Source: Escherichia phage allfine. From it: a DNA stretch of 64,000 nucleotides. Shown piece by piece: positions 1 through 64,000 of the stretch (positions within the stretch are counted from its first letter, which is position 1; each line of letters begins with the position of its first letter). The notes beneath the pieces are model-generated. The model saw nothing but the letters and a program-made list of their open reading frames with translations, did not search any database and was not told the DNA's origin. The stretch lies in the sequence record MN850633.1; one strand, written 5' to 3'. The position numbers were made by a program, and so were the translations under genes.

Positions 1-323
1 TGAGCATTCTTTGCAAATGCTTCTAAGGTATTTGAAGGGTCTGTGTTGAGACTGCTAAGTTGCTTATATAGATTCTTCTTAGTCTGCTCTAACAAGGTCT
101 GTTTGTTTAGCATCATAGTGATTTCAAACAACCTACGATATACTTTACCAGAAGCTGAAGGAACCCCAATAACTTCTTGTAAATACATTAAAGCAGGATA
201 AGAAAAACCAGAGCTATGTTGACCTTGTTCTTGAAAATACCCAACTTGAGCATTAGCCGTTTGCAAGTTCTTCATAGCCCCGACTAATTTTGCTCTAGCG
301 GGGTGAATAACCCTTTTAACCAT
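1..323 (-). CDS. hypothetical protein, partial (N-terminal part only; gene runs off the window start)
   Basis: Minus-strand ORF starting at 323 (ATG overlaps stop of upstream gene, TAATG) and open to position 1; N-terminus MVKRVIHPARAKLVGAMKNLQ; lies downstream of capsid gene in head module. Confidence 0.4.
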   Translation of the reverse strand, partial: MVKRVIHPARAKLVGAMKNLQTANAQVGYFQEQGQHSSGFSYPALMYLQEVIGVPSASGKVYRRLFEITMMLNKQTLLEQTKKNLYKQLSSLNTDPSNTLEAFAKNA

Positions 324-772
324 TATTCATCTCGCTCGATAATAAATACGCCATTAACACGGTTGCAGTAATCTCTGCCTTCGTATCTGGCAGCATCACC
401 ATATTCTGTGTATTTCTTGACAGAGCAAGGATTCTGACGACGCATGTCAATATCACACTGATTAATACCACCTGCATAGGGTAGTCCTGAAACAGAGCTT
501 TTAACAAGGTCATCATAAACAGCTTTCAGAGATTTGAATCTGGAAGAGTTACGTAAATAAACACCACCAACCTTCTCATCTCCCATCTTGGCTACTTGAA
601 AGAGTAAATATTTAAGAGCTTTGATGGCTGCTTTCTTTTCATCCTTTCCAGATTCTAGATAGAACCACTCTAGCACAGACTGCTCAATAAGAATTTCATC
701 GTTATTGGTGTCTGTGCAGAGGATTCTTACTCTATCAAGAGGGTTATTGGCTGGGTCGCCTGTATAACACAT
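323..772 (-). CDS. hypothetical head-module protein (149 aa)
   Basis: ORF immediately downstream of putative major capsid gene, same strand; no recognisable motif. Confidence 0.5.
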   Translation of the reverse strand: MCYTGDPANNPLDRVRILCTDTNNDEILIEQSVLEWFYLESGKDEKKAAIKALKYLLFQVAKMGDEKVGGVYLRNSSRFKSLKAVYDDLVKSSVSGLPYAGGINQCDIDMRRQNPCSVKKYTEYGDAARYEGRDYCNRVNGVFIIERDE

Positions 773-793
773 TCATAACCCTCCTTAAGAATA

Positions 794-1900
794 TTAGTCA
801 GCTTTAGCGTCAGCGCGAACATCTACCAGCAACTGAGGACGGGTGCAGTATGGCAGCATGTAAGAGTGAGCTTCGAAGTCAATACCTTCGTCACGGTCTT
901 TTTCGTATTCGAATACGTACAGTTCCTGACCAAGTGTATTTGCATAACCCATCTTAGGACATGGACCATATGCAACTTCGAAGATGTTGTTTGCTTCACC
1001 CAGCATAGAAACGTTAGGGAAAGCATGACCAACACCAACAGTGTCTGCTACGCTATCAATGCTCACCAGAGTGTGAACCTTACCACGCTTGTCTTTGAAC
1101 TTACCGTTGTACTGGACAAACTTAACACCACCGTAGTAGAAAGTGTTCATATGAGCCTGAACGCCGTCAGTACCACCAGTTCTCAGAGAACCAGTAATCT
1201 GTTGCCAAGCCAGTGGAGTCTGCTGTGCAAGATAAGCGTCACGAATCTTAGGGTGTTTAGTCAGCTTGCTGAAGAACACACGGTCAACAACTACGTGAAT
1301 TTCTTCACCGTTGATTACAGTGCCAGTCTTAGCTTCATCTTCCATGTGCATACGCAGTTCTTCGATAGAAGCGTCGATGTCAGCATTAGGGTTGTCAAGG
1401 TCGAAGTAGATAGTCTTCTTAGTTACATCGAACTGTTTGTACAGGTCTGCGTACAGCGTACCACGAGCATCAACAACTTTACCCTTCAGAGCTTGCATAA
1501 ATAGGAACTCACGAGTAATATCGAACTTGGTACGAATCTTCATCAGCTTCTTAGCACGTACTACAGCTTCAGTAGTCAGTTCGTTTGCAGTGCCTGGCTG
1601 ACGTACACCCTGAATTTCATCAGGAGTGATGCTTTCAACTTCTTTGAAGTACATCATTGGGAAGCTGATTTGACGAACACGCTCAGGTGCGCTAGTCTCT
1701 GCTTTACGGCTATCACGGTCTACCGCATCAAGCAAGCTAACATCCCAATCAGTCAAGTCCATAAGGAAAGTAGTTTGGGTGATTGGTGCTGAACGGAACA
1801 GACCTAAGTTGGAAATATACCCATAAGTATTTGGGATAGACTGGACTTCACCAGTCAGGTCAGCAAGGAAAAATCTGCTTTTTTCAGAATTAGTCAACAT
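794..1900 (-). CDS. putative major capsid protein (368 aa)
   Basis: Size and position: follows terminase-portal-protease/scaffold-small head protein in canonical head-module order; no motif confirmation possible without search. Confidence 0.6.
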   Translation of the reverse strand: MLTNSEKSRFFLADLTGEVQSIPNTYGYISNLGLFRSAPITQTTFLMDLTDWDVSLLDAVDRDSRKAETSAPERVRQISFPMMYFKEVESITPDEIQGVRQPGTANELTTEAVVRAKKLMKIRTKFDITREFLFMQALKGKVVDARGTLYADLYKQFDVTKKTIYFDLDNPNADIDASIEELRMHMEDEAKTGTVINGEEIHVVVDRVFFSKLTKHPKIRDAYLAQQTPLAWQQITGSLRTGGTDGVQAHMNTFYYGGVKFVQYNGKFKDKRGKVHTLVSIDSVADTVGVGHAFPNVSMLGEANNIFEVAYGPCPKMGYANTLGQELYVFEYEKDRDEGIDFEAHSYMLPYCTRPQLLVDVRADAKAD

Positions 1901-1933
1901 TGTAAAATTCTCCAGAATGTCTTATTATTGTTA

Positions 1934-2311
1934 TTACAGGCCAGTTGGTACGAAATCAATACCTTTAGCAGCCAGAGCTTTCTTGACTTCATCAGCATTA
2001 ACGCTTGATTCAAGAGTTAGCATGTCTTTCAGTTCTGCGTCACGGTAAATACCAACAACTTTCAACTGACCGTGGTAAGACAGTTGCAGGTCTGCATAAA
2101 AGTTAACGATACATACAGAATCAGCCTGAGCTTCTTCCCCTGCTGCAACTTTAGTACCATCTGCTTTCAGAACTTCACCTACACGATATTCTGTGGATGC
2201 CTGTGGAGTGTACTCTTTACGAGAGTGGCCTGTTGGGGTAACCTGTTCCCAAAGAATGATATCATTCAGAGGTTCTCTTTTACCTAACTTAGTAAAACCT
2301 TGATATGCCAT
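1934..2311 (-). CDS. small head protein, possible decoration protein (125 aa)
   Basis: Small ORF between protease/scaffold and capsid genes. Confidence 0.4.
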   Translation of the reverse strand: MAYQGFTKLGKREPLNDIILWEQVTPTGHSRKEYTPQASTEYRVGEVLKADGTKVAAGEEAQADSVCIVNFYADLQLSYHGQLKVVGIYRDAELKDMLTLESSVNADEVKKALAAKGIDFVPTGL

Positions 2312-2322
2312 TATTGTGTTCC

Positions 2323-3669
2323 TTATTTGATAAGAGATTTTAGAGCATTCTGGAGAGCCAGTTTGCGTTGTTCAGCGGTGTCTTCGGAAGCATTCTTAGC
2401 TGGTTCTTTTTCTTCTTCAACCAAATCAGCTTCGCCGTCATTACCCACTTCTTCCATAGCGTTGGAGTGTTCAAGAACAGCACCAGCAGTTTCTTTCAGC
2501 TTGGTAATTTCTGATTCTTTTTCTTCCATTGCAGAAGCGTGGGATGCGATAGTTTCATTAAGTTTCTGGTTAGCACCTTCCATAGCATTCATAAACAGAA
2601 CACTCAGAGGGTTATCAAGACCAGCACCTAAAATAGTCGTTGCAGCTTCTTTTGCATCAAATCCAAAAGCTTCAGCAGAAGCAGAAATCTTATTAGTCAA
2701 ATCTGACAAAGCAGCTTCCTGTTCTTTAGCTTTCATTTGAGCAACCTGAAGACGCAAAGCTTCTAGTTCTTGCTTTTCTTGTTCAGTCATTTCTTCACCT
2801 GAATTGTTAACGTTTAAACTTACAGGAGCCTCTTCAGAACCTTGTAAGTAATTTAAGAAATCATCTTGAGACATGATTGAGTTAATTAAACCAAGTTCAA
2901 GAGCTTCCTGAGCAGAATAAACATTCGCCTCAGTATTCTTTACAGCTTCTTCAGAGAGATTACGAGATTCGGCTACAAAACCTGTAAAGGTTGCGTAGGT
3001 ATCATTAATTCTCTTTTGAAGTCTTTCTTTGCTTTCTTCTGAAAGTGCTTGGAATGGTGAACCCATACCTTTAAACTCACCAGCTTTAATGACGTTAATT
3101 GTTACGCCATTCTTTTCAAATGCCTTAGTTAATTCCTGATGAACCATGATTACACCAATAGAACCAACATCTGCATCTGGTGATGCAATAATTTCTTCAG
3201 CAGAAGATGCAAGAGCGTATGCAGCGGAACAAGCGAACTCATCTACATAAGCAATAATTTTCTTTTGGCCTCTTGAAGCCATAATGTGACGTGCTAATTC
3301 AAAGCAACCTGAAGCTTCACCACCACCAGAATCAATGTGCAGAACAATAGTCTTAATTGACTCATCTGCTAAAGCTTCGTCAAAGCCTCTACGCAAACCT
3401 TCATAAGAGCTTAAACCACCTGTACACATTGCATCAATGAATGTCATACGATGGGTTAAACCACCCATAATAGGGATAATAGCAATGTCATCTTTCACTT
3501 TTAAAAGACTTCTTGCTTCACCTTTGGGTTTATCAAAGTTTACTGCTGCTTGGACATCACCCAGCAATCTGTTATTCACATAAGTTGCTGCTGAGTGAGC
3601 TAATGATTCAGTGGCTAGTAAAGGTTGGTTGAACAATCTATCAGCAAGTCTGAAGATATTCGAACTCAT
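2323..3669 (-). CDS. prohead protease (S49/ClpP-like) fused to scaffold-like coiled-coil domain (448 aa)
   Basis: N-terminal region resembles signal-peptide-peptidase/ClpP fold (IPIMGGL...HIDSGGGEASG); C-terminal half is Glu/Lys/Ala-rich coiled coil typical of scaffolds; located between portal and capsid. Confidence 0.7.
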   Translation of the reverse strand: MSSNIFRLADRLFNQPLLATESLAHSAATYVNNRLLGDVQAAVNFDKPKGEARSLLKVKDDIAIIPIMGGLTHRMTFIDAMCTGGLSSYEGLRRGFDEALADESIKTIVLHIDSGGGEASGCFELARHIMASRGQKKIIAYVDEFACSAAYALASSAEEIIASPDADVGSIGVIMVHQELTKAFEKNGVTINVIKAGEFKGMGSPFQALSEESKERLQKRINDTYATFTGFVAESRNLSEEAVKNTEANVYSAQEALELGLINSIMSQDDFLNYLQGSEEAPVSLNVNNSGEEMTEQEKQELEALRLQVAQMKAKEQEAALSDLTNKISASAEAFGFDAKEAATTILGAGLDNPLSVLFMNAMEGANQKLNETIASHASAMEEKESEITKLKETAGAVLEHSNAMEEVGNDGEADLVEEEKEPAKNASEDTAEQRKLALQNALKSLIK

Positions 3670-3680
3670 TTTTACTCACC

Positions 3681-4013
3681 CTATTTGTTTAAATCTACAG
3701 AGACTGAAGAGATAACATAGATACCTTCTTCAGCGAAGAATTGAGGTTTGCTAAGAGCACCAGTTGCCACGCATTTATCGTTAGCATCCCACAAGCTATA
3801 GTGTGAGACCGTTGCAGAAGCTGGAACAGTAATATTAACTGTGTCTTCTGAGGCAATTAAGCCATTATCCGGTTCAGAAAAATAAATAGCCACTGGCTGA
3901 GTAACCTTATTTGCTGTAGGGTCTGCCGTTGGGTCTACATTGTGTAAAATAATAGTCGTTGGGGTTAGCGTGGCGAGGATTTTATTCTTACCATCAATAG
4001 TTAATGTTCCCAT
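3681..4013 (-). CDS. hypothetical protein (110 aa)
   Basis: ORF in head module, stop/start abutting neighbours. Confidence 0.45.
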   Translation of the reverse strand: MGTLTIDGKNKILATLTPTTIILHNVDPTADPTANKVTQPVAIYFSEPDNGLIASEDTVNITVPASATVSHYSLWDANDKCVATGALSKPQFFAEEGIYVISSVSVDLNK

Positions 4014-4513
4014 TAATTAAACCTTACTTTTTGTTTAAGGACTGTTGAATGGTTACCAGATTCATCTACCACATTTACAATCATATCATATACTTTGCCT
4101 TTGACAAGTACTTTGTAATCATTTTGTGAAAAAATGTATTCAAGTCTGTTTGTTTCTTTATTAACCGTCATTGGAGATTGAAATGCAGTGTCGAGGGTAA
4201 TGAAAGCGGCTTCAATGCTATTAACATTGATACGTTTATTCTCGCAGTTATATAACTTTACACCCAAAAGGCATGAACTGTCAAATGGAATTTTAACAAT
4301 TTCACTACAATTTCCTGAAATAAACGGTTTTCCACTCATTGGTGCATCAAGTAACCTGCAAATAGTGAAAACGTCAGAGGTTCCACCATCACTTACATAA
4401 CCTGAAAGGCTGACCCTTGAGCCAGCCTCTACAGATAACTTGTCAGTAATGATAAGAACACCTCTATACGAATGCACTCGTGTAGCATTTGAAATAGAGA
4501 TAACTTCAGCCAT
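4013..4513 (-). CDS. hypothetical protein (166 aa)
   Basis: ORF between portal and protease genes. Confidence 0.45.
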   Translation of the reverse strand: MAEVISISNATRVHSYRGVLIITDKLSVEAGSRVSLSGYVSDGGTSDVFTICRLLDAPMSGKPFISGNCSEIVKIPFDSSCLLGVKLYNCENKRINVNSIEAAFITLDTAFQSPMTVNKETNRLEYIFSQNDYKVLVKGKVYDMIVNVVDESGNHSTVLKQKVRFN

Positions 4514-5988
4514 TATTTATTTGCCTTATTTGCTGTGCTTGGGTCTTTCGCTGAAGGTGTCTTTGCAGTACCTTCTCCAGCGGTCTTATAACCATCTCCT
4601 GAACGGCTTTGGCTATTCGGAGAAAGCTTTTCAGATACTGGTTGAGACTCATCAGCAGGAGGAAGACCAATATGCTCTCTAAGCTTGTTAGATAGCTCTT
4701 TGTCAACTTCCAAAGCACCTACTGCAACGGTCTTCTGAATATAAGAACCAATTGCTTCAAGGTCTGGAGTTTCGATATCATCATAAGTGATTTGTACATG
4801 TTCTTCATCGTCCCACATATTAAGAGCATAAGTCTGTGCAACTAAATCACGGTTAATTACGTTCTTAATTTGCTTCAGCAGAATATCTACTGACATTGCT
4901 AGTAAGCTTGTCTTAGAATCTGCAAGAGAGAATGAACCATATTTTGACTGACCCATAGCAAGAACATCTGACATAAATGCCATCATAATCTGCTTGGAAT
5001 ATCTGTCAATAATAGAACCTGTATCGTATGCTTTAGCACCCTGTCTAGAAACTAATGAGAACTCAAAAATATCCTCTTTAGTATCTGGGTCGATATATCT
5101 AGGCCAGATTAAACCTGCTCTGTCGTTAGCAATCATATCATTAACAACAGTTTTGCAGTATTGTACGAAAGCTTTCTTTTCAGGTTCTGCATTTTCATCC
5201 AGATAGTCTGGTGGTAAACCAATCTTTGGCATACCTACCAAGTCTCTTGAAACACCAACAGCTTCATACTCTTCAATCTGTACTTTATACTTCCACGGTA
5301 CATAAGCGTTAAGTAATGGTGAACGACCTTCTGGGTTACCATACTCATCATCATACTTAAACAGCATGAATTTAGCTCGTGGAAGTTTTCTTGTTAGTGG
5401 TCTTTCTCCAAGATTAATTGCTCCAGCAATATGTGAAACATTTCTCAGATTCTGTCTAACACCAGTAACTTTTCTAAAGTCTTCGTCAAAATACCACTTA
5501 TCAAGTGTTGATTGGTTTCTGATTGGTAATTTAGCCCACCCAATTAGACCATCATCAAATTTTGACTGGTACTTTCCTTTTTTACCCTGACGTTTCTTAT
5601 AAACCTTTTCGTTAACACAGAACCCATAAGTGCAGAATGACATTACAGAGTTAATAAAATCTGCCCAATCATGCTCCATGTCATCCATTAAAGAATTAAA
5701 GAAGTCTGCTCTTTCAAGCATTTTAGGGTCTTGCTCTTTTCCCTTTGGAGGTACGAATCTCCAGTTGACTTTTCTGACAAACATCTTAATAATATTTACA
5801 GATGCTGCTACAGCAGGGTCACGCATCATTAATTGGAAAGTTTTAATACTTTCAGGGAACCTTAGTGCCTGACGAGGTTCTTCATAGATTCTTCCATTCT
5901 TAACCTTCAGACCCAAAGAACCTACTTCACCCATTCTAAATGGTGGTAAGCTTTCTTGTGTTTCTGTAATATCTGCCATTCTTCTCAC
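4513..5988 (-). CDS. putative portal protein (491 aa)
   Basis: Large ORF immediately downstream of large terminase on same strand; size typical of portal; no motif verification. Confidence 0.6.
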   Translation of the reverse strand: MRRMADITETQESLPPFRMGEVGSLGLKVKNGRIYEEPRQALRFPESIKTFQLMMRDPAVAASVNIIKMFVRKVNWRFVPPKGKEQDPKMLERADFFNSLMDDMEHDWADFINSVMSFCTYGFCVNEKVYKKRQGKKGKYQSKFDDGLIGWAKLPIRNQSTLDKWYFDEDFRKVTGVRQNLRNVSHIAGAINLGERPLTRKLPRAKFMLFKYDDEYGNPEGRSPLLNAYVPWKYKVQIEEYEAVGVSRDLVGMPKIGLPPDYLDENAEPEKKAFVQYCKTVVNDMIANDRAGLIWPRYIDPDTKEDIFEFSLVSRQGAKAYDTGSIIDRYSKQIMMAFMSDVLAMGQSKYGSFSLADSKTSLLAMSVDILLKQIKNVINRDLVAQTYALNMWDDEEHVQITYDDIETPDLEAIGSYIQKTVAVGALEVDKELSNKLREHIGLPPADESQPVSEKLSPNSQSRSGDGYKTAGEGTAKTPSAKDPSTANKANK

Positions 5989-5995
5989 CTAGCTA

Positions 5996-7612
5996 TCAAC
6001 GTCTAAGCCCCTCATATGGGTTTCCTCTCACTAAGTCTGTGTGAGCACCCATTGATGGTGGCTTGAATAATTTAACTTCGTTAAGACTGTTGAAAGCATC
6101 ACTGGTAGCGTCCACTTGGTCATCTTTAGTTTTACCATCACCACAAAAGCCTTCAAGCTCTTGAAAGTAAGCTTCATTCCAACTACCTCTCAAGACTTTT
6201 ACAAGTCCAGCTTCAGAAGCAGCAGAAAACCCCGCAAATCGGGTAACTTTATCTTTATTTGTTGGTTTGGCTCTTGCTCGATAACCTTTCTCGGCAAGTT
6301 TCCTGATGAGGGATGTTGCGTAGGATTTACCAGCAGCGCCTGGGTCTTGAGGGATAAAAATACCAGTTCGCTTACCGTCACTTTCAGCAGTCAAATTAAT
6401 TTGTGTTTCGACTCCAGAGGGTCTATCTCTAAATCTTACTACATCAATGATATAATAGCAACCGTCTTTTTTAGATTTACCCATCTTAACACCTGCTGTC
6501 CAGTCTGGATTAGGGTTAATCTCAGATGGTAAAGTTGCTGCTAAGTCCCATGCTCTAACATCGAATACATCTTCTGGGAGTGAATCAACAATTTCACACC
6601 ATTGTCTTTGCCAATAGTTTGAACCTTCTGCACGAGCCTTCCAGTTACCGAAACGAAGTCTTGCAACGTTTACAGGGGTGTTATTTTCCAACTTACCGCG
6701 ATACTTTGGTTCTAAAAAGTCAAGAATTGGGTTATCATCAATCGTACCAGAGATGAAGGTGTATGTTTGAGGAATCTCAAGAGGGAACATTTCAAGAATC
6801 TTGTCTCTCTCCCAATCAGAAACCATCACACCATCATTCATAACATACCAACGAATACGACCACACTTTTCAGGGTCTGGATAACCTTCTTCATCTAAGA
6901 ATGGTTCTACCCAATCATAAATAAAGTGGTCTCTGTCTGGGTTCATGGAAATCTTCATGTATGAATCACCTTCAGCACCAGAACGTAGACGGGTTTGTAG
7001 GTATGAAATCTGTGAAGCAGAGAAGTGTGTACCTTCGTCAAAGTAAATAGCTGAGTATTCAATACCCTGATGGCCTTCAGCGTGCTTTTCAAGTTCTAGG
7101 TAGGTAAACTTGATAGTTGCCCCAGAAGGGAATGTGATAGTCATTTTCTGCTCGTGAGGAATCCCACCAAACTTACCAAATAGTTTCTTTGCAGCAGGCC
7201 ATAAACCACCTTGCAACTGTGTTGTATTTCGACGGAAATATACAGCATTATAGTTAGGGTCTTCAATAAATCTTAAAGAGTCCATTAACAATGCGGCAGT
7301 CTTACCAGCACCAGCAGCACCACCATAGAGAACCAAGTCAGCATTAGTATTTAAAAAGACCTCTTGAGAACCCGGCTGAGGGGCTACATAGTTCTTATCA
7401 GTCATCAATTTAAAGATGAGGCGAACTTGGTCTGGTGTGTATCTTAATAAAGTCAGAATTTGAGTTGGAAGGAATTTAGAGGGGTCTTTACCGAATGATT
7501 TGATAATTTCTTTTACTTCATCAGAAAGCCCCAACTCTCCAGCTAGGACTTTCCTAACATCTTCCACTCGCTTCTGCTTAACAGCATTTAAGTCCATTAA
7601 GCGCCTCCGCAA
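5996..7612 (-). CDS. terminase large subunit (538 aa)
   Basis: Walker A P-loop LYGGAAGAGKTAAL near N-terminus, nuclease-type C-terminal half, position at start of head module. Confidence 0.85.
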   Translation of the reverse strand: MRRRLMDLNAVKQKRVEDVRKVLAGELGLSDEVKEIIKSFGKDPSKFLPTQILTLLRYTPDQVRLIFKLMTDKNYVAPQPGSQEVFLNTNADLVLYGGAAGAGKTAALLMDSLRFIEDPNYNAVYFRRNTTQLQGGLWPAAKKLFGKFGGIPHEQKMTITFPSGATIKFTYLELEKHAEGHQGIEYSAIYFDEGTHFSASQISYLQTRLRSGAEGDSYMKISMNPDRDHFIYDWVEPFLDEEGYPDPEKCGRIRWYVMNDGVMVSDWERDKILEMFPLEIPQTYTFISGTIDDNPILDFLEPKYRGKLENNTPVNVARLRFGNWKARAEGSNYWQRQWCEIVDSLPEDVFDVRAWDLAATLPSEINPNPDWTAGVKMGKSKKDGCYYIIDVVRFRDRPSGVETQINLTAESDGKRTGIFIPQDPGAAGKSYATSLIRKLAEKGYRARAKPTNKDKVTRFAGFSAASEAGLVKVLRGSWNEAYFQELEGFCGDGKTKDDQVDATSDAFNSLNEVKLFKPPSMGAHTDLVRGNPYEGLRR

Positions 7613-7618
7613 ATAGAA

Positions 7619-7819
7619 TTATTCAGAGTCTGTAGCAGTCTCTTCTTTTTTAACTTCGAACTTTTCATCAACAGCATCAAGAAGTGCATCCATAGATGCT
7701 TCTTTAATATCAATACCTGTTGCTACAGACAATCTGTCTGCAATTGCCATGATAGTATTCTGCATAAATTCTAGCTTCTTATTAGCTTCATAAAGTTCTT
7801 TATAAACGGTCTCGCTCAT
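7619..7819 (-). CDS. hypothetical small protein (66 aa)
   Basis: ORF with GGAG Shine-Dalgarno about 10 nt upstream of ATG; directly upstream of large terminase. Confidence 0.45.
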   Translation of the reverse strand: MSETVYKELYEANKKLEFMQNTIMAIADRLSVATGIDIKEASMDALLDAVDEKFEVKKEETATDSE

Positions 7820-7854
7820 TATGTTTTCTCCAAATAGTTAACCATGTTTCCCCT

Positions 7855-7879
7855 TAAAAAAGACGGCACAGAGACCGTC
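7855..7879 (-). terminator. rho-independent terminator (minus strand)
   Basis: On minus strand GACGGUCUCUGUGCCGUC hairpin followed by UUUUUU; sits between tRNA array and head module. Confidence 0.5.
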
Positions 7880-7944
7880 AAGGAGAAACCACAATGTACG
7901 TCAGAGACATACTGTATAAGTCTTCTTATAAAGTATAACTCTGT

Positions 7945-8018
7945 AAAAAAGCCCTGTCTAAAAATACTCTTCGGTAGCGAAAGGAAGAATACTTATAGCA
8001 GGGCATTATTATTATTTT
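7945..8018. terminator. long hairpin with flanking A/T tracts, possible bidirectional terminator after tRNA array
   Basis: GCCCUG ... CAGGGC closing stem around an internally paired region, A6 tract on one side and ATTATTATTATTTT on the other. Confidence 0.4.
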
Positions 8019-8041
8019 AATTGAGAGAGAGTAAAATAACT

Positions 8042-8117
8042 TGGAGAATCCGAAGGGACTCGAACCCTTATAAACCTGTTTTGCAGACAGGCACATAGCC
8101 ATTTCTGTCACGGATTC
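8042..8117 (-). tRNA. tRNA-Cys (GCA)
   Basis: Hand fold: acceptor GAAUCCG/CGGAUUC, anticodon stem CCUGU/ACAGG with loop CUGCAAA, T-loop UUCGAGU, encoded CCA. Confidence 0.7.
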
Positions 8118-8121
8118 AAAT

Positions 8122-8214
8122 TGGAGGAAGATACCAGACTTGAACTGGTACACCGATTTCTCAGCTACTGGCAGTTTAGCAAACTGCTCCCTTACCTTTT
8201 AGGGTTAATCTTCC
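8122..8214 (-). tRNA. tRNA-Ser (GCU), type II with long variable arm
   Basis: Acceptor GGAAGAU/AUCUUCC, anticodon loop UUGCUAA, T-arm ACCAG-UUCAAGU-CUGGU, 93 nt. Confidence 0.6.
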
Positions 8215-8215
8215 A

Positions 8216-8950
8216 TTATTTCTGTAATGCGCTCTTCATTTCTGGTGTTGCAATAGTGTCAATTACACCAGTTTTACAGGCATCATCAAACCAGTCTGGT
8301 AAGATACCTGCTAAGAACCCATTGATATTCGTTTTAAGGTACTCTGCAATAAGGGCAGCTTCTTCTTCAATCATCTGCACAACTTCATCTGCATAAGCTG
8401 TAATCTTTGAGATACCTTCATTAATCTTACTGACAGCTTGGTTAGCTAAATCAGAAACAGTATCAAGACCCTTGTCAATAGCGTCTTGTAAGTCACTTAA
8501 TACATCGTTAACACTCTCTAGTGTACTGTTAATCGTATCAATAGCTTTTTGACCATATTCTGTAGCAACACCCATAATACCACTGAACGGTGTACAACCA
8601 ACTTGTTCTCCTGCTGCACCCATAACATTGGAATATCCCTTTGCTACCTGCATACGTGATGAAAACTCATCAATAGACTTTTGACCGTAGTCTGTTAGGG
8701 TCTTAGTAGTTGCTGTAGTGCTTGTAAGGCTTGTTGTAAAGCTGTTTAGAAGGACTGTTGTAAGTCCAGCAGCAACAAGTTTCTCCTGCATTGTAGGGTC
8801 TGTTACAGAACTAATAGAGCTTACAAGTGATGTAGAAGCAGCTACGGTTCCACCGAGAACTGCTGCACCAGTAATAAGTGGGTTAGAAAACCCTTTACCG
8901 GTTTTTAAGAGATTAAAAATCTCCTTACCTTGTTCTGTCATCTCTTTCAT
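8216..8950 (-). CDS. hypothetical Ser/Thr-rich protein (about 244 aa from internal Met)
   Basis: ORF 8216-9013 in track; upstream 60 nt overlaps a tRNA, so start placed at Met 22 (8950); embedded inside tRNA array. Confidence 0.45.
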   Translation of the reverse strand: MKEMTEQGKEIFNLLKTGKGFSNPLITGAAVLGGTVAASTSLVSSISSVTDPTMQEKLVAAGLTTVLLNSFTTSLTSTTATTKTLTDYGQKSIDEFSSRMQVAKGYSNVMGAAGEQVGCTPFSGIMGVATEYGQKAIDTINSTLESVNDVLSDLQDAIDKGLDTVSDLANQAVSKINEGISKITAYADEVVQMIEEEAALIAEYLKTNINGFLAGILPDWFDDACKTGVIDTIATPEMKSALQK

Positions 8951-8969
8951 TAAGCACCTTTGAAATTGG

Positions 8970-9043
8970 TAGTCCAGTGGGATTTGAACCCTCTTCTCAT
9001 GTTTTTCAGACACGCGCTTTAACCATATAAGCTACTTGGACTA
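8970..9043 (-). tRNA. tRNA-Phe (GAA), imperfect fold
   Basis: T-arm GAGGG-UUCAAAU-CCCAC, acceptor UAGUCCA/UGGACUA, anticodon stem CGUGU/ACAUG loop CUGAAAA; D-arm register ambiguous. Confidence 0.5.
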
Positions 9044-9048
9044 TAAAT

Positions 9049-9124
9049 TGGGGTGACCTACGGGATTTGAACCCGTATAGACCATGTTCACAGCATGGGT
9101 CATTACCATTTATGATAAGGCCAC
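9049..9124 (-). tRNA. tRNA-His (GUG)
   Basis: Acceptor GUGGCCU/AGGUCAC, D-stem UCAU/AUGA, anticodon stem CCAUG/CAUGG loop CUGUGAA, T-arm ACGGG-UUCAAAU-CCCGU, CCA encoded. Confidence 0.8.
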
Positions 9125-9155
9125 ATTTAAGGACTCTCGTAAGAATCCTTAGAAG

Positions 9156-9231
9156 TGGCAGCGGCATAAGGATTTGAACCTTAATAAGACAGCTTCAGAG
9201 ACTGCTGCATTGCCAGTTATGCTATACCGCT
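9156..9231 (-). tRNA. tRNA-Gln (CUG)
   Basis: Acceptor AGCGGUA/UGCCGCU, D-stem GCAU/AUGC, anticodon loop CUCUGAA, T-arm UAAGG-UUCAAAU-CCUUA. Confidence 0.7.
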
Positions 9232-9236
9232 AAATT

Positions 9237-9315
9237 TGGTACTCCATATCGGATTCGAACCGATACATAACACAGATTTTAAGTCTGGCCTCTCTGCCAA
9301 TTGGAGTAATGGAGC
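9237..9315 (-). tRNA. tRNA-Leu (UAA)?, Leu-like D-loop AAUUGGCAGAG but short variable region
   Basis: T-arm AUCGG-UUCGAAU-CCGAU, acceptor GCUCCAU/AUGGAGU, anticodon loop CUUAAAA; atypical for a type II tRNA. Confidence 0.45.
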
Positions 9316-9317
9316 AT

Positions 9318-9392
9318 TGGCGGGGGATGTTGGAATTGAACCAACTTCTTCGATTTCAAAGACCGAGGTTTTAACCTTGTAAACTAATCCCC
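9318..9392 (-). tRNA. tRNA-Gln (UUG)
   Basis: Anticodon stem UCGGU/AUCGA loop CUUUGAA, T-arm GUUGG-UUCAAUU-CCAAC; acceptor pairing imperfect. Confidence 0.55.
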
Positions 9393-9401
9393 TTTAAATC
9401 T

Positions 9402-9959
9402 TTACTTTCTCAGTGGATGAATAAAGAATGCCAACATAACTCTTTCCCTTGAGAATGCTCTTTCTTCTGGGACAACACTTTTTAGTTTCCATCCAATATA
9501 AATTCTCCAGTAAAATTGTTTACCAAAGATTTTAATTGATGGGATAAAAGCGAATAATCCCCAAGCATTCCTGTTCCACATTAGGAGATAACCAGTCTGA
9601 TTATCTTCAGGGTTAGAACTTACGTTGATATTACCTTTCCACTTAGTAACATCTTTTACATCTCTTCCTAACACATGGTAAGAGAAGTTATAAGCTTTGT
9701 TTCTCCAGAGCCATCCAACTCTTTGCATGTAGACACCTAGTTTACCAATCCATCTAATATTAGCCCATCTTTTAACGTGACCTTCATCACCATCAATTGG
9801 GTTGTCATAGGTCTCCATCCATCTGAATCCAAAAGGTAGATGTCCTTTCTTCTCACTGTAGAATGGAACTACAAAAGGTGCTAAGATAACTGCTAAGATT
9901 GCTGCAAATGGCTCTAACAAAGCTAAGAAAATCCATGAAGCATACTTCAAATATCTCAT
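9402..9959 (-). CDS. hypothetical membrane protein (185 aa)
   Basis: ORF with strongly hydrophobic N-terminus (two predicted TM helices), Trp-rich; embedded in tRNA array. Confidence 0.45.
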   Translation of the reverse strand: MRYLKYASWIFLALLEPFAAILAVILAPFVVPFYSEKKGHLPFGFRWMETYDNPIDGDEGHVKRWANIRWIGKLGVYMQRVGWLWRNKAYNFSYHVLGRDVKDVTKWKGNINVSSNPEDNQTGYLLMWNRNAWGLFAFIPSIKIFGKQFYWRIYIGWKLKSVVPEERAFSRERVMLAFFIHPLRK

Positions 9960-9978
9960 CTAAATAGCCTCTTTAAAT

Positions 9979-10054
9979 TGGCGCAGGATAAGGGATTCGA
10001 ACCCCTATTAACAGCTTCGTAGACTGTTGCTCTATCCATTTGAACTAATCCTGC
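9979..10054 (-). tRNA. tRNA-Arg (ACG)
   Basis: Acceptor GCAGGAU/AUCCUGC, D-stem GUUC/GAGC, anticodon stem ACAGU/GCUGU loop CUACGAA, T-arm AGGGG-UUCGAAU-CCCUU, CCA. Confidence 0.8.
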
Positions 10055-10059
10055 AAAAT

Positions 10060-10137
10060 TGGTGTTCCAAGACGGATTCGAACCGTCACTAGTACAAGGT
10101 TTGAGCTTGCATCCTCTGCCAATTGGGATACTGGAAC
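10060..10137 (-). tRNA. tRNA-Leu (CAA)?, Leu-like D-loop, short variable region
   Basis: Acceptor GUUCCAG/UUGGAAC, anticodon stem GCAAG/CUUGU loop CUCAAAC, T-arm GACGG-UUCGAAU-CCGUC. Confidence 0.5.
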
Positions 10138-10138
10138 A

Positions 10139-10213
10139 TGGTACTCACTAAAGGACTTGAACCTTTTTCTTCATCTTGTAAGGGTGATGTTTTACCATAT
10201 AAACTAAGCGAGT
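10139..10213 (-). tRNA. tRNA-Val (UAC)
   Basis: Acceptor ACUCGCU/AGUGAGU, D-stem GUUU/AAAC, anticodon loop CUUACAA, T-arm AAAGG-UUCAAGU-CCUUU. Confidence 0.65.
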
Positions 10214-10306
10214 ATGAAAGAGGTCTGGAGTTGTGCCGCTAACTCAACTCCGTGGAATTTGTTACGGTCTTCAGTTGACTCAAAGCGGTCTTTCACTTGA
10301 CCTCTG
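10214..10306. ncRNA. structured non-tRNA element inside tRNA array (candidate small RNA)
   Basis: Terminal 7-bp pairing AGAGGUC/GACCUCU enclosing hairpin GGAGUUG...CAACUCC; no T-arm consensus; fills gap between tRNA-Val and tRNA-Thr. Confidence 0.3.
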
Positions 10307-10309
10307 AAT

Positions 10310-10386
10310 TGGTGCTGCTCACAGGACTCGAACCTGCATTTCCATCCTTACAAGGGATGTGTAATAGCCAATTATACGAAAGCAGC
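10310..10386 (-). tRNA. tRNA-Thr (UGU)
   Basis: Acceptor GCUGCUU/GAGCAGC, anticodon stem CAUCC/GGAUG loop CUUGUAA, T-arm GCAGG-UUCGAGU-CCUGU. Confidence 0.8.
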
Positions 10387-10392
10387 ATTGTT

Positions 10393-10467
10393 TGGAGCAT
10401 CCAGAGGGAATCGAACCCTCAACCTCAGTTTGGAAGACTGTAATTTTCCCGTTTAAACTATGGATGC
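10393..10467 (-). tRNA. tRNA-Gly (UCC)
   Basis: Acceptor GCAUCCA/UGGAUGC, D-stem GUUU/AAAU, anticodon loop CUUCCAA, T-arm GAGGG-UUCGAUU-CCCUC. Confidence 0.75.
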
Positions 10468-10473
10468 ACTAAT

Positions 10474-10549
10474 TGGTGGAGAAGCAGGGAATTGAACCCT
10501 GTACTTAAGTTTGCAAAACTTATGTTTTAACCATGTAAACTACATCCCC
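10474..10549 (-). tRNA. tRNA-Ala (UGC)
   Basis: Anticodon stem UAAGU/ACUUA loop UUUGCAA; acceptor carries the G3-U70 wobble pair characteristic of tRNA-Ala; T-arm CAGGG-UUCAAUU-CCCUG. Confidence 0.8.
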
Positions 10550-10555
10550 ATTGTT

Positions 10556-10631
10556 TGGTACAGGTGGAGGGAATTGAACCCATCGTCTTACTGATTAAGA
10601 GTCAGCCGCATAACCATTTTGCTACACCTGC
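10556..10631 (-). tRNA. tRNA-Lys (CUU)
   Basis: Acceptor GCAGGUG/CACCUGU, anticodon stem GCUGA/UCAGU loop CUCUUAA; paralogous to the tRNA at 11790-11865. Confidence 0.6.
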
Positions 10632-10638
10632 ATTAATT

Positions 10639-10716
10639 TGGTAGGAGACAAGGGATTCGAACCCTCAAACATCTCGTTCTAAGCGAGATAGGTTTACCAA
10701 TTACCGTCAATCTCCC
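10639..10716 (-). tRNA. tRNA-Leu (UAG)?, atypical
   Basis: Acceptor GGGAGAU/GUCUCCU, anticodon stem UCUCG/CGAGA loop CUUAGAA, T-arm GAGGG-UUCGAAU-CCCUU; D-arm irregular. Confidence 0.5.
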
Positions 10717-10975
10717 ATTAAATCTTTTTAGAGAACTTCTAAGAACCTAAGCAACAAGGTTCCACAACAAGCTGTAATAACCTTAGAAGCCCTCTAAAAA
10801 GACCTAAAAAGGTCTTTGCATAGTCTTGTTTAATCCGGTGACTAGAACCTTTGGAGAGCTTGATATTATCTCTTCTCCGTGACACCTACTAGGTGCTTTA
10901 CTGTGCGTGTACGACAATACACTAGGGATACCAAAGCAACATCCGAATGAAGCTTGGCTTTAAATCTTATTAGGC

Positions 10976-11061
10976 GGTAAGTAAAGGAGTCGAACCCTCA
11001 CCGTATCTCTACAGTGGCAACTGTTTTCAAGACAGTTTGGCTACCATTAGCCGCTACCTAC
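10976..11061 (-). tRNA. tRNA-Ser (UGA), type II
   Basis: Anticodon stem ACUGU/ACAGU loop CUUGAAA, long variable arm, acceptor GUAGGUA/UACUUAC; boundaries approximate. Confidence 0.6.
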
Positions 11062-11075
11062 CCCTAATAAGACTT

Positions 11076-11158
11076 TGGCATGGGACGGAGGAGTTGAACC
11101 ACTTTGAAACGGTTTTGGAGGCCGTTGCTCATGCCTTAGAGTCTTAACATCGTCCCAC
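11076..11158 (-). tRNA. tRNA-like, possible tRNA-Trp (CCA), atypical 5-prime half
   Basis: Acceptor GUGGGAC/GUCCCAU with encoded CCA, anticodon-like arm ACGGC-CUCCAAA-ACCGU, about 7 extra nt in D region. Confidence 0.4.
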
Positions 11159-11301
11159 ACTATAATTCGAAGCTTACCGTATTTTCACAACACTGTAAAG
11201 CCCCTTCTCAGATTATTTACATGTTCTGGAAAACATGAGATACAGACCACCTCCTTACACGGAGACCCGATAAGGTCGTCTAAGTAATCTGCTAACTAAA
11301 T

Positions 11302-11383
11302 TGGTCGAGGCGGCAGGACTCGAACCCGCATACTCCACTTACTCGGTTAACGGCGGTTTAGAAGACCGCTGAGATACGCCCCG
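11302..11383 (-). tRNA. tRNA-like, possible tRNA-Arg (UCU), lacks canonical D-arm
   Basis: Good T-arm GCGGG-UUCGAGU-CCUGC and acceptor CGGGGCG/CGCCUCG plus CCA; anticodon arm GCGGU-CUUCUAA-ACCGC directly after acceptor; 23-nt extra segment. Confidence 0.4.
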
Positions 11384-11631
11384 TAATTATCTTTAAAGAC
11401 TCTCTTAGAAAGCCCTTAAAGATGCCCACCTTATTAATCATACCGTGGGCTAGTACGCCAAATTCTTTGATGAGGGATTGGAAGACCTCACTGGTGTTTA
11501 GCCTATCAAGCTACTGCCAGAAAAACATTGTCGTTTGCATTTATTTTAAATTTGCAAAATAGACGCTACGCAACGAAAACTAAGGTTACTATAAAGTAGT
11601 CACATCTCAATGTCAACAACTTTATTGAAAT

Positions 11632-11707
11632 TGGTACTGGTAGGTGGAATCGAACCACCGATGTTCCCTTATCAGGGGAGTGTTATAACCTTCTTAACTA
11701 TACCAGC
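11632..11707 (-). tRNA. tRNA-Ile (GAU)
   Basis: Acceptor GCUGGUA/UACCAGU, D-stem GUUA/UAAC, anticodon loop CUGAUAA, T-arm GGUGG-UUCGAUU-CCACC. Confidence 0.75.
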
Positions 11708-11708
11708 T

Positions 11709-11785
11709 TGGAGGTTCAGATGGGAATCGAACCCACATTCATAGGGCTTATGAGACCCTTGCATTACCTTATCTGCGACTGAACC
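11709..11785 (-). tRNA. tRNA-Met (CAU), elongator-type acceptor
   Basis: Acceptor GGUUCAG/CUGAACC, anticodon stem AGGGU/GCCCU loop CUCAUAA, T-arm GUGGG-UUCGAUU-CCCAU. Confidence 0.75.
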
Positions 11786-11789
11786 ATAT

Positions 11790-11865
11790 TGGTAGAAGTG
11801 GAGGGATTCGAACCCATCGCCTGTCAGATTAAAAGTCTGCCGCATAACCATTTTGCTACACTTCC
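11790..11865 (-). tRNA. tRNA-Lys (UUU)
   Basis: Acceptor GGAAGUG/CACUUCU, anticodon loop CUUUUAA, D region identical to tRNA-Lys(CUU) paralog. Confidence 0.65.
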
Positions 11866-12122
11866 ATTAAATTACCTTTGTAGATAAGCTACCCAGACTT
11901 GCTTAAGGTCTGTAGCGATGTGCCTTGTTGGGTTTAAATCTAGAATTTACCCTTTCACCCTTTGTGGTCGCATACTCACAGGTAAGCTTAATAACTTATC
12001 TACAAAGATAATTACCAGACCGTTGTTTATCATCTTAAGTGCTACCATTACACCAACTCGACATCTGCCGAGTGAAGGAATCGAACCTTCGCCTTTTCTT
12101 TACCGGAGAAATAGATTGTTTA

Positions 12123-12152
12123 AGTTTTGCTGTAAACGGTCTTCTGTAAATT
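12123..12152. repeat. repeat motif TTGCTGTAA-N2-GGTCTTCTGTAAA, copy 1 of 4 in tRNA array
   Basis: Near-identical copies at about 12205-12232, 12596-12629 and 12763-12790; CCAGACC partner forms long-range inverted repeat with GGTCTTCTG. Confidence 0.5.
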
Positions 12153-12204
12153 TGTTGAGCCAGACCAAGTTTTAAATTTTCAAAATTAAATTGGCTTGAA
12201 ATTT

Positions 12205-12232
12205 CATACATTCTTGCTGTATTTGGTCTTCT
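12205..12232. repeat. repeat motif copy 2 (TTGCTGTATTTGGTCTTCTG)
   Basis: Shares core with copies at 12123, 12596, 12763; upstream partner CCAGACCAAG at about 12163. Confidence 0.45.
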
Positions 12233-12294
12233 GCTCCTTTAAAGAATACTCGTAAGAACTCTTTAAGGGAGGGGCTAAATAGCCCTCTCAAAAT

Positions 12295-12371
12295 TGGCGG
12301 CTACGATGAGACTTGAACTCACATCATCTCCCGTGACAGGGGAGTATTTTCTCCAGTTAAACTACATAGCC
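12295..12371 (-). tRNA. tRNA-Asp (GUC)
   Basis: Acceptor GGCUAUG/CGUAGCC, anticodon stem CUCCC/GGGAG loop CUGUCAC, T-arm GUGAG-UUCAAGU-CUCAU, CCA encoded. Confidence 0.85.
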
Positions 12372-12376
12372 TTTAT

Positions 12377-12464
12377 TGGTGTGCCGTGTAGGAGTCGAAC
12401 CTACCGAGTCTCAATGACAAGGGATTTACAGTCCCCACCGCTACCATCTACGGGATAACGACAC
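12377..12464 (-). tRNA. tRNA-Tyr (GUA), type II
   Basis: Acceptor GUGUCGU/ACGGCAC, anticodon stem GGGGA/UCCCU loop CUGUAAA, long variable arm, T-arm GUAGG-UUCGACU-CCUAC. Confidence 0.75.
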
Positions 12465-12476
12465 ATTTAAATTTTG

Positions 12477-12550
12477 CGGTTAGTCAGGGATTCGAACCCT
12501 GTGCCATTCGCTTAACAGGCGACCGCACATACCTTATGTGCTTCCTAACC
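12477..12550 (-). tRNA. tRNA-Asn (GUU)
   Basis: D-stem GCAC/GUGC, anticodon loop CUGUUAA, T-arm CAGGG-UUCGAAU-CCCUG; CCA not encoded. Confidence 0.75.
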
Positions 12551-12595
12551 TTAATACATTGCCAGACCGTGTTTTTCTTTTATCCGCAAAAAGTA

Positions 12596-12629
12596 GTTTG
12601 TTGCTGAATACGGTCTTCTGTAAATTTGG
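12596..12629. repeat. repeat motif copy 3 (TTGTTGCTGAATACGGTCTTCTGTAAATTTGG) with upstream CCAGACCG partner at about 12571
   Basis: Same core as 12123 and 12763 copies. Confidence 0.5.
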
Positions 12630-12703
12630 AGGCGGGTGCAGGAGTCGAACCTGCCGATACCATGCTAATGAGACATGTGAGACGCCCTTTCTCTATACCC
12701 GCA
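12627..12703 (-). tRNA. tRNA-Met or Ile2 (CAU)
   Basis: Anticodon stem CAUGU/GCAUG loop CUCAUUA, D-stem GAGA/UCUC, T-arm GCAGG-UUCGACU-CCUGC; position 1-72 mismatch in one register. Confidence 0.6.
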
Positions 12704-12762
12704 ATTCTTAATGACCAGACCAAATATCTTCTTTGTCCGATTTCGTGTCAGATGAGTAGATT

Positions 12763-12790
12763 AAGTTTGCTGTAATTGGTCTTCTGTCAA
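12763..12790. repeat. repeat motif copy 4 (TTGCTGTAATTGGTCTTCTGTCAAAA) with upstream CCAGACCAA partner at about 12714
   Basis: Same core as other copies; on minus strand reads TTGACAGAAGACC. Confidence 0.5.
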
Positions 12791-12793
12791 AAC

Positions 12794-12871
12794 TGGCGTT
12801 CCAGAAGGGATTTGAACCCTCAAATATCCACTTTGAAAGAGTGGTGACTTTACCATTTTGTCTACTGGAAC
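12794..12871 (-). tRNA. tRNA-Glu (UUC)
   Basis: Acceptor GUUCCAG/CUGGAAC, anticodon stem CCACU/AGUGG loop CUUUCAA, T-arm GAGGG-UUCAAAU-CCCUU, CCA. Confidence 0.8.
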
Positions 12872-12878
12872 ATTAATT

Positions 12879-12955
12879 TGGTCTCTGTTGGAGGACTTGA
12901 ACCTCCGGCCTTACCGCCCCAAACGGAACGCTCTACCAAGCTGAGCTAAACAGAG
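12879..12955 (-). tRNA. tRNA-Pro (UGG)
   Basis: Acceptor CUCUGUU/AACAGAG with C1-G72 typical of bacterial tRNA-Pro, D-stem GCUC/GAGC, anticodon loop UUUGGGG, T-arm GGAGG-UUCAAGU-CCUCC. Confidence 0.8.
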
Positions 12956-13072
12956 ATAAATTTTTCAAACTCTATGTAACCACTTTAACATTATTTTTTA
13001 GTGATTGTCAAGAACTTTTTTAAAATATCTTTCAGTATCTTAGAAAAGCTCTCGTTTCGTTTCTATGTAGAA

Positions 13073-13101
13073 CATATTAAAGGGTATTAAACACATTGTC
13101 A
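13073..13101 (-). promoter_or_regulatory. sigma70-like promoter TTGACA-N17-TAATAT with hairpin in spacer, facing tRNA array
   Basis: Minus strand reads GTATTGACAatgtgtttaatacccttTAATATG; 9-bp inverted repeat AAGGGTATT/AATACCCTT overlaps spacer; about 110 nt upstream of first tRNA. Confidence 0.5.
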
Positions 13102-13120
13102 ATACCCTTTTTAAAACTTT

Positions 13121-14536
13121 TTACCAGATGTAACGGTCAATCATTACTGCTTTGAGCATTACGCTGATTGGGTCAAACTTCTCACCACCAAGCAGAGCTT
13201 TTAAAGTGGCTGGAGAGAACCCTGATACCATTGCTACACCGTTATCCTTAACAGATACTTCGCAAGTACCATTACGGTTTGCTAAGTACCAGAATACCAG
13301 TTGTGGCATCTCATATCCAGCTTTTTTGTACTTACTCTGAATTGCTTCAAAGTTTGTACGACCGTTAGCTCCATCAACCTGATTGAACTCCATATCGGAG
13401 AAGATGATAAGCTTACTTGGCATATCTTTCTGAGTCAAGTTGTTTCTTTTACCTGTTTCAAGAATGCGGTCAAAAGCTGCTTGTAAGTTAGTTGAGCCAT
13501 ATTCAACGTGTCGCATCACCTGACGATGACGGTTTCGTAAATCACCACTCAGTTCGATGAAGTGAGGGTTTGTTGAGTAAACCATTAACTCATTCTTAAA
13601 GCAACCAGTATTGCGTTCTGCTACATACAAGGCAAGTGATACACCAATATCAAGGGCAGTGATTGAACCAAGATTCACCCAAGACATTGAGCTTGAAACA
13701 TCGGTCATACACAAGATGTTCTCACCTTCTGCCATCCAGTTTGGTAGTGCTTTCCACTGCTCATTGGCAACATCTGCATTACCATGCTTGATAGACTTAA
13801 TCACATCGTATGGGTAAACAGCACCAGCGTTAATCTTAGCCTCACCCTTTGAGAGTGATTCGATGTAAGCTTTGTAACGTTCTCCATCTTTACGGTTAAA
13901 GAGCTTTTGGTAACGTGCAGCAGCGAGTGAAGGAATCTTGCTGTAGTCAATCTTACCAAACTCATTAGCAGAGATTTTTTGCTCAACTGTATCAGATAGT
14001 GCAGACAACAGTGTGCGGTACTCTTTCTCACTCAAGTTGGCAAACTTGCAGAAACGTTTTATAAACTGCTTATGACGTGGTTTGACTCGTGGTAACCACT
14101 TAGCCGCCAAACCTGCTGTTGCAGGGTCTAGTAATGCTGCTTCTAGATGTTTGAAGGCATCTGTCTCGAAACGAGTACCTACGAAGATTTTGAAGTCATC
14201 AAAACGACCAAGTTCTGCAATCTTATCCATAATGCGAAGAACCTGCGTAGGCTCTAAAACTTTGTCTTCAATCGCTTGAAGTAAAACAGTTCTGAAGGCT
14301 TTACGCTCACCCATACCTTCTCGTACATCTCGCATATGAAGCAAAATACGAACTGCAACATCAACATCCTCACGCAAAGCTTTGTAGAACAGGTCTGGTA
14401 AGATTTCTACGTTGCTACGGCTTGAACCAGCAGCTTTGTAAAAGTCTACAAGAGCAGACATTGATGAAGTATGGTTTACAGCACCATTTTCAGTTCGACC
14501 TGCATGAAGGTGCGCATGTTTAAATAATTCGCTCAT
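13121..14536 (-). CDS. vWA-domain protein, possibly TROVE/Ro60-like (471 aa)
   Basis: MIDAS-type motif MTDVSSSM followed about 100 aa later by LIIFSDMEF beta strand (vWA fold) in C-terminal third; N-terminal 270 aa helical; co-directional and immediately upstream of tRNA/tRNA-like array. Confidence 0.5.
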   Translation of the reverse strand: MSELFKHAHLHAGRTENGAVNHTSSMSALVDFYKAAGSSRSNVEILPDLFYKALREDVDVAVRILLHMRDVREGMGERKAFRTVLLQAIEDKVLEPTQVLRIMDKIAELGRFDDFKIFVGTRFETDAFKHLEAALLDPATAGLAAKWLPRVKPRHKQFIKRFCKFANLSEKEYRTLLSALSDTVEQKISANEFGKIDYSKIPSLAAARYQKLFNRKDGERYKAYIESLSKGEAKINAGAVYPYDVIKSIKHGNADVANEQWKALPNWMAEGENILCMTDVSSSMSWVNLGSITALDIGVSLALYVAERNTGCFKNELMVYSTNPHFIELSGDLRNRHRQVMRHVEYGSTNLQAAFDRILETGKRNNLTQKDMPSKLIIFSDMEFNQVDGANGRTNFEAIQSKYKKAGYEMPQLVFWYLANRNGTCEVSVKDNGVAMVSGFSPATLKALLGGEKFDPISVMLKAVMIDRYIW

Positions 14537-14617
14537 ATTTTACTCTCTTCTCTCATTTGTTTGTTGATGTGACAGACTTTAGAGCAACTTTGTAGAGTCT
14601 GTCAACACCTTTTAAAA

Positions 14618-14989
14618 TTATTTTTTGAGAGTCGCTACAGCAGAGAACGTTGGTTTGTTATCTGTCTGAGACTGACCACCATTATCAGGGGTCTTCTTAG
14701 TGTCTGCTGCAATCGCTTTCATCTCACCTGCTGAGTGAGTCATGATGGTTTTACCAGCCTCCATCATCGACTTCAGGTTTACATCGTCAGTCGTCAAACC
14801 GAACTCTGCAAGCTTAGCAGCATCCCTTGTAACAACCGCCTCAAACAACTTTGCAGCAAACTCAGCAGAATTATCAATGGTCAGTTGAGCTTTTACAAGT
14901 GAGCTTTTGTTACGAGAGCCTTTTGGTCTTCCAGATGGGTTTCCAGACTGGCCTTTTTTAAACTGGCCTTTGTTTGTTCTGTTTTTCAT
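14618..14989 (-). CDS. hypothetical basic protein with GNPSGRPKG motif (123 aa)
   Basis: N-terminal KGQSGNPSGRPKGS motif seen in small phage DNA-binding proteins; first gene of minus-strand unit. Confidence 0.5.
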   Translation of the reverse strand: MKNRTNKGQFKKGQSGNPSGRPKGSRNKSSLVKAQLTIDNSAEFAAKLFEAVVTRDAAKLAEFGLTTDDVNLKSMMEAGKTIMTHSAGEMKAIAADTKKTPDNGGQSQTDNKPTFSAVATLKK

Positions 14990-15116
14990 TGGTATGCCTC
15001 TTATAAGACCTCTTAAAAGGCTTTTAAGATAAAAGATAGATATCCAGAAAGATATCTGTTTAAATAGCCTTTTTAGAGGAACCTTTTAAGTTATCTTCTA
15101 AGTATTTATAAGCCTA

Positions 15117-15138
15117 CACCTTGTCAAGTACTTTGTCA
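15117..15138. promoter_or_regulatory. conserved 22-bp motif CCTTGTCAAGTACTTTGTCAAC at strand-switch region
   Basis: Near-identical copy at 60186-60207 in the other divergent region; contains two TTGTCAA half-sites around AGTAC; related shorter variants in array cassettes. Confidence 0.45.
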
Positions 15139-15160
15139 ACAACTTTTTTAACTTGCAATA

Positions 15161-15189
15161 GTTCTTGACTTGTTGTATGGATTACTGTA
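15161..15189 (+). promoter_or_regulatory. candidate promoter TTGACT-N17-TACCAT for plus-strand small-gene block
   Basis: -35-like TTGACT and weak -10 about 50 nt upstream of first plus-strand ORF. Confidence 0.3.
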
Positions 15190-15238
15190 CCATCTTACTT
15201 AAAGCTGTAGGTCTGCCTTGTTCTACAAAGGAGACTTA

Positions 15239-15400
15239 ATGAGAAAATCAAACAACCCGAAGAAAGGTAAAAATACCAATCACTGTAAGGAATCAAAAAG
15301 GGTAGAGTTACTCTACTATTCATCCTCTGAAATTGGTCTGTACCTGTTCTTTCAAAATTACAGAAGACAAGAGGATTATCTATGTGTAGTTCCCAATTAG
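15239..15400 (+). CDS. hypothetical small basic protein (53 aa)
   Basis: ATG at 15239 preceded by AAGGAGA Shine-Dalgarno; track ORF 15218 used an upstream alternative start. Confidence 0.4.
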   Translation: MRKSNNPKKGKNTNHCKESKRVELLYYSSSEIGLYLFFQNYRRQEDYLCVVPN

Positions 15401-15615
15401 AAATCGCAGATATTATAGATTTATATCAAACTGCAAAGAGTCATGGCTATATAACCTCAATTGGAAAGAATAGTCACTATGATGCTTTGACTGGAATGTA
15501 TTTCAGGGCAATGGCTCAATCTAGTGAACAACACTTAATGGTTTCTTCCAGTGAGTTTACTTCGTTTCTCTATTGCAGCAAAATTATAAATCGCAGGAGA
15601 ACTGAAAAATGTTAA
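15382..15615 (+). CDS. hypothetical protein (77 aa)
   Basis: ORF in tightly packed plus-strand block. Confidence 0.4.
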   Translation: MCSSQLEIADIIDLYQTAKSHGYITSIGKNSHYDALTGMYFRAMAQSSEQHLMVSSSEFTSFLYCSKIINRRRTEKC

Positions 15616-16199
15616 CAGTAAGTTTTAATTACAATAGTGATGGCTCTGTATCAATTAACTCACCTTATGCAAATGACCTACTTAAAGAGCTAGTCAATCA
15701 GTGTGAGAGGGGTCTTCACTATGTTCAAAATTCTTTTAAACAGAAGACTATTGCTAATAACTTGATGCGTGTAACAGTGACGGCATCGAATCCAAATTAT
15801 GACTTTGATAGCGAAAGTCCGTACTCATTAGTTGCGCTTGGAGAGAGCAGCCAATTCAAACTTGTTTGCCACGACTCAGAAACATTTCTTAAGGTATTTT
15901 CCAACCTTATCCATAATAATAAGTACAGCTACGTTGATGGTAGTGTAAACTTCTATCCAGCAAACTATACATGTTTGTTGGTTGATAATATGAGAAAAAG
16001 TAAGCAAGAGCCTACAGAAATTTCATTTGATGTGAACTCTAGTCCAGACGCAGAAACAAGTAAGAACTTTGATATGAGTTACGCATTGTCACTCAGTAAG
16101 AAATCCGAGTTCATTGATTATGTCAATGGATTTGGTTTTAAGTTTGATGAGAGTATGAATCTTAAAAAACTTAAGAACCTACTTAAGACCAAAGCTTAA
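15609..16199 (+). CDS. hypothetical protein (196 aa)
   Basis: ORF overlapping upstream stop; no known motif. Confidence 0.5.
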   Translation: MLTVSFNYNSDGSVSINSPYANDLLKELVNQCERGLHYVQNSFKQKTIANNLMRVTVTASNPNYDFDSESPYSLVALGESSQFKLVCHDSETFLKVFSNLIHNNKYSYVDGSVNFYPANYTCLLVDNMRKSKQEPTEISFDVNSSPDAETSKNFDMSYALSLSKKSEFIDYVNGFGFKFDESMNLKKLKNLLKTKA

Positions 16200-16246
16200 G
16201 TGTGAATAGGGGCTGATGCCCCTTTAACTATTTATAAGGATATTTA

Positions 16247-16618
16247 ATGAAAGCTAAGAGTGCAAAAGACTTTTATTGCTTCCTACAATCCTATATCAAT
16301 TCCGTGCAAAATGGTGAAAGGTACAACCTTAATGATGTTATCCCAACACCTTTGACATGGAGACTCAGTAAATGGCCTGAAGAAGATATTACACCAACAA
16401 GCGAACAGCGTACCTACAAACCTGAAATCAATATTCCAGATTCTGAGAATCTATTATATCCAATGTTCCATATCGTTGGTCTTGGAAGATTCCTTATGGA
16501 TATCCAGTATGTAATTGGTAAAGGTTATAAGGTTAAAGTTATTGTTGTTGGTGATGTATCTCCGCATCACAAAGGTTATTTTAGACTAAACGCACATTTA
16601 GAGGCTAAAAAGAAATGA
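16247..16618 (+). CDS. hypothetical protein, paralog of N-terminal domain of next gene (123 aa)
   Basis: Shares Y..F..I..V..G.RY...........W/LSKWPE.DI....E...YKP.......LLY with N-terminus of 16615-17499. Confidence 0.5.
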   Translation: MKAKSAKDFYCFLQSYINSVQNGERYNLNDVIPTPLTWRLSKWPEEDITPTSEQRTYKPEINIPDSENLLYPMFHIVGLGRFLMDIQYVIGKGYKVKVIVVGDVSPHHKGYFRLNAHLEAKKK

Positions 16619-17499
16619 TTAAAGCAAAGACTTACCCAGACTTCAAAGAGTTTGTGAAGGGTTTCATTGCAAATGTAAAGGCTGGTAAGAGATATGATTT
16701 TAGAACATATCAAGAGGCTATTTTACCACTTACCTATAGTTCATATTGGCCTGAAGCTGATATTGCAGAAGTTGAGAAGTTTGACTACAAACCAGACTAC
16801 AAAGTTCCATTTAGTGATGAATTGCTTTACAGTGTTGGTGCACAGATGAGAACTGCTGATTTCTTCATGGATTTGCAGTATGCAATCATCAATGGTAAAG
16901 ATGTTGACACAATTTACTGTGAATGGTTGGCAAGAGTTAAGCCGTTCTCAATGTTGAATGCTAAGTTGAAGGATGCTATTAAGCCACCATCAATTACTCA
17001 GCAACCAACAGGTCAAACAGTCAATGAGGGTGGCACACTTACTCTAAGCATTCTAGCAACTAACGCCACTGGATATCAATGGAAAAAGGATGGTGAGGAC
17101 ATCCCTAGTGCCAATTCTGCAACTTACACAAAACAGTCAGTAGCACCTTCTGACGCTGGTTCATACACTTGTGTTGTATCTGGAGAGGGTGGAACAAGTG
17201 TTACCTCAGATGCAGCAACAGTTACTGTGAATGCACTTCCAGTAATCACTCAACAGCCAACCAATCAAGAAATCACTGAAGGTGATACCTTAACGCTGAA
17301 TGTTGTGGCAACAGGTGCAACAAGTTACCAGTGGAAGAAAGGTGAGGAAGACATCCTCGATGCAACTACTGCAACTTACACCAAAGAAGGTGCAACCGCT
17401 GCTGATTCAGGAAGCTACACCTGTGTAGTTACTGGTGCAGGTGGCTCTGTAACATCTAACGCAGCAACAGTTACAGTTAATCCAGCAGGGGAGGCATAA
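16615..17499 (+). CDS. protein with two tandem Ig-like domains (294 aa)
   Basis: Two about 80-aa repeats ITQQPT.Q...EG.TLTL...ATGA.SYQWKK.GEDI...TSATYTK......DSGSYTCVV.G.GG...S.AATVTVN typical of Ig-like domains; N-terminal domain paralogous to previous ORF. Confidence 0.6.
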   Translation: MIKAKTYPDFKEFVKGFIANVKAGKRYDFRTYQEAILPLTYSSYWPEADIAEVEKFDYKPDYKVPFSDELLYSVGAQMRTADFFMDLQYAIINGKDVDTIYCEWLARVKPFSMLNAKLKDAIKPPSITQQPTGQTVNEGGTLTLSILATNATGYQWKKDGEDIPSANSATYTKQSVAPSDAGSYTCVVSGEGGTSVTSDAATVTVNALPVITQQPTNQEITEGDTLTLNVVATGATSYQWKKGEEDILDATTATYTKEGATAADSGSYTCVVTGAGGSVTSNAATVTVNPAGEA

Positions 17500-17963
17500 T
17501 GCAACTCTCAAGAAAAGGTTTAGAGGCTATTAAGTTCTTTGAAGGTCTGAAGTTAGAGGCTTACGAAGACTCTGCCGGAATCCCAACAATCGGTTATGGA
17601 ACAATCCGTATTGGTGGGAAGCCTGTTAAGATGGGTATGAAAATTACGGCTGAACAAGCTGAACAGTATCTTCTTGCAGATGTTGAAAAATTCGTTGCAG
17701 CAGTTAACAAAGCTATCAAGGTTCCAACTTCTCAGAATGAGTTTGATGCACTTGTAAGTGAAACATACAACATTGGTATCACGGCTATGCAGGACTCCAC
17801 ATTTATCAAGCGCCACAATGCTGGTAATAAGGTTGGTTGTGCAGAAGCTATGCAGTGGTGGAACAAGGTCACAGTCAAAGGTAAGAAGGTCACTTCAAAC
17901 GGCCTGAAAAACAGACGTAGAATGGAAGCTGACATTTATCTTGACAGTGTATATCCAAAGTAA
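17499..17963 (+). CDS. lysozyme/endolysin, T4-lysozyme-like GH24 (154 aa)
   Basis: N-terminal catalytic pattern LEAYEDSAGIPTIGYG aligns with T4 lysozyme E11/D20/T26 region. Confidence 0.85.
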   Translation: MQLSRKGLEAIKFFEGLKLEAYEDSAGIPTIGYGTIRIGGKPVKMGMKITAEQAEQYLLADVEKFVAAVNKAIKVPTSQNEFDALVSETYNIGITAMQDSTFIKRHNAGNKVGCAEAMQWWNKVTVKGKKVTSNGLKNRRRMEADIYLDSVYPK

Positions 17964-17973
17964 TATCTTCATA

Positions 17974-17997
17974 GGCTCCTTCGGGAGCCTTTTTTAT
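17974..17997 (+). terminator. rho-independent terminator
   Basis: GGCUCC-UUCG-GGAGCC hairpin followed by UUUUUU immediately after lysozyme stop. Confidence 0.8.
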
Positions 17998-18014
17998 TTT
18001 CTAAGGAGAAAACT

Positions 18015-18413
18015 ATGAAGCTTTGGGCTAGTGACTTTGGGACTTTTAAGTACACTCGTGATGGTTCAATGGTGAGAATTATTGGCAGCCAGATTGTAGT
18101 AATGGGTGATGAGGTTTGTACAAAGTTCACTGTAGAGTTAGCTGAACTATCACCTATTACCCGTGCTAAGAATGGGTTTTTCAGGTTCGAGACTTACAAA
18201 GTAGATGAGTACGGGAGGTTCAACCCTCTTGGAGAGAGTGGATTAGATATTATTTCTGAACACCCATTGACAGCAGAGCAATTGTCAGGTTATTATAAAA
18301 CTCTACTTGAAAGAGAGTTAGCAACCCATGAGTGTGAAGCAAAATACCACATAGAGCGTTGTGAAACTCTCAAAGAAAAGATAAAACTAGCAGAGAGAGG
18401 TTTTTATGAATAA
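18015..18413 (+). CDS. hypothetical protein (132 aa)
   Basis: ORF with GGAGAA Shine-Dalgarno, after terminator. Confidence 0.5.
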   Translation: MKLWASDFGTFKYTRDGSMVRIIGSQIVVMGDEVCTKFTVELAELSPITRAKNGFFRFETYKVDEYGRFNPLGESGLDIISEHPLTAEQLSGYYKTLLERELATHECEAKYHIERCETLKEKIKLAERGFYE

Positions 18414-18801
18414 TAACAGTCATATCCATGTTAAAGTTGATGTCAGTCGTTACAGCGAAAATGAGGAACTAGACCTGCAAGATGCTCTTCTCTTTGAGAA
18501 GAATGGCAATCTTCATTTGCATTTTGAAGGTACGAATACATATCTCCACAGATGCCGAGATGATGCAGACGGTTGTCCTGTTTTTGCTTGGTATAATTTA
18601 GAGTTTCCTCTTTATGCAATCCACTATCCAGATGGTGGAGAAGACTGGACAACTCAATCAATCTTTGATGAGCTTAATGGTGTTCCCGTTGAGCAAGAAG
18701 AGCAAGAACCTGTTGAACTTACATTCACTTTTATCAAAGAAGAGAAAGTAGGTGACTTGTCAGTAACTGAAGCAATTCAAGTCTCACAGGTTATTCGTTA
18801 A
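18406..18801 (+). CDS. hypothetical protein (131 aa)
   Basis: ORF overlapping neighbours by a few nt. Confidence 0.5.
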   Translation: MNNNSHIHVKVDVSRYSENEELDLQDALLFEKNGNLHLHFEGTNTYLHRCRDDADGCPVFAWYNLEFPLYAIHYPDGGEDWTTQSIFDELNGVPVEQEEQEPVELTFTFIKEEKVGDLSVTEAIQVSQVIR

Positions 18802-19094
18802 TGAGTAAATTACAGGTTGTTTTCCCTATTTGTGACTTCTCACTAGAGCGTGAACTTGACCTGTACGAAGAAATTACTGACGAAATTATCTGGTCTGTTG
18901 TAGAAGAGGCTATCAAGAAGCTGTATGGTGGCCTCTTAAATCCATCAAGTAAGAAGTTAAGCACTAAGCAAGTAGCTGACCCATATATTTCATACGATGC
19001 CTACAACAAACCTTTTGAAAATACCTGCTTTGACCTTATGGTAGGTAATAACAAAGTCAACTATTTCTTCGTCAGAGAGTTTAACGATGAGTAA
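18801..19094 (+). CDS. hypothetical protein (97 aa)
   Basis: ORF, start overlaps upstream stop. Confidence 0.5.
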   Translation: MSKLQVVFPICDFSLERELDLYEEITDEIIWSVVEEAIKKLYGGLLNPSSKKLSTKQVADPYISYDAYNKPFENTCFDLMVGNNKVNYFFVREFNDE

Positions 19095-19431
19095 GCTCCA
19101 TGTCACAGTGTACAAAAACTTCTCAGATATTAAAGAGTCTTTAACAAATAAGCTTGACTTACAACGTAAAAGACTCTTTTTAATGTACGATATAGACAAC
19201 TACAACCATCCTAAAGAGTTTAACTACAAAGATGGTACAAAGGTTGTTGAGTTTGAAGATTCTGTGACGGTATATGTCAAGCATGACTTACCAGCAAAGT
19301 ACATAGGGATGCTAGAGTACTACATATTCAAACATACTGGTATGCGTGGTGAATCTGTCAAGATATCTTCTATAGAAGTTTTTGAGAAACCTAACACACA
19401 ACTTAAAAAGTATTTAATGAGGAAACTGTAA
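19087..19431 (+). CDS. hypothetical protein (114 aa)
   Basis: ORF in plus-strand block. Confidence 0.5.
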   Translation: MSKLHVTVYKNFSDIKESLTNKLDLQRKRLFLMYDIDNYNHPKEFNYKDGTKVVEFEDSVTVYVKHDLPAKYIGMLEYYIFKHTGMRGESVKISSIEVFEKPNTQLKKYLMRKL

Positions 19432-20012
19432 TGTCCGAAGAGCAACAGGATATCATTCCACAAGTAACACTTGTACAACACTTTGGAAATATTGAAGGGT
19501 GTGTTGCACTTTTTCAACCAAGCATCAACTCTCCTGCAAAAGTTTGCAAGCTGACTATGAATGTTAACAACATCAGTGTTTGCCTTGTGGAAGAAGTTCA
19601 ATATTTCAAGTTTAATGACAGAGAGGTTGATGCTGCACTCTTGAAGTATCGAGCAAACCTCGAAAAAGATATTGACCACAAAGAACTTGTAACATTGTTT
19701 GGTGACCTTCACAAGCTTCTTGAAAAGGTTATTAAGCGCACATATTACATGAACAATGGTTCAATCATCACCACTTTGATTTCACCATGTATTTCAGAGC
19801 CAATTTTAACTGATGACGGTGGATACTACGTGGTAGCATCAGCAGACTCTGATTGGTGGATGAAGAACACAGCACTTAAAACAGTGATTGAGGCTATCCG
19901 CGAACATATCCCTTCATTCAGCCCGTGGAAAGGTAAAAGTGATGATTTCATTGCACTATTGAGTGAAGAGAGTAACAAGCGCAGTGCATTGCTGCCTAAA
20001 AAATACTCTTGA
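19431..20012 (+). CDS. hypothetical protein (193 aa)
   Basis: ORF in plus-strand block. Confidence 0.5.
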   Translation: MSEEQQDIIPQVTLVQHFGNIEGCVALFQPSINSPAKVCKLTMNVNNISVCLVEEVQYFKFNDREVDAALLKYRANLEKDIDHKELVTLFGDLHKLLEKVIKRTYYMNNGSIITTLISPCISEPILTDDGGYYVVASADSDWWMKNTALKTVIEAIREHIPSFSPWKGKSDDFIALLSEESNKRSALLPKKYS

Positions 20013-20095
20013 CCGAGTATACAATATTGACTATGATGGGAGCTATCGAGAGGTAGTTCCCTTTTTAGTTTCTAGATAAGAGACATGGTAAAAGA

Positions 20096-20314
20096 ATGAA
20101 AAAGTTAACTACAGTTGAAGATTACTACAAACTTTCCCTGTTAGAACAGTATCGTAGAAGCCAGAATATCAGAAAATGCTACGGTAAACACGCTGAAGGT
20201 GACTTTTACCGTTGCTATGATGCAGATTTAAAAGGCGTAACACCTAGAGGGAAAGTCCTGCAAAGACTTGTTGACCTTGAGTGGAACAAACGATTGAGAG
20301 GGGTTGGAAAATGA
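20096..20314 (+). CDS. hypothetical protein (72 aa)
   Basis: ORF with upstream AAGA-rich RBS. Confidence 0.45.
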   Translation: MKKLTTVEDYYKLSLLEQYRRSQNIRKCYGKHAEGDFYRCYDADLKGVTPRGKVLQRLVDLEWNKRLRGVGK

Positions 20315-20814
20315 TTTACGAAGAAAGATACAAGATAGATTTTCAAGATACTTGCCATCATACTTCTTTAAGAGTGACGAAACCAAATGGAGAGGTTGGT
20401 ATCATAGCACATTTTGGTGGTGATTATTGGTATGGTACAGGTTGCTTTGAAGGCTACACTCAAGAATACCTGAAAGCTTTCTACAGAGACTTTGCAAATG
20501 ACTACAACAGAGTTGTTGACGAAAAGAATAAGTGCATTAAGCATGAACACCATGCCAGAGGCTGCCTAAGTATTGTTATGGTACTGGCGTTCTTCTTAGC
20601 AATGCTACTGGCAGTATCAGCAATTAGCTGCATAGCTCAAGATTTGACAATTACACAGATTACTACAAAGATACACGATATCTGGTACTTGTATGCTGTT
20701 CCTTTAGCTGGTATCATCATCTCACTAATAAGGTTCAGAGTTCATAAGAAACGCCTTAAGGACTCTGAGGTTAAACTTGAAGAGGTAAGTAAAGAATGCA
20801 ACCTACAATTATAG
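20281..20814 (+). CDS. hypothetical membrane-anchored protein (177 aa)
   Basis: Two hydrophobic helices in C-terminal half (LSIVMVLAFFLAMLLAV, LYAVPLAGIIISLI). Confidence 0.5.
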   Translation: MEQTIERGWKMIYEERYKIDFQDTCHHTSLRVTKPNGEVGIIAHFGGDYWYGTGCFEGYTQEYLKAFYRDFANDYNRVVDEKNKCIKHEHHARGCLSIVMVLAFFLAMLLAVSAISCIAQDLTITQITTKIHDIWYLYAVPLAGIIISLIRFRVHKKRLKDSEVKLEEVSKECNLQL

Positions 20815-20890
20815 CTGTATGTGTTCGTTTTGCAATCGCTGAAATGATTAACAAGGCAATCTTAAAAGATGCCTATGGAGAGACTAAGTA

Positions 20891-21115
20891 ATGATTAAAA
20901 CACCTGTACCAATTTTTGGATTTCCTTCTATAGAAGAGTTTAAAGTTTATCTTGACAAAAACTTCTACAACGAGCAGCCTGTTACTTTGCTGAAGAGTGA
21001 CTTATCAGAGCTTCTTGATATGGTTATCAAGGCAACTCCTGAGAAGGAGCCTGAACAGAAAGCTGAGAAGAAGACTAGTAAGAAATCCGATAAGAAGACT
21101 GAAAAGTCTGAGTAG
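20891..21115 (+). CDS. hypothetical protein with Lys/Glu-rich tail (74 aa)
   Basis: ORF in plus-strand block. Confidence 0.45.
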   Translation: MIKTPVPIFGFPSIEEFKVYLDKNFYNEQPVTLLKSDLSELLDMVIKATPEKEPEQKAEKKTSKKSDKKTEKSE

Positions 21116-21169
21116 TAACTTGAGGGGTTACTTGATAGCCCCTTTGTAGAAACTTAGAAGGTAGCGAAT

Positions 21170-21721
21170 ATGCAAGTTTTTAAAGATGTAAAAGAGGTTG
21201 AAGGTAACTACCTAGTACTTGATTGGAATGATATTCGGGAAGCACTCTCCGAAGAAAATCTTGACTGGTTTGAACAAATTATCTTTGCAGTACGGCATAA
21301 CAGAGAAGTTGAAAATGGTAAAGAGCCATTAGAAGGAATCTTTGTAGAGAAGTCTTATCAGTTCTATGAAGACACTTTACAGAAAGTTAAAATGTACTTC
21401 AGACAGAAGAACCGTAAAGTGGTCACTATGGTGTCTCTTGGTGGACAGAGTATGTCTATTATGGAAGATATCAACCCTAAGAGGCCGAGTAAAGGTGTCT
21501 GTATAAAAATCACAGGCCATGAAGAGTATATCTCAGCAAGTGATTTTAGTGTATTCTGTAATGGTTCTGCTGTATTTAATGGGTTTCATTATGATATCCG
21601 AGTGTACCCAATTAAGGGAGATGATATCATGATGCAGGTATTCGATAACAACAATGGGTTCACTCATTTTTACCAGACAACTAAGTCATCCTTGAAGACA
21701 GTTTTAGAAAGCCTGATTTAA
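21170..21721 (+). CDS. hypothetical protein (183 aa)
   Basis: Last ORF of plus-strand block, AGGTAGCGAATATG RBS. Confidence 0.5.
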   Translation: MQVFKDVKEVEGNYLVLDWNDIREALSEENLDWFEQIIFAVRHNREVENGKEPLEGIFVEKSYQFYEDTLQKVKMYFRQKNRKVVTMVSLGGQSMSIMEDINPKRPSKGVCIKITGHEEYISASDFSVFCNGSAVFNGFHYDIRVYPIKGDDIMMQVFDNNNGFTHFYQTTKSSLKTVLESLI

Positions 21722-22936
21722 AATATCTTAAGAGCCTCCTTAATTGGGGGTTTTTTAATTTTTTATAAAATTTTATCGGTTGTCCCAACCTCTGGGTCAC
21801 CATCATATGTGAATAAAGTATCTATCCTTTTTAACAACCTTCTTAATCTTACTCTCTATATAGTTATATAGTACTATATAGTATCTTAGTATCTATCTAG
21901 TGGTCTTAATAGCCCCTCTGTATAACCCTTCTAACAAGCCCTCTAACAAGCCATCTAAACACTCTTCTAACAAGCCTTCTAAACAACCTATACAATCATC
22001 TTAACCATCTCTCTATATCCTCTTAGAAGCTCCTATACACCTCTTAATCTCTAGGTTAGCTATGTTACCCTCTATAGGTGTTCACTAGGTACTACTAAGC
22101 CTCTATATAGACTGTTTTAACAAACTTAACAGGAATATCTTCACAGACCTTATCTCACAAGGTCTAACACGGTACTAACAAGGTATCTTATAAGCCTGTT
22201 ATTACCTGTATTTTTAAAAGACTGTCTAGGTAATTATTCAGAATCTTAAAATTTTTATAAAATAGGACTATCAAGTCATTTTTTAGGGTCTTTGAAGGAA
22301 CTGAAAAATATCTGATTAGGATGTATATCTGCTTGGTAGCCCTTAACAGCTCCCTTACAAGTACTTTGCAAAATTTTAAAATATCCTTAACAATTTCTTA
22401 ACAACTCTCTCAAGCTCTTAACAAATCTTCAAAGGTCTTAACAGATTCTTAACAGAACTAACAAGGATGTAACAGTTTCTTAACAGTTGATACATAGTCT
22501 TTACAGAGTCTTAACAGATGACTAACAAGAGTTAATTAGTTAATTTTAAAGAGTTATTTTGTTAAGATAATTAACAAGTTCCTAACAAGTGTTTAATCTT
22601 TTTAACAAGCTATTAACATGGTCACTATCTCTTGGTCTATAGTTCCCTTTCCTTCTTAGTGATTCTTTAAACATACCTCTTAAAAGCTCTCTATAGCTCT
22701 TCATAGGCTCTTTTAAGTCTCTTCCTAGTAGTTACACCCCAACTGTACAGACACCTCTTTATAGGGCTTTACAGGAGCTTTTAAGGCTATGTCAAAGACT
22801 CTTACAAGGCTTTTACGTGGTCTTAACAGAGATTTAACAAGGGGCTAACAAGTTGCTAACAAGTGCCTTAAAAGCATAACTATGTAGGGATTGTTAAGAA
22901 ATTGTTAAGAAAATGTTAAGGGGGCTAGCATTTACG

Positions 22937-22990
22937 TAACTTTTAAACTACTTCAAAATAACTTTTAAACTACTTCAAAATAACTTTATA
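22937..22990. repeat. tandem direct repeat, 22-bp unit TAACTTTTAAACTACTTCAAAA x2 plus partial third
   Basis: Perfect tandem duplication read directly in sequence. Confidence 0.85.
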
Positions 22991-23309
22991 GCCCCCTTCT
23001 TAGATATTCACAAGATAGCTAACGAGATAATAAAGCTTACACCCTTATAAGATTCTTTTAAGTCTCTGGGAAGCTTTATAAAGGGCTTTTTAGGGTGAGT
23101 TAATGCAATCCCTTAAGTTAGGTTGATAAGGCTGTTATAGAGCTTTATAGAGCGTTTAAACGGTTGCCCTTCCCTTTCGGGTTATGGGCTTATATTTAAG
23201 TTGATTTGATAAAAGGCTATAGAGTAGACTATAGAGTTATTGCTTTTTAAGGTCTGATAAGATTCTGGAAAGGAAAGGGAAAGGGTTGTATAAGGGATTT
23301 GATAAGACG

Positions 23310-23336
23310 TAAAAAAGCCCCTATGGGAAAGGGGCT
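23310..23336 (-). terminator. rho-independent terminator at end of small-ORF array
   Basis: Minus strand AGCCCCUUUCCCAUAGGGGCU hairpin followed by UUUUUU, just downstream of stop at 23375. Confidence 0.7.
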
Positions 23337-23374
23337 GTAAAGGTATCTGGGGCTATTTAGCCCCGTTGCGGCGT

Positions 23375-23623
23375 TTAGTTAGTGCCTTTTTTGTCGTAGT
23401 ACAGGGAGACAATTTTTTCACCCCAGTAGTGGTATGTATAACCCTCTTTGAGAACTTCCTGTTTTGTTTCTTTCCAGAATTCATCAGAGGGGTTGTAGTC
23501 ACTGATGGTCTGGCTGATAAGGCCTTTCACCATTTCAAAGGTGTTATCAGTACCTACAAGGTCAAATTTAACGTCCAGAGAGTAGAAGCCGAATTCGTTA
23601 ACAGTTGCGCGGATAGTAGCCAT
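23375..23623 (-). CDS. hypothetical protein (82 aa), array gene 15
   Basis: ORF preceded by conserved cassette (GGAG RBS plus stem-loop). Confidence 0.55.
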   Translation of the reverse strand: MATIRATVNEFGFYSLDVKFDLVGTDNTFEMVKGLISQTISDYNPSDEFWKETKQEVLKEGYTYHYWGEKIVSLYYDKKGTN

Positions 23624-23700
23624 TTTAGAATCTCCAGTTTAGGAAGTTGATTAAGGGTTTTATTTAGTGGGGAAGGTCATTCCCTCCCCGTTGATTGACA
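23624..23700 (-). repeat. intergenic cassette type A: RBS CTAAACTGGAGATTCTAAAATG plus hairpin GGGGAGGGAAUGACCUUCCCC
   Basis: Near-identical copies at 24234-24300, 24796-24870, 26020-26090, 26884-26960. Confidence 0.7.
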
Positions 23701-23702
23701 AT

Positions 23703-24233
23703 TTACAGACTTTTGATTGTCTCGTCAATATCTTTTTCAATATCTTTTAAAGTTTTTTCTAAGTTCTTGATATTGAAAGATAAGCCCTCTCCTAGTGTCT
23801 TAGAGTAACCGCTAGGACGTGAGTTATATAGTTCGATTTCTTCCACTTCGAAGAGACTAACCAACTCACCGCTTACACTGTAAGCCATTGAAACAGTATT
23901 TACAGGGGCTTTATAAAACTTGTTTAAGGACTTGATAGAACGTTCATAAGCCATTTTATAACCGTTTAAAAGGTTTTTAACGTGGTTACGAACGTTTTTG
24001 CACTCATCTAAGTAAATCTCTAAGAATAACGGTAATAATTCCGCTACAGCTTGCATAAAGTGAGAGACTACAACAGTAGAAACATTACGGCGATGAATGT
24101 AATAAGCCCCGTTTTCTGACTTAGTGATGGTTGCAAAGTGTACCCCATTGCAGCGAAATTCGTATGTGTCTTTTACAGGTTTTGACATTACAGCATTTGA
24201 ACGAATGAAGTTGATAGCTTTAAACTTGTTCAT
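23703..24233 (-). CDS. hypothetical protein (176 aa), array gene 14
   Basis: ORF preceded by type A cassette. Confidence 0.55.
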   Translation of the reverse strand: MNKFKAINFIRSNAVMSKPVKDTYEFRCNGVHFATITKSENGAYYIHRRNVSTVVVSHFMQAVAELLPLFLEIYLDECKNVRNHVKNLLNGYKMAYERSIKSLNKFYKAPVNTVSMAYSVSGELVSLFEVEEIELYNSRPSGYSKTLGEGLSFNIKNLEKTLKDIEKDIDETIKSL

Positions 24234-24300
24234 TTTGACTCTCCTAGTTTAAGGATTTTATTTAGTGAGGAAGGTCATCCCTCCCGTTGATTAGTAATTT
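24234..24300 (-). repeat. intergenic cassette type A
   Basis: CATTTTGACTCTCCTAGTTTAAGG...GAGGAAGGTCATCCCTCCC copy. Confidence 0.65.
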
Positions 24301-24453
24301 ACTTGTTTTGATAGCTGATTGCAAGCAATTTTTTAAGCTTATCTATAAAGAATCTTTTAAGTGAATCCCTTTTAGATAAACCCCCTCGAACAAAGTTACC
24401 AATGTCAAGGGGTATTGTCAACACTTTTTTAAAAGTTTTTTGTAAGTTATTGA

Positions 24454-24795
24454 TTAACTGATGAATATTTTTTCAGGCTTTACATAGCTGATACGTTGAC
24501 TTTTTAGAAGGTCATCCCAGATTATCGCGGCAATGTGACCATATCCGGCCTCACGTAAGAGCTTCATTGCTTTACTTCTCGTTTCAAAACGGCTTGCGTA
24601 GTACTCACTATTCAGAGTTGTTTTCTTCCCTTCATTGTCTACATGAATAATCTGCATTACGTGAAAGGGGCTTGTGTCCTCGCCTTTGTTCCACTGTTCA
24701 AAGTATTTTAGGCACTGCATAGGCGACATCTTATCACTAACCTGAGTTGACCAAGATGCGCCAGCTTTATCGGTAATTACGGTTACATAAGCCAT
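24454..24795 (-). CDS. hypothetical protein (113 aa), array gene 13
   Basis: ORF preceded by type A cassette. Confidence 0.55.
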   Translation of the reverse strand: MAYVTVITDKAGASWSTQVSDKMSPMQCLKYFEQWNKGEDTSPFHVMQIIHVDNEGKKTTLNSEYYASRFETRSKAMKLLREAGYGHIAAIIWDDLLKSQRISYVKPEKIFIS

Positions 24796-24870
24796 TTTTA
24801 GAATCTCCAGTTTAGGACTTCATTTAGTGGGGAAGGTCATTCCCTCCCCGTTGATTGACAATTTACAGAC
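24796..24870 (-). repeat. intergenic cassette type A
   Basis: Conserved RBS block and hairpin GGGGAAGGTCATTCCCTCCCC. Confidence 0.7.
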
Positions 24871-24885
24871 TTTTATCAGGCTTGT

Positions 24886-25119
24886 CTAGTCTTTTTCAAT
24901 GATAATTTCATATTGACCGTCAACGCTGTCAAAATAGATGCCGTCTTTATCTTCTGTCTTAAAGTAGCATTGTATATCATCACTTGCGGGATAGTCTTGC
25001 CGTGCTATCTGGCAAACTTGAATAGCATTTTCTTTACTTCCTGTAAACTCTTCAAGCCCTTTAAAATCGCATGAATGACCATTACAGATGGAAAGGATGA
25101 GGTAAACGGTTGTAAGCAT
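24886..25119 (-). CDS. hypothetical protein with hydrophobic N-terminus (77 aa), array gene 12
   Basis: ORF; N-terminus MLTTVYLILSICNG may be signal or lipoprotein-like. Confidence 0.45.
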   Translation of the reverse strand: MLTTVYLILSICNGHSCDFKGLEEFTGSKENAIQVCQIARQDYPASDDIQCYFKTEDKDGIYFDSVDGQYEIIIEKD

Positions 25120-25162
25120 GATTTAAGCCCCCTAAAAGCCCCTACAAGGGGCTGATTAGTGT

Positions 25163-25729
25163 TTATAAGGTGATTGCATAGGTTTTTAAAAAAAAGCTCT
25201 TTAAATCCTCTTCTGCGATGTTTCCTGCCAGTGTATCCATGATGTCACAAAAAACCTGAATGCTGTCCGACTGTTGAACGCTTTTAGCAAGAAGCTCCAG
25301 AGACTCATCAAGATAGTTTAAATTTGGGTTATCCAATGAAGGAAGACAAAAAGGCGAAAACATCGCATTAAACTCGGTTACGTAAACCTTTTTAATCCAA
25401 TTTAAATCGAAGTATTCTGTAAAACTTGCTACGCCAGACATATTATCACAAGAATAATCATCATTTAATTCGTCCTCTGGAATATCAAGTTCCAAGATAA
25501 CAATGTTTTGGGTTTTCATCTGGAAAGCTGCCGTGATAGTGGCATTTCCTAACGCCTGTTGAATACCTTCGGATACTATCTCTTCCTCATCGTCACCATA
25601 GATTTTATTTTCTGGGTATACGTAAAAATTGCCATCCATATCCGAACAATTCCATGCACCTGATGGCTTATCACCATTATTAATCAGGTTGATAAAGTTT
25701 TCTTGAGTAGTACCGTGAAAGCATTTCAT
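25163..25729 (-). CDS. hypothetical acidic protein (188 aa), array gene 11
   Basis: ORF preceded by type B cassette. Confidence 0.55.
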   Translation of the reverse strand: MKCFHGTTQENFINLINNGDKPSGAWNCSDMDGNFYVYPENKIYGDDEEEIVSEGIQQALGNATITAAFQMKTQNIVILELDIPEDELNDDYSCDNMSGVASFTEYFDLNWIKKVYVTEFNAMFSPFCLPSLDNPNLNYLDESLELLAKSVQQSDSIQVFCDIMDTLAGNIAEEDLKSFFLKTYAITL

Positions 25730-25815
25730 TTTTTGAATCTCCAGTTTAGGATTTAGTGGTAAAGCTCTTTATCTGGGGCTTACTTTATCGAACTATAAGC
25801 CCCTTGTAAAGTACT
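25730..25815 (-). repeat. intergenic cassette type B: RBS CTAAACTGGAGATTCAAAAAATG plus hairpin GGGGCTTATAGTTCGATAAAGTAAGCCCC and upstream AAAGTACTTTACAAGG motif
   Basis: Copies at 26525-26610, 27594-27685, 28199-28286, 28545-28633, 29015-29102. Confidence 0.7.
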
Positions 25816-26019
25816 TTATTTGTTATTTTTGACAACTTTTAAGACTGCAAGATACCCTAAGCAATAAGAATCACCGAAGAGAGTCCTACCCATGAAAGAA
25901 TCCTCTTTGATATCCTTTGTAGTGACAGTTTTTTCTACGCCGTGGGAAAGGACTATATCGCCAACTTTGATATCTTTGATGTGTGTAGTTTCAATGTTTA
26001 AGCCGTTAATAATAGCCAT
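25816..26019 (-). CDS. hypothetical protein (67 aa), array gene 10
   Basis: ORF preceded by type A cassette. Confidence 0.5.
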   Translation of the reverse strand: MAIINGLNIETTHIKDIKVGDIVLSHGVEKTVTTKDIKEDSFMGRTLFGDSYCLGYLAVLKVVKNNK

Positions 26020-26090
26020 TTTAGAATCTCCAGTTTAGGACTTTACTTAGTGGGGAAGGTCATTCCCTCCCCGTTGATGTGTAATTTAAT
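26020..26090 (-). repeat. intergenic cassette type A
   Basis: Conserved RBS block and hairpin. Confidence 0.7.
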
Positions 26091-26119
26091 CTATCTAAAA
26101 ACCGGTGTCAACAAAATTT

Positions 26120-26524
26120 TTAGAGTTCTGCATAAATTGCATCACAGACATCACGAAAATCGTGATTTGTCAAATTACGTTGTAACCAAGTGGCAAAGAA
26201 ATCAGCGATTGCAAAATTAGCGTCATACTCGACGGATAGCCATACTTTAACAGCAAATCGAAACATTTTTAAATCAAGCTCTTTATTCATTATCTTTGAT
26301 TTGCCTAACATGTCAGCCATTTCATATTGTGCGCCGTCTAGCGTGATACCTGATGCAACGTCAGCCAATGATTTTTTTACGTTTTCAACGTCTAAGATAA
26401 CGCTTTGAATCTTCCCGATAATGTTGTGCAATGTCTCATCAGGCGCTGATGACGTGATAACATTAATCCGGTTAACGGTCAAACGTGCTTTTAAGATTGA
26501 TAATTCACGGTTATTAATAGCCAT
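26120..26524 (-). CDS. hypothetical protein (134 aa), array gene 9
   Basis: ORF preceded by type B cassette. Confidence 0.55.
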   Translation of the reverse strand: MAINNRELSILKARLTVNRINVITSSAPDETLHNIIGKIQSVILDVENVKKSLADVASGITLDGAQYEMADMLGKSKIMNKELDLKMFRFAVKVWLSVEYDANFAIADFFATWLQRNLTNHDFRDVCDAIYAEL

Positions 26525-26610
26525 TTTTAAGTTCTCCAGTTTAGGATTTAGTGGTAAAGCTCTTTATCTGGGGCTTACTTTATCGAACTATAAGCCCCCT
26601 GTAAAGTACT
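26525..26610 (-). repeat. intergenic cassette type B
   Basis: Conserved RBS block and hairpin. Confidence 0.7.
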
Positions 26611-26883
26611 TTACACTAAATGCAGCTTTTTACCTTTTACTATGATGTAACTCGATGCGCTATTGCTTTGCACATCCTGATAAATTCTGCGCAAACGGCC
26701 TTCGTAGTATACTTTCCAACTGGTTGGAATCTTTTTCCCGTATCCTGTAGCAGTTTTTTGTAGTCCTGCAAGTTGCCAATCTAAGATATGTTGTTCGGCT
26801 TGTAAATCTTCGAAGTGCATTACACCGTTCACATAGTGACGAATGGTTACGTTTAAGGTGCGACCGTTGTTAGTAGTGTACAT
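26611..26883 (-). CDS. hypothetical protein (90 aa), array gene 8
   Basis: ORF preceded by type A cassette. Confidence 0.55.
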   Translation of the reverse strand: MYTTNNGRTLNVTIRHYVNGVMHFEDLQAEQHILDWQLAGLQKTATGYGKKIPTSWKVYYEGRLRRIYQDVQSNSASSYIIVKGKKLHLV

Positions 26884-26960
26884 TTTGAATCTCCTAGTTT
26901 AAGGACTTTACTTAGTGGGGAGGTTATTACCTCCCGTTGATTAGTAATTTACTTGTTTTA
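26884..26960 (-). repeat. intergenic cassette type A variant
   Basis: CATTTTGAATCTCCTAGTTTAAGG...GGGGAGGTTATTACCTCCC. Confidence 0.65.
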
Positions 26961-26970
26961 AAAACCAAAA

Positions 26971-27303
26971 TCAAGAGGAATTTTTTCGTTTGCTCAATTC
27001 TTGAACAATTACAGCGTAGTAGTCTTTTAAGTCACTGACATTTAAAGCATTTATCAGAGAATTATAATCATCGACTAACTGAAAATCATCTTTGAAAATG
27101 TCGCTGATTTGATAAGTTTTTGATTGAAATCTGAAGCTCATTTCTAACCGTTTTATTTGTTCATCACTTAAACGCTCCAGAAAGCTCATTACAAGGCTAT
27201 TATTGACCTGTTGCGTGATTGCCTTATTTGCTAGATTATAGGCTTTATATGCCTTATATAGCGCGAAAATGGCAAGGATTGCGGTGATGCCAGTCATTAA
27301 CAT
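26971..27303 (-). CDS. hypothetical membrane-anchored protein (110 aa), array gene 7
   Basis: N-terminal TM helix MLMTGITAILAIFALYKAY. Confidence 0.5.
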   Translation of the reverse strand: MLMTGITAILAIFALYKAYKAYNLANKAITQQVNNSLVMSFLERLSDEQIKRLEMSFRFQSKTYQISDIFKDDFQLVDDYNSLINALNVSDLKDYYAVIVQELSKRKNSS

Positions 27304-27593
27304 GGTGTTTCCTCTTTACGTGATACTTTGCCATTTACAGTTATCTCATAGGATTCTAATAAGTCACTTTTAGACTTTACTGGACTTTTAAAAGTATCAT
27401 CATAAATATTTACTTGCAATACAGGTTTTTTATACTCCCTGCAACTATTCCATAAGCAAATCACTACGCGACGGCCTTTTATTTTGCCGTGCAACCATTC
27501 CATAACATCATGATTATTTCTTGATGTCTCGATAAAATCAATTTTGTTGAGTAATTTGCTCAGATTTTCACGCACTTGATTTGATAATTTCAT
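27297..27593 (-). CDS. hypothetical protein (98 aa), array gene 6
   Basis: ORF preceded by type B cassette; overlaps downstream gene start by 7 nt. Confidence 0.55.
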   Translation of the reverse strand: MKLSNQVRENLSKLLNKIDFIETSRNNHDVMEWLHGKIKGRRVVICLWNSCREYKKPVLQVNIYDDTFKSPVKSKSDLLESYEITVNGKVSRKEETPC

Positions 27594-27685
27594 TTTAGAA
27601 TCTCCTAGTTTAAGGGCTTTATTTGATAAATCTCTTTATCTGGGGCTATCTTACCAGCTTGATAACCCCGTGTAAAGAAATCTAT
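27594..27685 (-). repeat. intergenic cassette type B variant
   Basis: Conserved RBS block; hairpin GGGGCTATCTTACCAGCTTGATAACCCC. Confidence 0.6.
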
Positions 27686-28198
27686 TTAGTTCTTAAAGAT
27701 ATTCATCACTGAGTCTTTCAACGATTCCAAACGTTCTAATACTTCAGTTTCTGCGTCTGAATTGTTCACCTCTTCTTTTAGTCTATCTTCTAAATCCTCA
27801 CCGTCACTATAGCACCAATCGAAAGCGTAACCAATATAAAAGCTGTCTAAAACCGTTTTACCGTTTGCATCTACAACTTTCGCGGCAATGTTATACTCTG
27901 AAGCTTCTAAATCTCTTTCTAGTTCTTTTTGTAAGCTGATGTAAGCCTCTTTTGATGGATTTTCCCGGCCTTGTTTTGCATAGTCACTTGAAAGCTGTTT
28001 AAGGCTGTAATGCAAAGGGATTGCATATTTAAATGCATTATGCTGATAGTTAGGATTTTTAACAGTCACGCCGCCTTGATGGTCATCTGTAAACTTCCAA
28101 TTATCAAGGTTATGGCTTGCTTCGTAGCAATTTACCGCTTCATAGATAATGGTGAATTTTTCTTTTACAACTTCAAAAGTAGCGTCTACAGTTTTCAT
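27686..28198 (-). CDS. hypothetical acidic protein (170 aa), array gene 5
   Basis: ORF preceded by type B cassette. Confidence 0.55.
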   Translation of the reverse strand: MKTVDATFEVVKEKFTIIYEAVNCYEASHNLDNWKFTDDHQGGVTVKNPNYQHNAFKYAIPLHYSLKQLSSDYAKQGRENPSKEAYISLQKELERDLEASEYNIAAKVVDANGKTVLDSFYIGYAFDWCYSDGEDLEDRLKEEVNNSDAETEVLERLESLKDSVMNIFKN

Positions 28199-28286
28199 TT
28201 TTGAATCTCCAGTTTAGGATTTAGTGGTAAAGCTCTTTATCTGGGGCTTAAGATATCAACTTTTAAGCCCCTTGTAAAGTACTTTA
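28199..28286 (-). repeat. intergenic cassette type B
   Basis: Conserved RBS block and hairpin. Confidence 0.7.
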
Positions 28287-28544
28287 TCAGATTAAATTGC
28301 CAGTTAATGATAAGTGCATTTTATAGCCTTTTTTGGTAAAGACGTTCACTTTACCGAGTGATTTTACACCTTTAAAAAGGTTGTTTGAACTGCGTTTTAA
28401 GGTTAGTTGTTTATCAGCCTTTACTCCCCATCTTACAGCGGATTGTTTTCCGTTGTCAACCACTTTCCCGCATAACTTTTTAGCCATAACGCGAGCGTCA
28501 TCACGAGTTTTTGCAGCAATTACAACGTTTTTGATAATAGCCAT
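28287..28544 (-). CDS. hypothetical basic protein (85 aa), array gene 4
   Basis: Start placed at Met 6 of track ORF because conserved cassette RBS is positioned for ATG at 28544. Confidence 0.5.
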   Translation of the reverse strand: MAIIKNVVIAAKTRDDARVMAKKLCGKVVDNGKQSAVRWGVKADKQLTLKRSSNNLFKGVKSLGKVNVFTKKGYKMHLSLTGNLI

Positions 28545-28633
28545 TTTTAAGTTCTCCAATTTAGGATTTAGTGGTAAAGCTCTTTATCTGGGGCTTACTT
28601 TATCGAACTATAAGCCCCTTGTAAAGTACTTTA
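28545..28633 (-). repeat. intergenic cassette type B
   Basis: Conserved RBS block and hairpin. Confidence 0.7.
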
Positions 28634-29014
28634 TCAGTTAATTTTGAAAATTGTCACATAGCCGTCACTGCCGATTATTTGAGACACTCCAGCTTTTTCC
28701 ACTGAATAGCCCATATTTTCAAGATGATAAACAGCATCATCATAACCATATGCGCCACCCTGATAACGTCTCTTATCGCATCTTATCAGGTTTTTACCAC
28801 GTCCTGCAAGTGCATTCAGTACAGCTTTTTCACTTGATAGCGTACCATCTAACATGGTTGCCGTGTAATGGTTGATTTTATTCCCGTTAATATCATACTT
28901 AAAATTGAATGCGTGAATAACAATCAATTTGCCGTTAAATTTTTCATCAAGTGACTTCTCCAGTGCGTTGCGGAAGTTGTCTTTGTTGATGAATTTCGGT
29001 GCACGATAAGCCAT
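28634..29014 (-). CDS. hypothetical protein (126 aa), array gene 3
   Basis: ORF preceded by type B cassette. Confidence 0.55.
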   Translation of the reverse strand: MAYRAPKFINKDNFRNALEKSLDEKFNGKLIVIHAFNFKYDINGNKINHYTATMLDGTLSSEKAVLNALAGRGKNLIRCDKRRYQGGAYGYDDAVYHLENMGYSVEKAGVSQIIGSDGYVTIFKIN

Positions 29015-29102
29015 TTTTGAATCTCCTAGTTTAAGGTTAATGTAGTAAAGCTCTTTATCTGGGGCTTACTTTATCGAACTATAAGCCCCTTGTAAAGTAC
29101 TT
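29015..29102 (-). repeat. intergenic cassette type B
   Basis: Conserved RBS block and hairpin. Confidence 0.7.
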
Positions 29103-29309
29103 TTATCTATCGTAATAGTAAACCGCTGTCTGTTTTATATGTCGCTTTGTATTCTTCGTAAGGTAGCAATTAGAGTTGATTGCCGTTTCTACATAGTTGC
29201 AATAATCAGCTTCTGATATTCTACGCCATGCGCCGCACACTTGCATGTAAAAACGTTTTACCTTTGTATTAACGTTGGTTGTAACCATCAATTCACGGCT
29301 GTAAATCAT
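29103..29309 (-). CDS. hypothetical protein (68 aa), array gene 2
   Basis: Start taken at ATG overlapping upstream stop (TAATG) rather than track start 29324. Confidence 0.45.
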   Translation of the reverse strand: MIYSRELMVTTNVNTKVKRFYMQVCGAWRRISEADYCNYVETAINSNCYLTKNTKRHIKQTAVYYYDR

Positions 29310-29497
29310 TATTTCGCGCTCCATTTCTCAAAGAGTTCAGCAGGGAAACGTTCGCTATAACCTTTTAAGGAAAAAGTGTTATCTTTGTGGATAGCTTCCA
29401 CCTGATAAACCTTATAAGAACGTATAGTTAGCATTTTGTAAGAGTATTCGTGCTTAATGTTAACCTCATCGCCAACTTTAATTTTTCTTGATGCCAT
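29309..29497 (-). CDS. hypothetical protein (62 aa), array gene 1
   Basis: First ORF of array, preceded by GGAGAATCTAAGAAATG RBS and candidate promoter. Confidence 0.5.
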   Translation of the reverse strand: MASRKIKVGDEVNIKHEYSYKMLTIRSYKVYQVEAIHKDNTFSLKGYSERFPAELFEKWSAK

Positions 29498-29548
29498 TTC
29501 TTAGATTCTCCAGTTTAGGAAGTGGGCTTGATTGCCCGTCTGATGCAG

Positions 29549-29577
29549 ATATTAGATAACCATACTCAAAGAGTCAA
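29549..29577 (-). promoter_or_regulatory. sigma70-like promoter TTGACT-N17-TAATAT driving small-ORF array
   Basis: Minus strand reads TATTGACTctttgagtatggttatcTAATAT, about 45 nt upstream of first array ATG; same -10 as tRNA-array promoter. Confidence 0.5.
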
Positions 29578-29754
29578 TAGGAATTTTAAAAATATTTTTT
29601 TTTGCAAAGATTGTAATGAAACGGGTGCGCGCGACTACCATAAAACAGAACTACAATCAAGAATTATTTTTCAATCCGCTACAAATTTTTCTGTTGACTT
29701 TTATTTCCAGATGTGGTAGCCTTGTGAGAAATGGCGACATCCCTACCTGCACCC

Positions 29755-29945
29755 ACCTACCTGCACAATTCTAAAATGATTTTTCTTGCCCGACCTGATT
29801 TTTCTCTGCACGTTTTGAAAATGAAAAAGCTCTTTGGAGATTACCTGCACAGTTTGAAAATGAATTTTCCCTTTGGAGTTCAAAATTTTCTCTACAGATT
29901 TCTCTACAGAACTCTACCTGCACAATCCTGAAATGAAAAAGCCCC
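29755..29945. repeat. four direct repeats CTGCACA(A/G)T(T/C)(C/T)TGAAAATGA in non-coding leader region
   Basis: Copies at about 29762, 29806, 29852, 29922; region 29498-30009 has no convincing ORF. Confidence 0.6.
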
Positions 29946-30009
29946 CCTTACCTGAAAAATTTACCAGATAAGAAAGGCTTAGTCTATTGTGAATACTATA
30001 CAGAATTTC

Positions 30010-30795
30010 TTAGTTCTTTGCGTCTAAGAAGGTTACTTCCGGTGAAGAGAAAACCGTCTCGATATCCTCATCATTTCTTGCATAGATGTAAGCATCTGCA
30101 TCACTGCCAAATGTTACTGCAATTCTGTGATTGCTCTTCGACAGGTGGGTAACTAGAGCGTTACTTAGAGACATCTTCTCAACCGGAGGGTTACTTTGAT
30201 GTATCTTACCTTTTCTTCGTCTGAAGAGGGTAACTGTATCATCTGTGAACATTACTACACCTGCAAAGTATTCTGGTTCACAGTAGTTATTCCAACCTGA
30301 GCGTAACTTGTGGTACATCTCTCCTTCGTAGACATACAGATAAACATCTACACTCTTCATCACCTGATTAATGATAACTGTGACGGCTTGAGGGTCTAGC
30401 CCACCGATACCTGCACCAATCATAGGTAGACCAACTTTCTTCAACTGATTGACTTCACAGTATCTGTTAAGCTGTTTCAAAGATGATTCTAAAGCACTGT
30501 ATCGGGCATCTTTACCAGTCTTAAGCTGAGTGTAAAGGTTAGCTATTCGACCTTGTTTTAAACGTGCTACAGAGAAATTACCCAGTAAATTTTCACAGGG
30601 TTTGTGTCCTATACCACCTGCATATAGATAAACTTCTGTATCGGTCTCATATGCTTTTGGGTAAAGTTTAGAAATCTTGTCAGCGATACCTGCACCCATT
30701 AAATTCATACAGTTGCAACCGTGACCGATGATGTCAAACTTACCTTTATCAAATGCGGCAAAGATATCACCATTGATTATTTTTACAATACCCAT
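30010..30795 (-). CDS. macro-domain protein (ADP-ribose binding/hydrolase family) with about 100-aa C-terminal extension (261 aa)
   Basis: Macro-domain signatures IINGDIF...DIIGHGCNCMNLMGAGIA and VGLPMIGAGIGGLDPQAV. Confidence 0.7.
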   Translation of the reverse strand: MGIVKIINGDIFAAFDKGKFDIIGHGCNCMNLMGAGIADKISKLYPKAYETDTEVYLYAGGIGHKPCENLLGNFSVARLKQGRIANLYTQLKTGKDARYSALESSLKQLNRYCEVNQLKKVGLPMIGAGIGGLDPQAVTVIINQVMKSVDVYLYVYEGEMYHKLRSGWNNYCEPEYFAGVVMFTDDTVTLFRRRKGKIHQSNPPVEKMSLSNALVTHLSKSNHRIAVTFGSDADAYIYARNDEDIETVFSSPEVTFLDAKN

Positions 30796-30996
30796 TTAAC
30801 ATCTCTCCCAAGATTCTTTATCTTCTGAAGGTTTTACACGTTGTCCTTCGTGGTCTACCCAGATACATCCACAACCTTCACAGATTACTGGCATTGCATA
30901 GCCAGCTTTAAAGTCATCTTCAGTGATAAGACCTTTTAAGTCACCTGTATCACGTCCGAACATTTCGATAGAACAGTCTTTGCAGAAGTCAGCCAT
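30796..30996 (-). CDS. small Cys-rich zinc-ribbon-like protein (66 aa)
   Basis: CKDC ... CEGCGC pattern; start placed at internal Met MADFCKDC; stop/start coupling with macro-domain gene. Confidence 0.45.
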   Translation of the reverse strand: MADFCKDCSIEMFGRDTGDLKGLITEDDFKAGYAMPVICEGCGCIWVDHEGQRVKPSEDKESWERC

Positions 30997-31216
30997 GAAT
31001 AATTGCCTCTTGAATGATGATGCCTTTACCACAACGACTTTTAAAGTCTTCCAACGGTTGGGAGATGAAGCCGCGCAAGCAATCACTAAATACTAAGTTT
31101 TTCCTGTAAGCTATCACAAAGTTTGTTGTAAACGGGATGACTTCATTTCTTCCAATGAATACTGCTGACCGGATGAGTTTCCGTGTCTTTTTATCTCTGG
31201 CTAGAATTACTCTCAT
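30989..31216 (-). CDS. hypothetical protein (75 aa)
   Basis: ORF in operon-like run. Confidence 0.4.
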   Translation of the reverse strand: MRVILARDKKTRKLIRSAVFIGRNEVIPFTTNFVIAYRKNLVFSDCLRGFISQPLEDFKSRCGKGIIIQEAIIHG

Positions 31217-31517
31217 AATTTACCTTCTCAGTTAGCTCATATAAATCAACATGCTCAATACTATCAATGTTGATATCAATCTTTTTGAAACGTTCCATCA
31301 CTTCATTGTCAGTCATCCATATCAGACACCAATGATTGTGGATGGATTCTTCAAGAAGGTCAACACAATCTTTAAAAGTTTTTGTATCACTTCTTGTTCC
31401 TACTACTGCGATTGTTCCATATAGCCACTTACCATTGCCATAGGTTACCTGTGCTACACCAACTTCTTTATTGTTATCATAGTAAACGGCTACAAAGTCT
31501 CTTCCATTAATCTGCAT
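31191..31517 (-). CDS. hypothetical protein (108 aa)
   Basis: ORF in operon-like run. Confidence 0.5.
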   Translation of the reverse strand: MQINGRDFVAVYYDNNKEVGVAQVTYGNGKWLYGTIAVVGTRSDTKTFKDCVDLLEESIHNHWCLIWMTDNEVMERFKKIDINIDSIEHVDLYELTEKVNYESNSSQR

Positions 31518-31519
31518 AG

Positions 31520-31789
31520 CTACTTCCTCGTTTTAAGAACTGCTAAGATTTCTTTAGAATCTGGTAAGAACCATGTGTAGTGATTCTCTTTGATTTCTGG
31601 ATGAGTGTCAACCTTTATTTTGCACTCTTTGCCAACATGCTTAAGTTGTGCTGTGACACCTTGCATAAAGATATGACACATCACGTTATCCATAATGGTT
31701 GGTGAGAAATCAATTCGCATATAAGTCTCTTTTGGTCGTGGTAGCAGTAAGTACCCTTCTACGTAAAAAGTATCTTGATTCTCTGTCAT
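31520..31789 (-). CDS. hypothetical protein (89 aa)
   Basis: ORF in operon-like run. Confidence 0.5.
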   Translation of the reverse strand: MTENQDTFYVEGYLLLPRPKETYMRIDFSPTIMDNVMCHIFMQGVTAQLKHVGKECKIKVDTHPEIKENHYTWFLPDSKEILAVLKTRK

Positions 31790-32055
31790 TGCTGCTTATT
31801 CCCTAATAAAATCATGTCAATAAGGTTATTAGCTTTGATTGTACACTGGTAAAATCCGTCACGGTAGAACTCAAGTGCTGCTGCTACATCACTACCTGTG
31901 TTGCCTTTGATGATATACCGTGATTCTTCTTGAGTGTACTTATCACTCTCACTTACTTGGGAGTTTTTGAATGTACTGCTCACTTTGTTCGTTGAACACC
32001 CTGACATAATTATCAGTAACACAAACATTATAAAACTCTGGCTTAGTCTTTTCAT
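31786..32055 (-). CDS. lipoprotein, o-spanin-like (89 aa)
   Basis: Signal peptide with lipobox IMSGC; start embedded in 3-prime end of upstream membrane-anchored gene in another frame (Rz/Rz1-like overlap). Confidence 0.5.
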   Translation of the reverse strand: MKRLSQSFIMFVLLIIMSGCSTNKVSSTFKNSQVSESDKYTQEESRYIIKGNTGSDVAAALEFYRDGFYQCTIKANNLIDMILLGNKQQ

Positions 32056-32296
32056 ACGTTAGTACCTCTTTTGTATGCTTATTCTTAGCAAGCACATCTT
32101 TCAAATCATTTTTGTAATTGGTGCTCAGTGTGGCTAAACCTTCCTGATAAGCATCTTTGGCAACACTTATTAGTTTCTCATTATTTAGCTCAGTTTCAGC
32201 AACTTGATAGTCTCTGTAAGAGTATCCTCCCCAGACACCTGCACCAACTAAGAAAACAATTATGAAAGTAGCTTGACAGAACTCTTTAAATGTCAT
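31949..32296 (-). CDS. type II membrane protein, i-spanin-like (115 aa)
   Basis: N-terminal TM helix FIIVFLVGAGVWGGY followed by helical periplasmic domain; overlaps lipoprotein gene. Confidence 0.5.
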   Translation of the reverse strand: MTFKEFCQATFIIVFLVGAGVWGGYSYRDYQVAETELNNEKLISVAKDAYQEGLATLSTNYKNDLKDVLAKNKHTKEVLTYEKTKPEFYNVCVTDNYVRVFNEQSEQYIQKLPSK

Positions 32297-32315
32297 TTAA
32301 CAATCTCCTAAAATG

Positions 32316-32336
32316 AAAAAGGCTCCCGAAGGAGCC
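32316..32336 (-). terminator. rho-independent terminator
   Basis: Minus strand GGCUCCUUCGGGAGCC hairpin plus UUUUU after stop at 32349. Confidence 0.75.
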
Positions 32337-32348
32337 TGTATCTTAACC

Positions 32349-32813
32349 TTAACCGAGGACTTTAGCAAGGATATTCGCAGCCATCGAAGAAGCTTTTGCA
32401 GCAGCAACTACGCCAGCTTTGACAGTGCTATCCTTAATAGCAGATACCGTTGCAGCATCAGTAAAGAGATAAGTGATTGTTTTAGAACCACTTGTAAAGG
32501 AAAGCATAAGAGTAGTTTCCAGATTGAAAGAGCGATACGGAGCACCTTCTTTAACGATACCTTCAGCACCTAACTCTGAAGCCTTGCCCATATCATAGAT
32601 AGTCATCAGGTTTTCTTTGTGTGCAGTCGTTGAACCAGCACCTTTGACGTGTTTCTTAACATTTAAAAGAGCACGATACTCCCGAATGTTACCGTCTGCT
32701 TTTACATTGACAGCACGGAAGATTTTACCCTCAAAGTTGCTCTTGATAATGTTACGAACTACTTCAGATTTGTTTGCTGTAACGTCCAGTGCTACCGTGA
32801 TAATGTTGTTCAT
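32349..32813 (-). CDS. hypothetical protein (154 aa)
   Basis: ORF followed by strong terminator; Ala/Val-rich C-terminus. Confidence 0.5.
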   Translation of the reverse strand: MNNIITVALDVTANKSEVVRNIIKSNFEGKIFRAVNVKADGNIREYRALLNVKKHVKGAGSTTAHKENLMTIYDMGKASELGAEGIVKEGAPYRSFNLETTLMLSFTSGSKTITYLFTDAATVSAIKDSTVKAGVVAAAKASSMAANILAKVLG

Positions 32814-32823
32814 AAGTTTTCTC

Positions 32824-33519
32824 TCAATGTTTAACTAACATGGTTTTGATGTGTGGAAGGATTCTATTCACCTTCTGCACATTCTTCTCTGTATCTTCTA
32901 TAAAACATACTATATTAAAGTAAGGCAGAATGCAAGACTGAATCATCCTCACTTTCAAACTTTCTGCACTTATAGAGTTAGTCCCAAAACCACGCATAAA
33001 AAGCATGTAGTCATGCTCTGTGTTATGCCTTAAAAACATCTCAGTAGGTATTCTCTGAGATTCGCCTCTCGCTGTCAAGAGTCCAACGGCAGCATGATTA
33101 GCAATTGCATCAATGATATTGAAAACATACGTTGGTTTTGCTCTTACAGAGTCAAGAAGATTAGTGTACTGTGAAAATGAACCATCAGTCAGTTCCGTTG
33201 AACAATCTTCGTGATTAAAATTTGTAAGAACACCATCAATATCTGCTAAGATGAGATTCCCTTTTTCTATAAGGTCTTTATTGACTATGACTAAACTATC
33301 ACGTTTTACACCTATGGATTGTCCAGTCTTTTTGTCCACAACGTTCACAATTGGTTCTGACGTGTGGAACTCTTCAAGTGAACATACAACTTCTCTTGCG
33401 GTGTCTTCAAAGTCTCTACACTGTTCTGGAGTCCATACACAGGAATCAAGACCTAACTCATGAGGATGTAAGTCATAAGCATGACACAGTACTTCATCAG
33501 ACTTTTTTAATTTTTTCAT
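32824..33519 (-). CDS. HAD-superfamily hydrolase, possible 5-prime nucleotidase (231 aa)
   Basis: HAD motif I LADIDGVLTNF in central region. Confidence 0.5.
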   Translation of the reverse strand: MKKLKKSDEVLCHAYDLHPHELGLDSCVWTPEQCRDFEDTAREVVCSLEEFHTSEPIVNVVDKKTGQSIGVKRDSLVIVNKDLIEKGNLILADIDGVLTNFNHEDCSTELTDGSFSQYTNLLDSVRAKPTYVFNIIDAIANHAAVGLLTARGESQRIPTEMFLRHNTEHDYMLFMRGFGTNSISAESLKVRMIQSCILPYFNIVCFIEDTEKNVQKVNRILPHIKTMLVKH

Positions 33520-34045
33520 GGTTTACCTTAGAAATGTTTGTTGCAAATTCACATTGAGCAATAACTTTCATGTTGTTATAGACATCTTGAGAATATTTCT
33601 TAGCTTTAGGGATTTTGTACGAATACCCAGCATTATATGATGCTAAAACTTTTTGTAAAGTCTTCTTTGACTTTGGCTGACCATGCACCTTTGTCCAAAA
33701 CTCAAGCTCTTTGTGAGTTTCCTTCGCAGCATAATCAAAGTCTCTTAAGAGTTTCTTTTTAGCCACATTAGGACTAATTTTGTTACGCTTTACAACAGTC
33801 TTCAAGTGATTCTGGAAGATACCATAATCATGTGTCTTTTTATTCTCTACCTTCAGACCTAACTCTGACTCTTGTAAGGCTATAGCAGCTAGAGTGATAC
33901 CCCAACCTTTACCCATGTTATTCTCACCATACTGGTAAGCTTTTAACATGTTTACTTTTTGGCTAATTGATAGCTCTGGGCAGTCAACTGCATAAGATAA
34001 GTGTGCTGTAAACATTAAGCACAAACCTAGAATCAATTTCTTCAT
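33497..34045 (-). CDS. secreted lytic transglycosylase-like protein (182 aa)
   Basis: N-terminal signal peptide MKKLILGLCLMFTAHLSYA; QESELG ... YGIFQ resembles SLT catalytic ES and GLMQ motifs. Confidence 0.45.
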   Translation of the reverse strand: MKKLILGLCLMFTAHLSYAVDCPELSISQKVNMLKAYQYGENNMGKGWGITLAAIALQESELGLKVENKKTHDYGIFQNHLKTVVKRNKISPNVAKKKLLRDFDYAAKETHKELEFWTKVHGQPKSKKTLQKVLASYNAGYSYKIPKAKKYSQDVYNNMKVIAQCEFATNISKVNHEKIKKV

Positions 34046-34103
34046 TGGTTCTCCTGTTTAGTTTATCGTGACAACAATTATACAGCACTCTGCACAAAAT
34101 ACA

Positions 34104-34128
34104 AATAAAAAAGGCCGCCGAAGCAGCC
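34104..34128 (-). terminator. rho-independent terminator
   Basis: Minus strand GGCUGCUUCGGCGGCC hairpin followed by UUUUUUUAUUU after stop at 34146. Confidence 0.6.
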
Positions 34129-34145
34129 TTTTAAGAAATTACTTA

Positions 34146-35255
34146 TTAGATTTCACGTTTACGTTGGGAGATTAGTTCACCAGCAGTGCCAACGATGACA
34201 TGCAAAGCTTCAGTCTTGCCATCCCATTCTTTCAGCACTTTACGTTGATTATCAACGATTGCTGCAACTTCATAACGAGACGAACGCATCTTCATATCGT
34301 TGTAATCAGTTGGAACAGATACAACATCTCGTGGATGGACACGAACCTTCAGGATTGTATCACCTGAGAAGCAACGAACATAATCCCAAGCACCAACGTG
34401 AAGACCCTGAGAGCAAGTCACGTTACGGTTATTATCAACCATCCAACGTGGCATTTCTACAATGTTACCCAAATCATTAGGTACTCTGTAGGTGTGGGAG
34501 TCAACCAGCTTGCCTTCATGAGTAGAGACTTTCTTCCAACCAATGATGTAGCCTTCTTCATCAATTTCAACATCAAGGTGAGATACGAATCCCCAAAGTT
34601 GTTCTACAGAGTCTTTAGATGGGTTTTCCATCAGTTTTTCGAAGAACATCACAAGGCGTTCAAAACCCTTATCTCCAGTCTTCATCATGTGAAGAATACG
34701 GTCAACCAGAGTAGAACGCATCTCAACAGCACCGTAGAATAACTTGTCACCTTTGATGGTGATAGCACCCTGAGTGAAGTTTTCGATAGACTTACGAATG
34801 TTCATCAGTTCGAAAGCTTTCTTATACTCACCGGATACAACAGCCATCACGATTTCTTTGTAGTTCGGATGGGTAGATTCAACGATTTCAGAATCTGCAC
34901 CGAAAGTCATGATAACAGAGTCGCCAGTAATCATGTACTCAATCTGGTTGCCATTCTGCATAGCTTCATGCAGTTTATTTACCGGAGCTTTCTGTACATC
35001 CTCGTTAACAGCCTTTTTAACTGGCTTGTCAGCTTTCTTTTTAACTGATTTAGCAACTTGCTTCAAAGTCTTCGTAGCTGGTTTAGAAGCTACCTTTTTC
35101 TTACCTTTTAAGGTTGCTTCATGACGCTCTACAGCACGACCAACTGAACGGGTTGAGGTGTTAAATTTCTGTGCAATAGCTGTTTTAGTCAGCTTACCCT
35201 CTTTAACCAGTTTGTAAATTTCTGCGTCAATCTGTGCTTTAGTTTTAGTAGTCAT
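34146..35255 (-). CDS. rIIB-like protein (369 aa), tentative
   Basis: Immediately downstream of rIIA-like gene; N-terminal HTH-like segment and Lys-rich linker; assignment by synteny only. Confidence 0.35.
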   Translation of the reverse strand: MTTKTKAQIDAEIYKLVKEGKLTKTAIAQKFNTSTRSVGRAVERHEATLKGKKKVASKPATKTLKQVAKSVKKKADKPVKKAVNEDVQKAPVNKLHEAMQNGNQIEYMITGDSVIMTFGADSEIVESTHPNYKEIVMAVVSGEYKKAFELMNIRKSIENFTQGAITIKGDKLFYGAVEMRSTLVDRILHMMKTGDKGFERLVMFFEKLMENPSKDSVEQLWGFVSHLDVEIDEEGYIIGWKKVSTHEGKLVDSHTYRVPNDLGNIVEMPRWMVDNNRNVTCSQGLHVGAWDYVRCFSGDTILKVRVHPRDVVSVPTDYNDMKMRSSRYEVAAIVDNQRKVLKEWDGKTEALHVIVGTAGELISQRKREI

Positions 35256-35299
35256 CTTATTACTCTCTCTTGTTAGTTAATAAATCATTTTGTGAGACT

Positions 35300-35329
35300 A
35301 TTCTAAGGGGCTTCAAAGCCCCTTGTCAA
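35300..35329 (-). promoter_or_regulatory. sigma70-like promoter TTGACA-N18-TAGAAT with GGGGCUUUGAAGCCCC hairpin in spacer
   Basis: Minus strand GTTTGACAaggggctttgaagccccTTAGAAT about 45 nt upstream of ATG at 35255. Confidence 0.5.
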
Positions 35330-35334
35330 ACACT

Positions 35335-37701
35335 TTAATCGTAAATTGTAGTCCCTTCTGGAACACACTTCACATCAAAGCCCAAGAACTTACTCACTTC
35401 GATGGGTGACACTTTATTCCAATCTAAATGAGAAAGCAAGAAGTTTTCTTGTTTCCTTTTTGAGAAGTAGTTTGTCACCTTAATAAACATACGGTCACCA
35501 GCTTTCTTAATTTTCTTGTAAAGCTTTGTATCATTATCAAGACACCTTTTCAAATCTTGCAACACACTAATAGTGTAAGTGTATGCAAATTGTGCAGCAA
35601 TGTATTGGATTTTACCGAACATTGCCTCAACAGCATCTTCATTACCTTCTAGGAAGATAGTTTTGTTTGTATCCCGTGAATAGCAATAACCATCAGAAAT
35701 CTTCCTGTTATTGAACGTAAAGTTTCTGGTAATAATCCAACAGCTTGTAAGGTCTAGGACACCACGCATACAGACGCGTGTCATATACCTGTTATGATTA
35801 ATCCAATGAACATCAGTTAAGCTGTCGTTCAAGAGCTTCTCATCTACTTCAATCCAGTCTTCTGGTATCTTTTTCCAATTTGCTTTTCGGAAAACATAGA
35901 CTGTCTTTCCAATGACATTGGCAACTGACTTAGCTACATCATCTGGAGATGAGCAAAAACATTCGCCATCAACTGTGTCACCTACTGCCTTAATATAAAG
36001 CTGAGGCTCTTCAATCGTGTCTAAGTCTTCTGACACCTCTGTGTATGAGGCTACACCTTCTGCTGGAACAGCTTTCCAGAGTTTTACAACACCTCTTACA
36101 GCTTCTTTACGCTGATAGTGATGTTCCTTATCAGACATCTTCACAATCTTTAACAAGCTTTTATCAAGTTTGTGTAGGTTGATTAAGTCATCTAGCTCTT
36201 TTTCAGTCGAGAATACAAACACAATACCATTATATCTGTGAAACAGACTTGACTCACTGGCGTAATCTCGACATGCACCACGCAGAATCTGATTGCGGCC
36301 TACAGTCTTCTCAGTGCCATTTTTATTACGACGGTCATTAATCACGAACAAAAACTGTTCAATTTGGCTTTTACGCATTGCACCAAAGATATTGAACATA
36401 CTTGCCTCTTGAGTGTAGGAAAGTGCTGTTGCACGAATCTTACTCTCTAAAGAGTTGAACTTGACATAAGCAACTGGATTATAAAGATAATCCACTTTAG
36501 GGATATTGTTCCCGTTCCTATCAACCTTGATATTACCTTTACCGTCACGTTCATAAATGACTGAGCCGTCTTCTGCGTAGATAATCCCACGACGGATGTT
36601 TAGTAATTCTACTTCCAGAGAATCAAGCTTAACGCCTCCCCACTCTAGCTTTGGACACACAACATTAAACATCTCTCGTGAGTTCAAACGTAACTCAGCA
36701 TAAGCCTGTGCAGCATCCATGAGTGTAGGTTGGCTGTTAACTTTCTTGATAACATCCTTTGTAATGGCTTCAGTTATCTTTTTAGTAGCCTCAATGATAA
36801 CATTTTTTGTCGTATCATTCATCTGCAATGCTTCACGAGAAGCTGCAATAGCAACTGAACCAATAGGCATGTAAATGTTTACAAGGTCTACGCTCCTACG
36901 GAAAAACTCTGGCAAGACTTTGAAGAAATCATCACCAAGTAATGCTTCCATATTAACTGGATAGGCAATATTACCCATCACCACATTAAACTCTGTCCTG
37001 TTACCACTAGAACGCCAGCTTTGCTTATGAATCATAGCGTCATAAACACCTTCTTCACGAGCAATGACATTCATGTCTGCTAACACGTCATCATATACAA
37101 TATTACTTTCTGGTTTTACAGCAAAGTATGAGTATACGTGACCAGCCTCTTCAAAGAACTTTGAAATACGGTGGTCAGCAACTGCCACACGTACAGCTAA
37201 ACCATTAGGTTCTTTTGTTGGGTTAGTGGTCAGCTTAGTTACTTGAGGGATACCATTCTCAAGGTAAACAGAGTACTTATTAACAACACCATCAACATAG
37301 CTAGATACTGTGAATGACTGAGCAATTGCAAATGGAGATTTTGAACCGATACCCATTGCACCAATGTAATCATTAGAGTCATTCTTCGTAGAAGCCCCGT
37401 AGTTTAGGTACAAACTCATAACTTTATCATGAGTCAATCCAGTTCCAAAATCACGGACTTCAAAGTAAGGCTCAAAACGAGTAGGTAAATGCACATGGAA
37501 CGGGATATTCTCTTTTCCAGCTTCTTTCTGAGCATCTACTGCGTTACATGACAGTTCACGAATCACTGCCCTTTCTTTAAAGGTATATACACCAGAACTC
37601 AAAAGGCTGAACATTTCAGGTGTCATTGTAATCTGTGCTTGAGATGTCTCCAAAGAAGTTGAACTCTTAATCACTTCTGCGTGGTCATTTACCATGCGCA
37701 T
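35335..37701 (-). CDS. rIIA: rIIA-like protein with N-terminal GHKL-type ATPase fold (788 aa)
   Basis: Bergerat-fold N box RELSCNAVDA and G1 box RDFGTGL near N-terminus; size and pairing with downstream gene as in T4 rIIA-rIIB. Confidence 0.55.
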   Translation of the reverse strand: MRMVNDHAEVIKSSTSLETSQAQITMTPEMFSLLSSGVYTFKERAVIRELSCNAVDAQKEAGKENIPFHVHLPTRFEPYFEVRDFGTGLTHDKVMSLYLNYGASTKNDSNDYIGAMGIGSKSPFAIAQSFTVSSYVDGVVNKYSVYLENGIPQVTKLTTNPTKEPNGLAVRVAVADHRISKFFEEAGHVYSYFAVKPESNIVYDDVLADMNVIAREEGVYDAMIHKQSWRSSGNRTEFNVVMGNIAYPVNMEALLGDDFFKVLPEFFRRSVDLVNIYMPIGSVAIAASREALQMNDTTKNVIIEATKKITEAITKDVIKKVNSQPTLMDAAQAYAELRLNSREMFNVVCPKLEWGGVKLDSLEVELLNIRRGIIYAEDGSVIYERDGKGNIKVDRNGNNIPKVDYLYNPVAYVKFNSLESKIRATALSYTQEASMFNIFGAMRKSQIEQFLFVINDRRNKNGTEKTVGRNQILRGACRDYASESSLFHRYNGIVFVFSTEKELDDLINLHKLDKSLLKIVKMSDKEHHYQRKEAVRGVVKLWKAVPAEGVASYTEVSEDLDTIEEPQLYIKAVGDTVDGECFCSSPDDVAKSVANVIGKTVYVFRKANWKKIPEDWIEVDEKLLNDSLTDVHWINHNRYMTRVCMRGVLDLTSCWIITRNFTFNNRKISDGYCYSRDTNKTIFLEGNEDAVEAMFGKIQYIAAQFAYTYTISVLQDLKRCLDNDTKLYKKIKKAGDRMFIKVTNYFSKRKQENFLLSHLDWNKVSPIEVSKFLGFDVKCVPEGTTIYD

Positions 37702-37729
37702 AATACTTTCCTCTTAGTTTACTGTTAAA

Positions 37730-37906
37730 TTACTTATTAAACATTTTACCAGAACCACCACACATAGGGCAACAACCTGCTCTTGTATACCCTTCCCCAT
37801 TGCAGTAATCACACTTCTTGTACTCTGCATAGTACTTGCAAAGAAGGTAAACAAAAACTGCTACACTACTAAGTGACAGTAAAATTTCTATCCAATATGC
37901 TTGCAT
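37730..37906 (-). CDS. small membrane-anchored protein with two DnaJ-type CxxCxGxG zinc-finger repeats (58 aa); absent from ORF track
   Basis: Hand translation MQAYWIEILLSLSSVAVFVYLLCKYYAEYKKCDYCNGEGYTRAGCCPMCGGSGKMFNK; start overlaps upstream stop. Confidence 0.4.
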   Translation of the reverse strand: MQAYWIEILLSLSSVAVFVYLLCKYYAEYKKCDYCNGEGYTRAGCCPMCGGSGKMFNK

Positions 37907-38223
37907 GACTCACCTCTCATATTTTTGTAAAGGATAAAGCTTCTGTCATGGACGATACTTGTAGATACTGCAAAGTTACTTTCAAGCATCTGTTTGTTTG
38001 GATTGTAGAAGCTTTCTTTAAACTCGTCAAGCGCAAATTGGTGATGTTGTGGAAGACCTTTTACACATATTTTTATTGTGATTGCTGCTGCAATCTTGCC
38101 AGTCAGTTCTTCTTTAGCTGCTACTAGAATTTTGCTAAGGAACTTTTTACCATCTTCAGGTTTCTTAATGTTCTCCCAACGTTCTTCTAAGACAATGTTG
38201 ATATTCATCTCTTTGATTTTCAT
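37888..38223 (-). CDS. hypothetical protein (111 aa)
   Basis: ORF after terminator, GGAGAAAACTATG RBS. Confidence 0.5.
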   Translation of the reverse strand: MKIKEMNINIVLEERWENIKKPEDGKKFLSKILVAAKEELTGKIAAAITIKICVKGLPQHHQFALDEFKESFYNPNKQMLESNFAVSTSIVHDRSFILYKNMRGESCKHIG

Positions 38224-38240
38224 AGTTTTCTCCAGAAATT

Positions 38241-38261
38241 AAAAAGGCTCCCGTAGGAGCC
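38241..38261 (-). terminator. rho-independent terminator
   Basis: Minus strand GGCUCCUACGGGAGCC hairpin plus UUUUU after NAMPT-family gene stop. Confidence 0.75.
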
Positions 38262-38276
38262 TCTTATCATATACTT

Positions 38277-40058
38277 TTAAAGCTGCTTGTCAATATTATT
38301 TCGAATATCACCAAGAGTTGTGTAACCGAACTGTTCAGAGTCACTAAAAATTAAGCGTAGAGCACAAGCTGGGTGGTCAAGTGCATCTGCAAAGCTCTGG
38401 AATCCATAGCCATCTACAGCTTTCAGCTTCTCACCATCCCACATAGGTGCTACACCACCAAAGGCAGATTTCTTAACACCACTATCTGTTTTAGGGTCTT
38501 TTGCAAGCATAATCTCTTTACCACCAATGCTTGCAAGAGTTGCTTTGACAGCAAATGCAAAGGTGTCACGAGTCATGTACTGGTAAGTGTAAGAACCTAC
38601 GCCAAACACTACGTTAGAGCTTGCAAAACCCATTTCATACAGACGCTTCAGGATTTCGTTTGCACGTTCCAGCGTGATAGAGTCACCATAGATAAGTCCG
38701 ATATGCTCATCCAGTACCTTAAACCCTTTAGAGTTAATAGTTCCCCCAAAGATGTTGTACAGTGTCTTAATAGCTCCATCAATCTCAGCTACAGGACGTG
38801 TTACAACGTTTGCAGAACCAACCATATAAGCATTTTTCAACAGCACTGTATCAGCAACTTCAAAGTCTTCTCTGTCAACAACCATTTCGTAGCCTTCTGA
38901 CAGTAGCCATCCAGCAATACCATAATTGATGTTTTCAAGCTTCATGTTCAGGACAGAGTTCAGCATTGTGTCACTTGCCTCTAGCTTGCTTAGGTGCTCG
39001 TAATAAGCCTTCTTAGCACACTCTAAGTGGATTGCTTTATAGCCTGTGACAATATGTACAGGGTCTCCAGAGTCAGGACGAATTACCAGTTTGCCATCAC
39101 GTTCCATAATTTCTTTACGGAGTGCTGGTAAGATTTCTGACACAGTTCTCCAGAAGTTATAAGTATCTGAAACAATACTTACAATACCAGTTGGGTAAGT
39201 TTCTGTTAAGAAACGACGGAAGGTTTGTAACTCACCTTTAAAGCGTCTTTCTTCTTCAATCAGTTCATTACCACCTTCCCAAGCAATGTTTGCACACATT
39301 ACAGAGTGTTCAGTGGCTGGTACAGAACTACCAATATCAGAAATTGGGTAAGACTGTCCATAGATGCGTTTAGCCGTGTATACAGCAGGGAAACTATCAG
39401 TTCCTTTAAAGCTGGTTAAGTGACCTACAGCATTAAATGCGTCATCGGTAAAGCCGGACATACCACGCATAGCAAAGTCATGGCACTGATAAGGTAAATG
39501 TAAGTCGTTATCGCAAGTAAGGTCAGCCCACTTCTTACAGATACGTTTGTAGTGCAATGCGATAGTTGCAATGGTGCAAGCCTTCCAAATCTCAGCAGAG
39601 AAAGCATCTTCCAGATAACCTGCTACCCAATGGAAACCTGAAACAGTGTTCTGGAAGACAATCATTGGGACACGCATCGGGACAACTGTGCCTTCTTCTA
39701 CAGCGTATACTTCAACTGGCAGATAACCTAAGTCGTGAAGTGCTTCCCAATGCTCTCGACCGATAGCATCTTTACCCAGAACACCATTCATGACTTCTAA
39801 GATTTCGTCAATTGCTTCTTTTTTATCACGTTCAAAGAAAGTGGCGTTCCAGTGGTCTATCAAGTAATCTTTAACAAAACGTTGAATACCAAAAGCCACT
39901 ACACCATCAATTGCTAAAGGGCTGTTAAACCATTTGTCGCTACGTGGTGTCAGGTTGAACATCAAGTACTCTGTTGCACTAGGATACTGGTAAACATGAC
40001 CAGATTTGTAAGCATCTGCGTTTAAACCTGCTGGTACTGCATAAAGCGATTTAGTCAT
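38277..40058 (-). CDS. nicotinamide phosphoribosyltransferase family protein (NAMPT/NadV or Namat-like, 593 aa)
   Basis: N-terminal DAYKSGHVYQYP matches NAMPT DSYKVTHYKQYP; C-terminal GDSITLE...FGVGSYTYQ matches NAMPT core. Confidence 0.85.
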   Translation of the reverse strand: MTKSLYAVPAGLNADAYKSGHVYQYPSATEYLMFNLTPRSDKWFNSPLAIDGVVAFGIQRFVKDYLIDHWNATFFERDKKEAIDEILEVMNGVLGKDAIGREHWEALHDLGYLPVEVYAVEEGTVVPMRVPMIVFQNTVSGFHWVAGYLEDAFSAEIWKACTIATIALHYKRICKKWADLTCDNDLHLPYQCHDFAMRGMSGFTDDAFNAVGHLTSFKGTDSFPAVYTAKRIYGQSYPISDIGSSVPATEHSVMCANIAWEGGNELIEEERRFKGELQTFRRFLTETYPTGIVSIVSDTYNFWRTVSEILPALRKEIMERDGKLVIRPDSGDPVHIVTGYKAIHLECAKKAYYEHLSKLEASDTMLNSVLNMKLENINYGIAGWLLSEGYEMVVDREDFEVADTVLLKNAYMVGSANVVTRPVAEIDGAIKTLYNIFGGTINSKGFKVLDEHIGLIYGDSITLERANEILKRLYEMGFASSNVVFGVGSYTYQYMTRDTFAFAVKATLASIGGKEIMLAKDPKTDSGVKKSAFGGVAPMWDGEKLKAVDGYGFQSFADALDHPACALRLIFSDSEQFGYTTLGDIRNNIDKQL

Positions 40059-40104
40059 CTTTTAATCTCTCTCAAAATGGGGCTTAAAAGCCCCCTATAA
40101 AGTT

Positions 40105-41004
40105 TTAATCAAGGTTTGCTACAGTAACTTGACCATAATGTGTTAAGCCACGGTCTTTAGCTTCCCCTAAAGAGTTTGTAGTGTAAATGTGGTCAATACC
40201 ATTGTCAAGAAGGTTTTCAACACCTTTAGAGAAGATACCATGTGTTACATAGAGTTCCACACGTTTTGCACCTGCTTCACGAAGATGTTTAGCTGCTTCT
40301 ATGAATGTTCGACCACCATCACAGATATCGTCGAGAATCATAACAGTTTTATCGGTCAAATCAACATCATCAAGGATTCGCATACCAGTAATTTCACCAG
40401 TCTTAAGGTTACGTACTTTAGACATTGTGATGTATGGTTTATCCACCTCTTTAGCAGTCTCTGCAATCTTCTTAGAAGCACCTGCATCTGGGGCTACTAA
40501 GTAATCAACCAGAGGGTCATTCGCATAGTGAACTGCGACTTCCTTTTGAGGAATGCTTTGGAAGCAGTTAAATAGGTTGTCTGGTACATAACTGTGAGGG
40601 TCAACTGCACAGACTGCACCAAACCCCATTGCATTAACCTGTTTAGCAAAAACCTTCAAAGCTGCTGCATCACCTTTAAACATGTGACGGTCATATCGTG
40701 CATTTGGTAAGTAGTAAAAAATGACAGTCTTTAAGGCATATTCATGAGGAACTAAATCATCAATTGCTTCTTTAGCAAGTGCCACAGCAAACAATGTGTC
40801 TTTATCATAACCTTTTACAATCATAATCACATTGTTGATGGATGATGCTGCGTGAGCAGTAAAGTCAACAAGCTCTTGTGAAAAGTGTCCACCAATCTCA
40901 CCAGAAGGGAACTGGATGAGGTTAAACTCTTCTTCATGAGACCCTTTTGTCGGTGAATGAATTATAACACGGATAGATGTTTTCATAGTTTTACTCTCAA
41001 TCAA
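40105..41004 (-). CDS. ribose-phosphate pyrophosphokinase (Prs) family protein, possible ADP-ribose pyrophosphokinase (299 aa)
   Basis: Type I PRTase/Prs motif MILDDICDGGRTF; size and N-terminal domain like Prs; adjacent to NAMPT-family gene. Confidence 0.7.
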   Translation of the reverse strand: MIESKTMKTSIRVIIHSPTKGSHEEEFNLIQFPSGEIGGHFSQELVDFTAHAASSINNVIMIVKGYDKDTLFAVALAKEAIDDLVPHEYALKTVIFYYLPNARYDRHMFKGDAAALKVFAKQVNAMGFGAVCAVDPHSYVPDNLFNCFQSIPQKEVAVHYANDPLVDYLVAPDAGASKKIAETAKEVDKPYITMSKVRNLKTGEITGMRILDDVDLTDKTVMILDDICDGGRTFIEAAKHLREAGAKRVELYVTHGIFSKGVENLLDNGIDHIYTTNSLGEAKDRGLTHYGQVTVANLD

Positions 41005-41275
41005 AAGTCACGAATGTCACAGCCATAGCTGTTTTGCATTTTTGTGGATTCACAATGTGATAGATTACTGAACAGTTACCTGTGCTATCTGGTACTGGTT
41101 TTGTCCAAGTGCGTTCAACATTTGGTTCACCTAGTTCTTTGTAGAATCCGTTTGTGTGACGGTCAATCATCTCAAGAGCTAATGGGTCTGGTATATGGCC
41201 ACGAAGCATATACATCTCACAACCATTTCCAGCATCACTTATTAGGTCTTTTATTTCCCAATCTGCTTTAGCCAT
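40997..41275 (-). CDS. hypothetical protein (92 aa)
   Basis: ORF overlapping neighbours by 8 nt each side. Confidence 0.45.
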   Translation of the reverse strand: MAKADWEIKDLISDAGNGCEMYMLRGHIPDPLALEMIDRHTNGFYKELGEPNVERTWTKPVPDSTGNCSVIYHIVNPQKCKTAMAVTFVTFD

Positions 41276-41783
41276 TGTAAGTTGCCCTATAAACTGTCTC
41301 GAACTTCAACAGGAGAGATATTGCCAAATCTGTATAGCTGTTGTCAAGCACATCTGGCATATTGTTTTTGATATATTTCTCTTGCTCTTCATAGGTCATC
41401 TTAGAGGTGCTTAAAAGTCTATCTCCTTGCTTCTGATTATCAGCTTTAGTCTGGATAAACCAGTTTGCACAGTGATGTTCACCACCTTTTGTAACAGGCT
41501 TGTGGTGGCCTAATGTGAAGGACTGGTTACCTGTGTATCTGCAAAGCTTATTGAGTACTGTAATGGTGTTCTTCACAACAAAACATTCATACAGGTTATC
41601 TATGGTGTAATGTGGGTAATAGTGGAATAGTGCTCTTTCACGAGTACTCTCACGATTCCAGAGAATCATGTGATTGGAGTTGGAAGGGTCATATTGGTGG
41701 GAGTCAATGAACTCTTGACGTTCCTCAAAGCTGAGCCTTAACACTGACATTGCAGCCGAACGTTTCAGGTTTGACAGGTACAT
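41268..41783 (-). CDS. hypothetical protein with HNH-like motif (171 aa)
   Basis: GHHKPVTKGGEHHCANW resembles HNH nuclease core. Confidence 0.4.
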   Translation of the reverse strand: MYLSNLKRSAAMSVLRLSFEERQEFIDSHQYDPSNSNHMILWNRESTRERALFHYYPHYTIDNLYECFVVKNTITVLNKLCRYTGNQSFTLGHHKPVTKGGEHHCANWFIQTKADNQKQGDRLLSTSKMTYEEQEKYIKNNMPDVLDNSYTDLAISLLLKFETVYRATYNG

Positions 41784-41834
41784 ATTATCTCCAAAATAAA
41801 AAGGGAACCTTTACAGTTCCCTAATCATAGACTC

Positions 41835-42146
41835 TTACTGAACTAATTTCAATACTTTGAAGAAACCTTCTTCACCAATTGCATCATAGACCTTTTCAGT
41901 TGGCTTGATAAGGTTGTTCAAGCAGATTATTTTCTTACGTTTCTTATCATAAGAAAGTTTAAGCTGCTTCAGCTCTTTATCATCTTCAGGGTGCTCATTG
42001 TACATCTTTACAGCCTCTTTGAAGCTAATGTAACCGCCGCCAAGAGTAAGGAAACCTGTGCCACAATAATGTGAATTGTGCTTATCAGCCATAAACTGAC
42101 ACAGAATAGAAATCTGAATTTTACGGGTGTTATAAATCTTTTCCAT
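41835..42146 (-). CDS. hypothetical protein (103 aa)
   Basis: ORF. Confidence 0.45.
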   Translation of the reverse strand: MEKIYNTRKIQISILCQFMADKHNSHYCGTGFLTLGGGYISFKEAVKMYNEHPEDDKELKQLKLSYDKKRKKIICLNNLIKPTEKVYDAIGEEGFFKVLKLVQ

Positions 42147-42157
42147 TTTGGTTATCC

Positions 42158-42415
42158 TTACTTGTTGCGTTTACGGTTACGAGCTTTCTTAGCTGCTCGT
42201 TTAATAGCTGCTGCACCAGACGGACGGTGGGCTTGCTTCTTACCACCTTTACCACGTCCAACATGAATGTAAGGCTGCTGTTCAATCTGGCTTGCAAGAA
42301 CCTGTGCAACTGCTGAAGCATCTACACCGACCTGCTTACCCGTCATAGAAACAATTGCTGCTGCTTTTGCCAGTGCAGCTAAGAAACCAGCTTTCATATT
42401 ACCTAAAATTCCCAT
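42158..42415 (-). CDS. hypothetical protein with basic C-terminus (85 aa)
   Basis: ORF; C-terminal KRAAKKARNRKRNK. Confidence 0.45.
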   Translation of the reverse strand: MGILGNMKAGFLAALAKAAAIVSMTGKQVGVDASAVAQVLASQIEQQPYIHVGRGKGGKKQAHRPSGAAAIKRAAKKARNRKRNK

Positions 42416-42430
42416 TTTTAGCCTCTCTCA

Positions 42431-42712
42431 TTAAAGTTTAATACAGAACTGGTCTAGTTCTTCTTTTTCAATACCAACTTGAACATCTCCGTATGCTACG
42501 TCAGTGAAAAATGTCTGTCCATCATTAAATGCGCTTTCTGAATCAACGTGGAAAGTAACACGTTTAACAATCTCTGCTAGAGCTACTAACCCACTTTTCC
42601 CAAACTTCTCATGGGTCTTTACCATCCACTCATCAAGTGAGTTAATATTATAAGTCCACTTACCGGAGTAGCTACTCTGCTCTCCACTGACAGTCACCTT
42701 GCCACCCATATT
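42431..42712 (-). CDS. hypothetical protein (about 93 aa)
   Basis: Track ORF 42431-42790 trimmed to internal Met to limit overlap with nrdG. Confidence 0.4.
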   Translation of the reverse strand, partial: NMGGKVTVSGEQSSYSGKWTYNINSLDEWMVKTHEKFGKSGLVALAEIVKRVTFHVDSESAFNDGQTFFTDVAYGDVQVGIEKEELDQFCIKL

Positions 42713-43157
42713 CTTTTCTCCACAAGTTTTGGTTGTCTGAACCACGATATGGTTTGTTCGTTGGTTTAGAAGAATCATACTTACCATCAATTACAACGTC
42801 AACATATTTCATCACTTCATGGTGGATTTTTTCGTGTAACTGAAAACCTGTCCAAAGCCATATAGATTTTTCTGGGTAAACAGTTTTAATACGTTTGCAT
42901 ATGTTGGTGACCTCTTGAATGTTTCTGTCATCCAGAGGCTCTCCACCAAGTATTGACAACCCACTAATGGCCTTATCATCCATTAACTTAATGATGCCGT
43001 AGAGGTTTGCATAAGTAAACTCTTTACCAGCATTAAACTTCCAAGACTCCCTGTTAAAGCAGCCTTCACAGTGATGTTTACAGCCAGCTACGAAGAGGCT
43101 TACCCGAACCCCTTCACCATTAGCTGTGTCAAATGGTCGAATCTCCATGTAATTCAT
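42672..43157 (-). CDS. nrdG: anaerobic ribonucleotide reductase activating protein (radical SAM)
   Basis: Radical-SAM CxxxCxxC motif CKHHCEGC near N-terminus; size and proximity to nrdD. Confidence 0.8.
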   Translation of the reverse strand: MNYMEIRPFDTANGEGVRVSLFVAGCKHHCEGCFNRESWKFNAGKEFTYANLYGIIKLMDDKAISGLSILGGEPLDDRNIQEVTNICKRIKTVYPEKSIWLWTGFQLHEKIHHEVMKYVDVVIDGKYDSSKPTNKPYRGSDNQNLWRKEYGWQGDCQWRAE

Positions 43158-43192
43158 CTAGTTACCTCACCAATACTATTTAATTGTTTTAC

Positions 43193-43588
43193 TCATTCAA
43201 ACACTACCTGACAAGGAACCTGTTTAGTAATAAACTCTTCACAGTGCTCTTTAATGAAGTTTTGTAATGGAACACAGTCTTGTGCACAAGTCATTAGCAT
43301 AATGTACTCTGGGTTCATGATGTTTTCAAGGGTGTAGAAGACAACATCGTCAGATAGTTCGTGACCATCTTCTTCAGACCAAGTTCCAGAGACTACAGCC
43401 AGTTTATCAAGTAATTCATTAGGCAATACTACACCATCTTCTACAGAATCACTTAGAACATTTTCACCGATATACAATGTGAAGACCGTGTGGAATGTTG
43501 AGTACCTTACGTGATTCTTTTCACAAGAGCCACACTCTGAGGCGTAATCCTTAATCCACTCTAACTGTTTTTGGCTCAACTTAATCAT
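43193..43588 (-). CDS. hypothetical protein (131 aa)
   Basis: ORF. Confidence 0.5.
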   Translation of the reverse strand: MIKLSQKQLEWIKDYASECGSCEKNHVRYSTFHTVFTLYIGENVLSDSVEDGVVLPNELLDKLAVVSGTWSEEDGHELSDDVVFYTLENIMNPEYIMLMTCAQDCVPLQNFIKEHCEEFITKQVPCQVVFE

Positions 43589-43800
43589 AATTTCACCTTA
43601 GTTGGTAATGCACTGAATGCTATAGCTAACCCTAAAAATGGTTTGAAACATGACCATAAATCCATCTGACCATGATATGAGAGACTCCATTGTGGGTCTG
43701 AAAAACCCCATACCATGACACTAACCCCAAAGAAGAAGATTAGTATGTGGAGTATGGGTATCAATACTTTTAAGAGTGTTGTCATTGTTAATTCCACCAT
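43585..43800 (-). CDS. hypothetical small membrane protein (71 aa)
   Basis: Two hydrophobic segments. Confidence 0.4.
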   Translation of the reverse strand: MVELTMTTLLKVLIPILHILIFFFGVSVMVWGFSDPQWSLSYHGQMDLWSCFKPFLGLAIAFSALPTKVKL

Positions 43801-44174
43801 ATAGTTTTACCATTATCACATGTGTAAAGATACTCTACAGAAGTTTGTGGTACAAGTATAGTGGTGCTACCACTAAGTACACTCACAAAATGAGTAACCT
43901 CACGATGCTGATGAGTTTTTACACAATTGTTTGCCTCCATCCATATCACAGTTTTGTATGAATAGAACACTGCCAAGACACAAAGGACAATAACCCCAAC
44001 TATCATGGCAAACTCAGGCAAAAAATCTGACTGTATGATGTCTCTAAATCGCATTACTCCAAGAATAAATAAGATTATCAGACATACAATCCCACAAACT
44101 GCTACATAAAGCCACAAGTCCATAATGTAACTCCAAATAAAAAGGTGATGTAAGCCTATCAAGACCCACACCAC
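43788..44174 (-). CDS. hypothetical membrane protein (128 aa)
   Basis: Multiple hydrophobic helices. Confidence 0.45.
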   Translation of the reverse strand: MVWVLIGLHHLFIWSYIMDLWLYVAVCGIVCLIILFILGVMRFRDIIQSDFLPEFAMIVGVIVLCVLAVFYSYKTVIWMEANNCVKTHQHREVTHFVSVLSGSTTILVPQTSVEYLYTCDNGKTIWWN

Positions 44175-44185
44175 CTTGTCAAGTT

Positions 44186-45133
44186 TTACATAGAGACTCT
44201 ATCACGAATCTCAGCGATTTTTGCATCATTCATTCGAGACTGACCTTTAATTTTTGTGAATGACAAGTACCCGCACACCCTGTTAATCACAGAAATATCA
44301 TGTGAATGACAAACCTCACATTCTTCAACATCAGCCTTTGGTCTGTCACCACAATGTTCACAGATTGCTAAGTCAAAGTTAAGTCCCTGATAGAAACCTT
44401 TCAACATCCCTCTTGTAATACAACTCTTAAGTGCTGATAAGTTTTCTGGATTAGCTACCCTTACATACTGGATTCTGCCGCCTCTACAGATATGGAAGAA
44501 GGGTTCTTCTAAGTCCTGCTTCTCAAATGGTGTAATATCTGCTGCAACATTCATATGGAAACTATTTGTAAAGTATTCTTTATCAGAAACACCTTTGATA
44601 ACGCCAAACATATCTCTGAACTGTTTTAACTGAGTTCCACAAAGTGATTCTGCTGGAGTGCCATATACCGCATACAAGAAGCCATCTTCGTTCTTAAACT
44701 CTTCAGTTTTCATGTTAATGTATGCCAGAACATCGTATGTAAAACTACAGCTTCCAACTTCATGAAGCCGTTTACCTTCAGCAAGAACAGATAGCTCATC
44801 AAGCGCAGTAACCCCAAAAGAAGCTGTGAAGGACTTCACAATATCCCAACCAACCTTGTCAGTAGGCTTCTTAGTTCCTTTGTACAGACCACCTTGTGTA
44901 AATGCAAGAGGGTTAGAACTTGCTGGCATATTGGCAATCATTTCATAGCGTTTCTTGTGGAAACTACGAATCATCTCTAGGTACTTATCAAGCTCTTTCC
45001 AGAAATCTAAACCATTCTCTTTAGAATACTGGTAAATCATTGGTAAGTTCAAAGATACAGCACCAATGTTAGCACGACCAACATAGAACTCTTCCCCATT
45101 ATCGTTAAGATATGGTGATAAGAACGCTCTACA
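44186..45133 (-). CDS. nrdD: anaerobic ribonucleoside-triphosphate reductase, exon 2 (C-terminal part)
   Basis: Begins CRAFLSPYL directly after predicted 3-prime splice site; C-terminal CEHCG...CEVC zinc site and glycyl-radical motif RVCGYL. Confidence 0.8.
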   Translation of the reverse strand, partial: CRAFLSPYLNDNGEEFYVGRANIGAVSLNLPMIYQYSKENGLDFWKELDKYLEMIRSFHKKRYEMIANMPASSNPLAFTQGGLYKGTKKPTDKVGWDIVKSFTASFGVTALDELSVLAEGKRLHEVGSCSFTYDVLAYINMKTEEFKNEDGFLYAVYGTPAESLCGTQLKQFRDMFGVIKGVSDKEYFTNSFHMNVAADITPFEKQDLEEPFFHICRGGRIQYVRVANPENLSALKSCITRGMLKGFYQGLNFDLAICEHCGDRPKADVEECEVCHSHDISVINRVCGYLSFTKIKGQSRMNDAKIAEIRDRVSM

Positions 45134-45875
45134 CTTGTTGTTCAGGTAAGTTCGCTAAGCTTACCCCGCTTTATTCAAGCTGCTTACTGTCGCCAGTAAG
45201 TCCAGACTATATCTTCTACTTATTTCTAAGTAGCGTACCATTTCGAGTCGCTTGACCCTACACCGCTACATTCATCACGGTTAGTCGTTCGGCATTTAGA
45301 TGTATTCAAACTCATATTCGAAGTTATTATGCTCTTTTACACCCTTCAATATTGAAGAGATGGTCTTGCGATTGTGTCCAAGTATATTGGATAACTCTCG
45401 TATTGACTTAGTAACAATAACTTCCTTTGTCACTTTGTGTGTGGCTTTCACGGCATATGAACGCTTGTGGAACTTGTAACATCCGTTCTCATAACCCTCT
45501 TTAGCATTCTCAGAATGAGTACCCCATTCTAAGTTAGATGCGTGGTTATTTAGTTTGTTATCGTCCTTATGTTTTACAATTGGAAGATTATTCGGGTTAG
45601 GTACATATTTCTCAGCAACTAACCTGTGGACATACATGTCACGATTCTTCTTACCGTAAAACCTCACTTTCATATACCCAGTGTTGGATTTCCACTGCGT
45701 AAGCTCTACACCATTTTCCCTAAAGACTTTTCCATCTTCAGTGACGTGATAGTTTGGCATGTAAGACTCCTATGTTGTATAGTTTCTTACATCGTACATC
45801 ATTTAGCACAGGATTGTCTACATCTGTAGAGTTTCCCTGTTTAGGCACGTTTTAGATGAGCTATAGAGCTTGTTA
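45134..45875 (-). mobile_element. putative group I intron in nrdD carrying HNH homing endonuclease ORF
   Basis: Exon 1 ends ...ISPMG then stop; exon 2 resumes CRAFLS in frame, reconstituting conserved PMGCR motif; upstream exon ends in U, intron ends in G; P7-like pairing CGACUAA / UAUAGUC. Confidence 0.65.
45296..45760 (-). CDS. HNH homing endonuclease (intron-encoded, 154 aa)
   Basis: HNH core HRLVAEKYVPNPNNLPIVKHKDDNKLNNHASNLEWGTHSEN; own AGGAG RBS. Confidence 0.8.
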   Translation of the reverse strand: MPNYHVTEDGKVFRENGVELTQWKSNTGYMKVRFYGKKNRDMYVHRLVAEKYVPNPNNLPIVKHKDDNKLNNHASNLEWGTHSENAKEGYENGCYKFHKRSYAVKATHKVTKEVIVTKSIRELSNILGHNRKTISSILKGVKEHNNFEYEFEYI

Positions 45876-47072
45876 ACCCATCGGTGAAATTACCTTGCCA
45901 GAACGCTCAAAAGCTTCTGCTACAGCACCATGACCAGATACACTTAAGAAATCTGGATACATTGCTTTAGAGCAGCACTCAATAGCTTTACTGTACAGGT
46001 GGCCTTGACAGATATTCTCATTATGTCTCTTCTGGTCATAAATATAAACCAGTTTAGGGAATACAACAGGCTTCTTGCTCTTACCTTGTCCATTCATACG
46101 AACATCTAGGAGAGTACTTGCAATTATATATTGCAGTCGGTTATCTTCATTGGACATATCTGAGTCAAGTAACCCGAATGTCAAAGTTGTGAATGCAAAA
46201 TCCCCACGACTACAAGGTACAGTATTTAGTTTCATTTCAAGTGACTGGAAACCTTGAGTTAGCTCAATCTGTAGCTGCTCCATGACATAATTGTGGTAAT
46301 GCTCTTTAGGAATACCATAAGATGCTGCTTTCTCAGCATGATAGCGTAGAGACTTCTTAGCATACGGTACAAGTACCTTATCAATCTCTGCTAAAGTAAA
46401 GCCACCAAATTGCTGTGCAGTTGCTGAAAGAACTACATCGCCAATAACCTGTAATGCTGACAGTACAGACTTCGGTTCACAATATTCAATGCCAGACATT
46501 TCAAAGCCACCTTTCAGCACTTTACCAATGTCAAACAGGCAACAGTTGATACCACCAAAAATTAGGTCTCTTAAATCATGGATATAGATAAACCCTTTTT
46601 CAATGGCTTCAAGTTCCTCTGGTGTTAAATGGTACTGCTTAAAGATTTCTTTAGTCAGGTAACCACGAATAATTGAACCTTTTGTAGAAATTAAACTGCT
46701 GTCAAAGTTAGCATTCTCCCTGTCACCTAAGAAGAGTGTATCTTTGGTCTTCTGGTAAAGTTCATCCCAATTTTGAGCAACCTCTTTACGGTAATTTCTA
46801 TATGTTGAGTAAGACTCATAAATCTCGTGATTGACTTCTGCCAAAGCACCCTCAACAATACTGTGAATATCATTTACAGAAATTAGCAAATTATTCTGTT
46901 TAGTAGATTTTACCAGAATCCTCATAAATGCTGACTCAAGAGCTTGGGTAACATCTGGTGGGAGTTCTTTATATCCAACCCTATTAGCTGACTTTGTGAC
47001 TGCTGCTAAAACTTTTTTGATATCAGGTTCTTCGAGTGAGCCATTCTTTTTAATAATCTGTACTTTGTTCAT
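45876..47072 (-). CDS. nrdD: anaerobic ribonucleoside-triphosphate reductase, exon 1 (N-terminal part)
   Basis: N-terminal ATP-cone-like start MNKVQIIKKNGSLEEPDIKKV; ends SPMG at predicted 5-prime splice site. Confidence 0.8.
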
Positions 47073-47090
47073 TATTGCCCCTTTACATGC

Positions 47091-47111
47091 TAAAAAGGTC
47101 TCCGAAGAGAC
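47091..47111 (-). terminator. rho-independent terminator
   Basis: Minus strand GGUCUCUUCGGAGACC hairpin plus UUUUU. Confidence 0.7.
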
Positions 47112-47120
47112 CCTTTCATT

Positions 47121-47327
47121 TTAAATCTTTTTAGAAAACTTCGCAAAGAGTTCTCTTAGTTTTTCAGTGATACCTAGCTGTATCTCTAATATTTCAAAGA
47201 TAACCCATAGTAACATGGCTCCAAACAATGAACCTTGTTCAAAATCAGTAAATAGGTTAACAACAAGCATACCAATCACAATAGCTGGTGCATCAACAAC
47301 CAAACCTTCCCAAAGGCGTTTAAGCAT
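47121..47327 (-). CDS. hypothetical small membrane protein (68 aa)
   Basis: Two hydrophobic helices. Confidence 0.4.
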   Translation of the reverse strand: MLKRLWEGLVVDAPAIVIGMLVVNLFTDFEQGSLFGAMLLWVIFEILEIQLGITEKLRELFAKFSKKI

Positions 47328-47562
47328 TATTCACCTCTGCCATAAAATTCTGTAGCGTTCCAACAGGTTTTAGGTTTTGACCGTCAGTTTTCATGATGAA
47401 TGGCATCTGACGAACTGGCATCTGTGCAATATCCATCAGGTCTGGCAGTTCATAATCCTGCCCTAACATTCTCACAACATGGTCAATACCACGAGCTTTC
47501 GCAAAATTCTTTGCAGTCTCACACTGAGGGCATCCAGTTTTGGAGTAAATTACATAAGTCAT
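47320..47562 (-). CDS. glutaredoxin/NrdH-like redoxin (80 aa)
   Basis: CPQC active-site motif near N-terminus; sits between RNR genes. Confidence 0.7.
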   Translation of the reverse strand: MTYVIYSKTGCPQCETAKNFAKARGIDHVVRMLGQDYELPDLMDIAQMPVRQMPFIMKTDGQNLKPVGTLQNFMAEVNNA

Positions 47563-48635
47563 TAAGGAACCTCTAAAAATCCACTATTCAAATCATCTAC
47601 AACAGTATTCAATAAATACGCACCGTTCTGTTGCTCCTGATTAGCATTCTGCTCTTTATCAATTTCCATCTTCTTAATCATATACTTCAAAGGTGGTTCT
47701 TTAGGAGCTACAAAATCTCTGGGAATGCCAAACATGTCATACAGTGGGGCAGCATTATAGTAAACCCACTCATGAAGAAGCTTTGTATTTAACCCAACTA
47801 CAGCACGTCCTTCGGAGAAGATATAATACGACCATTTCTCTTCACTTTCAACCACTTCATCTAAGATTACTTTAATCTCTGGAAGAATTTGTTGGAAAGC
47901 TTTTTGCCACTCATCATCTCTTAAAGTTTCTTTTAAAACTTCAATATCAATTTTAGTGTGAAGGATTTCGTCAAGCATAATTTTCTGGACAGCTTGAGCA
48001 ATACCCTGAAATTTATCTTGAGCATCAAGTGCAAAAGTACATGCAAAGGATGCCATAAAAGATATACCTTCCAGTGCAGTCACTGCAAATAGACCTTTCA
48101 GAATCACTTTATGGAAGTGCAAAGGGTCTTTGTCCAGAAGTGAGTCACGCACATAACTCAGACGATAGTTTATACCTTCATCCAGTAATTCTTCAAGAAC
48201 ACGATTCACAGTTTTTAATCGGTCTTGCACAGCAACATTCTGGTTAATCTCATCTAAGATTGTTTCAGGGTTTTTAATACATTGCCTTACAATCTCTGAG
48301 TAAGTAAGGGCATGTAGGTTTTCAATCTCAGACTGCTTCATAATTGCAGTTGCATAGATGTCATCAGAGATAAAGGGTGCAAAGGCAAATGCCAAGCTCT
48401 TAGCAACTTGAGTATCTGCTTCCCATTGCCACTTAAGAATCTCAAGCATTACACCTGACATTGATGCTGGAACACTCTCAAAATCAAGACGTGATTGTTC
48501 AAAAGGGAACTCATCTTCTGACCAGTCTTGTGCTTTTTGTTGTTTATAAAGTTCAAAGATTTTTGGGTAGTGCTTATTAAGTGAGTCAAAAGTTTTTCTC
48601 TCACCACCTAAAAAGATTGGGTGCTGGTTAATCAT
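47562..48635 (-). CDS. nrdB: ribonucleotide reductase small subunit
   Basis: Ferritin-like di-iron protein directly downstream of nrdA; start set at MINQHPIF with AGGAG RBS. Confidence 0.8.
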   Translation of the reverse strand: MINQHPIFLGGERKTFDSLNKHYPKIFELYKQQKAQDWSEDEFPFEQSRLDFESVPASMSGVMLEILKWQWEADTQVAKSLAFAFAPFISDDIYATAIMKQSEIENLHALTYSEIVRQCIKNPETILDEINQNVAVQDRLKTVNRVLEELLDEGINYRLSYVRDSLLDKDPLHFHKVILKGLFAVTALEGISFMASFACTFALDAQDKFQGIAQAVQKIMLDEILHTKIDIEVLKETLRDDEWQKAFQQILPEIKVILDEVVESEEKWSYYIFSEGRAVVGLNTKLLHEWVYYNAAPLYDMFGIPRDFVAPKEPPLKYMIKKMEIDKEQNANQEQQNGAYLLNTVVDDLNSGFLEVP

Positions 48636-48889
48636 AGCGTGATTTCTCCTTTCTTTATCATTTCTAAGGCTTGTTTTCTGTCTAAAACTTCCCAATTTTC
48701 TTTGTTGAACATCTCATAAGGTCTTGCGTAGATTTTACCATCTGCTGTAGAGATGTAAGAGATACCAGCAACCCATGAGTCATCCTTTTGTTTTATCATC
48801 ATGTCTGTGCTACTCACATAGTACATCGTTTTCCGAGGCTTGTGGAGCAAGTATATAGGTCGCTTATGTTTTTCTATTAAATCTTTCAT
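48632..48889 (-). CDS. hypothetical protein between nrdA and nrdB (85 aa)
   Basis: Start at internal Met MKDLIEKHK with GGAGAGAC RBS. Confidence 0.45.
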   Translation of the reverse strand: MKDLIEKHKRPIYLLHKPRKTMYYVSSTDMMIKQKDDSWVAGISYISTADGKIYARPYEMFNKENWEVLDRKQALEMIKKGEITL

Positions 48890-48944
48890 GGTCTCTCCAA
48901 AGTTATTTTTAGAGGGTCTTTTACGACCCTCATAGTTGTTAAAA

Positions 48945-51179
48945 CTAAACACCACAACCCTCGCAATAAGCATCTTGCAGTGCGGATTTACCTACACCAA
49001 TGCGGCTGTTAAGGTAGTACATGGTTTTCATACCTACCGAGTTGGCATAAATCATGTACTTCAAAGCTTGAGCCAATGATACCTTCTTAGACTTTGCATA
49101 GTCAACATAGAAGTCTGAAGAGATAGCTTGACCAGTGAACTTTTGAACAATTGCATAACAGTCAATCATATCAAAGGTGTCGATATCCCAAGCAATTTCA
49201 TAGACATACTTCAACTCTTCATAATCTGGAACAATAAACAGCACGTTACCAGTTGCAGACTTTTTAGTTAAAATAAAGTCACGAATTGGGTACAAGCCAT
49301 TTGTCGTATTAGTTGCTAGTGAAGAACTCTCATTAGGCATGTAAGCTTCTAATACAGAGTTTCGGATGCCACCGTTTTCTTTGATACGTTGTGCTAAGTC
49401 ATCCCAATCATATCTTAGTTTTGCATCATGCTTCTCATCAATCTTCTTGTTAGCTGTCTTTGGAGGAACCCAGCCTTCAGGGTACTTAGTGAACTTCATG
49501 TACTCTGGAACACCACGCTCTTTAGCAAGTCTCAGAGAGGCTTCATGCAGATAGTAAGAGTGCATCTCTGCAAGTTCATGAAGTTTCGTTTTACCTGCTC
49601 GTGAAGAGTAGTTCACGTAGTTCTTCGCAAGGTAATGAGCCACATTTGTAAGGCCAATCCCAACAGAACGACGCTTCTGAACATGGTTACGCATCGACGG
49701 ATACGGATAATCCATAAGGTCAATAACGGAGTCAACCATTGCAAGAGCATAATAAGCAACGTCAGCGTATTCATCTTCTGAAATTCTCCCTGCAACCAAA
49801 CTAGCTAGGAAGCAAAGAGCCACCTCACCATCCTCTTTCACAGCATCATCTCTGTAAAGGTCTGTCTCTTTCTCAAAACCATACACTGGCAACACAATTT
49901 CCATACAAAGATTTGACATCTTCAATGGTTCTTTAAATGGTGTATGTGTGTTCGCATTGTTAGTGAAGAATGGATACACACGACCTGTAGCATAACGCTG
50001 TTGAATAAACAGCTTAGCAATTTCACGAGCCTTGACTCGTCTATGTTTAACACCTGAATGTACTGCATGACCAACTGCCATAGCAAACTCATCAGCAGAT
50101 GCTGTGTAGAACATGTCATAGAGTTTTGGTGCATCTTTGTAAGAGAATAGCAACCAATCTGTATCATACTGAACACACTGCCAGAAATAATCGTTTGTGC
50201 CGAATGAGTAGTCCATCTCGTTAATGCGTTTAGAAGGAACCGTTGTAGGGTGCTTCAAACGCAGTAAATCTTCAATCTGCGGGTCTAGAGCAGTGTAGAA
50301 GTTATTAGCTGAACCACCACGACTCTTCTGTTTATTTGCCTCTACAGATGAACGTACAAGCTTGTAATAAGGTAGCTTACCCATGTGCTCAATAGTATTT
50401 TGACGGATACCATCACCAATAGTGCGAGTCTCCATCAGCATACCAATACCAGCTTGCTTTGTAGTCATATCATAAGCAACCTTTGCAGCAATACCAAGTG
50501 ATTCAGCAGTATCATTTGCCTTAATCAAACAGCATGACGCATAACCTGATTTAGTAGCTCTTAAACTATTTAAATAAGGTGTAGGAGCGTTAATCTTCAG
50601 GTCAGATAGGTAAGTGTACAGCTTGATAACATCTTGCAGTCTACGGTGCTTTGGTTGCTTCTCAAAGGCTTTCATAGCCATACCCATAAACATAAATTGT
50701 GGTGACTCAAAAAGTCTTCCCGTTTTAATATCACGGATACCATACTTGTCTCTGAACTGTTTCAAGACTGCATAACCGTAAGAGATATCTTTTGAGTGCA
50801 CGATGTAACCTTGCAGGTATTCAAGCTCTTCCTGTGAGTAATCCATCTTCTCCCAAAGTCCTGCTCTCTCCATATTTTTAACGAAGGTAATCAGCGTAGG
50901 AACCTTAGTAAAGCCTCCAAAGGCTTCTTTGTAGATAATCCCCAGAAGTAGCCGTCCAGCCATATCTGAGTACTCTTGAGTTTGTTTATCAACACAAACA
51001 TCAATCATGGCTTGGTGCATCTCTTTTGTAGTGCAACCCTCATAGACACGTTTCATAGCTTCCATAGTGACTTCTGACCAGATAATTCCACGCTTATCTG
51101 CCCATGATGCCCACTTATTCAGTCTTTCTGGGTCAAAGTTTACTACTGTACCATTTGATTTTTTAATTGTCTTAATCAT
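48945..51179 (-). CDS. nrdA: ribonucleotide reductase large subunit
   Basis: N-terminal ATP cone; class I active-site motif KMSNLCMEIVLP; 744 aa. Confidence 0.9.
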   Translation of the reverse strand: MIKTIKKSNGTVVNFDPERLNKWASWADKRGIIWSEVTMEAMKRVYEGCTTKEMHQAMIDVCVDKQTQEYSDMAGRLLLGIIYKEAFGGFTKVPTLITFVKNMERAGLWEKMDYSQEELEYLQGYIVHSKDISYGYAVLKQFRDKYGIRDIKTGRLFESPQFMFMGMAMKAFEKQPKHRRLQDVIKLYTYLSDLKINAPTPYLNSLRATKSGYASCCLIKANDTAESLGIAAKVAYDMTTKQAGIGMLMETRTIGDGIRQNTIEHMGKLPYYKLVRSSVEANKQKSRGGSANNFYTALDPQIEDLLRLKHPTTVPSKRINEMDYSFGTNDYFWQCVQYDTDWLLFSYKDAPKLYDMFYTASADEFAMAVGHAVHSGVKHRRVKAREIAKLFIQQRYATGRVYPFFTNNANTHTPFKEPLKMSNLCMEIVLPVYGFEKETDLYRDDAVKEDGEVALCFLASLVAGRISEDEYADVAYYALAMVDSVIDLMDYPYPSMRNHVQKRRSVGIGLTNVAHYLAKNYVNYSSRAGKTKLHELAEMHSYYLHEASLRLAKERGVPEYMKFTKYPEGWVPPKTANKKIDEKHDAKLRYDWDDLAQRIKENGGIRNSVLEAYMPNESSSLATNTTNGLYPIRDFILTKKSATGNVLFIVPDYEELKYVYEIAWDIDTFDMIDCYAIVQKFTGQAISSDFYVDYAKSKKVSLAQALKYMIYANSVGMKTMYYLNSRIGVGKSALQDAYCEGCGV

Positions 51180-51196
51180 TTTTGAATCCTACAGAT

Positions 51197-51218
51197 GAAA
51201 AGAGCCTCCGAAGAGGCT
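51197..51218 (-). terminator. rho-independent terminator
   Basis: Minus strand GAGCCUCUUCGGAGGCUC hairpin followed by UUUUC. Confidence 0.6.
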
Positions 51219-51225
51219 CCCTAGT

Positions 51226-51564
51226 TTAAATCTTGAAAATTTGCTCATTCTGCCACATATCGTAAAACTTATCACTTACTTTTGTGACTGAAGAAGTGTG
51301 CATACAATTCAGGGAGAACCATGATGATGTATTATCATCCATAAGTGTTTCAAGTTTTTGTGTAACATTCACACCCATGTCTGCAACAACGTAATTGCCT
51401 CGCATCTTGCAAACAATTCTTCCAAACAAGATTGCACTTCTCCCTCTTTGGTCATCACAGTACATAACTGTGTCTCCGTGCTTAACATCTTGTCCGATAC
51501 TATCAACACCTAATTTAGCACCTAAGATAATGTCATCATAAGATAGCTTTTTTGCTTTAGACAC
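51226..51564 (-). CDS. hypothetical protein (112 aa)
   Basis: ORF. Confidence 0.5.
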   Translation of the reverse strand: MSKAKKLSYDDIILGAKLGVDSIGQDVKHGDTVMYCDDQRGRSAILFGRIVCKMRGNYVVADMGVNVTQKLETLMDDNTSSWFSLNCMHTSSVTKVSDKFYDMWQNEQIFKI

Positions 51565-51889
51565 GGTATTTCTCCAAGTTTCTTTTTAGATACAACCAAC
51601 CATCGTCAGTTCTTTCTACACCCATAAAGAGGGGAGCCATCACGACTTTACCGAAAGTATTTCTGTGTTGGCAGATTTCAAAAGAATATTCTTTCTCAAT
51701 ATCAATCCCGTATTTGTACAGGACTGCTTTTAAAACTTGTTCATTGTCCAGAAGTGTATCTGGAGTCTCACCATACTTTTCAAGTAACGGGTCATTCATA
51801 AACACCGTCATAGAAATATTGTAGTTTGAGAAGTGGCTCTTCTGAGCCACACCCTCTTTATTAATGTTCTGTGAATCCATTATAACCAA
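51557..51889 (-). CDS. hypothetical protein (110 aa)
   Basis: ORF. Confidence 0.5.
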   Translation of the reverse strand: MVIMDSQNINKEGVAQKSHFSNYNISMTVFMNDPLLEKYGETPDTLLDNEQVLKAVLYKYGIDIEKEYSFEICQHRNTFGKVVMAPLFMGVERTDDGWLYLKRNLEKYRV

Positions 51890-52616
51890 CCCCTTTTAAC
51901 CAGCACTTCAGGTTATTAGCATCATAATTCAGTTTCGGGTATGAGGTTACATGGAACTGCTCACCATCATAGTAGACAATATCTGCAATCCATAGTCCAT
52001 TCTCTTTACAGAAGTCTTTATCTGCTTTAGAGGTAATTGGATTAACTTCTACAAAACCATCTACACCCAAATCCTTTAAGCTACCTACAAGACCTTTGCA
52101 GATAACGCATGTCTCAGATACTACCACAAAAAGTTCTTGGCTTTCAAGTTCTACAATGTATTCACCAAGCTGTACTTTAGGGAGATTCGATTGCTTCATA
52201 ATCTTCCCATCTGCTGCACGAACAATTGCATACCACTCTTTACCATCAACTACTGACATTCTGATAATACACTCTTGACCAGTACGCTTTTCAATGTCTG
52301 CAAGACGCTTTAAAGCTTCTTCATAGTCATCTGTGTACTTCAGGTCATTATTATGGCAAACAGCTTTCATAGCACCGTTATGGTCATGTTGTGACAGGTA
52401 AATCAAGCCGTCAAGAACATATTGTAAATCTGCCTGAGCATCCAGTGTCTCAATGGGGTCTTTCTCTTCAATTGCTTTTACAAGCTCTTTTGCTTCTTCA
52501 AGCATACACAGAGATTGAGATTTTAAAGATTCCCAATACTCATCACTGTAAGGTTGCTTTTGAGTGTTTCCACAACGAAGGTTCCAGTTTTTTACTGATT
52601 CTCTTGAGTTAAACAT
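51861..52616 (-). CDS. hypothetical protein (251 aa)
   Basis: ORF; acidic helical N-terminal region, CxxC (CVIC) in C-terminal half. Confidence 0.5.
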   Translation of the reverse strand: MFNSRESVKNWNLRCGNTQKQPYSDEYWESLKSQSLCMLEEAKELVKAIEEKDPIETLDAQADLQYVLDGLIYLSQHDHNGAMKAVCHNNDLKYTDDYEEALKRLADIEKRTGQECIIRMSVVDGKEWYAIVRAADGKIMKQSNLPKVQLGEYIVELESQELFVVVSETCVICKGLVGSLKDLGVDGFVEVNPITSKADKDFCKENGLWIADIVYYDGEQFHVTSYPKLNYDANNLKCWLKGVGYNGFTEH

Positions 52617-52855
52617 TCGGACTCCTTAAAATATTTGTTAACCTTTAGCTCTCGTGTTTCAATATATTCTAGATGTTCACGTAGCTCTTGACGTTTAAGC
52701 ATTAGGTGCTGCATTTGAGATTCAACAGCTTCAACTTCTTTAATTATTGACTCTTTAGCATTTGCAAGAATGCGCTCAAGTTCTTCAATCTTGCTGTCAA
52801 CTTTTGCTACATGGCTTACAGCTTTACTTTTGTTAAACATTTTATTCTCTCTCAA
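52592..52855 (-). CDS. hypothetical coiled-coil protein (87 aa)
   Basis: ORF, Glu/Lys-rich helical. Confidence 0.45.
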   Translation of the reverse strand: MRENKMFNKSKAVSHVAKVDSKIEELERILANAKESIIKEVEAVESQMQHLMLKRQELREHLEYIETRELKVNKYFKESECLTQENQ

Positions 52856-52861
52856 TAGTTA

Positions 52862-53359
52862 TCAAGCACAATTTGCTTTCATTACCTTATGGATTCTTTT
52901 TTCAGCATCTTCATAAGTTTCTTTAGTAATAAACTTAATTGCTGCAATATTGGCATTGTAGAAGAGTCTGAGCTTCGAGTCAATCCTTTTTGTCATTACA
53001 TCGAACTTATGTTGAAGGTTTGCTTCACCATAAACTAGACCACCTTTTGTGCAGTAGGTTTGGATAATGTAAAAGTCAAAAAATTCTTTTCCAAAGCTCT
53101 CAATATCTTTTTTAATATACTCAGAAGAAGTCTCGTAAGTCATCCAATCACTCTCCTTAGTGACTACCTTCTTCCGAGTCTTCCCAGCAACTTTTCTTTT
53201 GGTCACACTGTTAAACTGTTTCTTTCCTATATAATATTGTCCAGTCTTCTTACAATGTACTAAATAGACAAAGCCAAAATGTTTAGTTGGGTCAACTTCC
53301 CCACATAAAGATACCCAATGACCATAGGTGGGGCAATTGCCAAATCCTTTAATCTTCAT
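52862..53359 (-). CDS. GIY-YIG family nuclease, possible free-standing homing endonuclease (165 aa)
   Basis: N-terminal FGFVYLVHCKKTGQYYIGKK matches GIY-(10)-YIG motif. Confidence 0.6.
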   Translation of the reverse strand: MKIKGFGNCPTYGHWVSLCGEVDPTKHFGFVYLVHCKKTGQYYIGKKQFNSVTKRKVAGKTRKKVVTKESDWMTYETSSEYIKKDIESFGKEFFDFYIIQTYCTKGGLVYGEANLQHKFDVMTKRIDSKLRLFYNANIAAIKFITKETYEDAEKRIHKVMKANCA

Positions 53360-54389
53360 TCATACAAGGCTCCCAATTATATTTCTTAAAAGTAAAATCG
53401 TCTTTCTTGTTTCTTTCCTGATAAGCTAAGAAAAAGTGTTGCTGCATTAACTCTAAAGGTGTTCTGGTAATTGTTTGACCATCCCACGAGACATAAGTGT
53501 ATGACTCTTTCTTAGCATAAAGTTCATAGATAGCATCAAGACACTCTTTGTAAGTGGTTTTACCTTCAAGGGCTTTCATTATAGTAGCCTTACCAACACC
53601 CTTTAAACCAAAATAATTATCCGCATTATCACCAGCCACAGCTTGGTAACAAAGGAATTTAAAACCTACCCCAACTGTCTTCTTAGCTTTTGGTGTCGAT
53701 TTTATTGGACAATCCCAAATTTCACCAACGTTGTTATCAGCAATGAAAATCAAAGGTGACTTTTCATAGGTCATATCAATACAGTAAGTCCCTTCAGCTT
53801 GGCGAAGGTCTTTATCAATACTCATTAAGGCAGCCTTTTTTCCCATCTTTTCAGCTTTAGCAATAACGATAGAGTCAGCTTCAAATCCATCAAGAATCAA
53901 TTTGAACTCTGGTCTTGACAGAAGATATTCACGACAAGCAACTAAGTGTGTTGGTGTGACAGCATCTTTACGGTTACCTTGGTATTGGTGCTCAAGACCT
54001 TTAATGTCTTTGTGTTTATGCACACCTTTCTCTGTTAAATAACCTACCCAAGTTCTCTCTTTACCAACAACCTTAAGCCATTCCTGAAGCACCTGTTGAG
54101 TAGCCATGATAGCTTCTTTTTCACTCTTAGCTTCTTTCCAAGTCTGTCTTTCCCATTCATCTTCATCAAATGTCAGGCCAAGTTCTTCCACAAGGATTCT
54201 CTGGTCTGCTAACCATCTTGCAGCATCTTTTGCATTATCAAATGGTTCAGATTCTTCTGCTGTGAGTTTATTGACATATTTATATTTTGCTTTCTCAACT
54301 ACACAAGCACCTTTATAGGCAATGCTGTCAGAGTCAATAAAAACATGTGTAACTGAATCGGGAAGTTTTGTTAATGTGTACTTCTCCAT
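53349..54389 (-). CDS. 5-prime-3-prime exonuclease / flap endonuclease (346 aa)
   Basis: PIN-like N-terminus HVFIDSDSIAYKG, acidic cluster LILDGFEADS, H3TH motif GLKGVGKATIMKAL. Confidence 0.8.
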   Translation of the reverse strand: MEKYTLTKLPDSVTHVFIDSDSIAYKGACVVEKAKYKYVNKLTAEESEPFDNAKDAARWLADQRILVEELGLTFDEDEWERQTWKEAKSEKEAIMATQQVLQEWLKVVGKERTWVGYLTEKGVHKHKDIKGLEHQYQGNRKDAVTPTHLVACREYLLSRPEFKLILDGFEADSIVIAKAEKMGKKAALMSIDKDLRQAEGTYCIDMTYEKSPLIFIADNNVGEIWDCPIKSTPKAKKTVGVGFKFLCYQAVAGDNADNYFGLKGVGKATIMKALEGKTTYKECLDAIYELYAKKESYTYVSWDGQTITRTPLELMQQHFFLAYQERNKKDDFTFKKYNWEPCMNED

Positions 54390-54451
54390 TATGGCTCTCC
54401 ATATGAAAAAGCCCCATACTAAGTACAGGGCTTTAAAGTAACTTTTAGAGA

Positions 54452-55318
54452 TTAGTCTTCTGTATCGAAGTCTTCATCTTCTTCGTCATCTGGGTCTGGC
54501 AAATCTTCATCATCACCGTCATCAGAATCATCAGAATCATTCGAAGGTTTGTGGTCTGTTGCGTCTTCTTCAGTGATTTCACCGTTATCTTCAACACCAT
54601 CAAGACCAAGCATAGCCAGTTCATCTTCATCCAGTTCAGGTTCACCATTAGCACCGTTACCACCAGTGTAAGGTACAAGAGTATCAATGATAAACTGTTC
54701 CTGAATAGGTTTTGTCAGAACATTGTTCTCAAAAGTGTAGAAGTGAGTAGAAAGAATCACACTACCAAAAGAACCGTTACCAACTGCAATATCTGGATGA
54801 ATTACATCATAGTTCTTGTCATCTTCATGTTTATCAGATGCTTGAGCTTTAATTTTCTTCATCGGCTGTTTAACAGCTACACGCTTACCATTTACTTCTT
54901 CAATAAGCATAACAGGGAATGACTGTTTAGCTGTCCATACAGCACCATCTTTATAAGCTGCTGCACGACTTACTTTCAAGATGTAGTAAGTGTCTGCTTC
55001 AAATGGTGGTTTGCAGCCAAACTTCTCTTCGAAGTCATCTGCATCAACTGCTTCAGTAGTAACTTTATCCCAACCTTCTGGGTTCTTCTTAGACTTAGTA
55101 AACTCTTTAAAGAGCTTGTTACCATCTTCTGCCAGAATTGAAACACTGTAGTTGCAGTCTTTTCCTGGGAATTTCTTATCAATGGATTTACCTTTACCCG
55201 GACGTGGTGAAGTGTTCAGGTAATAAAACCAGACATCTTTCAGCAGGTAACGCAGAGTTTGACGTTCAGTACCGTTGTACTTCTCTACCGGAGCTTTCAT
55301 TTTAACAACTTTAGACAT
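54452..55318 (-). CDS. single-stranded DNA-binding protein-like, acidic C-terminal tail (288 aa)
   Basis: Position between primase-helicase and exonuclease; extremely acidic C-terminal tail ending DEEDEDFDTED. Confidence 0.5.
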   Translation of the reverse strand: MSKVVKMKAPVEKYNGTERQTLRYLLKDVWFYYLNTSPRPGKGKSIDKKFPGKDCNYSVSILAEDGNKLFKEFTKSKKNPEGWDKVTTEAVDADDFEEKFGCKPPFEADTYYILKVSRAAAYKDGAVWTAKQSFPVMLIEEVNGKRVAVKQPMKKIKAQASDKHEDDKNYDVIHPDIAVGNGSFGSVILSTHFYTFENNVLTKPIQEQFIIDTLVPYTGGNGANGEPELDEDELAMLGLDGVEDNGEITEEDATDHKPSNDSDDSDDGDDEDLPDPDDEEDEDFDTED

Positions 55319-55390
55319 TATTTAAACCTCTATCTCAATTTATGAAGAGTACCAATTCTAATTTGTTGATACTCTATTGTCAAACATTAA

Positions 55391-55540
55391 TTACTGGAAG
55401 TTGTGCTTATCTTTAGAAGCTGCTTTACGTGCGGTTTTTCCAGTTCTTACACGCTTCTCTTCATAGTATTTTGCTGGTTTTCCAGCAGTGGCTTTTAAGG
55501 AATCCCCAAAAACTTTTTCAAATGCTTTAGAGTGTTTCAT
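55391..55540 (-). CDS. small basic protein (49 aa); absent from ORF track
   Basis: Hand translation MKHSKAFEKVFGDSLKATAGKPAKYYEEKRVRTGKTARKAASKDKHNFQ; ATGA overlap with upstream ORF and GGAG RBS. Confidence 0.35.
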   Translation of the reverse strand: MKHSKAFEKVFGDSLKATAGKPAKYYEEKRVRTGKTARKAASKDKHNFQ

Positions 55541-55824
55541 GATATTCTCCGATATACTTGATATTCAAACACATTTTCTTTAATTATAAACAGCCAACTG
55601 ATATTATGCTTAGGCAGTGCAACGATGACTGTAATCGTGCTTTGGTAGAAATCTTCTTTTATCTCAACCTCCCCATTGCATTTCATGAGGAGCATTCTAT
55701 AGAACCTATCAATCTTTGTCAAACACTCTTCCTGAAATTCATTTAAACTTTTTTCTTCAAAGAAGGGTATAAACCCCTCTCTTTTATAACTATCACTCAG
55801 TTTCGAACGGGCAGTCATCTGCAT
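55537..55824 (-). CDS. hypothetical protein (up to 95 aa)
   Basis: ORF overlapping 3-prime end of primase-helicase gene; true start may be an internal Met. Confidence 0.35.
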   Translation of the reverse strand: MQMTARSKLSDSYKREGFIPFFEEKSLNEFQEECLTKIDRFYRMLLMKCNGEVEIKEDFYQSTITVIVALPKHNISWLFIIKENVFEYQVYRRIS

Positions 55825-57784
55825 CCTCGCTTAATACAGGTGGAATTGTTGAACTTTGACGCTGTTCTTCAGTATAGACTTCACCAGTCTCACGGTCAAA
55901 CACTTCATCCTCATAATGAGGTAAAGAGTCATCGTAATGGTCTTCAGCTTCACCAATGCCAAACTGTTGACGAATATTTTCTGCTGCACCATCAATGTCA
56001 ACACCACATCCAGAAGCTTTGATAAGGCGGCCTGTATCTGGATTGTACCAAGTATGACCAGCAATACCTGTTGACTTACCATGACGACGACACTTAGTTA
56101 ACTTGATTTTTGTCAAGTTTTTCTTAACAGGGTCTGGGTCAACCTTGTTACGCATTAACAGAATGTTGTTCATGGAAATCTGGAAATACGCACCAGAACC
56201 TTTAATGTCCTCTTCAGAGATATCTCCACCTTCAGAGTTAGCTTTCTGACCACCTGCACTCTTACGAACGTGACAGACGTTCACCTGTGCGTACTGGTAG
56301 CGTTTGCAACGACGCAATAGCTCAGACAAAACTTCCTCTTCATCCGTATCTGAACGTGACAGAGCCAACGTAATAGGGTCAAGAATGATAATCTTACAGT
56401 CTAAACTATTAACAAGATAGTCAACAAACTCCAGCAGGTTATCTTGGTCAATTGCCCCTTGATGGTCAACGATATGGATGCGACGACCTTTTGAAAGCTC
56501 GGCGTGTGCTCCCTTTAGTTCATCCCAATCTCGTTCATCATAAGGAATCTCAGAAATCTGCTTGCTTAGGTGGATTGCACAGAGCATCTCCATCAACTCT
56601 TCATAGGTATCTTCTACAGGAATTACACCGATATTATAATCAGTTTCTTTCCAAGCTGAATAAATCATCTCACGAGTGTAAGCTGATTTACCTACTGAAG
56701 ACGGTGCTGCAATAGTCGTAATCTCACCTAAACCGTAACCACCATAAGTCAACCTGTTCAAATCTCCGAAAGATTCTGGGAAGGGAATCAATGGAATCTG
56801 ACCACGATTCTTCATTGCCTCAAAACCATCTGCGAAGTTCTTGATACCAGCAGGGCAGTAACGAGGTGCGTTGTAGATACGCTGTTTAAATCCTTCCAGA
56901 ACTGTGTCTTTCTCTTTATAGAACTTTGTCCACCATTCGTTAAGGTCTTTTACACCTTCTGGATACTGGAATAAACGAACCTTCTCAATAGGTAGGATAC
57001 CAGCAGCTTCTTTGGTAGCTTTAGCACCTGCTTCATCGTTATCAAAGCACAAGTAAATCTCATCAAATGATGTAATGTACTGATAGTTGTCTTTGATAGA
57101 CTTAATGTTTGCACCTGATGGAACAGATACGTGACAGTAATTCTTACGACGAGACTTGTCCTTAATCGCCAAAGAAGTCATGTAGATAGCTGTCGCACAT
57201 TCCATCTCACCTTCCCAGATGAATAGACGGTTACCACCTTCTGGAGCAATCCATGAACCGAACATTGCTAGTTCACCTTTAATGTCTCCAACACCACCAG
57301 AAAAGTCTTTTAGCTTACCACGTAGGTGCTCTTTTGGATGGTCTTCTGGGTAACGGTGACGAACACGGTAGCCAACATGTTCTAGCTTACCATCTTCATT
57401 ACGTTTGTAAGTTGGATAGAAGTGCGCATCAATTTCACCGTCACTGTCAATGTCAACCTTGATACCTAAGCGTTCAAGGACTTTTGCAGGAATCTTCCTA
57501 TCCTTTAAGTCCATTGCTTCAAGGTTTTCTTTCACATCGTCTAAATCCATTCCACGGAAAGTACGGTTTTTATTGTCTGAACCAGTAGAATAAGTGCTCA
57601 CGATTTGTCCTTTATCAAAATCCCACTCTGGGAAACCTTTGTTACAACTAAAGCAAGTCATTGAATAAGAATCATTGTCATGATGATAGATTGAACCAGC
57701 ATCTGATGAACCACAACGTGGACATGCACAATGACCAATAAACTGACCAGCCTCTTTCAATTTACGACCTTTAGACATTAGCAC
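55793..57784 (-). CDS. DNA primase-helicase, T7 gp4-like (663 aa)
   Basis: N-terminal zinc ribbon CPRCGSSD...CFSCNKG, central TOPRIM-like region, C-terminal helicase Walker A APSSVGKSAYTREM. Confidence 0.85.
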   Translation of the reverse strand: MLMSKGRKLKEAGQFIGHCACPRCGSSDAGSIYHHDNDSYSMTCFSCNKGFPEWDFDKGQIVSTYSTGSDNKNRTFRGMDLDDVKENLEAMDLKDRKIPAKVLERLGIKVDIDSDGEIDAHFYPTYKRNEDGKLEHVGYRVRHRYPEDHPKEHLRGKLKDFSGGVGDIKGELAMFGSWIAPEGGNRLFIWEGEMECATAIYMTSLAIKDKSRRKNYCHVSVPSGANIKSIKDNYQYITSFDEIYLCFDNDEAGAKATKEAAGILPIEKVRLFQYPEGVKDLNEWWTKFYKEKDTVLEGFKQRIYNAPRYCPAGIKNFADGFEAMKNRGQIPLIPFPESFGDLNRLTYGGYGLGEITTIAAPSSVGKSAYTREMIYSAWKETDYNIGVIPVEDTYEELMEMLCAIHLSKQISEIPYDERDWDELKGAHAELSKGRRIHIVDHQGAIDQDNLLEFVDYLVNSLDCKIIILDPITLALSRSDTDEEEVLSELLRRCKRYQYAQVNVCHVRKSAGGQKANSEGGDISEEDIKGSGAYFQISMNNILLMRNKVDPDPVKKNLTKIKLTKCRRHGKSTGIAGHTWYNPDTGRLIKASGCGVDIDGAAENIRQQFGIGEAEDHYDDSLPHYEDEVFDRETGEVYTEEQRQSSTIPPVLSEDADDCPFETE

Positions 57785-57971
57785 CTCTTCGTTGTAGTTC
57801 TGCCTTCAATCCGTTTTCAATCTTGTCCAGTTCATGAATTTCATCTGCAATCTCTTTCCTTCGTGATTCAACTCTCTTAAGACGTTCAATCATTACCTCA
57901 TTGGAAAGAGATGAGAGTTCCACTAAACGGTGGTCAATAACTTTAAAATTGTCTTTTACTCTCATCTTCAT
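57771..57971 (-). CDS. hypothetical protein (66 aa)
   Basis: ORF, coiled-coil-like. Confidence 0.45.
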   Translation of the reverse strand: MKMRVKDNFKVIDHRLVELSSLSNEVMIERLKRVESRRKEIADEIHELDKIENGLKAELQRRGANV

Positions 57972-57979
57972 TCTCTCTT

Positions 57980-58723
57980 TTAAACTTTAATGATGGCTCT
58001 TAGCTTGTTCTCAAGGTCTGCAAGAGTACCATTATTATGAATAATGTCACGCTCATATTTTGTAGAAATCCCATTTTCTGAAACATGTGATGAAACTTTG
58101 TCCACATTGTCTCTTTTTACTTCAATAGTTTGGTGTGCAAATCTACTCAGCCATTCAGCTTCAGAGTCAAATCTTAAATCACTGATTAAGACAAAACCAT
58201 ATTGGTTTCTAAGTGAGCACATTTCATGGAATCTAACCATTCGTTTTTCGAGGTCTTTAGCCCAGAACTTGTCACCCATAACTTTACGGATGACTTCAGT
58301 GCCCCAAATCTGTTGGATTTGTCTTGATGAGAATTTATACTTCTTGCTAAATCCCAGACGTGTTAATAGAGTCGGTTTAGCAACCTTCTTAAGCTCCATA
58401 ATTAATCGCCCGGTTAGTTCTGACATAAGCTTAAAATCCATATGGTAACGCTCACCTTTGAAGGTAAACTCCATAGCTTCTGTAACTTTGAACATCAGTT
58501 CAGGATATGATAAGTCAAAAACCTGTGGAGTCTCTTTAGTTTCACCATACAGGTCATTCCAAGTTAGGTCAAATATCTTTGATGCAGATAGCTTAAGGTT
58601 GTCTGCATAAGCCATTACTGCAACATTGTAGCCGTACTCATCCTCTAAGATGTTCTTCACAATAGAACATGATGTGTCTTTTCCAGAACGTGCCTTTCCA
58701 GTAAATGCAATAATATTACTCAT
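57980..58723 (-). CDS. deoxynucleoside monophosphate kinase, T4 gp1-like (247 aa)
   Basis: P-loop AFTGKARSGKDT matches T4 dNMP kinase LSGVKRSGKDT. Confidence 0.75.
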   Translation of the reverse strand: MSNIIAFTGKARSGKDTSCSIVKNILEDEYGYNVAVMAYADNLKLSASKIFDLTWNDLYGETKETPQVFDLSYPELMFKVTEAMEFTFKGERYHMDFKLMSELTGRLIMELKKVAKPTLLTRLGFSKKYKFSSRQIQQIWGTEVIRKVMGDKFWAKDLEKRMVRFHEMCSLRNQYGFVLISDLRFDSEAEWLSRFAHQTIEVKRDNVDKVSSHVSENGISTKYERDIIHNNGTLADLENKLRAIIKV

Positions 58724-58784
58724 TTTATCTCCCTTAATTACTAAAAAGCCCCCAACTAAGGAGGCTTGTAAAATTTATAAAGAC

Positions 58785-59585
58785 TTAGTGCAGTTGCTCA
58801 GCATACTCTTTTTCAGCCATAGCTGAGATTTGCTTCACAAAATCATCACCGAAGTTAATGCGTAGTTTCTCTTCAATGATTGAAGCACCAATGTTCACCA
58901 AAACATCATTGATTGCTTGCATACTGACGCCACCAGTCATCTCTTCAATGAACTCAATACTCACACCCATCATCTGTGAAAGTTGGATTAGTGCAACAAT
59001 ATTCATCATCGTAGAGATAGCTGGAATCATCAGTGCAACTTTCACCTGAAGTGGTTCTATATCAGCTACAGAGTCATTTTCAACAGCTTCTTCCAAAGAC
59101 TCTTTAGTTTGCTGTATAATCTCTTTGATTCGTGGGTTTAATTCTTCTACGCCCCAATCAAGTTTTTCATATCGTGAAAGTTTCTCTTCCATACGCTTCT
59201 CAAGAACAGCCATAATAGCACTCGTTGATGAGATAAGCATATCAATAATGAAATCAGTGTCCTTAGTCAGCAACAGTTCCTTATCTTCGTCTGACATCCT
59301 GATATAGTCATTCTTTTGCATTTCATAAAAAATGAACTCAGCAAGTGCATCAACACCAACCGCAATAGATGCCAGAGCAAGTGTAGTGTCTGTCAACATC
59401 ATATTAACCTGTTCTGCAAAAGCACCGTTATCAGACTTGTCTTCAGGCAAGTTATAGCTTGCAGGCATAAACTGTTCTGTGTAGTTGTTGCCACGAAGAA
59501 TCATAGCCATGCTTTCTACGGCATTGATTAAGAACGCTTCGTCAATACCTTTTTCTTCAAGCATCTTTTCTACATCGATATTCAT
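58785..59585 (-). CDS. hypothetical protein (266 aa)
   Basis: ORF. Confidence 0.5.
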   Translation of the reverse strand: MNIDVEKMLEEKGIDEAFLINAVESMAMILRGNNYTEQFMPASYNLPEDKSDNGAFAEQVNMMLTDTTLALASIAVGVDALAEFIFYEMQKNDYIRMSDEDKELLLTKDTDFIIDMLISSTSAIMAVLEKRMEEKLSRYEKLDWGVEELNPRIKEIIQQTKESLEEAVENDSVADIEPLQVKVALMIPAISTMMNIVALIQLSQMMGVSIEFIEEMTGGVSMQAINDVLVNIGASIIEEKLRINFGDDFVKQISAMAEKEYAEQLH

Positions 59586-59586
59586 A

Positions 59587-60009
59587 TTATTTCTCTCTCA
59601 GTTGGTTAAGTTTCTTTCTAGAACATTTTAAGTTTTCGGATGAAGAAAAGTCAAGTGTCTTTTCAGAACGTGGATAATAGTGTCTATCCCAAGAAGTTTC
59701 AACATCGTTAATCAGTGACGCTAGATTACACAGGTCTGTACCACTTTGCAACCTCTTTTTAAGAGAATCTAGTAAAGCAACTGTGTCTTTAGCTTTACGT
59801 CTTGCTGTAGCAACATCTTTCATATGCTCAAATACAGAGCATTTTAAGTCATCTTCATAGTTTTCAGACAACTCTATTTCATGTTGTATATCAACCATTC
59901 TCCTGTGATGGTGAGCATATTCCCGTTGAGCAGCAATGTCAAGTTCTTCCAACTTCTGCAAAGCTCTAACAAAGTCAGCTATGTCTGGGTGAACAAACAT
60001 TTTCTGCAT
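59587..60009 (-). CDS. hypothetical protein (140 aa)
   Basis: First ORF of minus-strand unit next to divergent region. Confidence 0.5.
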   Translation of the reverse strand: MQKMFVHPDIADFVRALQKLEELDIAAQREYAHHHRRMVDIQHEIELSENYEDDLKCSVFEHMKDVATARRKAKDTVALLDSLKKRLQSGTDLCNLASLINDVETSWDRHYYPRSEKTLDFSSSENLKCSRKKLNQLREK

Positions 60010-60185
60010 GTAAGCCTCTTTTAAGTAACTATTAAGTTTTAATCTTTTATCTTAACGTATTCTATACGTTATACTTTAAAGCTTTTTAAAAGCTATTAAA
60101 TAATCTTTTAAGAGTTTTAAAGTATCTGTATAGTTAAACTGTTAAGTAACCTTTTAAGTAAAAACCCACTTCGCAAAGATTAACA

Positions 60186-60207
60186 CCTTGTCAAGTACAT
60201 TGTCAAC
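60186..60207. promoter_or_regulatory. conserved 22-bp motif CCTTGTCAAGTACATTGTCAAC in divergent region upstream of DNA polymerase
   Basis: 21 of 22 identical to motif at 15117-15138; surrounded by repeated CTTTTAAG motifs in AT-rich 258-bp spacer. Confidence 0.45.
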
Positions 60208-60267
60208 TTGCTTTTTATAATTTTTTGCAGTAATGTATGAGGTTAATGGTTTTAGAGGGAGTAAAAA

Positions 60268-62410
60268 ATGGAAAACGTAGATTTTAAAAACTTACATTTG
60301 GTTGGTGATACAGAGACTGATGGTTTACTCCTTGAGTTCACTAAAGTTCACGTAATGGCTTTTGCAGACTATAAATCTGACGATGAAGAGCCTCCTGTAT
60401 GGGTCTTTACAGATGAGCCTATCCTCGGTCACAAGTACACTAAGTACATCAAGGGTGGTTTACGTGAAGGTGTTGAATTTGTGTTAAAGGCAAAACGTCT
60501 TTGCATCCATAATGGTCTCGGTTATGACTGGTGGGTTTTCAATCACATTGCACCTGATTTATGGAACTTTGATAATCCAAAATGTAAGCCGTGGAGTAAT
60601 TTCTTTCAGGATTCTCTTATCCAGTCTCGTGTTCAGTGGATGGATAGACCAACTCCAAAGGGTTATAAAGGTGCTCATGGCTTGGCTGCATGGGGTGCTC
60701 GTGTTGGTGTCCGTAAACCAGAGATTGAGCATTGGGGTGTGTGGAATGCAGAAATCTTCACTCGTGTTGTAGAAGATATCCGTATTAACGCCAAAACTAA
60801 ACGGGCACTTGATAACGAGTATCTCAAGCTTAAGAAGTGTGGCATAGACACTTATGAAACCTACATGCGAGCTAAAGAAACATCTTTCTGGATGAGTCAA
60901 CAAGCTATCAATGGTTGGAAAGCTGATAAAGAGCTTATGGAGTTCCATGTAAAGGAACTTGACAAGTTGACTAATGAGCTTGCTTCAGAGGTTGAACCAC
61001 ATCTACCTCCAACTATTAAGACCAAAGGTAAAGTCACTGGAGAAGAGTTTGCAAAAGCTTGGAATGAGTATGTTGAAGCATTTGGTCATGCAGATGGACT
61101 GAAAAGAATTACCAAGTACCCTAAGACAAAGTATCGTCAGCAGGTACGTAATGGTGAGATGCAGACATACGAAATCAAACCATTTGGTAAGCCAACTACA
61201 AAGATTTTTAACATTGAAAAGAGAAATTGCTATACACCAACCAACTCTGTAACTGGTGAAGAGTACAAGGAAGGCTTTGTAGCAATGAAGGATGCTCGTG
61301 CAATTTGCAATGAGTTGAATGCAAAGATTGGTAAGAAATGCAAAGACTGGAAGCCAGTAAAAACAGTCAAAACTGTGAAGTACTATAACAGCCACGTTGT
61401 TAACCACTTTGAACTTGAGTCAAGTCGCTACACAGGTTTGATTGATGCACCATATACACCAATTGAGTTTGAAGTTTCTCGTATGACTCAGGTAGCAGTT
61501 GTTAAAGACTACTTGAAATCAGTTGGTTGGATTCCAGATGACTGGAACTACAAGAAAGACTCAGACGGTCGCCCTGTAAAAGTTTGTCGTTTCAAAGACA
61601 ATAAAAAGATGATTACAAAACATCCTAAGTGGCAGGAAATGGTTGAGCGGTGTGGTTTGAGTTATGTTGAACATGAAGGTGTGCAGTACATTGAGCATAA
61701 CTGGTCCGTGAAGAAATACACAGACTTGCTTGAGCCTTGCTTAATCCGTACTTCACCAAAACTTACTGAATCATCTTATGATACGATTGAAGGTGAACTT
61801 GGACAGAAGATTGCTAAGTACTATACTTTGATGCACAGACGCAGAACTATTGAGAACTCAAAGGATGATGAAAAAGGTTGGTTGAACCAGATTCGTCCTG
61901 ATGGTCGCCTTAGTGCTGGTGCGATGGTGTTCGGTACTTCAACTGGACGTATGACACAATATGGTATTGTAAACGTACCGTCTGGTGCTGCTGTCTATGG
62001 AGCACCTATGAGGGAGGTGTGGATTTGTGAAGAGGGGACTAACATTGTTTCTGTTGACCAGAACTCAGCTCAGCTTGTTTTACTGTGTAACTTTATGGGT
62101 GATAAAGATTTCACCAAAGCGGTAACTGAAGGTAAAGAGTTTGTAGAGTTCACTAAACAGGATGATGGACGATACTACTGCAAGCATCTTGATAAGTACC
62201 TAAATCCAGAGGCTGATAAATATTGTCGTTACGATGCTGATAACGATTTGTATGAAGTCTATACAGGTACTGATGCGCATACACTTAACAGTATCTATTT
62301 TGCATTGAACAAAGAAGAAGATATTATCCGTTGTAGAGAGACACAGGATGAGGAACTTCTTCACGAGATAACTAAAGGCCGTAAGAAGGCTAAGAATGGT
62401 ATCTATGCGT
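60268..62410 (+). CDS. DNA polymerase, family A (Pol I/T7-like), exon 1
   Basis: Exo I motif DTETDG at N-terminus, motif A VDQNSAQL, O-helix start RKKAKNGIYA truncated at predicted splice site. Confidence 0.85.
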
Positions 62411-63215
62411 CAGTGGCGCATGTAAAACGTTGTGAATTGCTGGAAGCCTAAGTCTGTAAAGATATGGTAATCAGCAGCGAAGTCTCTGTTAGGACTCCTA
62501 TAGTAGAAATGGGAGAGAGACAATGGCAGGTTATAAAGAAAGAGTTTGTTCCAGATGTGGCGAAGAGTTTAAGCCATATCAGTACAATCAAAAACGTTGT
62601 AGAAACTGCGTTCTTGAAGTAGACAGAAGAGCAGCAAGTCGTGTCATAGAAAAGGTATGTCCAAGCTGCAATAACCAATTCACACCTAGAACAGCAAGAC
62701 AGACATATTGCAGTTCTACATGTGGAGAAAAGGGAAGGGTAAAGAACTACTACTTAAGGACTTACGGCCTAGAAAGAGAAGAGGTTGAAGAGTTGTTAAG
62801 TAAATGTGGCCATAAGTGCCAAATCTGTGGCGGTGAAGGTTTCATCATGAATGGCTCAAGACATAAAGCTAAACTTGTTGTTGACCATGACCACAAAACA
62901 GGTAAGGTGAGAGGGATGTTGTGCCACAACTGTAACAGAGGTCTTGGCTTGTTCTCAGACAGTGTAGATAATATGCAGAGAGCAATTGCATACCTTAGTA
63001 AACAATAGTATTTTAGAGTTCCTAACAGAGAAACGTTCAGAGACTATCGAAAAGCATACTTAATGTGTGAACTGAGTAGAGTAGGATGGTAAGCTAATGA
63101 CCATTCCCAAGTGCAACGGTAGTATTACTACTACGTGATATAGTCCGACACTCCGTAGAAATGCGGAGAAGTTCATAAGAGAACTGGTACACCTTGCGAG
63201 TGTATTGACCAGATG
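62411..63215 (+). mobile_element. putative group I intron in DNA polymerase gene carrying endonuclease VII-type HNH ORF
   Basis: Splicing 62410 to 63216 gives in-frame ...KNGIYALLFGAGDEK..., matching T7 O-helix IYGFLYGAGDEK; exon ends in U, intron ends in G; P7-like pairing AGACUAU / AUAUAGUCC. Confidence 0.65.
62523..63008 (+). CDS. HNH endonuclease, endonuclease VII-type (intron-encoded, 161 aa)
   Basis: Multiple CxxC zinc knuckles plus LVVDHDHKTGKVRGMLCHNCNRGLG His-Me finger motif; own RBS. Confidence 0.8.
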   Translation: MAGYKERVCSRCGEEFKPYQYNQKRCRNCVLEVDRRAASRVIEKVCPSCNNQFTPRTARQTYCSSTCGEKGRVKNYYLRTYGLEREEVEELLSKCGHKCQICGGEGFIMNGSRHKAKLVVDHDHKTGKVRGMLCHNCNRGLGLFSDSVDNMQRAIAYLSKQ

Positions 63216-63772
63216 TATTGTTCGGTGCAGGTGATGAGAAGTTTGCCAAAACCATTAAGGCAGCTTCTACAGAGGAAGGTGCATTGACTAAGCAGACCTA
63301 CTATATGCGTCTACCAAAGATTAAGAAGCTACTTGACAGGTTAGAGGAAGACTTCAAAGCAACTAAGAAGGCACTTGAAGAGGTTTTTGGAAAAACTTCT
63401 GCAATTGCCAAAGGTGGTTATATCAAAGTCGCTGGAGCGTGGTTATGGTGTAAATCTCCACATAAGTTATTGAATTTCACACTCATGGGTAGTGAGGCGC
63501 AGGTTCAGAATGAAGCAATCAACCTTGCTTGCAGAAGAATGATTGATGAAGGTTTGATGAAGTTGAACGGTCGTAAACCAGCTATAGGTGCTCGTTTATT
63601 GTGCTCCTATCACGACGAGACGAGTTGGGAATGCCCAGAAAGTATGACGGCAGAAGTGAAAGCAGTTACTGACTGGTATTATGGACAAGCTTCTAAGAAC
63701 TTAGGTCTTAAGAAAGAAACACTTGTTACAGGTACTGGTAAGGTTGGTAAATCGTGGTATGAGGTACACTAA
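63216..63772 (+). CDS. DNA polymerase, family A, exon 2 (C-terminal part)
   Basis: Begins (L)LFGAGDEK completing O-helix; contains motif C LCSYHDE. Confidence 0.8.
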
Positions 63773-63828
63773 TTAGTATTGACAAGGTGCTCAGGGAAGA
63801 GTACCTTATACTATATCTTGTATAGGAG

Positions 63829-64000
63829 GACTTATGAGCCACCGTGGAAGAACCCATGCAGCAATGATGAAAGGTGCTTCAAAGGAAACTATCAAGAATC
63901 GTAAACAGAAGTTGTTTGAGAGAATGAACAGGTTAATTGAAAATTCATCTCTTTCAGGTTCTGAAAAGGTTTTCTTGAAAGGTAATCTGAAAAGTATTGC
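63829..64000 (+). CDS. hypothetical protein, partial (runs off window end)
   Basis: ATG at 63829 preceded by AGGAGGA RBS; N-terminus MSHRGRTHAAMMKGASKETIKNRKQKL; open to window end. Confidence 0.45.

What the first reader, a model, noticed from the sequence alone, without database searches (positions are those of the whole stretch)
29498..30009. Leader region of the small-ORF array: promoter plus four direct repeats
The 512-bp non-coding region upstream of the array holds a TTGACT-N17-TAATAT promoter at 29549-29577 and four 20-bp direct repeats CTGCACA(A/G)T(T/C)(C/T)TGAAAATGA at 29755-29945. The repeats could be operator sites for a regulator of the array or additional promoters.
Basis: seen in the sequence. 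Interest (0 to 1): 0.4.

Follow-up and report, generated by a model that had tools for sequence, protein, structure and literature searches.

The report
Conserved four-repeat array in Felix O1-like phage
A 512-base gene-free stretch of a Felix O1-type phage holds a conserved early promoter and four copies of a strictly conserved 19-base two-part motif, found at the same spot in every related phage genus examined and nowhere else in the genome; they look like docking sites for an unknown DNA-binding protein, possibly the phage's unmapped replication origin.

Summary
The window is a Felixounavirus, 99.4% identical to Escherichia phage momo. All flanking genes are on the minus strand.

The TTGACT-N17-TAATAT promoter (29577..29549, minus strand) drives the small-ORF array. 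Its -35 is invariant across genera.

The four repeats are at 29761, 29806, 29845 and 29918. Each is a 19-mer, CTGCAC-N7-AAATGA, followed by an A- or T-tract.
- They give 4 hits against 0.15 expected by chance.
- They occur nowhere else in the roughly 88-kb genome.
- 3-5 copies sit at the same place in Felixouna-, Susp-, Moogle- and Kolesnikvirus, and in an uncultured relative with only about 50% protein identity.
- Among 28 distinct Felixounavirus sequences, 3 of 48 half-site positions vary, against 55 of 136 other positions (p=3.5e-6).

The repeats are not coding, not promoters, not a structured RNA, not CRISPR-like and not the genome terminus. The terminal repeat maps to 22335-22925. They lie 184-390 bp upstream of the promoter, next to the upstream operon's terminator, so classical operators are unlikely.

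My best reading is an iteron-like array of protein-binding DNA sites, most likely a transcription-activated replication origin (about 0.3). Rivals are a regulatory array, a repeat-bearing plus-strand RNA that mimics a type III antitoxin, and a T5-like boundary element.

The array appears undescribed. Interest is moderate.

The parts
29549..29577 (-). Early sigma-70-type promoter of the small-ORF array: -35 TTGACT (29577-29572), 17-bp spacer, -10 TAATAT (29554-29549).
   Evidence: Found by the scan. The -35 is invariant in the 9-sequence alignment. Equivalent sites are TTGACA-17-TACTAT in Felix O1 and TTGACT-17-TATATT in phiEa21-4. It is annotated as a promoter in the ASO1A record.
29508..29511 (-). 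Shine-Dalgarno GGAG of the first small ORF (ATG at 29497), preceded by a short leader.
   Evidence: Read directly from the sequence. The CTCCAG block is conserved.
29580..29606 (.). A/T-rich tract upstream of the -35. It is UP-element-like and is also the only DUE-like (easily unwound, A/T-rich) stretch in the region. The 40-bp window 29580-29619 is 82% A+T.
   Evidence: this sits at about the 99.9th percentile of 40-bp windows. It is conserved as TTTTTAAAAATATTTTT.
29636..29699 (.). Conserved non-coding block of unknown role (…ACCATAAAACAGAAC…AATCAAGAATTATTTTTCAATCCGCTACAAATTTTTCTGTTGACT).
   Evidence: Identity is at least 90-100% across 28 unique Felixounavirus sequences. It is also kept in Susp- and Mooglevirus.
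29694..29722 (+). Candidate plus-strand promoter pointing into the repeats: -35 TTGACT (29694-29699), 17-bp spacer, TG at 29714-29715, -10 TAGCCT (29717-29722).
   Evidence: Read from the sequence. TTGACT is conserved in all Felixouna-, Susp- and Mooglevirus sequences. The counterpart in phiEa21-4 is strong (TTGACG-18-TATACT, 10 of 12). In G-rich-allele phages the -10 is poor (TAAGAG). None was found in L063. In the window it falls below the scan threshold.
29744..29752 (+). Partial extra copy of the left half-site with its flank (TACCTGCAC), specific to the window-type allele.
29761..29779 (+). Repeat 1: CTGCAC-AATTCTA-AAATGA, followed by TTTTT.
29806..29824 (+). Repeat 2: CTGCAC-GTTTTGA-AAATGA, followed by AAAAG.
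29845..29863 (+). Repeat 3: CTGCAC-AGTTTGA-AAATGA, followed by ATTTT. This copy is missing in the BPS17L1/Si3 clade.
29887..29910 (+). Perfect 12-bp tandem duplication (TTTCTCTACAGA x2) in the long gap between repeats 3 and 4.
29918..29936 (+). Repeat 4: CTGCAC-AATCCTG-AAATGA, followed by AAAAG. Its right half overlaps the T-run of the terminator on the other strand.
29939..29980 (-). Intrinsic terminator of the upstream (rIIA ... macro-domain gene) operon: a 17-pair stem followed by TTTCATTTCA.
   Evidence: Found, with the same site in Felix O1 and phiEa21-4. The G·U pairs favour the minus-strand RNA. In Mooglevirus the 5' arm is replaced while pairing is kept. It is annotated as a terminator in ASO1A.

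Best explanation
The four 19-mers are cis-acting DNA sites. Each is an asymmetric two-part recognition sequence (CTGCAC, a 7-bp A/T-rich spacer, AAATGA) flanked by an A-tract, and all four face the same way. I infer that a sequence-specific protein, phage- or host-encoded and not identified here, binds one unit per site. The A-tracts would bend the DNA, so that the 3-5 bound units fold the ~180-bp segment into a nucleoprotein complex. This is how iterons work at lambda and plasmid origins.

The array sits in a large (512-bp) conserved gene-free region. It lies between the terminator of the upstream operon and the first early promoter, next to an 82%-A+T tract. In at least two lineages a promoter with no ORF reads directly into it. 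My committed guess is therefore that this is the phage's replication origin, still unmapped, or one of several. Bound protein plus transcription from the adjacent promoter(s) would open the neighbouring A/T-rich DNA for loading of the phage primase-helicase.

What is shown:
- the sites exist and are unique in the genome;
- they are under strong purifying selection on the two hexamers and on their exact spacing;
- they are not coding and show no RNA structure;
- their position is conserved in every genus examined.

What is inferred:
- that the selection acts on DNA rather than RNA;
- that a protein binds;
- that the function is replication initiation.

My confidence that these are protein-binding DNA sites is about 0.6. 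My confidence that the function is origin activity is about 0.3.
For: - **Significance and uniqueness.** There are 4 hits against 0.15 expected. No other copy with one mismatch or fewer lies in an intergenic context in the window or in the remaining 25 kb of the 99.4%-identical momo genome.
- **Conservation.** The same array of 3-5 copies, in the same orientation and between the macro-domain gene and the early promoter, is found in Felixounavirus, Suspvirus, Mooglevirus, Kolesnikvirus and the uncultured lineage L063, which is only 46-58% identical at protein level. Erwinia phages match the 512-bp query only over the repeats.
- **Motif constraint.** In 27 unique copies from 7 representative phages (5 lineages), TGCAC and AAATGA are essentially invariant and always exactly 7 bp apart, while unit spacing ranges from 33 to 148 bp.
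- **Selection within the genus.** Among 28 distinct Felixounavirus sequences, 3 of 48 half-site positions vary against 55 of 136 others (Fisher p=3.5e-6).
- **DNA rather than RNA.**
  - The 5 nt after AAATGA are either an A-run or a T-run. These are equivalent as DNA A-tracts but unrelated as RNA.
  - No consensus RNA structure or covariation appears on either strand apart from the terminator.
  - There is no Rfam hit.
- **Not coding.** Variable sites fall 15/18/19 by codon position. Unit spacings are not multiples of three, and reading frames differ between genera.
- **Units are individually old.** The flank of Felixounavirus unit 1 (TTTTTCTTGCCCGACC) matches the flank of Kolesnikvirus unit 2 (TTTTTCTTGCCAGACC).
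- **Origin-like context.**
  - An adjacent 40-bp window is 82% A+T.
  - A promoter reads into the array.
  - Most relatives carry a G-cluster tract just downstream of that promoter.
  - The left half of the Kolesnikvirus units matches the DnaA box TTATNCACA at 8 of 9 positions in all four copies.
- **Not previously reported.** The Felix O1 genome paper reports no origin and does not mention these repeats.
Against: - No initiator or DNA-binding protein could be linked to the sites. Neighbouring small ORFs have no Pfam hit and only unknown-function PHROG families. The gene just downstream differs between lineages.
- Unit spacing (37-79 bp, irregular) is unlike the regular ~22-bp spacing of classical iterons, and no consistent helical phasing is seen.
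- The array itself is only 60-70% A+T. The A/T-rich tract is 140 bp away and doubles as the promoter's UP element. Similar tracts precede many early promoters.
- GC skew only follows transcription direction and gives no origin signal.
- The G-rich tract is absent from this window's allele.
- The plus-strand promoter is weak or missing in some lineages.
- One copy is dispensable in the BPS17L1/Si3 clade.
- The replication genes lie elsewhere in the genome.
- Nothing here excludes selection acting on an RNA.
Confidence: 0.3

Rival explanations
1. Regulatory array. A phage or host transcription factor binds the four sites and controls early transcription. It could act at a distance by DNA bending or looping on the minus-strand early promoter. 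It could also act as a roadblock or insulator, separating the upstream operon and the plus-strand promoter from the early array.
For: - The array always lies 180-225 bp upstream of the conserved early promoter in the window, phiEa21-4 and L063.
- It lies directly downstream of the candidate plus-strand promoter and directly after the upstream terminator.
- Direct, asymmetric two-part sites are typical of monomeric or tandemly binding activators.
- Array genes are expressed early (PMC3185647).
Against: - No site overlaps or abuts a promoter, and there is no dyad symmetry.
- The motif occurs at only one of the many early promoters in the small-ORF array.
- The genes controlled would differ between lineages while the sites stay constant.
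- No candidate regulator was found nearby.
Confidence: 0.2
2. RNA-level element. The plus-strand promoter makes a non-coding RNA that carries the four ~37-45-nt units. Each unit would present UGCAC...AAAUGA to an RNA-binding protein or endoribonuclease. Examples are a decoy or pseudo-antitoxin for ToxN-type (type III toxin-antitoxin) abortive-infection nucleases that cut at AA^AU (cleavage motif cited from memory), or a protein sponge.
For: - The order promoter, then tandem ~37-39-nt units, then hairpin mirrors type III antitoxin loci. It is clearest in phiEa21-4, which has a 10-of-12 promoter and unit lengths of 39, 37 and 37 nt.
- The window-type allele has an extended -10 promoter on the plus strand.
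- Every unit contains AAAU.
- Two metagenomic loci fished with the motif are genuine ToxIN systems. Their ToxI repeats contain AUGCAC-N7-AAAUGA and lie upstream of PF13958 ToxN genes (E=1e-47 to 1e-50).
- A phage-encoded pseudo-ToxI is known in PhiTE (PMC3475682).
Against: - The ToxI similarity is limited to the motif used for fishing.
- The units are only ~60-80% alike, irregularly spaced and not seen by Tandem Repeats Finder. Antitoxin arrays are near-identical head-to-tail repeats.
- The hairpin after unit 4 is a minus-strand terminator.
- There is no consensus fold or covariation and no Rfam match.
- A-run and T-run flanks are interchangeable.
- The plus-strand promoter is poor in Felix O1 and absent in L063.
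- No similar sequence occurs in 5,426 complete E. coli genomes or 72,556 plasmids.
- Presence in every lineage examined at a fixed position suggests a core function rather than an accessory counter-defence.
Confidence: 0.15
3. Genome-entry boundary element, analogous to the phage T5 injection stop signal. The array would mark the inner edge of a first-entering, early-expressed end segment. It could act by binding a membrane-associated host protein such as DnaA.
For: - The terminal repeat maps to 22335-22925, so the array lies 6.8-7.6 kb (about 8.5% of the genome) from the right end. Only small early ORFs lie in between.
- The same layout, at 4.8-7.4 kb, is seen in four other lineages.
- The left halves resemble DnaA boxes in Kolesnikvirus and L063.
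- T5's stop region is a conserved untranslated repeat region with DnaA boxes at 7.9% (bioRxiv 10.1101/866236).
Against: - No two-step transfer is known for Felix O1-type phages, and the T5 DnaA model is itself an untested proposal.
- The window's own sites differ from TTATNCACA at three positions, and no consensus box lies in the region.
- The equally conserved right half is unexplained by DnaA.
- The distance to the terminus is not constant.
- There are no inverted repeats or palindromes like those in T5.
- Which end enters first is unknown.
Confidence: 0.07
4. No present function. The units are decayed copies of an ancient duplication of the terminator-proximal sequence, kept only by linkage and low divergence.
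For: - Each unit resembles 'weak hairpin + T/A-run + motif', as at the real terminator.
- The whole 29757-29980 segment is highly conserved within the genus.
Against: - Half-sites are about 14-fold less variable than the spacers and inter-unit DNA in the same alignment.
- Hexamers and their 7-bp spacing survive in lineages where all surrounding nucleotide similarity is lost.
Confidence: 0.05

Closest known systems
Iterons of phage lambda ori and of iteron plasmids (P1, F, R6K, pPS10, RK2). This comparison is from my own knowledge of these systems.
   Same: - Three to five direct copies of an ~19-bp sequence in one orientation.
- Asymmetric two-part sites, as bound by two-domain Rep monomers.
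- A-tracts flanking each copy, as at lambda ori.
- Unique in the genome, in a non-coding region next to A/T-rich DNA and a promoter that transcribes toward it.
- DnaA-box-like sequence present in some lineages.
   Different: - Spacing is 37-79 bp and irregular, instead of ~22 bp.
- No initiator gene is adjacent or identified.
- No sequence similarity to any plasmid in PLSDB.
- Replication activity is untested.
Phage T5 injection-stop / repeat region 3 (Davison, bioRxiv 10.1101/866236).
   Same: - A large, highly conserved untranslated repeat region at the inner edge of an early-gene block, roughly 8% from a genome end of a terminal-repeat phage.
- It is better conserved than the neighbouring ORFs.
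- It contains DnaA-box-related sequences.
   Different: - The T5 region is 1.2 kb with inverted repeats, palindromes and paired consensus DnaA boxes, and lies inside a 10-kb terminal repeat.
- Here there are four simple direct repeats, 7 kb outside a ~0.6-kb terminal repeat.
- The box match is poor in this window.
- Two-step entry is not known for this phage group.
ToxI antitoxin arrays of type III toxin-antitoxin systems, and the pseudo-ToxI of phage PhiTE (PMC3475682).
   Same: - A tandem array of ~36-45-nt units between a promoter and a hairpin in a gene-free locus of a lytic phage.
- Each unit contains AAAU.
- A real ToxI family with AUGCAC-N7-AAAUGA exists.
   Different: - The units are diverged and unevenly spaced.
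- The hairpin belongs to the other strand.
- There is no toxin gene, no Rfam hit, no pseudoknot evidence and no similar host sequence.
- The element is present in every lineage examined rather than being accessory.
marbox (MarA/SoxS/Rob binding site, AYnGCACnnWnnRYYAAAYn). This comparison is from my own knowledge.
   Same: A ~20-bp asymmetric site with a GCAC element and an AAA(Y) element about one helical turn apart across an A/T-rich spacer, read by a single two-HTH monomer.
   Different: The AAA element is one base closer here. None of the four repeats matches the consensus with two mismatches or fewer. It is a model for how such a site can be read, not a membership claim.

Membership tests
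Sigma-70-type promoter (minus-strand early promoter at 29577..29549) | -35 and -10 hexamers close to TTGACA/TATAAT, 16-18 bp apart | tested here: met
   TTGACT-17-TAATAT, 9 of 12.
Sigma-70-type promoter (minus-strand early promoter at 29577..29549) | Conserved at the same position in relatives | tested here: met
   The -35 is invariant in 9 sequences from four named genera. Equivalent sites are found in Felix O1 and phiEa21-4.
Sigma-70-type promoter (minus-strand early promoter at 29577..29549) | Transcription start mapped just downstream | not testable with these tools
   Only RT-PCR timing of downstream ORFs is published.
Additional promoters at the repeats | A -35/-10 pair in register with each repeat, kept across relatives | tested here: not met
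   None in the window or Felix O1. Only two of four units in phiEa21-4 match, through a lineage-specific flank. The motif is absent from all other gene upstream regions.
Classical operator sites | Sites overlap or directly flank the regulated promoter, usually with dyad symmetry | tested here: not met
   The nearest repeat is 184 bp from the -35. The repeats are direct and asymmetric.
Iteron-type replication origin | Several direct repeats of ~17-22 bp in one orientation, unique in the genome | tested here: met
   Four 19-mers on one strand, and no other copy in ~88 kb.
Iteron-type replication origin | Regular spacing of about two helical turns | tested here: not met
   Spacing is 45/39/73 bp here, 39/37/37 in Kolesnikvirus and 38/148/36 in L063.
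Iteron-type replication origin | Adjacent A/T-rich unwinding element | tested here: inconclusive
   A window of 82% A+T lies at 29580-29619, 140 bp from the array, but it coincides with the promoter's UP element.
Iteron-type replication origin | Cognate initiator protein, usually encoded next to the iterons | tested here: not met
   Neighbouring ORFs have no DNA-binding or Rep-like domain. The downstream gene is not conserved.
Iteron-type replication origin | Supports initiation of replication | not testable with these tools
   Needs marker-frequency analysis or a plasmid ori assay.
DnaA-box cluster | 9-mers matching TTATNCACA | tested here: not met
   The window sites read ACCTGCACA or similar, with three mismatches, and no consensus box lies in the region. 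Kolesnikvirus units match at 8 of 9 in all four copies, but the total count in that locus is not above chance (6 against 3.4).
marbox (MarA/SoxS/Rob) | Match to AYnGCACnnWnnRYYAAAYn | tested here: not met
   No repeat is among the 25 matches with two mismatches or fewer.
Type III antitoxin (ToxI-like) RNA array | Near-identical head-to-tail repeats of 34-45 nt | tested here: not met
   Copies are 62-86% identical over 28-34 nt with variable spacing. Tandem Repeats Finder does not detect them.
Type III antitoxin (ToxI-like) RNA array | Promoter upstream and intrinsic terminator downstream on the same strand | tested here: inconclusive
   A plus-strand promoter candidate is present, but the hairpin is oriented for the minus strand.
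Type III antitoxin (ToxI-like) RNA array | Resemblance to a known antitoxin or an Rfam family | tested here: not met
   No Rfam hit. No match in E. coli genomes or plasmids. Similarity to metagenomic ToxI is limited to the searched motif.
Protein-coding ORF (plus strand 29731-29931, or as annotated in Mordin/BPS17L1) | Conserved reading frame and third-position bias of substitutions | tested here: not met
   Variable sites fall 15/18/19 by codon position. Unit spacings and indels shift the frame between genera.
Structured non-coding RNA | Conserved secondary structure with compensatory changes | tested here: not met
   There are 0 compensatory pairs on the plus strand. On the minus strand only the terminator is supported.
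Genome terminus / terminal repeat | Coincides with the physical ends determined in a relative | tested here: not met
   The 581-bp terminal repeat of Pr103Blw maps to window 22335-22925.

The most novel reading that the evidence does not exclude
The array is a boundary element for DNA entry in a myovirus. The ~7-kb block of small early ORFs next to the right terminal repeat would enter and be expressed first. The four DnaA-box-derived sites would then hold the DNA, at the membrane or on a host protein, until an early product releases it. This would be a T5-like two-step transfer in the Felix O1 subfamily. A related variant is that the same sites recruit host DnaA plus a phage factor to start replication.
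Probability: 0.07. Interest if true: 0.8.

Novelty: new member of a known kind. Interest (0 to 1): 0.45.

Why it matters
Felix O1 and its relatives are among the most used Salmonella and E. coli phages in typing, biocontrol, therapy cocktails and the BASEL collection. Yet their replication origin, their early-to-late control and their cis-acting DNA signals are unknown.

This array is a precisely defined, small and genetically tractable candidate for one of those signals. It is unique in the genome, present in every genus examined, and shows a clear selection footprint on twelve bases per site. That makes the open question directly testable with a handful of point mutations, a pull-down and marker-frequency sequencing.

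It also matters for engineering. Insertions or deletions in this apparently empty 0.5-kb spacer may not be neutral.

Tried and rejected
- **Genome terminus.** I suspected this at first, because several assemblies break here and Felixounaviruses have ~0.6-kb terminal repeats. I rejected it because the annotated repeat of Pr103Blw maps 7 kb away. The breaks fit assembly problems at the G-rich or bi-allelic segment.
- **tRNA or known RNA family.** None found.
- **Structured RNA.** No covariation.
- **Small protein with a repeated peptide** (YLHNSKM / SLHVLKM / YLHSLKM). Rejected by frame shifts between genera and the absence of codon periodicity.
- **CRISPR-like mini-array or tandem satellite.** The copies are too diverged and the spacing is wrong.
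- **Phage-specific promoter class.** The motif occurs nowhere else.
- **marbox, consensus DnaA box, and by-eye comparison with IHF, Fis, Fur, OmpR, sigma-54 and Chi consensus sequences.** No convincing match. Only the marbox and DnaA box were tested formally.
- **Host or plasmid counterpart of the array.** None in E. coli genomes, PLSDB plasmids or GTDB representative genomes.
- **Metagenome scan.** Apart from Ounavirinae contigs it returned only exact tandem satellites, coding repeats and one ToxI family.
- **Linking the sites to a neighbouring DNA-binding gene.** This failed.
- **GC skew.** Uninformative.
- **Literature.** Searches found no transcript map, origin mapping or mention of these repeats. 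One search was lost to a bad term and one returned only irrelevant papers. Intergenic fitness data for Bas63 are not available as text.
Full report
**Identity and layout**

The window is a Felixounavirus (subfamily Ounavirinae). The 1-kb stretch around the finding is 99.4% identical to Escherichia phage momo, and 226 phage records match it. All genes flanking the finding are on the minus strand.

- Upstream, in the sense of transcription, lie rIIA, rIIB, lysin, polynucleotide kinase, spanins and a 261-aa macro-domain 'phosphatase' gene ending at 30010 (Pfam Macro).
- Downstream, starting at 29497, is an array of small ORFs of unknown function.
- The 512 bp in between (29498-30009) are therefore both the 3' flank of one operon and the leader of the next.

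**Check of the observation**

The promoter TTGACT-17-TAATAT is present at 29577..29549 on the minus strand. The four repeats are at 29761, 29806, 29845 and 29918 on the plus strand. The degenerate 19-mer gives 4 matches in 64 kb against 0.15 expected, and no shuffle reaches 4.

The unit is CTGCAC-N7-AAATGA followed by a run of A or T. Spacings are 45, 39 and 73 bp. Allowing one mismatch, no further intergenic copy exists in the window or in the remaining 25 kb of the momo genome.

**What else is in the region**

- An intrinsic terminator for the upstream operon lies at 29980..29939 on the minus strand. Its T-run overlaps the right half of repeat 4. It recurs in Felix O1 and phiEa21-4. In Mooglevirus the 5' arm is different but still pairs.
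- Upstream of the early promoter's -35 is an 82%-A+T tract.
- Next comes a ~65-bp block of unknown role (29636-29699) that is nearly invariant in the genus.
- Then comes a TTGACT on the plus strand (29694). In the window's allele this is followed after 17 bp by TGgTAGCCT, a plausible extended -10 promoter pointing into the repeats. In 12 of 28 distinct relatives that segment is replaced by a G-cluster tract with a poor -10. phiEa21-4 has a strong plus-strand promoter at the equivalent place. The uncultured lineage L063 has none.

**Conservation**

The same array sits between the macro-domain gene and the early promoter in five lineages:
- Felixounavirus and Suspvirus, 4 copies each;
- Mooglevirus, 4 copies;
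- Kolesnikvirus, 4 copies reading ATGCAC;
- a syntenic uncultured 88-kb phage (L063) whose proteins are only 46-58% identical to the window's and whose nucleotide similarity is gone, 4 copies by the motif search plus one degenerate copy read by eye (about 5 in all).

One clade (BPS17L1/Si3) has three copies. Erwinia phages match the 512-bp query only across the repeats.

In 27 unique copies from 7 representative phages (5 lineages), TGCAC and AAATGA are essentially invariant and always exactly 7 bp apart. The spacer stays A/T-rich. Among 28 distinct Felixounavirus sequences, 3 of 48 hexamer positions vary, against 17 of 28 spacer positions and 38 of 108 inter-unit positions (Fisher p=3.5e-6 and 3.5e-7).

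Individual units keep their own flanks across genera, so the array is old and has not been homogenised. The gene just downstream of the promoter is not conserved.

**What the repeats are not**

- Not coding. There is no codon periodicity of variable sites (15/18/19). Spacings are not multiples of three, and reading frames differ between genera. The plus-strand CDSs annotated in Mordin and BPS17L1 are therefore spurious.
- Not a structured RNA. There are no compensatory pairs outside the terminator.
- Not a known RNA family.
- Not tandem or CRISPR-like repeats.
- Not promoters.
- Not a marbox and not consensus DnaA boxes.
- Not the genome end. PhageTerm-based annotation of Pr103Blw (PMC8303462) places the 581-bp direct terminal repeat at window 22335-22925, 6.8-7.6 kb away.

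**DNA or RNA?**

Three points favour selection on DNA.
- The five bases after AAATGA are either an A-run or a T-run. These are the same thing for DNA shape and unrelated for RNA.
- No fold is conserved on either strand.
- A plus-strand promoter is not universal.

Against this, the order promoter, then ~37-45-nt units, then hairpin resembles type III antitoxin loci. A metagenome scan with the motif did recover two bona fide ToxIN loci whose ToxI repeats contain AUGCAC-N7-AAAUGA. That similarity is confined to the searched motif. The phage units are diverged and unevenly spaced, and the hairpin belongs to the other strand. No similar sequence exists in 5,426 E. coli genomes, 72,556 plasmids or GTDB representatives. 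The RNA reading stays open at low probability.

**Most likely mechanism**

I read the units as asymmetric two-part binding sites for a sequence-specific DNA-binding protein. Flanking A-tracts would help the 3-5 bound sites fold into a nucleoprotein complex, which makes this an iteron-like array.

Several features fit a transcription-activated replication origin better than a promoter-proximal operator:
- the array is unique in the genome;
- it is present in every genus examined regardless of host and of the neighbouring genes;
- it is placed beside A/T-rich DNA and beside a promoter that has no gene to serve.

I commit to that reading at about 0.3, and to 'protein-binding DNA sites' in general at about 0.6.

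The weaknesses are real:
- no initiator has been identified;
- the spacing is irregular;
- the array itself has only modest A/T content;
- GC skew gives no signal;
- one copy can be lost in the BPS17L1/Si3 clade.

A regulatory array (about 0.2), an RNA decoy (about 0.15), a T5-like entry boundary (about 0.07) and a functionless relic (about 0.05) remain as rivals.

**Comparison with what is known, and novelty**

The closest functional analogues are lambda and plasmid iterons. The closest positional analogue is the T5 injection-stop region. The closest RNA analogue is ToxI/pseudo-ToxI. None passes a membership test here.

The Felix O1 genome paper lists only repeats of 24 bp or more, elsewhere in the genome, and names no origin. 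The GenBank records I inspected annotate at most the promoter and terminator. The array therefore appears undescribed. It is a new member of a familiar kind of cis-element, of moderate interest, and it is directly testable.

Noticed in passing
window 22335-22925: This is the homologue of the 581-bp direct terminal repeat annotated in phage Pr103Blw, so the physical genome ends lie here. It is packed with CTTAACA/TGTTAAG heptamers at about 11-bp period, in opposite orientation at its two sides. These are possibly terminase or end-binding sites. A similar TGTTAA-dense block lies 4.8-7.4 kb from the TGCAC array in Susp-, Moogle-, Kolesnik- and L063-type phages.
   Followed up: partly
window 29700-29755; L011 (Felix O1) 1195-1245: This segment exists in two alleles among Felixounaviruses. 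The window type (16 of 28 unique sequences) has an extended -10 promoter on the plus strand. The G-rich type (12 of 28) reads GGGGAGAGGGGGAGTAAGAGGGGGAGAGGGG, which in most of those sequences (10 of 12) is a canonical four-run G-quadruplex motif in a 39%-GC genome.
   Followed up: partly
L063 600-1010 (IMGVR_UViG_3300045988_063805): This uncultured 88-kb Ounavirinae-like phage has about ten TGTTAA repeats directly beside its TGCAC-N7-AAATGA units, the same heptamer that fills the terminal repeat. It also has a second TGTTAA-dense block ~7.4 kb away (L085 6500-7300). That hints at a link between the two kinds of repeat.
   Followed up: partly
L003/L005 (KhF1 KT184313), L006/L007 (TH10 MT446388), L026, L027, L029, L033: Several public assemblies start or end inside 29576-29725. 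The two record ends of KhF1 overlap by 377 bp at only 89.7% identity, and those of TH10 by 74 bp at 100%. These look like assembly artefacts at the G-rich or bi-allelic segment, not real termini.
   Followed up: partly
L092 12556-12610, L109 2638-2692 (metagenome contigs): These are two complete type III toxin-antitoxin loci: promoter, two 37-nt ToxI repeats, terminator and a ToxN gene (PF13958, E=1e-47 to 1e-50). Their antitoxin repeats contain ATGCAC-N7-AAATGA.
   Followed up: partly
window 29309-29497 and relatives: The first gene after the early promoter differs between lineages. A 62-aa ORF is present in the window and ASO1A but absent from Felix O1, SUSP2 and Mordin, and unrelated genes occupy the position in phiEa21-4 and L063. 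The array marks the border between a conserved and a hypervariable part of the genome.
   Followed up: yes
window 29000-29103 and similar stretches near 24232-26959: Short (~70-95 bp) sequences recur between the small ORFs at 85-95% identity. These are promoter/terminator cassettes like those reported as 39- and 57-bp repeats in Felix O1, and could mediate shuffling of early genes.
   Followed up: no
window 8042-12955: A cluster of 25 tRNA genes, all on the minus strand.
   Followed up: no
GenBank GU169904 (Staphylococcus phage SA1), hit H26: A record labelled as a 147-kb Staphylococcus phage carries DNA 89.5% identical to this Felix O1-type region. It is probably a chimeric or contaminated record.
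   Followed up: no
L002 1721-1909 (Mordin_126), L013 1008-1235 (BPS17L1 gp012): Plus-strand 'hypothetical protein' CDSs annotated across the repeat region in public records are very likely spurious. Their frames are not conserved and there is no codon periodicity.
   Followed up: yes

Follow-up and report, generated by a model that had tools for sequence, protein, structure and literature searches.

The window analysed here is a stretch of 64,000 nucleotides from Escherichia phage allfine (MN850633.1). Positions 30010-30795 on its minus strand contain an ATG-initiated ORF (261 codons plus stop) for a two-domain macrodomain protein. The Felixounavirus Escherichia phage momo encodes a product of 100% identity, momo_74, under the name 'putative phosphatase'. 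Bases 29000-32000 of the window match 257 phage records, mostly Felix-O1-like phages of Escherichia and Salmonella, with momo being the best match (98%); the window is a segment of a Felixounavirus genome. The gene call itself is not novel, as public records name the gene 'putative phosphatase', 'macro domain protein', or 'O-acetyl-ADP-ribose deacetylase'; the 'phosphatase' annotation stems from yeast Poa1p. Immediately upstream lies an ORF (30796-30996, minus strand) for a 66-aa CxxC...CxxC protein with a zinc-ribbon-like CxxC spacing, which belongs to PHROG 2210, a family without an assigned function. The TAA stop codon of this ORF abuts the ATG of the macro gene (TAAATG), and its 3' end contains the GGAG-type ribosome-binding site of the macro gene. 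The sequence of this junction suggests translational coupling of the two genes. The gene pair is kept in Mooglevirus ESh19 (L006, 11799-11999 and 12001-12795) and is absent from Kolesnikvirus. A terminator-like hairpin with a T-run (29939-29980, minus strand) begins 30 nt past the stop codon of the macro gene, which is thus the last gene of its transcription unit; the unit also includes spanins and several small ORFs without assigned functions.

The 510-nt intergenic region that follows the macro gene (29498-30009) contains repeats at 29742-29951 on the minus strand, i.e. four direct-repeat copies of roughly 30 nt with a consensus of about TTTTCATTTTCAAAnnGTGCAGGTA. The same region carries a tandem TTTCTCTACAGA pair followed by a sigma-70-like promoter (29577-29549) serving the next gene. 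Against an expectation of 0.3 copies, the window contains six of the sequence GTGCAGGTA, every one on the minus strand; this intergenic region accounts for four of them and the macro gene for two, which encode its two GAGI motifs. No further copies of the longer, ~30-nt repeat were detected elsewhere in the window, and no Rfam match was obtained for the repeats. On the upstream side, momo carries an extra 104-aa gene, momo_78 (L001, 22974-23288), between the homologues of window ORF 31191-31517 and the ORF starting at 31520, the homologous place in the window being at about 31517-31520; this gene explains some of the discrepancy in length seen with megablast (three pieces, 3765 versus 3001 bases). 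Located 2 kb upstream of the macro gene is a gene annotated as 'polynucleotide kinase' (32824-33519, minus strand; PHROG 3970), for which Pfam and NCBIfam gave no match. A HAD-type DxDxT motif is present in its product (LADIDGVLT); the homologues in loci L007 and L008 show HAD_PNKP marks that are only weak or faint. By its sequence, the product looks like a phosphatase-only PNKP relative.

Residues 1-156 (30328-30795, minus strand) form the N-terminal macrodomain, which belongs to the TARG1/DarG/Poa1p structural class and to PHROG 335. Macro-domain signatures had been claimed for this protein in a preliminary description, and they were borne out by several lines of analysis. The Pfam Macro profile (PF01661) matches residues 25-141 (E 1.1e-7, 32.3 bits; gathering cut-off 22), and the AlphaFold2 model of the full-length protein has a mean pLDDT of 86 and a pTM of 0.85. 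In a Foldseek search of the PDB, this model matched TARG1, DarG, and Poa1p at E values of 7e-10 to 1e-7 with target TM scores of 0.73-0.82, in agreement with the PDB sequence matches, among which OARD1/TARG1 ranks first. Across 18 homologues, little or no variation is seen in the two glycine loops that bind ADP-ribose (M33-GAGIA38 and I126-GAGIGG132), the adenine-contacting Asp10 is nearly invariant, and H25, N28, Q90, Y99, and D134 are invariant. The G24-H25-G-C-N28-C-M30 motif (30706-30726, minus strand) contains the conserved macrodomain Asn (N28) and a His (H25) that aligns with H24 of the Adpp protein of Vibrio phage Gary and with H23 of Poa1p. In the N86-LYTQ90-LKTGKDAR-Y99 segment (30499-30540, minus strand), the residue aligned with the catalytic Lys of TARG1 (K84) and DarG (K80) is Q90, and the loop between Q90 and Y99 adjoins the place that the C1'' substituent must occupy. 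We confidently assign the domain to the macrodomain class, with an ADP-ribose pocket that is predicted to be intact.

The extra C-terminal domain of about 100 aa mentioned in the preliminary description corresponds to residues 157-261 (30013-30327, minus strand), a 105-aa orphan domain predicted to consist of a helix, six beta strands, and a helix. It is predicted to be folded, both within the full-length model (pLDDT 83-91) and when modelled alone (pLDDT 77), and is in frame in every clade member. A search of 1.84 billion representatives with a profile of this domain matched its own clade only, DarG not being included, and the domain occurs only in fusion with its own Ounavirinae-type macro clade. 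Two divergent subgroups of the domain are homologous to each other (hhalign probability 96.8%, E 3e-10). Amino acid identity is 14-54% in the C-terminal domain where it is 40-81% in the macro part, and the dN/dS values in Felixounavirus-Mooglevirus comparisons are 0.41-0.47 and 0.15-0.17, respectively, and overall the C-terminal domain changes at roughly three times the rate of the macrodomain. Such fast evolution fits either a partner-binding surface involved in an arms race or a loosely constrained appendage. In the comparison between the window gene and that of phage REP12 (L005, 1201-1986), dS was 0.43 for the macro half versus 0.08 for the C-terminal half, a five-fold contrast that suggests a recombination breakpoint near the domain boundary. 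A 2H cyclic phosphodiesterase was rejected as the identity of the C-terminal domain, which contains a single, non-conserved H-x-S. An aRad1-like inhibitor of aRES was also considered, but an HMM built from the seven published aRad1 sequences matched neither the C-terminal family nor the window translated in all six frames.

The best PHROG match of the protein was PHROG 335 (E 7.6e-113). This was also the best match of four Adpp proteins encoded adjacent to NARP1 (Gary, 1.3e-49; PAK_P1, 5.9e-61; phiAbaA1, 2.1e-53; and RYC, 3.6e-35), of a T4-type macro protein (1.6e-71), and of the Kolesnikvirus orthologue (1.1e-74). In a tblastn search, relatives of the macro part were found in 2,847 of the 50,697 phage records, but at least 80% of the protein was covered in just 257, all of which are close relatives. 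Anti-defence roles of this family have already been published in 2025-2026. In a transposon screen, tk.4, renamed adfM (anti-DarT factor macrodomain), was the single T4 gene that became essential when the host carried DarTG2, and its clean knockout sensitises T4 to this system; the mechanism, removal of ADP-ribose from DNA, was inferred in that study from genetic evidence (10.1101/2025.11.20.689424). PhiKZ gp104, the AdfM of chimalliviruses, is DarG-like and retains the catalytic Lys (K78). The second characterised type, Adpp, is encoded by macro genes located no more than two genes from the NARP1 pair Adps-Namat and dephosphorylates ADPR-1''-phosphate, the product of the RES-domain defence aRES, which lets NARP1 rebuild NAD+ (10.64898/2026.01.28.702374). 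In the same study, the purified Adpp of phage Gary (KNV71_gp137) performed this dephosphorylation, the anti-defence activity of the Gary NARP1-AP was abolished by inactivating any of the three operon genes or by deleting the phosphatase, and H24A is the Adpp inactivating mutation in the primer table (10.64898/2026.01.28.702374). Handling of ADP-ribose as an anti-defence function, as proposed in the preliminary description, is thus supported by homology to T4 AdfM and Gary Adpp within PHROG 335; the branch of that proposal concerning Thoeris and cADPR isomers gains no support here.

The NAD+/ADPR salvage pair attributed to this phage in the preliminary description was found upstream of the macro gene. 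Adps, the first NARP1 enzyme, is encoded at 40105-41004 (minus strand; annotated as ribose-phosphate pyrophosphokinase), and Namat, the second, at 38277-40058 (minus strand; annotated as nicotinamide phosphoribosyltransferase). The synteny of the pair with the macro gene in the same genome was confirmed, but membership in one operon was not: a distance of 7.5 kb and 13 genes, with two terminator-like sites along it, separates the macro gene from Namat, which is on its upstream side, and the macro gene belongs to a separate transcription unit. The 11-kb block extending from the macro gene to NARP1 is kept in 170 phage records, and the arrangement recurs in Mooglevirus, in Kolesnikvirus, and, at about 33% identity, in two metagenomic lineages. 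In every member of the two-domain clade that was examined with enough flanking sequence, NARP1 is located 7.5-10 kb upstream. The PNKP-like gene is kept between NARP1 and the macro gene throughout the subfamily. Erwinia phage vEam_PM_21, a Kolesnikvirus, encodes an orthologous two-domain protein of 260 aa (L003, 5998-6780), in which Gln replaces the conserved His (AIGQGCNC versus IGHGCNC), the residue that corresponds to the target of H24A in Gary Adpp; NARP1 is still present in this phage. The C-terminal part of this orthologue is too diverged for the HMMs used here and is linked to the others solely via the PHROG 335 profile.

These findings bear on the possibility that the protein is an Adpp that is unlinked to its operon, i.e. 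an ADP-ribose-1''-phosphate phosphatase serving NARP1-AP in trans. NAD+ phosphorylases of the RES type, aRES among them, cleave NAD+ to give nicotinamide and ADPR-1''-phosphate, and NARP1 is unable to use the latter; removal of the phosphate would allow Adps and Namat to rebuild NAD+, and the enzyme might also salvage ADPR-1''-phosphate from ADPR-cyclic-phosphate, a side product of ADPR-PP. We regard this reading as rather unlikely. Several observations speak for it. The protein shares its PHROG with the biochemically validated Gary Adpp, the conserved H25 aligns with the His residues of Gary Adpp and Poa1p, and Poa1p is among the structural matches. NARP1 is present in the window, and the orthologous pair in the congeneric phage Bas63 is experimentally active, with accumulation of ADPR-cyclic-phosphate; the extent to which the macro-NARP1 block is conserved and the lack of an aRad1-type aRES inhibitor in the window point in the same direction. 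In addition, aRES is present in E. coli, Klebsiella, and Enterobacter, which are among the host genera of this phage group, and the published NARP1-AP survey, which names no Escherichia or Salmonella phage, scanned two genes on each side of NARP1 (10.64898/2026.01.28.702374), a design by which the macro gene of the window would have been missed. Against these points stand the location of the gene outside the NARP1 operon and the fact that co-occurrence could be mere vertical inheritance of a syntenic genome. To our knowledge, T4 does not encode NARP1, and it keeps a closer homologue of the window protein, which indicates that the family has a NARP1-independent use. Furthermore, the Kolesnikvirus phage retains NARP1 even though its orthologue carries Gln where the candidate catalytic His would be.

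The length of the active-site loop also speaks against an Adpp acting in trans. The window protein, T4 Tk.4, and TARG1 each have a Q-to-Y loop of 8 residues; its length is 15 residues in Gary Adpp and Poa1p, 13 residues in PAK_P1, and 11-16 residues in every NARP1-adjacent macro protein of Table S1, parts 1-3, of the aRES paper (roughly 120 entries representing about 14 sequence types). In a sample from IMG/VR, in which 80 loci were reduced to 43 non-redundant representatives, Namat was found within 10 kb of 4 of 17 long-loop macro genes versus none of 22 single-domain short-loop genes (Fisher p = 0.029). The short-loop type is thus never next to NARP1 in these parts of Table S1 or in the IMG/VR sample, and no NARP1 is present near the genes for the close single-domain relatives P0020, P0024, and P0025. 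Based on these sequences, which are modest in number, we propose loop length as a candidate rule, derived here, for separating AdfM-type from Adpp-type members. The metagenomic P0024 contig (L010) is phage-like, and its macro gene, which is single-domain and short-loop, is directly followed downstream by genes for an RVT_1 reverse transcriptase and an 875-aa HATPase_c-like protein; this segment (9252-12820) may be a defence or anti-defence island.

Overall similarity places the protein somewhat closer to T4 Tk.4, with which it shares 35% identity over 160 residues, i.e. the whole macrodomain (E 3e-24), than to Gary Adpp (27% identity, E 2e-13). In BLAST, T4 Tk.4 scored 82 bits and a Pakpunavirus Adpp 75 bits, but other clade members reverse this order, so that similarity by itself does not discriminate between the two types. 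Neighbour-joining recovered the two-domain clade with a bootstrap value of 99, whereas backbone values were below 50, and phylogeny was therefore dropped as a means of AdfM-versus-Adpp placement. Net charge, considered as a possible indicator of DNA binding, was likewise discarded as uninformative: the macrodomain of the window protein is basic whereas T4 AdfM is acidic, and the values scatter within both classes.

The short loop, the distance from NARP1, and the close relatives without NARP1 nearby tilt the balance to an AdfM-like role. Our preferred reading, to which we assign a probability of roughly 45%, is that the protein is an AdfM-like anti-defence ADP-ribose hydrolase of PHROG 335, most likely working as T4 Tk.4/AdfM does. 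The macrodomain would bind the ADP-ribose moiety and cleave the group on its C1'' carbon, stripping the ADP-ribose that a host ADP-ribosyltransferase such as DarT2 puts on phage DNA, so that replication and transcription could go on; the freed ADP-ribose could be recycled by the NARP1 enzymes of the phage. The C-terminal 105 residues may bind a partner, be it the substrate, a host protein, or a further subunit, although this is a guess. What the analysis shows is the fold, the pocket motifs, the family membership, and the domain architecture with its distribution, whereas the substrate, the anti-defence role, and any function of the C-terminal domain are inferred. The AdfM-like reading comes with a caveat, as the sequence has Gln at the position of the catalytic Lys and DarG-type chemistry cannot be assumed. 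In addition, the AdfM-like and Adpp roles need not exclude each other: because both reactions cleave at C1'', one enzyme could do both. In the literature, no publication was found that pairs Felixounavirus with its macro gene. The Bas63 knockout-library study, which predates the description of aRES, used a panel of 33 systems, and its text names neither DarT nor the macro gene, while the phages of the aRES study included no Felixounavirus (10.64898/2026.01.28.702374).

Macrodomains are versatile, and other ADP-ribose-related roles were considered as well: degradation or sequestration of gcADPR or His-ADPR, de-ADP-ribosylation of protein or RNA, deacetylation of O-acetyl-ADP-ribose, and RNA-repair housekeeping, in which an ADPR-1''-phosphate by-product would be removed near a PNKP-like phosphatase and a tRNA cluster. 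Some database records name the gene product O-acetyl-ADP-ribose deacetylase and the top PDB sequence matches are OARD1/TARG1, but the TARG1 pair K84/D125 aligns with Q90/G131 of the window protein, and Ala38 occupies the place of the Asp in the GGG-[VLI]-D motif of MacroD. The housekeeping variant is favoured by the HAD/PNKP-like gene 2 kb upstream and by a large tRNA cluster in the genome, although no RNA ligase or Tpt1 gene was noticed in the part of the momo genome examined. In other phages, RyDEP turns cADPR signals into ADPR for NARP1, but RyDEP has a different fold. P0026, a distant metagenomic homologue of 339 aa, has the short-loop macrodomain of the family fused at its C terminus to PF20274, which we take to be a cyclic-phosphate-processing receiver-like domain. 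This fusion is a different way of building a two-domain protein and may indicate that some family members act on cyclic or 1''-phosphates of ADPR. None of the activities listed has been demonstrated for any homologue in the family, and we consider these roles, taken together, to be improbable.

The anti-defence reading is supported by these sequence comparisons, and what they add to published knowledge is modest: a two-domain variant in a well-studied phage group, the loop-length rule, and the possibility that NARP1 phages encode the macro partner at a distance from the operon. Felixounaviruses, which are common phages of E. coli and Salmonella, serve in typing and therapy, with Bas63 as an experimental model. 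If the preferred AdfM-like reading is correct, macrodomain counter-defence against DNA ADP-ribosylation would extend to a second large phage group and would involve an extra domain. If the protein were instead a trans-acting Adpp, Felixounaviruses should resist aRES, and the published figure of 15% for NARP1 phages that carry the phosphatase would be an underestimate, because adjacent genes alone were counted. In either case, the distinction between short and long active-site loops could be tested as a sequence-based criterion for dividing this one phage macrodomain family into two substrate classes. By prediction, the orphan domain has a compact fold, one that evolves rapidly, and its partner could reveal a new host-phage contact.

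Comparison with known macrodomain systems indicates where the protein differs from each of them. MacroD/YmdB proteins are characterised by N-x6-GGG-[VLI]-D and G-[VIA]-[YF]-G motifs. The window protein has N28-CMNLM-GAGIA38, in which Ala replaces the Asp, and GIGG where GIYG would be expected, and neither MacroD nor YmdB appears among the molecule names of the PDB sequence matches; the motifs behind some of the 'O-acetyl-ADP-ribose deacetylase' annotations thus do not fit the sequence. DarG2 and TARG1 provide the best structural matches (Foldseek E 7e-10 to 6e-9, target TM 0.77-0.82); TARG1 has an equally short Q-to-Y loop, and DarG2 also combines an N-terminal macrodomain with an extra C-terminal domain. 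However, the NCBIfam DarG model scored 47.7 bits against a cut-off of 250 and covered profile positions 4-153 only, and the PADLOC DarG model scored 47.6 bits at positions 18-146, again within the macro part only. The catalytic Lys of TARG1 (K84), DarG (K80), and PhiKZ (K78) corresponds to Gln90 of the window protein, and TARG1 D125, which together with K84 forms the catalytic pair of this enzyme, aligns with Gly131. The low DarG scores, the macro-only coverage, and the presence of Q90 and G131 at the catalytic Lys and Asp positions rule out a DarG/TARG1 orthologue.

DarG2 consists of a macrodomain and a toxin-binding domain, and by analogy the C-terminal domain could, speculatively, be a partner-binding module. 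The macrodomain would then remove the ADP-ribose mark or the phosphate on it while the C-terminal domain directly binds and blocks a host effector (DarT2, a RES enzyme, or another ADP-ribosyltransferase) or tethers the protein to phage DNA or to the NARP1 enzymes. We consider such a division of labour very unlikely; it would represent a functional analogue of full-length DarG in a phage, i.e. a dual-mode (enzymatic and stoichiometric) anti-defence protein with a new fold.

Poa1p (PDB 6LFQ) belongs to the same macrodomain class, matches the model structurally (E 3e-8, target TM 0.73), and has an H-x-C-N-C motif with the same His, but it shares about 26% identity with the window protein, has Ser at the Gln90 position, a 15-residue loop, and large insertions, and is a cellular tRNA-splicing enzyme, the yeast ADP-ribose-1''-phosphate phosphatase. 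The Adpp proteins share with the window protein the assignment to PHROG 335, a Poa1p-like macrodomain, the candidate catalytic His (H24 in Gary, H25 in the window protein), and a genome that encodes Adps and Namat. Unlike the window protein, they are single-domain proteins of 150-170 aa, their genes are at most two genes away from NARP1, whereas the macro gene of the window belongs to another transcription unit at a distance of 13 genes and 7.5 kb, and their Q-to-Y loops of 11-16 residues, compared with 8, are aromatic-rich. T4 Tk.4 is a single-domain protein of 155 aa, whereas the window protein of 261 aa has the additional 105-aa C-terminal domain; the anti-DarTG2 activity of Tk.4 has been shown genetically, for T4 alone; and, as far as we know, T4 differs from the window genome in having no NARP1. 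The two proteins nonetheless share PHROG 335, the H-G-C-N-C, N-L-Y-T-Q, and IGAGIG motifs, the 8-residue Q-to-Y loop, and Gln at the DarG-Lys position. As this Gln is also present in T4 Tk.4, the family must use a chemistry other than that of DarG, perhaps via the conserved His.

Follow-up and report, generated by a model that had tools for sequence, protein, structure and literature searches.

A NARP1 operon is very probably present in a Felixounavirus

Two neighbouring genes of the Felixounavirus Escherichia phage allfine, adps and namat, very probably constitute an operon for NAD+ reconstitution pathway 1 (NARP1). The DNA analysed, called hereafter the window, is a stretch of 64,000 nucleotides (sequence record MN850633.1), and its phage is a FelixO1-like E. 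coli phage sharing 95.8% DNA identity with phage EC106. The system itself is already known and was first established experimentally in a member of the same genus, Bas63 (JohannRWettstein). There, NARP1 was found as genes 79-80 (Adps QXV81770.1 and Namat QXV81771.1), and its deletion was studied (Osterman et al., bioRxiv 10.1101/2024.02.11.579819). The same work tabulates the EC106 and wV8 proteins as "Adps" and "Adps-associated Namat" (the wV8 and Bas63 Adps in its Table S1).

The chemistry and the anti-defence effect expected of the window operon follow the literature on its orthologues. First, NAD+ would be split into ADP-ribose (ADPR) and nicotinamide by a NADase-type defence of the host, such as SIR2-HerA/Nezha, DSR, type I Thoeris or SEFIR. 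Adps, a Prs-like pyrophosphokinase, would then transfer pyrophosphate from ATP onto ADPR, giving ADPR-pyrophosphate (ADPR-PP), and Namat, with its adenine-binding "selectivity clamp", would swap the pyrophosphate for nicotinamide. This last step would yield NAD+ directly, with neither an NMN intermediate nor an NMN adenylyltransferase (NMNAT).

The two adjacent ORFs from which a sequence-only reading had started proved, by an ORF check, to be both real and both on the minus strand. The namat gene lies directly downstream of adps, with a gap of 46 nt from the end of one to the start of the other. A 3.3-kb region spanning the two is kept in 259 phage records, and phages unrelated to this one also have the pair, among them Vibrio phage VF16 and, according to the published papers, SPbetaL1. 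Such recurrence indicates that the pairing is not due to chance.

The NAMPT-like protein resembles Namat rather than Nampt

The namat gene (38277..40058, minus strand) encodes the 593-aa protein that had been read as a NAMPT-family member, and the family was borne out by matches to Pfam NAPRTase PF04095 (E 7e-35), to NAMPT_N PF18127 and to phrog_448, "nicotinamide phosphoribosyl transferase" (E 3e-202). Its assignment as a nicotinamide ADP-ribose transferase rests on identity to Bas63 gp80, on the ranking of PDB matches and on the clamp motifs. Identity to gp80 extends over 583 of the 593 residues (98%), and none of the ten substitutions falls at a ligand-contact residue. The top PDB matches were 9w5w and 9w5x (E 1e-128), which were matched to SPbetaL1 Namat (PMC12774641) via residue numbering; Nampts scored 1e-52 and 1e-41, the latter value for human NAMPT. 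The catalytic core is kept: D15, Y17, F195, R198, D221, R327, D329, G458, D459 and the PATEH251 motif correspond to contact residues of SPbetaL1, and all NAD+-contact residues map in the window protein.

The specificity determinants of Namat were solved structurally in 2026. Its signature motif is GSXoXoXoTRD, X being aromatic, and true Nampt enzymes are without it. The window protein has, in this SCH motif, G488-S-Y490-T-Y-Q-Y494-M-T-R-D498 (GSYTYQYMTRD), whereas the same site reads GGALLQKVDRD in Xanthomonas Nampt (7yqo) and GAQTYQRNTRD in PDB 9ke8. In the second clamp element, the SCL loop, the stacking residue is either an Arg at position 3 or, when position 3 is Lys or Tyr, the fourth residue. 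In the window loop, S40-D-K42-W43, Lys occupies position 3 and is followed by Trp, which is also the case in Bas63, the published example of the Lys type; stacking by K42-W43 would follow the AlphaFold3 model of the paper. These features support a Namat rather than a Nampt type of enzyme. Preference for ADPR-PP over PRPP and direct NAD+ formation have been demonstrated for SPbetaL1 Namat only, and Namat enzymes keep a residual PRPP to NMN activity in vitro.

The Prs-like protein groups with phage Adps

The second gene, adps, encodes a Prs-like protein whose assignment as an ADP-ribose pyrophosphate synthetase draws on Pfam, PHROG and NCBIfam matches and on identity to Bas63 and wV8. The Prs family given by the sequence-only reading stood, while the length of 299 aa did not: it corresponds to the mechanical ORF, 40105..41004, which opens at a TTG. 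The product is most likely 293 aa long, from an ATG at 40986 (40105..40986, minus strand), because this ATG has a GAGAG Shine-Dalgarno sequence 7 nt upstream, follows the stop codon of the ORF before it by 10 nt and is where the Bas63 and wV8 proteins also begin (MKT...).

The ORF matches Pribosyltran PF00156 and Pribosyl_synth PF14572 in Pfam, which gave no match for the Prs N-terminal domain, and phrog_619, "ribose-phosphate pyrophosphokinase" (E 9e-97). All NCBIfam Prs equivalog cut-offs were missed, the best score being 103 bits against 296, and the broad TIGR01251 subfamily model was just passed (118.8 versus 113 bits). Identity was 78% to Bas63 gp79 and 95% to wV8 Adps, with an almost identical catalytic, C-terminal half; it was 29-36% to other listed Adps proteins and 25% to E. 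coli Prs. The catalytic lysine of the family (K197 in B. subtilis Prs, K162 in SPbetaL1 Adps) is represented by K190 (293-aa numbering), in an invariant column shared with that SPbetaL1 lysine and with K194 of E. coli Prs; R97, D99, R100, H131 and D219-D220 are also in invariant columns. For 97% of Adps-clade genes, a Namat is found within ten genes (Osterman et al., bioRxiv 10.1101/2024.02.11.579819), and in the window namat is the next gene downstream. By its sequence, the protein thus appears to be a member of the phage Adps clade and not a cellular Prs. The comparison of NAMPT with Namat and of Prs with Adps, which the earlier reading had put forward as a check, therefore favoured Namat and Adps on motifs, PDB ranking and equivalog cut-offs.

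Reconstitution of NAD+ versus other roles of the pair

No cytidylyl- or adenylyltransferase family match was found among the 40 window ORFs scanned, so that, at the sensitivity of Pfam, the earlier observation of no recognisable NMNAT in the window stands. None is annotated among the 161 features of the complete Bas63 genome either, and it is via Bas63 only that the some 24 kb of phage genome beyond the window were judged. The phage-encoded NMN adenylyltransferase by which NARP2 is recognised was therefore found neither among these window ORFs nor in the Bas63 annotation.

The behaviour of Bas63 gives the functional side. Without genes 79-80, its plaque number on SIR2-HerA cells drops about 20-fold, and NAD+ depletion is deeper (bioRxiv 10.1101/2024.02.11.579819). 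The wild type is rescued from SIR2-HerA without any need for host pncC or nadR, as seen in a double-deletion host. ADPR-PP was detected in infected cells only when wild-type Bas63 met the defence system, and infection in its absence produced no excess of NAD+. Pyrophosphorylation of ADPR in vitro has been reported for SPbetaL1 Adps; the published in-vitro enzymology covers SPbetaL1, DyoEdafos and Paenibacillus homologues, not Felixounavirus proteins.

These data bear on a classical salvage, in which the Prs-like protein makes PRPP, the NAMPT-like protein makes NMN, and host NadR, or PncC with NadD, completes NAD+ in a NARP2-like, host-assisted manner. The family-level annotations, which read Prs and NAMPT, and the narrow pass of the TIGR01251 cut-off would fit such a route. 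It is nevertheless very unlikely: a phage with orthologous genes beats SIR2-HerA in the pncC nadR host and makes ADPR-PP, the Namat-specific clamp motif stands where a Nampt-type sequence would be expected, no phage NMNAT was found, and the Prs-like protein misses every Prs equivalog cut-off. Bas63 orthology, the clamp motif and the lack of a detected NMNAT thus uphold the module for NAD+ reconstitution that had been proposed, in preference to salvage through PRPP and NMN.

The operon also adjoins nrdA/B/D/G and other genes of nucleotide metabolism, a neighbourhood that would suit a supply of nucleotide precursors, the Prs-like protein raising PRPP for phage nucleotide synthesis and the NAMPT-like protein being an unrelated metabolic auxiliary. 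However, a role in PRPP supply leaves the near-constant vicinity of Namat to Adps-clade genes unexplained, and the phenotype reported for the deletion is seen specifically with an NAD+-depleting defence, with NAD+ levels unraised when no defence is present. Precursor supply can hardly be credited on this evidence, and NAD+ reconstitution by NARP1 remains the reading adopted here.

Extent of the transcription unit

The strong terminator that had been noted past the pair was confirmed. It is an intrinsic terminator on the minus strand (38242..38265) with a 10-bp stem, a UACG loop and a U-run (z -2.98), located 11 nt past the namat stop codon; its sequence, read from 38265 to 38242, is AAGAGGCUCC-UACG-GGAGCCUUUU followed by UAAUUU, and is identical in Bas63. 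An Rfam scan of 37600..42600 returned only sub-threshold noise, at this terminator. A second minus-strand hairpin, GGGGCU-UUUA-AGCCCC followed by AUUUUG (40079..40094, z -2.15), occupies the interval between adps and namat. Its stem is kept in Bas63, with a different loop; weak attenuation or a contribution to RNA stability would be possible functions.

On the upstream side, two small ORFs precede adps on the same strand: one of 171 aa (41268..41783; phrog_3500, with a weak HNH-like match; orthologue bas63_0077) and one of 92 aa (40997..41275; phrog_4726; orthologue bas63_0078). Upstream of both, a promoter-like site on the minus strand (41852..41824, TTGAAA-17-TATGAT), which is a consensus match only, is abutted by a hairpin with a U-run (41822..41802). 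The interval 41802..41852 is likely to hold the upstream boundary and the start of the unit, so that the two small ORFs are probably co-transcribed with adps and namat. The proposal of a single transcription unit is plausible, but the unit would likely comprise four genes instead of the pair, its upstream limit being drawn from consensus matches to a promoter and a hairpin. The 171-aa and 92-aa ORFs were considered as accessory NARP1 parts and rejected, as they are dissimilar to the genes upstream of VF16 NARP1 and belong to no Pfam family.

A macro-domain gene distant from the operon

A gene for a macro-domain "putative phosphatase" (30010..30795; orthologue bas63_0095) is located 7.5 kb from the operon. 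Its product is homologous both to T4 Tk.4/AdfM, which is anti-DarTG2, and to Adpp, the ADPR-1''-phosphate phosphatase associated with NARP1. Vibrio phages Gary and VF16 have NARP1-AP systems, which comprise Adps, the macro-domain phosphatase Adpp and Namat (bioRxiv 10.64898/2026.01.28.702374). The window has homologous Adps (38%) and Namat (39%), and its macro protein shares phrog_335 with Adpp. In contrast, the macro gene stands outside the operon, and its product is only 27% identical to Adpp and has about 100 additional C-terminal residues, in which a Pfam search (E up to 10) revealed no credible domain. NARP1-AP is recognised by a macro Adpp gene within the operon or within two genes of it; no Macro match occurs among the operon neighbours, and the sole macro gene is the distant one at 30010..30795.

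The macro protein might feed Adps, by dephosphorylating ADPR-1''-phosphate or by recycling side products of the ADPR-cyclic-phosphate kind, in an unlinked NARP1-AP-like pathway, but we consider this rather doubtful. If true, Felixounaviruses would gain a NARP1-AP-like resistance to aRES-type defences. The supplementary files of the NARP1-AP study (bioRxiv 10.64898/2026.01.28.702374), including Table S1, contain no Escherichia phages, and an unlinked macro gene would have been missed by that survey because it was confined to a distance of two genes from NARP1. An AdfM-type, anti-DarTG2 DNA de-ADP-ribosylase, or a protein with both roles, is equally or more likely.

Significance and comparison with known systems

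As a discovery the operon carries little weight, since NARP1 was described in 2024 from the same genus and the closest relatives of the phage are already catalogued as carriers. It matters for annotation: the names "nicotinamide phosphoribosyltransferase" and "ribose-phosphate pyrophosphokinase" borne by these genes in related phages are functionally misleading and should be Namat and Adps. For a therapeutic or typing phage with this operon, resistance to SIR2-, TIR- and SEFIR-type NAD+-depleting defences is to be expected.

Among known systems, NARP2 of Vibrio phage KVP40 (Nampt with a bifunctional Nmnat) resembles the window operon in having a NAMPT-family enzyme and in countering NAD+ depletion. 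It requires PRPP and Nmnat, whereas the window combines an Adps partner with a Namat-type clamp and no Nmnat was found there.

The pair of the Bacillus phage SPbetaL1 (Adps WIT26982.1) has been characterised biochemically and structurally (PMC12774641). The window proteins keep its core catalytic residues, the aromatic SCH motif and the catalytic lysine of Adps, although identity is only 49% for Namat and 36% for Adps. The window Namat also exceeds its SPbetaL1 counterpart by about 100 aa, most of which is an insertion of some 77 aa (residues 340-427), in which no credible domain was recognised by Pfam (E up to 10). Its clamp loop has K42-W43 where SPbetaL1 has R40.

The Bas63 locus is the closest. 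It differs in that the window Adps is another allele, with 78% protein identity, and DNA identity is 64-72% in a mosaic patch that takes in the first (5') third of adps and the second (3') half of the ORF before it; Bas63 has, in addition, a 114-aa gene, gp81 (phrog_20372), directly past the terminator, which the window is without. Otherwise the two loci agree in genus, in position between nrdG and rIIA, in gene order and in a Namat of 593 aa.

Identification of the gene pair

Two adjacent ORFs were listed on the minus strand, one of 593 aa at 38277..40058 (-), the other at 40105..41004 (-), 299 aa long when read mechanically from a TTG. The 593-aa product matched Pfam NAPRTase (E 7e-35) and NAMPT_N, phrog_448 (E 3e-202) and NCBIfam PRK09198, and the smaller product Pfam Pribosyltran and Pribosyl_synth and phrog_619 (E 9e-97), in agreement with the neighbouring NAMPT-family and Prs-like genes described in the sequence-only reading. 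The Prs-like ORF announced there is present, but its length of 299 aa had to be corrected: because the ATG at 40986 is preceded, at a distance of 7 nt, by a GAGAG Shine-Dalgarno sequence, comes 10 nt past the stop of the ORF before it and is the annotated start of the orthologues, the protein is most likely 293 aa long. It passed the broad TIGR01251 Prs subfamily model (118.8 bits for a cut-off of 113) and fell below all NCBIfam Prs equivalog cut-offs (e.g. 103 versus 296 bits).

The pair is very probably the NARP1 operon of a Felixounavirus, NARP1 being the NAD+ reconstitution pathway formed by Adps (ADP-ribose pyrophosphate synthetase) and Namat (nicotinamide ADP-ribose transferase). This pathway first came to light in Escherichia phage JohannRWettstein (Bas63), another member of the genus, where it was described under the name "genes 79-80" (Osterman et al., bioRxiv 10.1101/2024.02.11.579819). 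According to that study, Bas63 lacking both genes plated about 20-fold less well on SIR2-HerA cells, with a deeper NAD+ depletion, and rescue was still seen in a host without pncC and nadR, so that it bypasses NMN. ADP-ribose pyrophosphate (ADPR-PP) was seen only when the defence system met the wild-type phage. Purified SPbetaL1 Adps made ADPR-PP from ADP-ribose and ATP, and purified SPbetaL1 Namat made NAD+ from ADPR-PP and nicotinamide.

Around the pair, Bas63 (MZ501086) is collinear with the window: nrdD, nrdG, small ORFs, the Prs-like and NAMPT-like genes, small ORFs, rIIA and rIIB. Namat is identical to Bas63 gp80 at 583 of 593 positions (98%), whereas Adps shares only 229 of 293 residues (78%) with gp79, compared with 278 of 293 (95%) for the wV8 protein. 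At the DNA level, identity to Bas63 is 64-72% at about 41240-40640, versus 95-99% over namat. This patch, 40640..41240 (-), covers the 3' half of a 92-aa ORF and the first ~115 adps codons, and its flanks are 95-99% identical. The divergence is ordinary phage mosaicism, the window allele being that of wV8 and EC106, whose proteins are tabulated as Adps with adjacent Namat and "Adps-associated" Namat (bioRxiv 10.1101/2024.02.11.579819 supplement). The 3.3-kb region matched 259 phage records, nearly all Felixounavirus-type phages of E. coli, Salmonella or Shigella, with Escherichia phage EC106 as the best match (95.8% identity).

Specificity determinants

A 2026 structural study separates Namat from Nampt by a "selectivity clamp", composed of a helix motif GSXoXoXoTRD, whose aromatic X residues stack on the ADPR-PP adenine, and of a variable loop adding one further stacking residue (PMC12774641). 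The helix motif of the window protein reads G488-S-Y-T-Y-Q-Y-M-T-R-D498, to be compared with GSFTYQYNTRD in SPbetaL1 Namat and GGALLQKVDRD in the true Nampt of Xanthomonas (7yqo). Its loop, S40-D-K42-W43, is of the type with Lys at position 3, in which the next residue would do the stacking, exemplified by Bas63 in the same study. All NAD+-contact residues listed for SPbetaL1 Namat are identical or conservatively replaced, and none of the ten differences from gp80 falls on them. The PDB ranking by sequence also placed the protein on the Namat side, with 9w5w/9w5x, whose residue numbering agrees with the SPbetaL1 Namat of PMC12774641, at E 1e-128, bacterial Nampt at 1e-52 and human Nampt at 1e-41. 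Relative to the crystallised SPbetaL1 enzyme, it has a ~77-aa insertion (residues 340-427), common to Bas63 and partly present in VF16, in which Pfam recognised no domain, and a smaller one at 258-278. In Adps, K190 occupies an invariant alignment column and is equivalent to SPbetaL1 K162, whose mutation inactivates the enzyme and which corresponds to B. subtilis Prs K197; the ARxDR, DPHS and DDICDGG motifs are conserved alongside.

The absence of a recognisable NMNAT, noted from the sequence, was borne out by a Pfam scan of 40 window ORFs, essentially all plausible genes of at least 108 aa without obvious function, which gave no nucleotidyltransferase match. Nor is there an NMNAT among the 161 annotated features of Bas63, which stood in for the ~24 kb of the genome beyond the window. 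The family names would naturally suggest classical salvage through PRPP and NMN, and some PRPP activity is retained by Namat in vitro (PMC12774641), but this route is very unlikely in view of the pncC nadR result and the detection of ADPR-PP in Bas63, the clamp motif, the failed Prs equivalog models and the lack of an NMNAT. That the Prs-like enzyme serves solely to supply PRPP for nucleotides is more improbable still, since this would leave unexplained the strict linkage to Namat, found in 97% of the Adps clade (bioRxiv 10.1101/2024.02.11.579819). The NAD+ reconstitution first proposed for the pair is thus supported by Bas63 orthology, the clamp, the missing NMNAT and the Prs model scores.

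Organisation of the transcription unit

The unit probably begins with a promoter-like site, TTGAAA-17-TATGAT at 41852..41824 (-), a consensus match only, adjoined by a hairpin with a U-run (41822..41802, -). A 171-aa ORF (phrog_3500), the 92-aa ORF (phrog_4726), adps, an intergenic hairpin, namat and a terminator follow, all on the minus strand. The strong terminator said to close the unit was confirmed: it lies 11 nt past the namat stop (38265..38242, -) and consists of a 10-bp stem capped by a UACG loop and trailed by a U-run. The GC-rich hairpin in the 46-nt adps-namat gap (GGGGCU-UUUA-AGCCCC then AUUUUG, 40094..40079, -) is conserved, with stem retained and loop different in Bas63, and may serve as a weak attenuator or affect RNA stability. 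The 171-aa and 92-aa ORFs were considered as NARP1 components and dropped, because they proved dissimilar to the genes that precede NARP1 in Vibrio phage VF16. Directly past the terminator, Bas63 and several relatives carry a 114-aa gene, gp81 (phrog_20372; Bas63 L004:6509-6853), which the window lacks through a clean 350-bp indel at ~38230, between the terminator and ORF 37888..38223.

Cassettes in which a sigma-70-like promoter (consensus matches only) ends 1-5 nt ahead of a terminator hairpin recur, at 17973..17990 (+), 32337..32320 (-), 38262..38245 (-), 41822..41802 (-) and 47112..47097 (-); three share the stem AGGCUCC/GGAGCCU. Transcripts begun there would start within the hairpin and so escape termination. 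Elsewhere, 24 tRNA genes are clustered at 8045..12955 (-), as is typical of FelixO1-like phages, and two genes are broken up by endonuclease-like ORFs, nrdD (44186..47072, -) by an HNH homing endonuclease (45296..45760) and the family-A DNA polymerase gene (60268..63772, +) by one like Endonuclease VII (62523..63008). A 251-aa protein (51861..52616, -) has a MazG/PRA-PH-like pyrophosphohydrolase domain (PF01503, E 8e-6).

A distant macro-domain protein

Defences of the aRES type convert NAD+ to ADPR-1''-phosphate, unusable by NARP1, and some phages carry in the operon a macro-domain phosphatase, Adpp, forming NARP1-AP; that survey extended to within two genes of NARP1, and its supplementary files contain no Escherichia phage (bioRxiv 10.64898/2026.01.28.702374). 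On the same strand as the pair and 7.5 kb downstream, the window encodes a 261-aa macro-domain protein (30010..30795, -; PF01661, E 1e-7; phrog_335 "phosphatase", E 8e-113) with a C-terminal extension of ~100 aa. Its best PDB match was TARG1/OARD1, and Poa1p matched more weakly. It is conserved across Felixounaviruses, the Bas63 orthologue being bas63_0095, "putative phosphatase".

The protein is 35% identical (E 3e-24) to T4 Tk.4, named "AdfM", a macrodomain anti-DarTG2 factor (bioRxiv 10.1101/2025.11.20.689424), and 27% identical (E 2e-13) to the Adpp of Vibrio phage Gary, the ADPR-1''-phosphate phosphatase of NARP1-AP; between Tk.4 and Adpp the identity is likewise 35%. The Adpp-like protein of VF16 belongs to phrog_335 as well, and these similarities with the common PHROG make the family assignment firm. 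The substrate could be ADPR-1''-phosphate, ADP-ribosylated DNA or both, and the protein could act as an unlinked NARP1 partner, an anti-DarT factor or both. If the region holds anything new, it would be here alone, a modest possibility; the Adps-Namat pair itself is a system described before, in this very genus and to the level of its residues.
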